A stretch of DNA of 20,230 nt from the NCBI GenBank assembly GCA_965261975.1, contig CBDHEC010000001.1, positions 1-20,230 of the forward strand, in the 5' to 3' direction. Below are positions 1 to 20,230 of this stretch, one piece after another (the first letter of the stretch is position 1; every line of letters begins with the position of its first letter). The stretch is from Alphaproteobacteria bacterium (GTDB lineage Bacteria > Pseudomonadota > Alphaproteobacteria > UBA6615). The notes under the pieces are model-generated. The model was not told where the DNA came from, did no database searches, and saw only the letters and a program-made list of their open reading frames with translations. The position numbers and the translations under genes are program-made.

Positions 1-542
1 AAGACGATCGACACCTACGGGTTGTTCATGAAGGCGAACAGCTCGGCTGGCGGACCGGGCGAGGGGGTCGCGCTGCGCTTCACCGACCGGCGCAACGATC
101 ACGAGGTGGAGCTGGCGGTGATCATCGGCGAGGGCGGTTCCGACATCGCCGAGGCCGATGCGATGGACCATATCTGCGCCTATTCGATCGGGCTCGACAT
201 GACCGTGCGGGGCACGGAGGACCGCAGCCTGCGCAAGGGGATTGATACCTATTCTGTGCTGGGGCCTGGCTGGTAACGGCCGATGAGATCGCCGACCCCG
301 GCCACCTGGATTTTCGAAATCCGTGTGAATGACGAGGTGCGCCAGAAATCGAACACCGAGTATCTGATTTCGATATCCCGCGTCTCATCGCCTATGCCTC
401 GTCATTCATGACGCTCTATCCCGGCGATGTCATCATGACGGGTACGCCCGAGGGCGTGGGCCCGGTCGAGCCCGGTGATGTGATGCACGCCTGGATCGAC
501 CAGGTGGGAGAGATGTCGATCCCGGTGCTTGCGCACGAATAA
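1..542 (+). CDS. Fumarylacetoacetate hydrolase (FAH) family protein, 5'-truncated by the window, with about 3 apparent frameshifts
   Basis: Frame 1 gives DHEVELAVIIG...YSIGLDMTVR...RKGIDTYSVLGP. Shifting frame near 264, 313 and 370 restores WLVTADEIADP, VNDEVRQKSNT and FDIPRLIAYASSFMTLYPGDVIMTGTPEGVGPV...AHE, with TAA at 540-542. These are typical FAH-fold motifs. Confidence 0.88.
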
Positions 543-553
543 CCGCCTCGCCC

Positions 554-584
554 TTGACCTTCCAGTAGCTGGAAGGTCTATGTT
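554..584 (+). promoter_or_regulatory. CueR-type MerR promoter: -35 TTGACC, 19-bp spacer, -10 TATGTT, with a CueR box
   Basis: ACCTTCC(557-563)-AGTAGCT-GGAAGGT(571-577) matches the established CueR operator ACCTTCC-N7-GGAAGGT. -35 is at 554-559 and -10 at 579-584, giving the elongated 19-bp spacer typical of MerR-activated promoters. Confidence 0.92.
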
Positions 585-618
585 CATCCCGTCACCCCGA
601 TCAGGCAGGAGACGGTCG

Positions 619-1017
619 ATGAACATCAGTGAAGCCGCCGAGCAGGCAGGCCTACCTGCGAAAACCATCCGTTATTACGAGGATATCGGACTGGTCGAGC
701 CGGCGCGCCGGCGTGATAACGGCTATCGCGACTATGCAGAGCGCGACGTGCATATGCTGCGTTTCCTGTCGCGCGCCCGTGGGCTCGGCTTCGCCGTCGA
801 GGAATGCCGCGCGCTCGTCGCGTTATACGCCGACACGGATCGCAAGAGCGCGGATGTGAAAGAGATCGCCCTCAACCGGGTGACGGACATCGACGCCAAG
901 ATCGCCGAGTTGCAGGCGATGCGCGCAACCCTGGTCGAACTTGCCGAGACCTGCCACGGCGACGATCGGCCCGACTGCCCGATCATCGATGACCTGGCCA
1001 GTCGTTTGGCCGACTGA
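619..1017 (+). CDS. cueR: Cu(I)-responsive MerR-family transcriptional regulator
   Basis: ATG 619 follows AGGAG (607-611). N-terminal [28 protein letters not shown]; C-terminal metal loop [12 protein letters not shown]. Confidence 0.95.
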
Positions 1018-1018
1018 G

Positions 1019-3328
<2,310 letters not shown>

Positions 3329-3337
3329 GCTGGCCTG

Positions 3338-4732
3338 CTAGGCCAGCGCCGCGCGCAGCTTCGGATACTGGGCCAAGATGCCCGCCGTCTCGGCCATGGA
3401 TTCGGAATCGTTGAAGGCGGGCACACCGGCCGCCTCCATCTTCTTGAACCATTCGTCCTGGTGTTCGAGGGTGCCCATCATCGAATGGAAGCAGGGTAAG
3501 CCGACATTTTCGGCCAGGCCCGAGAGCGTGTCGATGATCGGGCCCGCATCGACCATGAAGGGCACCACGTGAATGGTCAGGATGGCATCGAACGTGTCGC
3601 CGGCCTGGGCGACCGCCCCCTCGAAGGCGGGGCCGAACCGGTCTTCGCGCGCATCGGCCAGCAGGTCGATCGGGTTCGCCACGGCGGCCTCACCCGGCAG
3701 CATCTCGCGCAGGAGCGATGCATAGGCGTCGGGCAGGTCCGGCATCTCCAGCCCTTCGGCGCGCAGCTGGTCGGTGGTGATCACGCCGGGTCCGCCGGAA
3801 TTCGACAGGAGCAGCATGCGGGAACCGATCCCCTGCGGGTGCAGGCCGAAACCCTTGGCCGCGAGAAGCAGGCGCCGGACCGACGGGACGCGGATCACGC
3901 CGCAGTCGCGCAGATAGGCGTCGATCTCGGCGTTGGGCATGGCGGTGCCGCCGGTGTGGTTGCGCACGGCCGACGCGCCCTGTTCGGAGCCGCCGCCCAT
4001 GAGCGCCACCACCGGCTTCTTCGCGGCGACCTTGCGGGCGACCGCGCGGAACCGGTCATGGTCGGCGATGGCCTCTATGTAGAGCAGCACGCAGCGGCAG
4101 CTGTCCTGATTGCCGAGATATTCGAGATAGTCGGTCACCTCGAGATGGACGGCATTGCCGACCGAGACGACGGTGCTGACGGGCAGGCGGTCGATGTTGG
4201 CCTTGGCGATGATCTCTTCCGTGATTGCCCCCGATTGGGAGATCGCCGCGATGCCGCCGCCGGGCGGCAGGTCGCGCAGGAAGGTGGCGGCGAAGGGCGC
4301 GCCTTCGGCGAGGTGGATGATGCCCGCACAGTTGGGCCCGAAGATGGTGATGCCCGCGGCATCGGCCTTGCGCAGGAGTCCCGCCTCGCGCGCGACGCCG
4401 TCGTCGCCGGCCTCGCGGAACCCGCCGGGCAGGATCATCAGGTTCTTGTGGCCGGTCGCCGCGGCCTCGTCGACGATGTCGAGGATGAAATCCGGCCGGA
4501 TCACCACGACGACGAGATCCACGGGCGCGTCGAGTTCGGACAGGGAGGTCACGGCGGGCAGGCCGAGAATCTCGCCGCCCTTGGGGTTCACCGGAACAAT
4601 ACGCCCGGCATAGTTCGATGCGATCAGATTGCGCAGCACCGCCCCGCCGGAACTGGTGAGCCGCTCGCCCGCCCCGACGACGGCCACACTCTCAGGCTGG
4701 AAGAACGGACGGCAGTCGCGAGGTTCGGTCAT
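3338..4732 (-). CDS. Acyl-CoA synthetase (NDP-forming) alpha-subunit-like CoA-binding protein, lacking an ATP-grasp domain
   Basis: FFQPESVAVVGA, VPVNPKG, GGFRE, GPNCAG, SQSGA, VSVGN, NHTG (phospho-His position), SNSGGPG, NPIDL. The 464-aa protein ends without an ATP-grasp module. Confidence 0.85.
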   Translation of the reverse strand: MTEPRDCRPFFQPESVAVVGAGERLTSSGGAVLRNLIASNYAGRIVPVNPKGGEILGLPAVTSLSELDAPVDLVVVVIRPDFILDIVDEAAATGHKNLMILPGGFREAGDDGVAREAGLLRKADAAGITIFGPNCAGIIHLAEGAPFAATFLRDLPPGGGIAAISQSGAITEEIIAKANIDRLPVSTVVSVGNAVHLEVTDYLEYLGNQDSCRCVLLYIEAIADHDRFRAVARKVAAKKPVVALMGGGSEQGASAVRNHTGGTAMPNAEIDAYLRDCGVIRVPSVRRLLLAAKGFGLHPQGIGSRMLLLSNSGGPGVITTDQLRAEGLEMPDLPDAYASLLREMLPGEAAVANPIDLLADAREDRFGPAFEGAVAQAGDTFDAILTIHVVPFMVDAGPIIDTLSGLAENVGLPCFHSMMGTLEHQDEWFKKMEAAGVPAFNDSESMAETAGILAQYPKLRAALA

Positions 4733-4747
4733 CGGATATCTACCAGC

Positions 4748-5311
4748 CTAGAAGATGTAGAAGGTGGCGGCGCGCACACACAGCGGCCAGTGGCCGGCCT
4801 CGAACAGGCGGAACTTGGCTGCGAAGGGGTGGCCGCTATTGTCATTGGCGGCGTCAACGCCCGCGGCTTTCTCGACCGCCGCCTGATAGGCCGACATGGT
4901 GGCCGCGCCGGCCGCGGACCGGGTCAGGCCCTGGTCCGCCACGCCGCCACGTGCCGCCGCGACGGCGGCCGCGCCATGCACGATGTCGGAGACCTTGTCG
5001 GACAGATCCGTGAGGGCGTGGGTGAGGGGCATGTCGCCGACCTTGGCCGTGGCCTGGTCGAGCAGGGTCTTGCGCCGGTCTTCCTCGGCATCCCACCAGT
5101 CGGCATCCCAGTCGGTCTGCTTGATGCAATCCTCGGCCGCGCGCCAGTCGGCGATCTCGACGATCGGCAGATCACCGAGGCCGAGGGCCTGGGTGTATTC
5201 CGCGACATCCCCGCGTTCGGCCGTGCTCAGTGGCGTGCCGACGAAGGAGAACCATGACGCCGTGCGCAATCGCTGGGGAAAGTCGGCGAGCGCCGCGACA
5301 TGGTCGGTCAT
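4748..5311 (-). CDS. Hypothetical protein, 187 aa
   Basis: The start codon directly abuts the gtdA stop (5312) and the stop lies 15 nt before the next gene. Composition is protein-like; no family recognised. Confidence 0.8.
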   Translation of the reverse strand: MTDHVAALADFPQRLRTASWFSFVGTPLSTAERGDVAEYTQALGLGDLPIVEIADWRAAEDCIKQTDWDADWWDAEEDRRKTLLDQATAKVGDMPLTHALTDLSDKVSDIVHGAAAVAAARGGVADQGLTRSAAGAATMSAYQAAVEKAAGVDAANDNSGHPFAAKFRLFEAGHWPLCVRAATFYIF

Positions 5312-6358
5312 TCAGGCGTTCCCGCGGTCCTCGCGCCACAGGCCGAGCTTCTGCTGGGCCGGGCGATCGGAGAAGCTGAACAGCACCGCGTCCTCGCTGG
5401 CGATGTGCCGCTGGGGTACCCAGCAGGGGACGACGAAATGATCGCGCGGACCCCATTCGAAGGTCTGGTCGCCGATGATCGATTTCCCGGTTCCCTCGAC
5501 CACGGAGTAGACAGTGCCGTCGGAGCATCGATAGCCCGCCGTCTCGAAACCCTTGGGCAGGAGCTGCATGAAGGTGCCGATGGTCGGCATCGGGGAATCG
5601 CCGTTGTCCGGGTTCACATAGCGCAGCTTGAGGCCGTGGCAGGGATCCCACTCGTCGGTCTTGCGCATGGTCTCCAGCGCCTCGCGGGTGCGCGTGTAGG
5701 GATAGTTGAAGATCGGCGAGGATGGGCTGCGTTGTTCGTGGTCGACCGGAAGCAGGCCCGAACCGTAGCGCGCGAGGGAATCACCGCTCGGGCGGGTCTT
5801 GCCCTGGTTCTTCTCGCCATAGGGCTCCGCAAACGTGGTGTCGAGAGTCTCGACCAGGGGTACATCGAGCCCGTCGAGCCACACCATCGGGTTGTCCGAG
5901 GGGTTGCCATGGTCGTGCCAGGTCCAGGACGGGGTGATGACGAAGTCGCCTTCCTCCATGATGGTTTTCTCGCCGTCGACGGCGGTGTAGGCGCCGGACC
6001 CCTCGACGATGAAGCGGAGCGCCGCCTGGGTGTGGCGATGGGCCGGCGCGATCTCGCCCGGCATGATGAGCTGCAGGCCCGCGAACAGGGAAGTGGTGAC
6101 CCGGTAGCGCCCGCGCATCCCCGGGTTCTCGAGGATGAGCACCCGGCGCTCGGCCTGCTCCGCCGTGATCAGGTCGGCCGACTTCATCAGCGTGTCGCGG
6201 ATCTCGTTATAGTGCCAAATGTAGGGCTCGCAATCGCTCTTCGGCTCCTTGCGGGCGAAGGTGTGCAGCACCTCCCAGAGCGGCGCGAGATTCTTCGGGT
6301 CGCAATCGTCCTTGTAGTAAGGCAACAGGTCGGGACGAACGTCGGATCGGATGCTCAT
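5312..6358 (-). CDS. gtdA: Gentisate 1,2-dioxygenase (bicupin)
   Basis: LAPLWEVL, AERRVLILENPG, AGLQLIMPGE.APAHRH, TPSWTWHDHGN, WLDGLDVP, SPIFNYPY, LRYVNP, FSFSDRPAQQKLGLWRE. RBS GAGGAAG upstream. Confidence 0.93.
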   Translation of the reverse strand: MSIRSDVRPDLLPYYKDDCDPKNLAPLWEVLHTFARKEPKSDCEPYIWHYNEIRDTLMKSADLITAEQAERRVLILENPGMRGRYRVTTSLFAGLQLIMPGEIAPAHRHTQAALRFIVEGSGAYTAVDGEKTIMEEGDFVITPSWTWHDHGNPSDNPMVWLDGLDVPLVETLDTTFAEPYGEKNQGKTRPSGDSLARYGSGLLPVDHEQRSPSSPIFNYPYTRTREALETMRKTDEWDPCHGLKLRYVNPDNGDSPMPTIGTFMQLLPKGFETAGYRCSDGTVYSVVEGTGKSIIGDQTFEWGPRDHFVVPCWVPQRHIASEDAVLFSFSDRPAQQKLGLWREDRGNA

Positions 6359-6395
6359 GTGACTTCCTCGTGTGTGCGGTGGTCGGGCGCCCTTG

Positions 6396-7109
6396 TCAGG
6401 CCGCTTCCGCCACGTCCGGCAGTGTCAGGTTGAGTTCGCCCTCGACCAGCTCACGTGCCCGTTTGACATAGTCGGCCAGCATATCCTCATTGGTCCGCTG
6501 CTTGATCCCCCATTTGCGATAAATTTCGTTGTTCTTCGAACCGGCGCGGCCGAAGAACTTCGGCAAAATCGGGAAATAGCGGTTAATCGCGTCCTGCACC
6601 GCCTTGCGGCCCTCGTCTGTCTGGATCAATTCCTTGCAGAAATCCTCGCCGAACTGCGCATGGAAGCGTTCCTCGGGCATGGTCATGCGCGACAGGTTGC
6701 GCAGCGGCAGGAACTTGCACTGGGCCAGATCCTCGACCTGGAGAATCTCTGCCAGGTCGGCCAGCAGCTTGATGACGCAGAACTCTTCCCAGGATTCGAG
6801 CGGGAACTCAAAGATCGACAACGGCTTCTTGTCGCCCGGGATCATGCGCTCCGGTGCGATGCCGATTTCCTCGCCCAACTCGCGGAAACGCACATGATGG
6901 CCGTATTCCTCCATGGCGACCCGGCAGGTCAGCCATTTGGAATAGGGGGTCGGCGCCAGCGCGATGGCCGGTTCGTCGAACACCTGGGCGCCGTAGAGTT
7001 CATTCACGGCGTGGCTGATGACGATCTTCTCGACCGCCACGCGGAATTCTTCCGGGGCGTCCTGCAACTCGCGGGAGGTCTCGACGGAATCTCCGGGATT
7101 GATGCTCAT
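6396..7109 (-). CDS. PaaA/BoxB-family ferritin-like di-iron aryl-CoA oxygenase (catalytic-type), 237 aa
   Basis: Putative ligand set E37, E68-x-x-H71 (EEYGHH), D118, E147-x-x-H150 (EERFH). PaaA-like tail NRYFP...FG...KWGIKQRTNEDM. RBS AGGAG upstream. Confidence 0.85.
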   Translation of the reverse strand: MSINPGDSVETSRELQDAPEEFRVAVEKIVISHAVNELYGAQVFDEPAIALAPTPYSKWLTCRVAMEEYGHHVRFRELGEEIGIAPERMIPGDKKPLSIFEFPLESWEEFCVIKLLADLAEILQVEDLAQCKFLPLRNLSRMTMPEERFHAQFGEDFCKELIQTDEGRKAVQDAINRYFPILPKFFGRAGSKNNEIYRKWGIKQRTNEDMLADYVKRARELVEGELNLTLPDVAEAA

Positions 7110-7142
7110 GGGTTGCTCTCCTGTCGGTTGGACAATTGTCGG

Positions 7143-8099
7143 CTAGACCTTCGGGTCCGTGTTGAAGGATTCCAGGTCCGTGGTGAGGTCGGTGTAGTCG
7201 GCGCTGAACTCGTCGGGTGCTGCGGCGACCAGGTCGGCGACATCCCAGTCCTTGTCGTCGCGCGACAGGGTCGCCACCGGGCGCGGCTGGGAGAAAAGGA
7301 ACAGCTCGCGGCCGCGCACCCCGAAAATCTGGCCGGTGATGGACTGGCTCTCGGGCTGGCACAGCCAGGCGACGGCCGTGGCCACATGGTCGGGCGACAG
7401 CTTGAGGGCGCGTTCCTTGTAGGCGGCCTGCTCGTCGTTGGCGGGCACGATCATGTCGGTGACCCGGGTTGCGGCGAAGGGTGCGATGGCGTTGCAGGTG
7501 ATGCCGGCGCGCCCGAGGTCCATGGCGGCCACGCGGGTCAGCCCGATCATTCCGGACTTGGCCGAGGCGTAGGCTGATTGGCCGAAATTTCCATACAGGC
7601 CCGCGGAGGAGGTGATGTTGATGATCCGACCCCAGTCATAGGGGGCACCGCCGCGCTCTTCCTTGGCCTGGGCGCGCATCACCGGGGTGGCGGCGTTCGC
7701 CAGATACCAGGCGCCACACAGGTTGGTTTCGATCACCTCGCGGAAGTCGTTCGGGTCGGACTTGAAGATGAAGCCGTCCCGCAGGATGGCGGCGTTGTTC
7801 ACGAGGATGTCGAGCCCGCCAAAAGTTTCGGTGGCACATTCGACGGCGGCGCGCGCGCCCTCGGCGCTGGCGATCGAGCCCGTGAAGGCCGCGGCATTGT
7901 CGCCGATGGCCGCGGCTGCGGCCGCCGCAACCGATGGGTCGGCGTCCTGGCCCCCCACATCGCCGCCATTGTCTGCGATCACGACCTGAGCCCCGCGTGC
8001 GGCGAGCGACTGCGCGATGGCCAGCCCGATGCCACGACCGGCCCCGCTTATCAGTGCGACGCGGCCGTCGAGCCGTCCGTCTTGAGTCTCAGCGCTCAT
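7143..8099 (-). CDS. Short-chain dehydrogenase/reductase (3-hydroxyacyl-CoA dehydrogenase/MFE-2-like type)
   Basis: SGAGRGIG, NNAAILRD, NITSSAGLYGNFGQSAYASAK (YxxxK). Start MSAETQ at 8099 overlaps the reductase stop (ATGA). Confidence 0.9.
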   Translation of the reverse strand: MSAETQDGRLDGRVALISGAGRGIGLAIAQSLAARGAQVVIADNGGDVGGQDADPSVAAAAAAAIGDNAAAFTGSIASAEGARAAVECATETFGGLDILVNNAAILRDGFIFKSDPNDFREVIETNLCGAWYLANAATPVMRAQAKEERGGAPYDWGRIINITSSAGLYGNFGQSAYASAKSGMIGLTRVAAMDLGRAGITCNAIAPFAATRVTDMIVPANDEQAAYKERALKLSPDHVATAVAWLCQPESQSITGQIFGVRGRELFLFSQPRPVATLSRDDKDWDVADLVAAAPDEFSADYTDLTTDLESFNTDPKV

Positions 8100-9124
8100 G
8101 ACGCCTCCTCGAGTTTTGCCTTCTCGGCCTCGGTGTAGAACGCGTCCGCGTGACAATCCTCGTCGCGCACACGCATTTCCTTGAGCTTGCCGACGCAGGT
8201 CTCGACCATGATGGGCGGGCCCGCCAGATAGGCCTTGGAGCCGTCCAGGTCGTCGAAGTCATCGGCCATCACGTCTGCCAGAAACCCGCTGCGGCGGTCG
8301 GTCGTTCCCGCCGGCTCGGACAGGACGATTTCGAACGAGAAGTTCTCATGCGTCGCCGCAAGCGAGCGGAAGTGATCTTCGAGATAGACATCCTCTTCGG
8401 CGCGGACGCCGAAATACATGTGGATAGGCTGTTCGGCGCCGGCGGCAAGCGCGGATTCGACGATCGACTTTACCGGCGCAAGACCGGAGCCGCCGGCCAG
8501 TGCGACTATCGGGCCGGTATGCTTCTCGCGCAGGTATGAGATCCCATAGGGTCCCTCGACGCGGACGTCGTCGCCGACCTTCAGCTCCTGATAAACGAAA
8601 CTGCTCACCCCGCCGTCGGGAACCATCCGGATGTGGAATTCGAGAATATCTTCATCGGGCAGGCTGGCCATCGAATAGTCGCGCGGCGGCTGGCCGGGAA
8701 AGTGCAGGCGGGCGTATTGGCCGGCCGTGAATTCGAACGGGCCGTGGGCCTCGATCGAGAGGCGCACGCGGGCGATGTCGTGGGTCAGATGTTCCAGCGA
8801 GACGACCTTGCAGTCGAGCTTGCGCAGCGGGTGGGAGATCACCTCGTCCTGCTCCAGCCATGCGACCTCGCAATCGCTCCAGGGCACGGCGCGGCAGGCG
8901 AGGATAAGACCCGATTCTTTCTCCTCGTCGCTCAGCGCATAGTCCGAGTAGGGCGACATCTCGATCTCCCCGGAATGCAGGCGCGACTTGCACGCGCCGC
9001 AATTCCCCGACTGGCAGCCATGGGGGTAGGAGATACCTGCGGCCAGCGCGGCCGTGAGGATCGTATCGCCCATCTCGACGTCGAGCGGCTCATCGGATTG
9101 CTTGAGTTTGACGGAAAAAGTCAT
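8096..9124 (-). CDS. Oxygenase reductase: plant-type 2Fe-2S ferredoxin plus FAD/NAD(P)H-binding FNR domains
   Basis: CQSGNCGAC...LAC cluster motif, RDYS flavin motif, GPYG, AGGSGLAP, YFG.R, YLAGPPIMV, DAFY. Confidence 0.93.
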   Translation of the reverse strand: MTFSVKLKQSDEPLDVEMGDTILTAALAAGISYPHGCQSGNCGACKSRLHSGEIEMSPYSDYALSDEEKESGLILACRAVPWSDCEVAWLEQDEVISHPLRKLDCKVVSLEHLTHDIARVRLSIEAHGPFEFTAGQYARLHFPGQPPRDYSMASLPDEDILEFHIRMVPDGGVSSFVYQELKVGDDVRVEGPYGISYLREKHTGPIVALAGGSGLAPVKSIVESALAAGAEQPIHMYFGVRAEEDVYLEDHFRSLAATHENFSFEIVLSEPAGTTDRRSGFLADVMADDFDDLDGSKAYLAGPPIMVETCVGKLKEMRVRDEDCHADAFYTEAEKAKLEEAS

Positions 9125-9148
9125 GGCGGCCCCGATTGTAGCAGGATC

Positions 9149-9188
9149 AATTAGTTTGTAACGCTAATTATTGTCAATACAAACTAAT
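9149..9188 (-). promoter_or_regulatory. Putative internal sigma70 promoter overlapped by an inverted-repeat operator
   Basis: Minus-strand TTGACA (9177-9172), 17 bp, CTAATT (9154-9149). Perfect 11-bp inverted repeat ATTAGTTTGTA (9150-9160) / TACAAACTAAT (9178-9188) in an AT-rich island. Confidence 0.65.
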
Positions 9189-9213
9189 CATGCGGGCCCT
9201 TGGCGCAGGGGGA

Positions 9214-10533
9214 TCAGTTCAACAGACGTGGCAGGATGAGGGTGATTCCCGGCAGAAAGACGAGGATGACGACCCGCACGACGTCGGACATGAAGAAGGG
9301 GATCACGCCCTTGAAGGTCTCGATCATCGGCACGTCGCGGGCCATGGAGTTGATGATGAACACGTTGAGCCCGACCGGCGGCGTGATCAGTCCCATTTCG
9401 ACGACGATGAGCGAGATGATCCCGAACCAGAGCTTGGTCTCCTCCGGGCTCATGCCGAAATCCAGGCCCGCGATGATCGGCCAGAAGATCGGCACGGTCA
9501 GGAAGATCATGGAGAGCGAGTCCATGACGAAGCCGAGCAGGATGTAGAGCACGATCATGCCGGCCAGGATCGTCAGCGGCGGGAGGCCGGAACTGCCGAA
9601 GAAATCCGCGGCGAAGATCGGCAACTCGGAGAAACCCAGGAAGGCGTTGAAAATCGCCGCGCCGAGCAAGATCAGGAAGATCATCGCCGTCGTCTGCGCG
9701 GTGCCGAGCAGGGCCTCGACGAATCCCTTCCACCGCATGCCGCCGCGGGTGATGGCAATCAGGAAGGTGCCGGACGCGCCCACGCCGGCGCCTTCCGTGG
9801 GGGTGAAGACCCCGAAATAGATGCCGCCCATCACCAGGATGAAGATCAGCAGGACCGGCCAGATTTCCAGCAGCGCCGACCATTTCTCCGCCCGGCTTGC
9901 CGTCGGGCCGGCGGGACCCGCCTCCGGGTTTACCCGCACGACGATGGCGATCACCGCCATGTAACCCAGGGCCGCGAGGACGCCGGGAATGAAGGCCGCC
10001 TGAAAAAGCGTCGCCACATTCGCCTCGACCATCACCGCATAGATGATCAACACGATCGAAGGCGGAATCAGGATGCCCAGGGTGCCACCGGCGGCCAGGG
10101 TGCCCGTGGCCAATGCGCCGGAATAGTTGAAGCGGCGCAGCTCGGGCAGGGCGACCTGGCCCATGGTGGCCGAGGTGGCCAGCGAGGATCCGCTGATCGC
10201 GCCGAACCCGGCGCAGCCACCGACGGCCGCCATCGCGACGCCGCCGCGATGATGCCCGAGCCAGGTATAGGCTGCCGAGAACAGGGCCTGGCTGAGCCCG
10301 GCCTTGGCGGCGAACTGGCCCATCAGCAGGAACAGCGGGACCACCGAGAGGCTGTCGCTGGTGAAGCGCCAGTAGGTCTCGGTCTTGAGATAGCTAAACA
10401 GCGCGACCTCGCCCGCGATCGTGACGTAGCCGACAATGCCGACCCCGAGCATGGCGACGCCGATGGGGATGCGCACGGCCAGCAGGACCAGGAGGGCGGC
10501 GAAGCCGACCAGTCCGGTTTCGAGGCCGCTCAT
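9214..10533 (-). CDS. dctM: TRAP transporter large permease
   Basis: Highly hydrophobic 439 aa with VPLFLLMG, FGAISGSSLAT, AGGTLGILIPPS, TPTEGA and GLITPPVGLNVF. Confidence 0.95.
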   Translation of the reverse strand: MSGLETGLVGFAALLVLLAVRIPIGVAMLGVGIVGYVTIAGEVALFSYLKTETYWRFTSDSLSVVPLFLLMGQFAAKAGLSQALFSAAYTWLGHHRGGVAMAAVGGCAGFGAISGSSLATSATMGQVALPELRRFNYSGALATGTLAAGGTLGILIPPSIVLIIYAVMVEANVATLFQAAFIPGVLAALGYMAVIAIVVRVNPEAGPAGPTASRAEKWSALLEIWPVLLIFILVMGGIYFGVFTPTEGAGVGASGTFLIAITRGGMRWKGFVEALLGTAQTTAMIFLILLGAAIFNAFLGFSELPIFAADFFGSSGLPPLTILAGMIVLYILLGFVMDSLSMIFLTVPIFWPIIAGLDFGMSPEETKLWFGIISLIVVEMGLITPPVGLNVFIINSMARDVPMIETFKGVIPFFMSDVVRVVILVFLPGITLILPRLLN

Positions 10534-11099
10534 GGTTGCGGCTCGCCGGGGCCGCCGCCGTCCACGTCTTGTCCGTAACGCCCGGCGCGGAGCTCGGCGA
10601 GGCTGCGGCCGATTGTGTAGACAATCACGACCACCAGGAAGGACATCATCACGAAGGAGGCGGGGAAAGTGGTCCAGCGCGGGAAGTTAATGGTCATCGA
10701 CAATTCGTTGTACTCGTACATGTCGAGGCCGCCGAAGATCATCCGCCAGGCCAGCAGGGTGGCGATGACCAGGTAGACGATGCCGCCGACCACATCGGAG
10801 AAAATGCGCGCGCGCGGCGGGGTGGCGGACATGAAGAAGTCGACGAGCACATTGCCGCGGACGAGCTGGCACCAGGGCAGGAAGGCGAAGACGGCGAGGC
10901 CCGTGCCGATGGCCACCAGCTCGAAATCGCCGGAGATCGGATTGTTGAGCAGCGAGCGTCCGGTAACGCTGACGGTCGTCAACAGGGCCATGGCGCACAG
11001 GATGATGCCGCCGAAGATCGCGAGCCACCTTGCGATGGCGTAAAGCACCCGGCCCACCGGATCGGCGGGCCGGGCGTTGTCAGATGATATTTCGCTCAT
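10530..11099 (-). CDS. dctQ: TRAP transporter small permease
   Basis: Four hydrophobic segments, V.GRSL...I.GDFEL and RGNVLVDFF. Stop overlaps the dctM start (ATGA). Confidence 0.92.
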   Translation of the reverse strand: MSEISSDNARPADPVGRVLYAIARWLAIFGGIILCAMALLTTVSVTGRSLLNNPISGDFELVAIGTGLAVFAFLPWCQLVRGNVLVDFFMSATPPRARIFSDVVGGIVYLVIATLLAWRMIFGGLDMYEYNELSMTINFPRWTTFPASFVMMSFLVVVIVYTIGRSLAELRAGRYGQDVDGGGPGEPQP

Positions 11100-11143
11100 C
11101 GGCGAAGACCCGAGCGGTCATGGGTTGGTCGTGCGGGGTTCCC

Positions 11144-12196
11144 TTAGGAATTGCCCGAATGCTTCTCGATCATGTCGAGAGCATCGATGACCATGGCCGG
11201 ACCGTCGAGGCCGCGCTTGCCGACCTCTTCATACCAGCGGTCGAAAACCGGCTGCGAGGCGGCTTTCATCTTGTCGACCTCGGCTGCCGGGATCACGTAG
11301 AACTTGTTCTTGGGCTTGGACGCGACGGCGTTGCGGCCCGGTGTTTCCACATCGATCCAGTTCTGGCCGGCCTGGGCCGCGATGTTGCCGCCCGAATTGT
11401 CGTTGATCACCTTCTGGAGGTCCGGCGGCAGCTTGTCGTAGCTGGCCTTGTTCATCAGGAAAGTGAACACGTTGGTGCCCAGGCGGGGCTGTGCGCCCGC
11501 GAGGCTCGAGAAGTGGCTGACCAGGTCGGGGGTCTTCACCGCCGGTGCAATCTCGAAGGGCAGGGTCACCCCGTCGATGACACCCTTGGAAAGGGCGGCG
11601 GGAATTTGCGGCAGCGGAAGCCCGACGCCGACGGCGCCGAGGGATTCGAGCAGCCAGACCCCGCCACGCGACGCGGCGCGCAGCTTCATGCCCTTCAGGT
11701 CGGCCATCTTCTGGACCGGTTCCTTGGTTTGGAAGAGGAAGCCCTGATGGCTGTGCAGCAGGATCGGGTGATAGGCGCGCAGCGCCTTGTCGAGATATTT
11801 GGCCTGGAAGTCCTGGAGCGCCAGCGTGGTCGAGAGCGCATCCTTGTGGACGAAGGGCAGCTCGAACGGCTCGACCTCGGGCATGCGGCCCGGCGAGAAG
11901 CCCGGCAGGGTCCAGACAATGTCGACGACGCCGTCGCGGGCCTGCTGGAGGAGCTGCGGCGCCTTGCCGCCAAGCGCCATGAGCCAGTGCGGCTGGATCT
12001 TCAGGCGGCCGCCCGATTCCTTCTCGATCTTCTTGGCCCACGGGGTCAGGAATGTCTTGCCCGGGTTGGCGACGGGCGGGATGAATGTATGCATCCGCAA
12101 GGTGACTTCCTGCGCCATGCCCGGCGCCGCTGTGAGGGTCAGCGCGGCGATGGCGGCGCCCGCAAGCGCGGCCGTTTTCATGATTTTTCGACTCAT
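11144..12196 (-). CDS. dctP: TRAP transporter substrate-binding protein
   Basis: Start MSRKIMK at 12196 after AGGGAGAG. Signal peptide ending PGMA-QE; ESGGRLKI, RDGVVDI, DLKGMKLR, ALSKGVIDG, MNKASYDKLPPDLQ. Confidence 0.93.
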   Translation of the reverse strand: MSRKIMKTAALAGAAIAALTLTAAPGMAQEVTLRMHTFIPPVANPGKTFLTPWAKKIEKESGGRLKIQPHWLMALGGKAPQLLQQARDGVVDIVWTLPGFSPGRMPEVEPFELPFVHKDALSTTLALQDFQAKYLDKALRAYHPILLHSHQGFLFQTKEPVQKMADLKGMKLRAASRGGVWLLESLGAVGVGLPLPQIPAALSKGVIDGVTLPFEIAPAVKTPDLVSHFSSLAGAQPRLGTNVFTFLMNKASYDKLPPDLQKVINDNSGGNIAAQAGQNWIDVETPGRNAVASKPKNKFYVIPAAEVDKMKAASQPVFDRWYEEVGKRGLDGPAMVIDALDMIEKHSGNS

Positions 12197-12358
12197 ACTT
12201 TTCTCTCCCTGTTTGGGCGTTCTCGGCATTTTGTCGGGAACGTCCCTGATCTCGTGGTCGCTGTTCTTGTGGTTATTGCGACCAATTGCTGGCGCATAGT
12301 CTAGCGCATCCTTCGGCCAATGCATCCGCCAAAAGTGGCACGGACATCCGGTATCACC

Positions 12359-12784
12359 TCAGTCCTTTCCCGCTTCGTAACGGGCGCGAAAATCATCCGG
12401 GATGTCGGCCGTGATCAATTTGCCGGGTTCGTCCGGGTCGGTGGATGCCCATACTCTGATCTCTTCCCCCCGCACGGCCGGTGTTCCGGCATTGGAGACC
12501 TCGTGGGTGACCACCAGGGTGCGCCGTCGCCACTCGCTCACATGGCTGGTGATCTCCAGGTCGTCACCGAACTGGCTGGGCGACAGGAACTTGGCGTGGG
12601 CGTCGACCAGCGGCAGACCGACCGTCCTGTACTCATCGAGCATGACCTCGTAACCGACCCCGGCACTCTCGAACAGATGCCGGGTGCCGTGATCGAACCA
12701 AACGAAATAGTTGGGGTAGAAGACGATCTTGGCCGGATCGCAGTGGCCCCACTCGACGGGAATCTTGATTGTGTTTCTGCGCAT
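12359..12784 (-). CDS. Acyl-CoA thioesterase, 4-hydroxybenzoyl-CoA thioesterase (hot-dog) family
   Basis: VEWGHCDPAKIVFYPNYFVWFD and LPLVDAHAKFLSPSQFGD. GGAGG lies 10 nt upstream of ATG 12784. Confidence 0.9.
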   Translation of the reverse strand: MRRNTIKIPVEWGHCDPAKIVFYPNYFVWFDHGTRHLFESAGVGYEVMLDEYRTVGLPLVDAHAKFLSPSQFGDDLEITSHVSEWRRRTLVVTHEVSNAGTPAVRGEEIRVWASTDPDEPGKLITADIPDDFRARYEAGKD

Positions 12785-12966
12785 GCCCGGCATGCCTCCG
12801 TCGGTGATCATCGGGGGAGACGAGGTGTCAGTTTCGTTGGTGCAACCGAGCGGGTCAATGTTCGTGCGCCTAATCTGTCCCGGGCCGACAAACAGGATTG
12901 TTGTGGTACATATTCGCCTCGCCTCGAAGCTGCGGGCGAGGCATAAGGCGACGAGGGGCGTGTAGC

Positions 12967-13422
12967 GTGACGGAAGACGAAAACAGCAAGACCGGTGAGA
13001 TCGATCTGGGCCTTTTGCCGGGCCTCGTCGGTTATCAGTTGCGGCGTGCGCAAATCGAGACGTTCCAGCATTTCGTCTCGAGTTTGGGCGGGGAGGGCAT
13101 GCGACCAGGCTGGTTCGGCCTGCTGATTATCGTCGCCAACAACCCCGGGCTCAGCCAAACCCAGCTGGCCCGCACGCTCGGTGTCGACGCATCGACAATG
13201 GTCGCGATGATCGACCGCATGGAACAGAGCGGCTGGGTGGCGCGGTCACGGTCCAAGTCCGACCGCCGGTCCCACGAGCTGCACTTGACGGATGCGGGCG
13301 CCGGAATGCTGGAGCGGATCACGCCGTTGGTGAGAGATCATGATGGCGCGATTACCGCGAACCTTACCGAGGCCGAATCCGAAGAGCTGTTGCGCCTGTT
13401 GCGGAAGGTCACGGGCGTCTGA
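12967..13422 (+). CDS. MarR-family transcriptional regulator, divergent from the catabolic cluster
   Basis: GTG 12967 after GAGGGG; GYQLRRAQ, NPGLSQTQLARTLGVDASTMVAMIDRME..GWV.R..S.SDRR...L.LT..G. Confidence 0.92.
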   Translation: MTEDENSKTGEIDLGLLPGLVGYQLRRAQIETFQHFVSSLGGEGMRPGWFGLLIIVANNPGLSQTQLARTLGVDASTMVAMIDRMEQSGWVARSRSKSDRRSHELHLTDAGAGMLERITPLVRDHDGAITANLTEAESEELLRLLRKVTGV

Positions 13423-13538
13423 TCACGCCATCGCAACTGGACAACGCCGGACCGTCACCATATCTCGAAACTGATCCATACTCATGCGGTGTACGTAGAT
13501 TTCCGGGAACATCCCGACTCATGACCGGAGTGACGTGA

Positions 13539-15806
13539 ATGCGCCTGACCAACCTGCTCGCCGGCACGGCCATGGCGACCGTCCTTGCGGGTTGTGCCGT
13601 GTTGACCCCGCTGCCCGAGCCTGTGAGCGTTGACCAGCGTCTCGACGCGATCCCGGTCACAGGTGTCCCGCTCGACGCGCCGGTGCGTATCCACTGGAAT
13701 GAGTTTCAGGTGCCGTTTGTCGAGGCCGAGAGTGATACCGATCTCGCGGTGGCGCTGGGCGTGGTGCATGCGCATTTGCGCTGGGGACAAATGGAGGTGG
13801 CGCGGCGCCTGGTGCGCGGGCGCGTTGCCGAGATGGGCGGACCGCTGGCGCGCGACATCGACAAGTCCCTGAGAATTCTGAATTTCGGGCGCGGCGCAGA
13901 GGCGACGCTCGCCCTGATGCCGCCAGACACGCGGGCCTGGCTCGACGGGTTCGTCGCCGGTGTGAATCACTACATCGCCAACGCCGGCGAACTGCCCCAC
14001 GAACACCGTGTGCTGGGCCTCGAACGGGAACCCTGGACCGCCGCCGACGTGATCGCCGTCGGCCGCCTGGCCTCGACGGACGTGAACTGGTTGATCTGGT
14101 TCGGCATGCTCTCCCTGCGCGACCGTGAGGACTGGCCCGAGATCTGGGCGCGCGCGACGGAGAAGGGCCTTGAGTCCATTCCCAGCATCGGTCCCGGTGC
14201 CGACGATCAGGCGTCGGTCTTCCACGAATTGCTCGCCGGGTTTTCCAAGGCCGGGTCCAACTCTGTCGCCGTATCCGGCGCGCGGACGGGCACGGGTGCG
14301 GCGATGATCGCCAGCGACCCCCATCTGGGCGTGTTCCTGCCGAACCTGTGGTTGCTGGCCGGCTACAAGTCGCCCTCCTATCACGCGGTCGGCATGATGA
14401 TACCCGGGGTACCCTTCATCGCGCTCGGACGGAACGAACAGATTGCATGGGGCGGCACCAATATGCGGGCACTTTCCACCGACCTGGTGGATGTCAGTGA
14501 CCTGCCGGCGGCGGATATCCGAACCCGAAGCGAGACTATCGGCGTGCGCTGGTGGTTCGATACCGAGGTCGAGGTGCGCGAGACCCGGTTCGGCCCGGTG
14601 ATCACGGACTCGCCTCTTGTGAACTCGGCGCGACCGGACGAGACGATCGCGCTGCGCTGGATGGGCCATCAGCCGAGCGATGAGATCACGTCGATGCTGC
14701 GAATGAGCCAGGCGCGGAATTTCGAGGGGTTTCGAAATGCGCTCGACGGGTTCCACGTGCCGGGACAGAACATGGTTTATGCCGATGCTGACGGGCATAT
14801 CGGCCAGGTCATGGCGGTGAAGTTGCCCGATCGTTCGCCGGTTCCGCCGCCGGACCTGCTGATCTCCGCCGAGGCGGCCGCCGGGAATGACCCATGGCAG
14901 AAAACTGTCACCGCCGGCGAATTGCCCGCGGCGTTCGATCCGCCGGCCGGCTTTGTCGCATCGGCGAACAACAAGCCGGCAGACGCGGATGTCGCGGTTG
15001 GCTGGCATTTTTCCAACGATGACCGGATCGCGCGCCTGCGCGACCTTCTGTCGGGGGACAGCAAGGTCACCGTTGCGGATCTGAGCGCGCTGCAGCAGGA
15101 CGTGTATATGGAATCAGCAGTTGTCCTGCGTGATCTGCTGCTGGGGAAGCTCGGCGCGGTTTCCCAGGAGTTAAACCCGGCACAAACCGACCTGGTTGCG
15201 AAAATTCGCGCCTGGGACGGACATTATGCGGTGGATTCTTCCGGCGCGGTCGCGTTCGAACTCACGATGTTCGCCTTTGCCGATAAATTTCTGAGCGAGG
15301 ATGCCCGGACGCGAATTTCGGTTGGCGGCCGCTTCGATGAACAGCTCGCCGAGATGATCGGCGCGATGCCCGCGGGCGACGTGGCTCCGATCCTGGCGGC
15401 GGCGTTGGCCGACGCGGCGGTCAAGCATGAGGCGCTTTCCACATGGGGCGACATGCACCGGCTCGGGCTGCGTCATCCGCTGAATTTTATCCCGATCGTG
15501 GGCAACAAGTACCGTTTCAACGATGTGCCGATCGGCGGCAGCTCGACGACGCTGATGAAGACCGCCCATTCCGATACCGACGAGCGGCATTTCACGCGCT
15601 TCGGCTCGCAATCGCGGCATATCTCCGACATGTCCGACCCCGATGCAAACTGGTTCACCCTGCTGGGCGGGCAGGATGGATGGATCAACAGCGCCAACTT
15701 TATCGATCAGTTCGATCTCTGGTTGCGTGGCGATTATGTGCGCCTGCCGCTGCAGCTGGAGACCGTCCGGCAGGAATTCACCCGGAAAACCGAGTTGACG
15801 CCCTGA
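13539..15806 (+). CDS. Penicillin acylase family (Ntn-hydrolase) protein with a lipoprotein signal peptide
   Basis: ALGVVHAHLRWGQME, catalytic GSNSVAVSG, ASDPHL, PGVPFIALGRN..IAWGGTN, QNMVYAD.DGHIG, ASANN, GGQDG. N-terminal lipobox LAG-C19. Confidence 0.92.
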   Translation: MRLTNLLAGTAMATVLAGCAVLTPLPEPVSVDQRLDAIPVTGVPLDAPVRIHWNEFQVPFVEAESDTDLAVALGVVHAHLRWGQMEVARRLVRGRVAEMGGPLARDIDKSLRILNFGRGAEATLALMPPDTRAWLDGFVAGVNHYIANAGELPHEHRVLGLEREPWTAADVIAVGRLASTDVNWLIWFGMLSLRDREDWPEIWARATEKGLESIPSIGPGADDQASVFHELLAGFSKAGSNSVAVSGARTGTGAAMIASDPHLGVFLPNLWLLAGYKSPSYHAVGMMIPGVPFIALGRNEQIAWGGTNMRALSTDLVDVSDLPAADIRTRSETIGVRWWFDTEVEVRETRFGPVITDSPLVNSARPDETIALRWMGHQPSDEITSMLRMSQARNFEGFRNALDGFHVPGQNMVYADADGHIGQVMAVKLPDRSPVPPPDLLISAEAAAGNDPWQKTVTAGELPAAFDPPAGFVASANNKPADADVAVGWHFSNDDRIARLRDLLSGDSKVTVADLSALQQDVYMESAVVLRDLLLGKLGAVSQELNPAQTDLVAKIRAWDGHYAVDSSGAVAFELTMFAFADKFLSEDARTRISVGGRFDEQLAEMIGAMPAGDVAPILAAALADAAVKHEALSTWGDMHRLGLRHPLNFIPIVGNKYRFNDVPIGGSSTTLMKTAHSDTDERHFTRFGSQSRHISDMSDPDANWFTLLGGQDGWINSANFIDQFDLWLRGDYVRLPLQLETVRQEFTRKTELTP

Positions 15807-15832
15807 CCGCGTCCATGGCGTAAACTGGGGCG

Positions 15833-17362
15833 ATGCTGAACGCGACACCCCTTGTTCGATTCTACGCCACCCGCCGCCTGCGTAAGCTAGCGGCGAGGGA
15901 CGCTGCCGACGTGCAGCAACGGCAGCTGCTCGGTTTGGTGGCGCGCGCCAATCGCACGGCGTTTGGTCGCGATCACGGGTTCGCGTCGATCCGCAGCGTG
16001 ACGGAGTTCCAGGCCAAGGTACCGCTACGCCGGTACGCTGATTTCCAGGAACAGTATTGGGGTCCGGCCTTTCCCGATTTGCGGGGCACGACCTGGCCGT
16101 CGCGCGTTCCCTATCTTGCCGTGACGTCCGGCACGACGACGGGCCGCACGAAATACATCCCGTGTACCAATGAGATGATCTCGTCGAACACCATGGCGGG
16201 GCTCGACCTGATCTGCCATCACCTGGCGAACCGGCCCGACAGCCAAGTGCTGGGCGGTAAGTCGTTCATGCTGGGCGGCAGCACCGATTTCAAGAAAGAG
16301 GCGCCCGGCATTCACAGCGGCGACCTTTCCGGGATCATGACCGAGAGCGTGCCCTGGTGGTTTCAGGGCCGGACCTTTCCTCTGCGCGAGGATGCGCTGG
16401 AGAGCGACTGGGAGCTCAAGGTCGACCGGCTGGTGCGGGCGCTGGATGGCGAGGATATTCGGCTCATCGGCGGCACCCCGTCCTGGTTGCTGATCTTCTT
16501 CGATCAGCTGGCCGCCTATCGCGGGGACAGCAGCCCCGACCTCGCGAAGTATTTCCCCAACCTGGAGTTGATGGTCCATGGCGGTGTCGACTTCACGCCC
16601 TATCGTACGCGTTTCGAGACGCTGATCGCCGACACCCGTGCCGAGCTGCGCGAGGTGTATCTGGCGAGCGAGGGTTTCATCGGCGTTGCCGACCAGGGGC
16701 CCGAGGACGGCCTGAGACTGATGCTCGATACCGGCCTGTTCTACGAGTTCGTGCCGGTGGATGAACTGGACTCGAGCCAGCCCACCCGGCACTGGGCCGG
16801 TACGGTCCAGCGGGGCATCAACTACGCATTGGTGGTGTCGAGTTGTGCCGGTCTTTGGTCATATATCATCGGTGACACGGTCGAGCTTGTAAGCCGCAAC
16901 CCGCTGCGGGTACGGGTGACCGGCCGGACGAGTTACATGATGTCCGCGTTCGGCGAGCATCTGATCGCGGAGGAGATCGAGGCGGCGGTCCGCGACGGCG
17001 GCGTGGCCATCGGGGCGGACGTCCGGGACTGGTCGGTGGGCGCGATCCATGCCGGCGACGATGATAGCCGGGGCGGGCATCTGTACATCGTGGAGTTCGC
17101 CACCGAAGTGCCGTCCGAGGCGCGCCTGGCGCATTTCGTGCGGATCCTCGACGCCGCACTTTGCGCGACCAACGAGGACTATGAGGCCCACAGGTCGGAC
17201 GGGTTCGGCATGAACGCGCCCGAGGTGATCGCCCTGCCGCCGGGCGGGTTTGCGGAATGGATGAAGGCGCGCGGTCAACTCGGCGGCCAGCACAAGGTGC
17301 CGCGGATCATCAACGACGCGGAGCTGTTCGAGAATCTGAGAAATTTCGCGAGCGGGCGCTAG
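15833..17362 (+). CDS. GH3 auxin-responsive / acyl-acid amido synthetase family protein
   Basis: TAFGRDHGF, FQAKVPL..Y, TSGTTTGRTKYIP (P-loop), YLASEGF, FYEFVP, GLWSYIIGDTV, GRT, FGEH and C-terminal GQLGGQHKVPR. Confidence 0.92.
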   Translation: MLNATPLVRFYATRRLRKLAARDAADVQQRQLLGLVARANRTAFGRDHGFASIRSVTEFQAKVPLRRYADFQEQYWGPAFPDLRGTTWPSRVPYLAVTSGTTTGRTKYIPCTNEMISSNTMAGLDLICHHLANRPDSQVLGGKSFMLGGSTDFKKEAPGIHSGDLSGIMTESVPWWFQGRTFPLREDALESDWELKVDRLVRALDGEDIRLIGGTPSWLLIFFDQLAAYRGDSSPDLAKYFPNLELMVHGGVDFTPYRTRFETLIADTRAELREVYLASEGFIGVADQGPEDGLRLMLDTGLFYEFVPVDELDSSQPTRHWAGTVQRGINYALVVSSCAGLWSYIIGDTVELVSRNPLRVRVTGRTSYMMSAFGEHLIAEEIEAAVRDGGVAIGADVRDWSVGAIHAGDDDSRGGHLYIVEFATEVPSEARLAHFVRILDAALCATNEDYEAHRSDGFGMNAPEVIALPPGGFAEWMKARGQLGGQHKVPRIINDAELFENLRNFASGR

Positions 17363-17365
17363 ACC

Positions 17366-18223
17366 CTAGAGATATTCCTCGCTCCAGCGCGCATAGTCGT
17401 CGGCGCGCATGAGCCGCTTCATGGTGTCGCCCGACGCGACATTTTCCAGGTCGTCGGGATGGGTGCCGTTGGCGAGTGCTGTTTGCGTTTCGATGAACGC
17501 CGCCATGGCCGCCGCATGCACCTTGTGCCCCTGCAGGCAGACGCGCACGCCGATGGAGGCGAGCCAATCGCGGTCCATCATCTCGCGCGACGCGCTGCCC
17601 AGGATGATGGGCGTCGAGACCTCTGCCGCGATCGCTTCCAGGTCCTCGCGGCTCTTCACGCCGACCAGGAACAGCGCATCGACCCCGGCCCCCTCATAGG
17701 CGTTGGCGCGGCGCACCGCCTCGTCAACCCCGGCGATGCCCGGCGCGCTGGTGCGCCCGGCGATGACCAGGTCGGGGTCGGTGCGTGCGTCGAGCGCGGC
17801 CTTCATCTTGCCGACCCCTTCCTCGACGCTGATCAGGCTGGCCTTGCCGCCCGAGCCAAAGGGGTTGGGCAGGTCGGTGTCCTCGATCGACAGCGCGGCG
17901 ACGCCGGCCATCTCGAGCTCCTCGACCGTGCGGCGCACGTTCAGCGCGTTGCCGTAGCCATGGTCGGCATCGACCAGCAGCGGCAGCTCGGTGGCACGGC
18001 CGATGCGTTTTGCCTGGCCAGCGAATTCCGACAGGGTGAGGACGATCAGGTCGGGTGCGGCCAGCACCGACATCGACGCCACCGAGCCGGCGAAGATGCC
18101 GACCTCGAAGCCGACCTCCTGGGTGATGCGTGCCGTCATCGGGTCGGCGACGGAACCCGGATGGACGCATCGGTTCCCGTTCAGGATGGCGCGGAATTTC
18201 TTGCGGCGTTCGGACCAGCGCAT
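17366..18223 (-). CDS. Isocitrate lyase/PEP mutase superfamily protein, most like oxaloacetate decarboxylase (PA4872-type)
   Basis: SVADPMTARI, GSVASMSVLAAPDL..LTLSEF, DADHGYGNALNV.RTV.ELE.AG.AAL.IEDT.LP. Lacks the KKCGH/KRCGH loop of ICL/MICL. Confidence 0.85.
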   Translation of the reverse strand: MRWSERRKKFRAILNGNRCVHPGSVADPMTARITQEVGFEVGIFAGSVASMSVLAAPDLIVLTLSEFAGQAKRIGRATELPLLVDADHGYGNALNVRRTVEELEMAGVAALSIEDTDLPNPFGSGGKASLISVEEGVGKMKAALDARTDPDLVIAGRTSAPGIAGVDEAVRRANAYEGAGVDALFLVGVKSREDLEAIAAEVSTPIILGSASREMMDRDWLASIGVRVCLQGHKVHAAAMAAFIETQTALANGTHPDDLENVASGDTMKRLMRADDYARWSEEYL

Positions 18224-18249
18224 GATGTTCTCGTTTCTGTATTGGGTGG

Positions 18250-19464
18250 TTAGAGCTTGCGGCGTTCGACGACGAGCCCGCCGGCGGCGGCGAGCGCCTC
18301 GACCTCGTCATCGTCGAAGCCATGTTCGCCGAGGATTTCCCTGGCGTGGGCGCCGAAGGCCGGCGGGGTCGAGCGAATCTCGCCCGGCGTGCGCCCGAAC
18401 TTGATCGGGATGCCCGTACCTTCATACCAGTCGAGCTTGGCGGCCATGTTTCGGTGTTTCGTGTGGGCCGCGTTCATCACCTGGTCGGTATTCAGCACCG
18501 GCCCGGCGGGAATGCCCGCCGACAAGAGCTTGAGGGAGAGTTCCTCGCCATCGACCGCGGCGAAGGCGTCGATCAGTTCGTCGCGCAATTCGTCGCGATG
18601 CTGTGTCCGGTCGGCATTGTTCACGAAGCGCGGGTCGTCGGCGAGCTCGGGCCTGCCCAGCTCGTCGCACAGGCGGCGGAAGGCGCGGTTGTTGCCCGCG
18701 CCGATGAACACATCGACGGTCTTGGTCGGGAACTTGTCGTAGGGCGCGATGTTGCTGTGCTGGTTGCCGGTGATCCCCGGCACCTTGCCACCCGACAGGT
18801 AGTAGTTCGGCACGTGGGGGTGCATCAGCGAGACCGCGCAGTCATAGAGTGTCATATCGATGAACTGGCCCTTGCCCGAGCCCTGGCGCTCGAACAGCGC
18901 CATCAGAATGGCCACGCAGGAATAGAGCCCCGTGCCCATATCGACGGCGGCGATGCCGACCCGGGTGGGTTCCTTCTCCGCGCCGCCATTGATCGACAGC
19001 CAGCCGGCCATGGATTGCACGATCGCGTCGTAGCCCGGAAAACCGCCCAGCGGGCCGTCCGCGCCGTAGCCGGAGATCCGGCAATGGATAAGGGAGGGGT
19101 ATTTCTCCGCCAGCACATCGTCATAGCCCAGCCCCCATTTCTCCATGGTGCCGGTCTTGTAGTTTTCGATCAGGACATCCGCCTCGTCGAGGAGGCGGAA
19201 CAGCACCTCGCGCCCCTCGGGCTTCGTCAGGTCGAGGCCGATCGAGCGCTTGTTGCGGTTGAGGCCGACGAAATAGGAGGCATCACCCTCGTGGAAGGGC
19301 GGGCCCCAGTCGCGCACCTCATCACCCTGGGGCGGCTCGACCTTGATCACGTTGGCGCCATGGTCGGCAAGAATCTGCGTGCAGTAGGGGCCGCCGAGCA
19401 CGCGGGCGAGGTCAACGACCTTGAGGCCGGCGAGCGCGCCGAAGGGCGAGGAGTTGGAAGACAT
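18250..19464 (-). CDS. CaiB/BaiF family III CoA-transferase
   Basis: ALAGLKVVDLARVLGGPYCTQILADHGANVIKVEPP.GD, NRNKRS, ADVLIENY, ISGYG.DGP, GYD, AAVDMGTG, GKGQFID, PPAFGAH. Confidence 0.95.
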   Translation of the reverse strand: MSSNSSPFGALAGLKVVDLARVLGGPYCTQILADHGANVIKVEPPQGDEVRDWGPPFHEGDASYFVGLNRNKRSIGLDLTKPEGREVLFRLLDEADVLIENYKTGTMEKWGLGYDDVLAEKYPSLIHCRISGYGADGPLGGFPGYDAIVQSMAGWLSINGGAEKEPTRVGIAAVDMGTGLYSCVAILMALFERQGSGKGQFIDMTLYDCAVSLMHPHVPNYYLSGGKVPGITGNQHSNIAPYDKFPTKTVDVFIGAGNNRAFRRLCDELGRPELADDPRFVNNADRTQHRDELRDELIDAFAAVDGEELSLKLLSAGIPAGPVLNTDQVMNAAHTKHRNMAAKLDWYEGTGIPIKFGRTPGEIRSTPPAFGAHAREILGEHGFDDDEVEALAAAGGLVVERRKL

Positions 19465-19521
19465 ATCGGGATAGCCTGATCTAGAATTTAGCGCGTGATT
19501 CGATTTTCAGGAAAGCCTCAC

Positions 19522-20070
19522 ATGATGCGTACTCCGCTGGCAATCGCAGCGTTGTGTTTCTTTCTAATGCCGGCGCATGCCCAAGACAAAAGCCCGTCGA
19601 CTGATGAACAATATCTCCATGATCTGGGCATCGCCTGCGGGCTCGGGCTCGACGAGGCCTGTGATGAACTTGTCGACATCGAAGAAGCTGGCAAGAATGT
19701 CAGTTTCACGATTTGCAATCGCACGTCGGGGCGGGTTTGGGTCGCGATTGCGAACGAGGTGGGTGAGGTGAAGGAGCGGCTATACCGCGCGCGTGGCTGG
19801 TGGTCGCTCGAACCGGCGGAATGTCACGATTTCTGGAAGTGGGCGGTGAAGGATGCCGCCTTGCATGTGCCGATACTTCACCTGATCCGCGCGGAAGCAG
19901 AGGGCGGAGGTGCATGGGAGGGCAGCGACGCAATCTTGTGCACGTTAGGTGAAAAGTTCGACATCACCGGCGATCACGCAGGCGATTGTCAAAAACGCGG
20001 CTACTTTAATGTCGACCTGTTCGCGGACGGATTGCACAAGAAGGGCTACACCCTTGATTTGACGCGCTAA
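19522..20070 (+). CDS. Secreted DUF1036-like protein
   Basis: Signal peptide MMRTPLAIAALCFFLMPAHA; FTICNRTSGRVWVAIA...RGWWSLEPAEC...AWEG...LC...F.I...C...GY matches my recollection of the DUF1036 pattern. Confidence 0.72.
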   Translation: MMRTPLAIAALCFFLMPAHAQDKSPSTDEQYLHDLGIACGLGLDEACDELVDIEEAGKNVSFTICNRTSGRVWVAIANEVGEVKERLYRARGWWSLEPAECHDFWKWAVKDAALHVPILHLIRAEAEGGGAWEGSDAILCTLGEKFDITGDHAGDCQKRGYFNVDLFADGLHKKGYTLDLTR

Positions 20071-20230
20071 GCCGCATCCGCGGGTGAGTTGCCGAATACA
20101 CGTGTCGCGAAGGCCGGATAGGTCTCGGCCACCTCGTCGGCAACCCGACCGCGCAACAGTTCGAGGGTCGCCGCGTCAGGCAATTCGGTCTCGGGCACCT
20201 GGTCGGGTGCGTCGTAGTCGAAGCCGGTGT
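20067..20230 (-). CDS. C-terminal end of a probable family I CoA-transferase beta subunit (GctB/PcaJ-like); 5' part outside the window
   Basis: Minus-strand frame TGFDYDAPDQVPETELPDAATLELLRGRVADEVAETYPAFATRVFGNSPADAA*, stop at 20067-20069. TGF...P..T..P....L.LLR is typical of these subunit tails. Confidence 0.65.
   Translation of the reverse strand, partial: TGFDYDAPDQVPETELPDAATLELLRGRVADEVAETYPAFATRVFGNSPADAA

Follow-up and report, generated by a model that had tools for sequence, protein, structure and literature searches.

The closest described counterparts of the locus reported here are oxygenases and pathways that handle aromatic acids as CoA thioesters. PaaA of the phenylacetyl-CoA 1,2-epoxidase PaaABC(D)E (E. 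coli, Pseudomonas sp. Y2) and BoxB of the benzoyl-CoA 2,3-epoxidase BoxAB (Azoarcus evansii) are described as epoxidases that do not form phenols (PMC4498308). CoA-dependent routes to gentisate include the Sdg salicylate pathway of Streptomyces sp. WA46, where sdgC turns salicylyl-CoA into gentisyl-CoA (PMC13215587), and PhgABC of Brevibacillus laterosporus PHB-7a, by which 4-hydroxybenzoate is converted to its CoA thioester, hydroxylated with a 1,2-shift and hydrolysed to gentisate; in the sections of these papers drawn on here, PhgA is named only as a p-hydroxybenzoyl-CoA hydroxylase (PMC7862547, PMC11848710). The class I 4HBT thioesterase subfamily is described as including Bacillus halodurans BH1999, a gentisyl-CoA thioesterase encoded in a gentisate cluster (PMC516016).

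The window, meaning the whole 20,230 nt analysed (GCA_965261975.1, contig CBDHEC010000001.1, positions 1-20,230, forward strand), belongs to an Alphaproteobacteria bacterium (UBA6615). The host is a marine alphaproteobacterium. According to ORF calls and profile searches, ten co-directional genes on the minus strand (3338-12811) form one operon, with spacing that ranges from a 4-base overlap to gaps of 89 bases, and a MarR-family regulator gene (12898-13422, plus strand) diverges from it. Our calls reproduced the gene content, coordinates and orientation of the cluster given in the original prediction. Its claim that flavin and Rieske hydroxylases are missing likewise agrees with our profile scan, in which the window ORFs examined yielded neither a flavin monooxygenase nor a Rieske oxygenase, and no ring-opening enzyme of the crotonase type. 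The supposed absence of PaaG, PaaZ and BoxC holds for these ORFs; for BoxC it does not hold genome-wide, as boxC and boxB lie together on another contig.

The presumed catalytic oxygenase subunit is a 237-aa PaaA-like di-iron protein (6396-7109, minus strand). It matches PF05138 with 82.3 bits (cut-off 28.5) and stays below the cut-offs of the PaaA model TIGR02156 (85.8 bits against 280) and the BoxB model (15.9 bits against 499). Its closest solved relatives, PaaA (3pvr, 4.3e-18) and BoxB (3per, 2e-3), act on aryl-CoA, a sequence relationship that favours an aryl-CoA substrate here as well. Six residues (E37, E68, H71, D118, E147 and H150) are the same in the alignment as those of the 3pvr metal site and are invariant in 21 di-iron sequences. 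A phylogeny with PaaA, PaaC and BoxB, of the kind proposed as a check, places the protein in a clade of its own (SH-aLRT 99), in a quick-search tree that carries SH-aLRT support only and leaves the branching order among clades unresolved. Tree and neighbourhoods together reveal at least four further PaaA-like clades in other gene contexts. Our literature search found no paper on this di-iron family.

A second component of the oxygenase may be the 187-aa hypothetical protein encoded at 4748-5311 (minus strand), which matched no Pfam or NCBIfam family. Its AlphaFold2 model is confident (pLDDT 91.6) and matched no PDB fold at E <= 0.001; the 482 representatives of its family are all stand-alone proteins. 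Complex prediction with the di-iron protein gave a median score of 0.75 (best control 0.00), a value attained by 58 of 80 solved complexes and by 2 of 110 mismatched pairs, counts that hold roughly because the prediction used its own alignments. The runs agreed in at least 97% of contacts, with a partner pLDDT of at least 89. The 187-aa protein is, on these models, predicted to bind the di-iron protein as a partner subunit. The dioxygenase gene sits between the two genes in this genome.

Gene neighbourhoods were surveyed in 80 loci drawn from 453 matches, with the loci that had enough flank as denominators. The SDR gene is the immediate upstream neighbour of the di-iron gene in 73/75 loci and the gentisate dioxygenase gene its immediate downstream neighbour in 49/69, so that the arrangement is not due to chance. 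The reductase gene is found upstream in 62/70 loci, no more than 1.6 kb away and in the same orientation, and a match to the HMM of the 187-aa protein just downstream in 56/63. The conserved core in relatives is formed by reductase, SDR, di-iron protein and 187-aa protein. The SDR and the hypothetical protein had been regarded as unusual accessories; they turned out to be the partners that accompany the di-iron gene most constantly. A divergent MarR gene within 8 kb upstream (37/48 loci) and the synthetase alpha subunit within 4 kb downstream (37/51) are also frequent. The thioesterase (11/40 loci with long flanks) and the TRAP genes (DctM in 8/40) are lineage-specific. Linkage to the dioxygenase in other genomes, on which the original prediction had staked itself, was also seen when the gene was counted anywhere within 5 kb flanks (32/46 loci). 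Because the remaining 14 of the 46 loci with 5 kb on both sides lack the dioxygenase, the tie between core module and gentisate is not universal.

The reductase (8096-9124, minus strand) consists of an N-terminal plant-type [2Fe-2S] ferredoxin followed by FAD and NAD(P)H domains (Fer2, residues 8-81; FAD_binding_6, 105-194; NAD_binding_1, 209-310), the order of BenC and MmoC. BenC is its best NCBIfam match (215 bits, below the cut-off of 430), and MmoC, at 196 bits, is also below cut-off. The SDR (7143-8099, minus strand; adh_short 3.2e-40) is of the MFE-2 type, with the (3R)-hydroxyacyl-CoA dehydrogenase 2et6 as best solved relative (7.2e-66), followed by 17-beta-HSD4. A 337-aa ORF reaching 8156 was rejected as too long; the true start was taken to be the ATG at 8099, whose overlap with the stop codon of the reductase gene reads ATGA. 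The dioxygenase (5312-6358, minus strand) exceeds the cut-off of the gentisate equivalog TIGR02272 (552.3 bits against 442.1), being the only such match in the whole genome, and has 2d40 as solved relative (4.7e-124). A candidate operator and promoter precede the reductase gene (9135-9188, minus strand): a perfect TTGACA lies inside a perfect 11-nt inverted repeat, ATTAGTTTGTA-N17-TACAAACTAAT (9178-9188 and 9150-9160), and a promoter-like GTTACA-16-TACAAT is located at 9162-9135. Among relatives, 25 of 64 regions preceding the reductase gene carry the related palindrome TTGTTTG-N5-CAAACAA, which has 32 matches in total across all 1.207 Mb of their loci. The MarR protein matches PF01047 (5.8e-16) and, within NCBIfam, scores highest against the Saro_0803 family, where its 90.8 bits fall short of the cut-off of 200.

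Uptake and de-esterification, as originally envisaged, find support in the upstream genes. The TRAP transporter (9214-12325, minus strand) comprises DctP (11144-12325), DctQ (10530-11099) and DctM (9214-10533), each recognized by its Pfam family. The DctP model (pLDDT 86.9) resembles aromatic-acid binders: its best folds, 5i5p, 5iga and 5izz (40% identity, TM 0.90), are labelled 'marine metagenome TRAP solute binding protein specific for aromatic acid ligands', and coumarate- or cinnamate-bound TarP is also among the best folds. The hotdog thioesterase (12359-12811, minus strand; 4HBT_2 5.9e-15, with 4HBT also matched) is closest to the 4-hydroxybenzoyl-CoA thioesterase of Pseudomonas CBS-3 (1bvq, 1.1e-19) and retains the catalytic Asp aligned with Asp17. 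This similarity makes it a class I aryl-CoA type 4HBT enzyme and a candidate gentisyl-CoA thioesterase.

The supply of CoA thioesters is less straightforward, as the operon encodes no complete CoA ligase. The predicted acyl-CoA ligase alpha subunit (3338-4732, minus strand; CoA_binding_2, Succ_CoA_lig, Ligase_CoA_2) is indeed an NDP-forming synthetase alpha subunit, with 359 bits against TIGR02717 (below the cut-off of 567), 2csu (1.5e-63) and 4xyl as solved relatives, and the His of its HTGG motif aligned with that of SHTGS. It cannot be an ordinary ligase, because an ATP-grasp beta subunit is missing from the genome, whose only ATP-grasp_5 matches are SucC and biotin carboxylase, and likewise from a complete relative. 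A benzoate-CoA ligase (608 bits, cut-off 375) adjoins boxC and boxB on the other contig. BoxB was present in 8/9 sampled genomes with a di-iron orthologue versus 27/151 overall, a co-occurrence that may stem from a common lifestyle or genome size and not from function.

We posit that this operon specifies a pathway by which an aromatic carboxylic acid is turned into gentisate via CoA thioesters, a reading that we consider modestly probable and whose chemistry we infer at every step for this di-iron clade. An aromatic acid would be taken up by the TRAP system and converted to its CoA thioester, at least partly by the ligase of the box cluster; as the thioester attacked, we would guess benzoyl-CoA or a monohydroxybenzoyl-CoA. 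The ring would then be attacked by a di-iron oxygenase composed of the 237-aa protein, its 187-aa partner and the [2Fe-2S]/FAD reductase, and the product, by analogy with PaaA and BoxB, would probably be a non-aromatic epoxide or its hydrate, a diol. Against this route, no hydratase for the epoxide was identified. The MFE-2-type SDR would oxidise the hydroxyl beta to the thioester, upon which the ring could re-aromatise to gentisyl-CoA. The thioester would be removed by the hotdog thioesterase, the alpha-only synthetase or both, and the ring opened by gentisate 1,2-dioxygenase, while MarR may control the core operon via the palindrome before the reductase gene. The gene content and the logic of the original prediction (import, CoA thioester, di-iron oxygenation, de-esterification, gentisate cleavage) are thereby retained, and its accessory and ligase roles are revised. 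The locus probably represents an undescribed point of entry for simple aromatic acids into the gentisate pathway.

With BoxB and BoxC already present for benzoyl-CoA, another route for this substrate would be superfluous, and a hydroxylated substrate would be more economical. The di-iron enzyme might accordingly form gentisyl-CoA in one step, at C5 of salicylyl-CoA or C6 of 3-hydroxybenzoyl-CoA, with the SDR doing something else. The sdgC reaction provides a precedent and the thioesterase and dioxygenase fit such a route, but it assigns no function to the near-obligatory MFE-2-type SDR, requires phenol formation from a protein whose nearest characterised relatives epoxidise (PMC4498308), and finds no salicylate- or 3-hydroxybenzoate-CoA ligase in the operon; we regard it as unlikely. 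The SDR also remains unexplained if hydroxylation takes place at C1 of 4-hydroxybenzoyl-CoA and the thioester moves by a 1,2-shift (NIH shift) to yield gentisyl-CoA, as with Brevibacillus PhgABC, since this chemistry requires no dehydrogenase. PhgA is related to PaaA according to the original prediction, and a class I 4HBT-type thioesterase and a dioxygenase are encoded in the same window, which lacks an AMP-forming ligase like PhgC. In E. coli, phgABC worked by itself, with neither a reductase of its own nor an SDR or 187-aa partner (PMC11848710), and we judge such a route quite improbable.

The four-gene core might also oxidise a different acyl-CoA, such as an alicyclic or side-chain CoA ester, and be parked beside the gentisate genes while making no gentisate. 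The loci without dioxygenase and the PaaA-like clades in other contexts are compatible with this, as are an SDR of the type used in beta-oxidation of fatty acids and steroid side chains and the hydroxycinnamate binders among the closest TRAP binders. It appears rather improbable given that the dioxygenase is so often the next downstream gene and here even separates the di-iron and partner genes, that the thioesterase is of the aryl-CoA type, and that no hydratase, thiolase or acyl-CoA dehydrogenase recurs among the neighbouring genes of related loci.

Compared with known systems, the proposed gentisate route shares with PaaABC(D)E the PF05138 family and the six aligned metal-site residues, a reductase of its own that uses NAD(P)H and contains a [2Fe-2S] centre, and a CoA-thioester context. 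It differs in that the di-iron protein is shorter (237 aa versus 309 aa in E. coli PaaA), below the PaaA cut-off and in a separate clade, and Val64 aligns with Lys68 of the PaaA 'lysine bridge' described in PMC4498308. The reductase has the opposite domain order, with the ferredoxin first; downstream, an SDR and a ring-cleavage dioxygenase take the place of PaaG and PaaZ, and a genome search found no PaaB, PaaC or PaaD. BoxAB is likewise a di-iron oxygenase acting on aroyl-CoA; its component BoxA, which carries two [4Fe-4S] centres, was not found in a search of this genome. BoxB is about 470 aa long and only weakly matched, and its product is opened hydrolytically by BoxC, whereas the product proposed here would be re-aromatised. 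BoxAB, as described, does not need a PaaC-like structural subunit (PMC4498308), a further likeness. PhgABC has in common the CoA thioester, ring oxygenation to gentisyl-CoA and a thioesterase, but comprises three genes with an AMP-forming ligase, and the portions of its published descriptions used here report no reductase, SDR or extra subunit. The Sdg pathway is likewise CoA-dependent, but its salicylyl-CoA 5-hydroxylase SdgC is a flavoprotein. BH1999 parallels the thioesterase in subfamily and gentisate context. BenABC-BenD employs a Rieske dioxygenase where the oxygenase here is di-iron and its substrate presumably a CoA ester, so that the likeness is one of logic only: a BenC-type reductase, a dearomatising oxygenase and an SDR (in BenD a cis-dihydrodiol dehydrogenase) that restores aromaticity, NAD(P)H not being consumed on balance.

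The ten genes of the cluster form a tight operon on the minus strand, with spacing from a 4-base overlap up to an 89-base gap. Every gene named in the original prediction was recovered in its place by the ORF listing and profile scans, those of the operon all on the minus strand. In order, the operon encodes a thioesterase (12359-12811), the TRAP components DctP (11144-12325), DctQ (10530-11099) and DctM (9214-10533), a reductase (8096-9124), an SDR (7143-8099), a PaaA-like di-iron protein (6396-7109), gentisate 1,2-dioxygenase (5312-6358), a 187-aa protein of no family (4748-5311) and the alpha subunit of an NDP-forming acyl-CoA synthetase (3338-4732); a MarR gene (12898-13422, plus strand) diverges from it. 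The start codon of the SDR gene is the ATG at 8099; it overlaps the stop codon of the reductase gene in an ATGA. Among the scanned window ORFs there was no flavin hydroxylase, Rieske hydroxylase or crotonase-type ring-opening enzyme, nor an AMP-binding gene like PhgC, the AMP-forming 4-hydroxybenzoate-CoA ligase. The window is one entire 20,230-base contig of the source genome (3.03 Mb, 94.6% complete) and has a G+C content of 60-69%.

The cluster exists as described and is conserved. In a survey with one genome per species, 453 loci were found to encode a relative of the di-iron protein, and the protein collection contains 2259 relatives. Neighbourhoods were counted in the best 80 of the 453 loci by mapping the window proteins onto them, with only loci of sufficient flank entering each count. 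Carriers among these 80 are nearly all Alphaproteobacteria (Rhodospirillaceae, Ferrovibrio, Stellaceae and many bins) and include one cultured strain, Desertibaculum subflavum (locus L046). The SDR lies directly upstream of the di-iron gene in 73 of 75 loci, the reductase within 1.6 kb upstream in 62 of 70, and a profile match to the 187-aa protein just downstream in 56 of 63. According to these counts, reductase, SDR, di-iron protein and 187-aa protein make up the constant unit. The dioxygenase and the synthetase alpha subunit are the usual companions of this four-gene core, the latter within 4 kb downstream of the di-iron gene in 37 of 51 loci. The linkage of di-iron gene and dioxygenase that the original prediction calls for recurs in other genomes, where the dioxygenase is the very next gene in 49/69 loci and is found anywhere in the locus in 32/46; in dioxygenase-free loci the 187-aa gene follows the di-iron gene immediately. 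A divergent MarR gene is located upstream in 37 of 48 loci. The thioesterase (11/40 loci) and DctM (8/40 loci) are less frequent, and both the thioesterase and the TRAP genes were added in the marine lineage to which the window belongs. In Stellaceae, the reductase gene is directly preceded by a gene for an alpha/beta hydrolase of about 348 aa (L025, L044, L047, L056, L057, L061, L067 and L069), which takes the position of the hotdog thioesterase and TRAP genes of the window and may encode an alternative thioesterase. This gene and fumarylacetoacetate-hydrolase family genes are the few recurring neighbours relevant to the pathway; the others (FtsK, LolA, an exonuclease) represent housekeeping synteny. 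A plasmid search returned only paralogues of 26-27% identity in 11 records, 10 of them from Alteromonas.

The 237-aa di-iron protein belongs to the PaaA_PaaC ferritin-like di-iron superfamily (PF05138, 82.3 bits against a gathering cut-off of 28.5). It falls far under the equivalog cut-offs for PaaA (TIGR02156, 85.8 bits vs 280) and BoxB (TIGR03225, 15.9 bits vs 499.1) and also well short of that for PaaC. Its best solved relatives are PaaA (3pvr, 4.3e-18), the 235-aa stand-alone homologue 4mud (3e-12) and BoxB (3per, 2e-3). Residues E37, E68, H71, D118, E147 and H150 are invariant in 21 family members and identical in the aligned PaaA structure 3pvr, at positions taken to be those of the PaaA metal ligands. 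Because these metal-site residues are both identical and invariant, the protein looks catalytically competent. The PaaA study names Glu72 and Asp126 near the di-iron centre and describes Lys68 as part of a 'lysine bridge' (PMC4498308); this Lys68 aligns with Val64 of the di-iron protein.

A quick maximum-likelihood tree (IQ-TREE, SH-aLRT support) was computed from 52 rows, comprising 16 of the available orthologues, 15 other PaaA-like proteins of the same class, 8 PaaA, 8 PaaC and five of seven BoxB; one partial paralogue, one duplicate and two BoxB rows were left out. In this tree the di-iron protein stands apart from PaaA, PaaC and BoxB alike: its 16 rows form their own clade (SH-aLRT 99), separate from PaaA (8 rows, SH-aLRT 98), PaaC (100) and the BoxB outgroup, with the branching order among the clades unresolved. 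The class contains at least four more clades of PaaA-like proteins that stand alone (about 250-290 aa, L109-L122) and lie outside PaaA, PaaC, BoxB and the di-iron family, and neither an SDR nor the 187-aa protein nor a dioxygenase was found beside their genes. The source genome has only two PF05138 matches, the di-iron gene and BoxB, and no PaaB, PaaC or PaaD was found in it or in the window. No paper on the di-iron protein family was found in the literature searched, most subscription journals lying outside it.

The 187-aa protein had no Pfam, NCBIfam or PDB sequence match, the PDB sequence search giving nothing below E 0.13. Its AlphaFold2 model, built with 21 orthologues, is mostly helical (pLDDT 91.6) and matched no PDB fold at E <= 0.001; the best hit, an Rhs immunity protein (E 0.16, TM 0.47-0.57), lies above this threshold and was rejected. 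The ESM Atlas search returned only clusters of hypothetical proteins, and the PADLOC search nothing better than E 0.038. Among 1.84 billion representatives, a profile search identified 482 relatives (150 at E <= 1e-30), all of them stand-alone proteins of about 120-320 aa. Two apparent fusions were dismissed as gene-calling artefacts: protein P0234, seemingly joining the di-iron and 187-aa proteins, has an Arg-rich wrong-frame stretch in its middle, and the 570-aa frame of locus L098, seemingly joining SDR and di-iron protein, is a wrong-frame artefact of the same sort.

When the di-iron protein and the 187-aa protein were modelled as a complex, the median score was 0.75 (best control 0.00), with runs agreeing in at least 97% of contacts and a partner pLDDT of at least 89. 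Among solved complexes 58 of 80 reach this mark, and among mismatched pairs 2 of 110, counts that are approximate because own alignments were used. The predicted interface comprises residues 49-76 of the di-iron protein, an invariant helix that carries E68, H71 and the invariant R63, and the invariant AAGAA stretch of the 187-aa protein. The model lends support to binding of the two proteins, and we read the 187-aa protein as a predicted oxygenase subunit. Its place would resemble that of PaaB or PaaC, or of the effector proteins of other di-iron monooxygenases, to which it is unrelated.

The reductase carries an N-terminal Fer2 domain (residues 8-81) followed by flavin and NAD domains, that is, the BenC/MmoC order. 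PaaE has the reverse arrangement, with the flavin domain first and the [2Fe-2S] domain last, and the reductase reaches only 119.8 bits on the PaaE model (cut-off 420.8); it is also unlike BoxA. The nearest solved relative of the SDR is the MFE-2 (3R)-hydroxyacyl-CoA dehydrogenase 2et6 (7.2e-66), with 17-beta-HSD4 as a further relative. Dehydrogenases of the MFE-2 type oxidise the hydroxyl beta to a CoA thioester. The dioxygenase, encoded by the only gentisate 1,2-dioxygenase gene of the source genome, is a bicupin with two Cupin_2 stretches that passes the equivalog cut-off (TIGR02272, 552.3 bits vs 442.1) and has a solved relative in 2d40 (4.7e-124). The thioesterase, a class I 4HBT relative in which the catalytic Asp is kept, is nearest to the 4-hydroxybenzoyl-CoA thioesterase of Pseudomonas CBS-3 (1bvq, 1.1e-19); the gentisyl-CoA thioesterase BH1999 has been placed in the 4-hydroxybenzoyl-CoA thioesterase subfamily (Dillon and Bateman, PMC516016). 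DctP, DctQ and DctM all have Pfam matches. The model of the binding protein (pLDDT 86.9) superposes best on 5i5p, 5iga and 5izz (40% identity, TM 0.90), each described as a 'marine metagenome TRAP solute binding protein specific for aromatic acid ligands', and also on TarP with coumarate, cinnamate or ferulate (TM 0.87-0.90 and 38-40% identity for 5i5p and 7nr2). Given these fold matches to binders of aromatic acids, an aromatic carboxylate, which could be any of several, is the likely cargo.

Activation of the acid with CoA poses a problem. The synthetase alpha subunit contains CoA_binding_2, Succ_CoA_lig and Ligase_CoA_2, and the His of its HTGG aligns with the His of SHTGS in 2csu, within a conserved HTG motif; this is presumably the phosphorylated His. 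An NDP-forming synthetase requires an ATP-grasp half besides the alpha part. No such beta partner was found in the source genome, where the sole ATP-grasp_5 matches are SucC, located beside its own alpha subunit, and a biotin carboxylase. In a complete genome of the same family, the orthologous alpha gene adjoins the di-iron gene, and ATP-grasp_5 gave nothing beyond one weak match in a 405-aa frame taken to be SucC-like. All ATP-grasp_5 matches of four further carriers lie in fused frames of at least 691 aa or in frames of about 400 to 470 aa; a separate beta subunit, expected at about 230 aa, was not among them. No beta subunit is among the recurring neighbours of the cluster, and no AMP-forming ligase recurs near it in relatives.

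A candidate source of aryl-CoA lies elsewhere in the source genome. Contig 24 carries boxC and boxB together with a gene of the benzoate-CoA ligase family that scores 608 bits (cut-off 375), with the box genes at 8010-12671 of locus L102; the true BoxB scores 797. In a class sample of 151 genomes, one per family, with di-iron orthologues defined by E <= 1e-100, BoxB is present in 8 of the 9 genomes that have the orthologue (the ninth is 89% complete) versus 27 of 151 overall, a co-occurrence that is a lead and not a test, as relatedness among the genomes makes the counts non-independent and genome size is a possible confounder. That the ligase of the box cluster supplies or primes aryl-CoA would fit these findings. 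No BoxA was found in the source genome, the best BoxA-like match being the cluster reductase at 29.5 bits. BoxB without BoxA is the rule in the class, since only 4 of the 27 BoxB carriers have BoxA; it is absent from 8/8 carriers with the di-iron gene and from 15/19 without. That the cluster reductase also serves BoxB is not supported, the absence of BoxA being general among BoxB carriers. A family III CoA-transferase (18250-19464, minus strand), whose gene keeps its syntenic place in 8 of 37 loci, may act as a CoA-activating enzyme of the pathway; its best NCBIfam matches are dicarboxylate CoA-transferases, all under cut-off. In the marine clade it stays beside the cluster in a pair (17366-19464, minus strand) with a PEP-mutase/isocitrate-lyase family gene, and in L015 and L018-L020 the CoA-transferase gene alone is found directly in front of the thioesterase gene.

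The AT-rich 89-base gap before the reductase gene contains a perfect 11-nt inverted repeat, ATTAGTTTGTA-N17-TACAAACTAAT, that encloses a perfect TTGACA. The exact palindrome was not found in relatives; the related TTGTTTG-N5-CAAACAA, with at most one mismatch per half, occurs in 25 of 64 regions upstream of their reductase gene and matches only 32 times in all 1.207 Mb of loci. A consensus promoter scan was not above chance (2 sites, 1.2 expected). In most relatives MarR diverges from exactly the position of the palindrome. We infer that the palindrome is a putative MarR operator of the core operon, and that in the lineage of the window the thioesterase and TRAP genes came to lie between MarR and operon by insertion.

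On the flanks, the contig starts inside a fumarylacetoacetate-hydrolase family gene (1-276, plus strand). This gene is kept in the same place in L002, L003 and L005, family members (cluster 27) lie within the gene cluster in other lineages, and it may encode the hydrolase that acts on fumarylpyruvate or maleylpyruvate in the lower gentisate pathway. A copper P-type ATPase gene (908-3325, plus strand) is broken near 2521, 2666 and 2830 and so occupies four reading frames, and identity to the orthologue falls between the breaks. An independent contig (run X1, depth 2.7) differs from the window by indels of 1-4 bases at 2522, 2573, 2666, 2830, 2897 and 2951, so the breaks are probably assembly errors at low coverage and not signs of a pseudogene. 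Beyond MarR and on the same strand follow a penicillin-amidase family gene and a GH3 gene (13539-17362, plus strand), a pair found beside the cluster in close relatives only. With 565.9 bits, just below the cut-off of 620, on the model of the lyso-ornithine lipid synthetase OlsH, the GH3 protein is more likely to act in lipid metabolism than to conjugate aromatic acids.

PaaA and BoxB, the nearest characterised relatives, epoxidise the aryl-CoA ring and make no phenol (PMC4498308). With epoxidases as relatives and a near-constant dehydrogenase in the core, we posit an epoxide/dehydrogenase scheme as the simplest that uses every constant part. The di-iron oxygenase would epoxidise the aryl-CoA ring, water would be added, and the SDR would oxidise the C2 hydroxyl so that the ring re-aromatises to gentisyl-CoA; the thioester would then be removed and gentisate cleaved by the dioxygenase. 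With benzoyl-CoA as substrate this scheme would consume no net NAD(P)H, as is likewise the case for a Rieske dioxygenase with its diol dehydrogenase, and it predicts O2 as the source of one hydroxyl oxygen and water as that of the other. Extracts of Bacillus stearothermophilus reportedly converted benzoyl-CoA to gentisate in 2001 work by Zaar from the Fuchs laboratory. In its most complete form, the proposal combines two claims. A four-part system of minimal PaaA-like subunit, new-fold subunit on the metal-ligand helix, MmoC/BenC-type reductase and obligatory hydroxyacyl-CoA-type dehydrogenase would turn benzoyl-CoA into gentisyl-CoA by epoxidation, para water addition and dehydrogenative re-aromatisation. 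The alpha-only synthetase would then pass CoA from gentisyl-CoA to the next incoming acid via acyl-phosphate and phosphohistidine, with ATP spent only on priming the cycle through the box-cluster ligase. We consider it unlikely that both claims hold together.

Other readings dispense with some of these parts. The PhgABC system of Brevibacillus converts 4-hydroxybenzoate to gentisate through the CoA ester, and phgABC alone suffice in E. coli (PMC7862547, PMC11848710). A Phg-type NIH shift on 4-hydroxybenzoyl-CoA would nevertheless leave the SDR unexplained, and the AMP-forming ligase of that system is missing from the scanned ORFs; we judge it quite unlikely here. Direct hydroxylation of salicylyl- or 3-hydroxybenzoyl-CoA likewise offers no explanation for the SDR and strikes us as unlikely. 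The 14 of 46 loci without dioxygenase keep alive the idea that the core module acts on another acyl-CoA and merely adjoins the gentisate genes, which seems quite unlikely to us. For the epoxide/dehydrogenase scheme, too, substrate and chemistry are proposed from gene families and by analogy with PaaA and BoxB. The original prediction, in which an imported aromatic acid would be activated with CoA, oxygenated by the di-iron protein and its reductase, de-esterified and ring-cleaved, is correct in its outline; its interpretation had to be corrected to include an obligatory SDR dehydrogenase, a new partner protein and an orphan synthetase alpha subunit.

In the aerobic degradation of aromatic compounds, gentisate is a central intermediate. 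It is known to be supplied by flavin or Rieske hydroxylases that use free acids and by a few CoA-dependent routes. As the gene set is widespread and its carriers are mostly uncultured marine and soil Alphaproteobacteria, current annotation probably overlooks a common path for aromatic carbon. The synthetase alpha subunit without its nucleotide-binding half presents an enzymological puzzle of its own. If the proposal is true, aryl-CoA di-iron oxygenases would comprise three functional types, PaaA, BoxB and the enzyme of this cluster, whose partner protein would be of a new kind. Aryl-CoA di-iron oxygenases as such are a known kind of system; new to it here are the partner protein, the obligatory dehydrogenase and the orphan synthetase alpha subunit.
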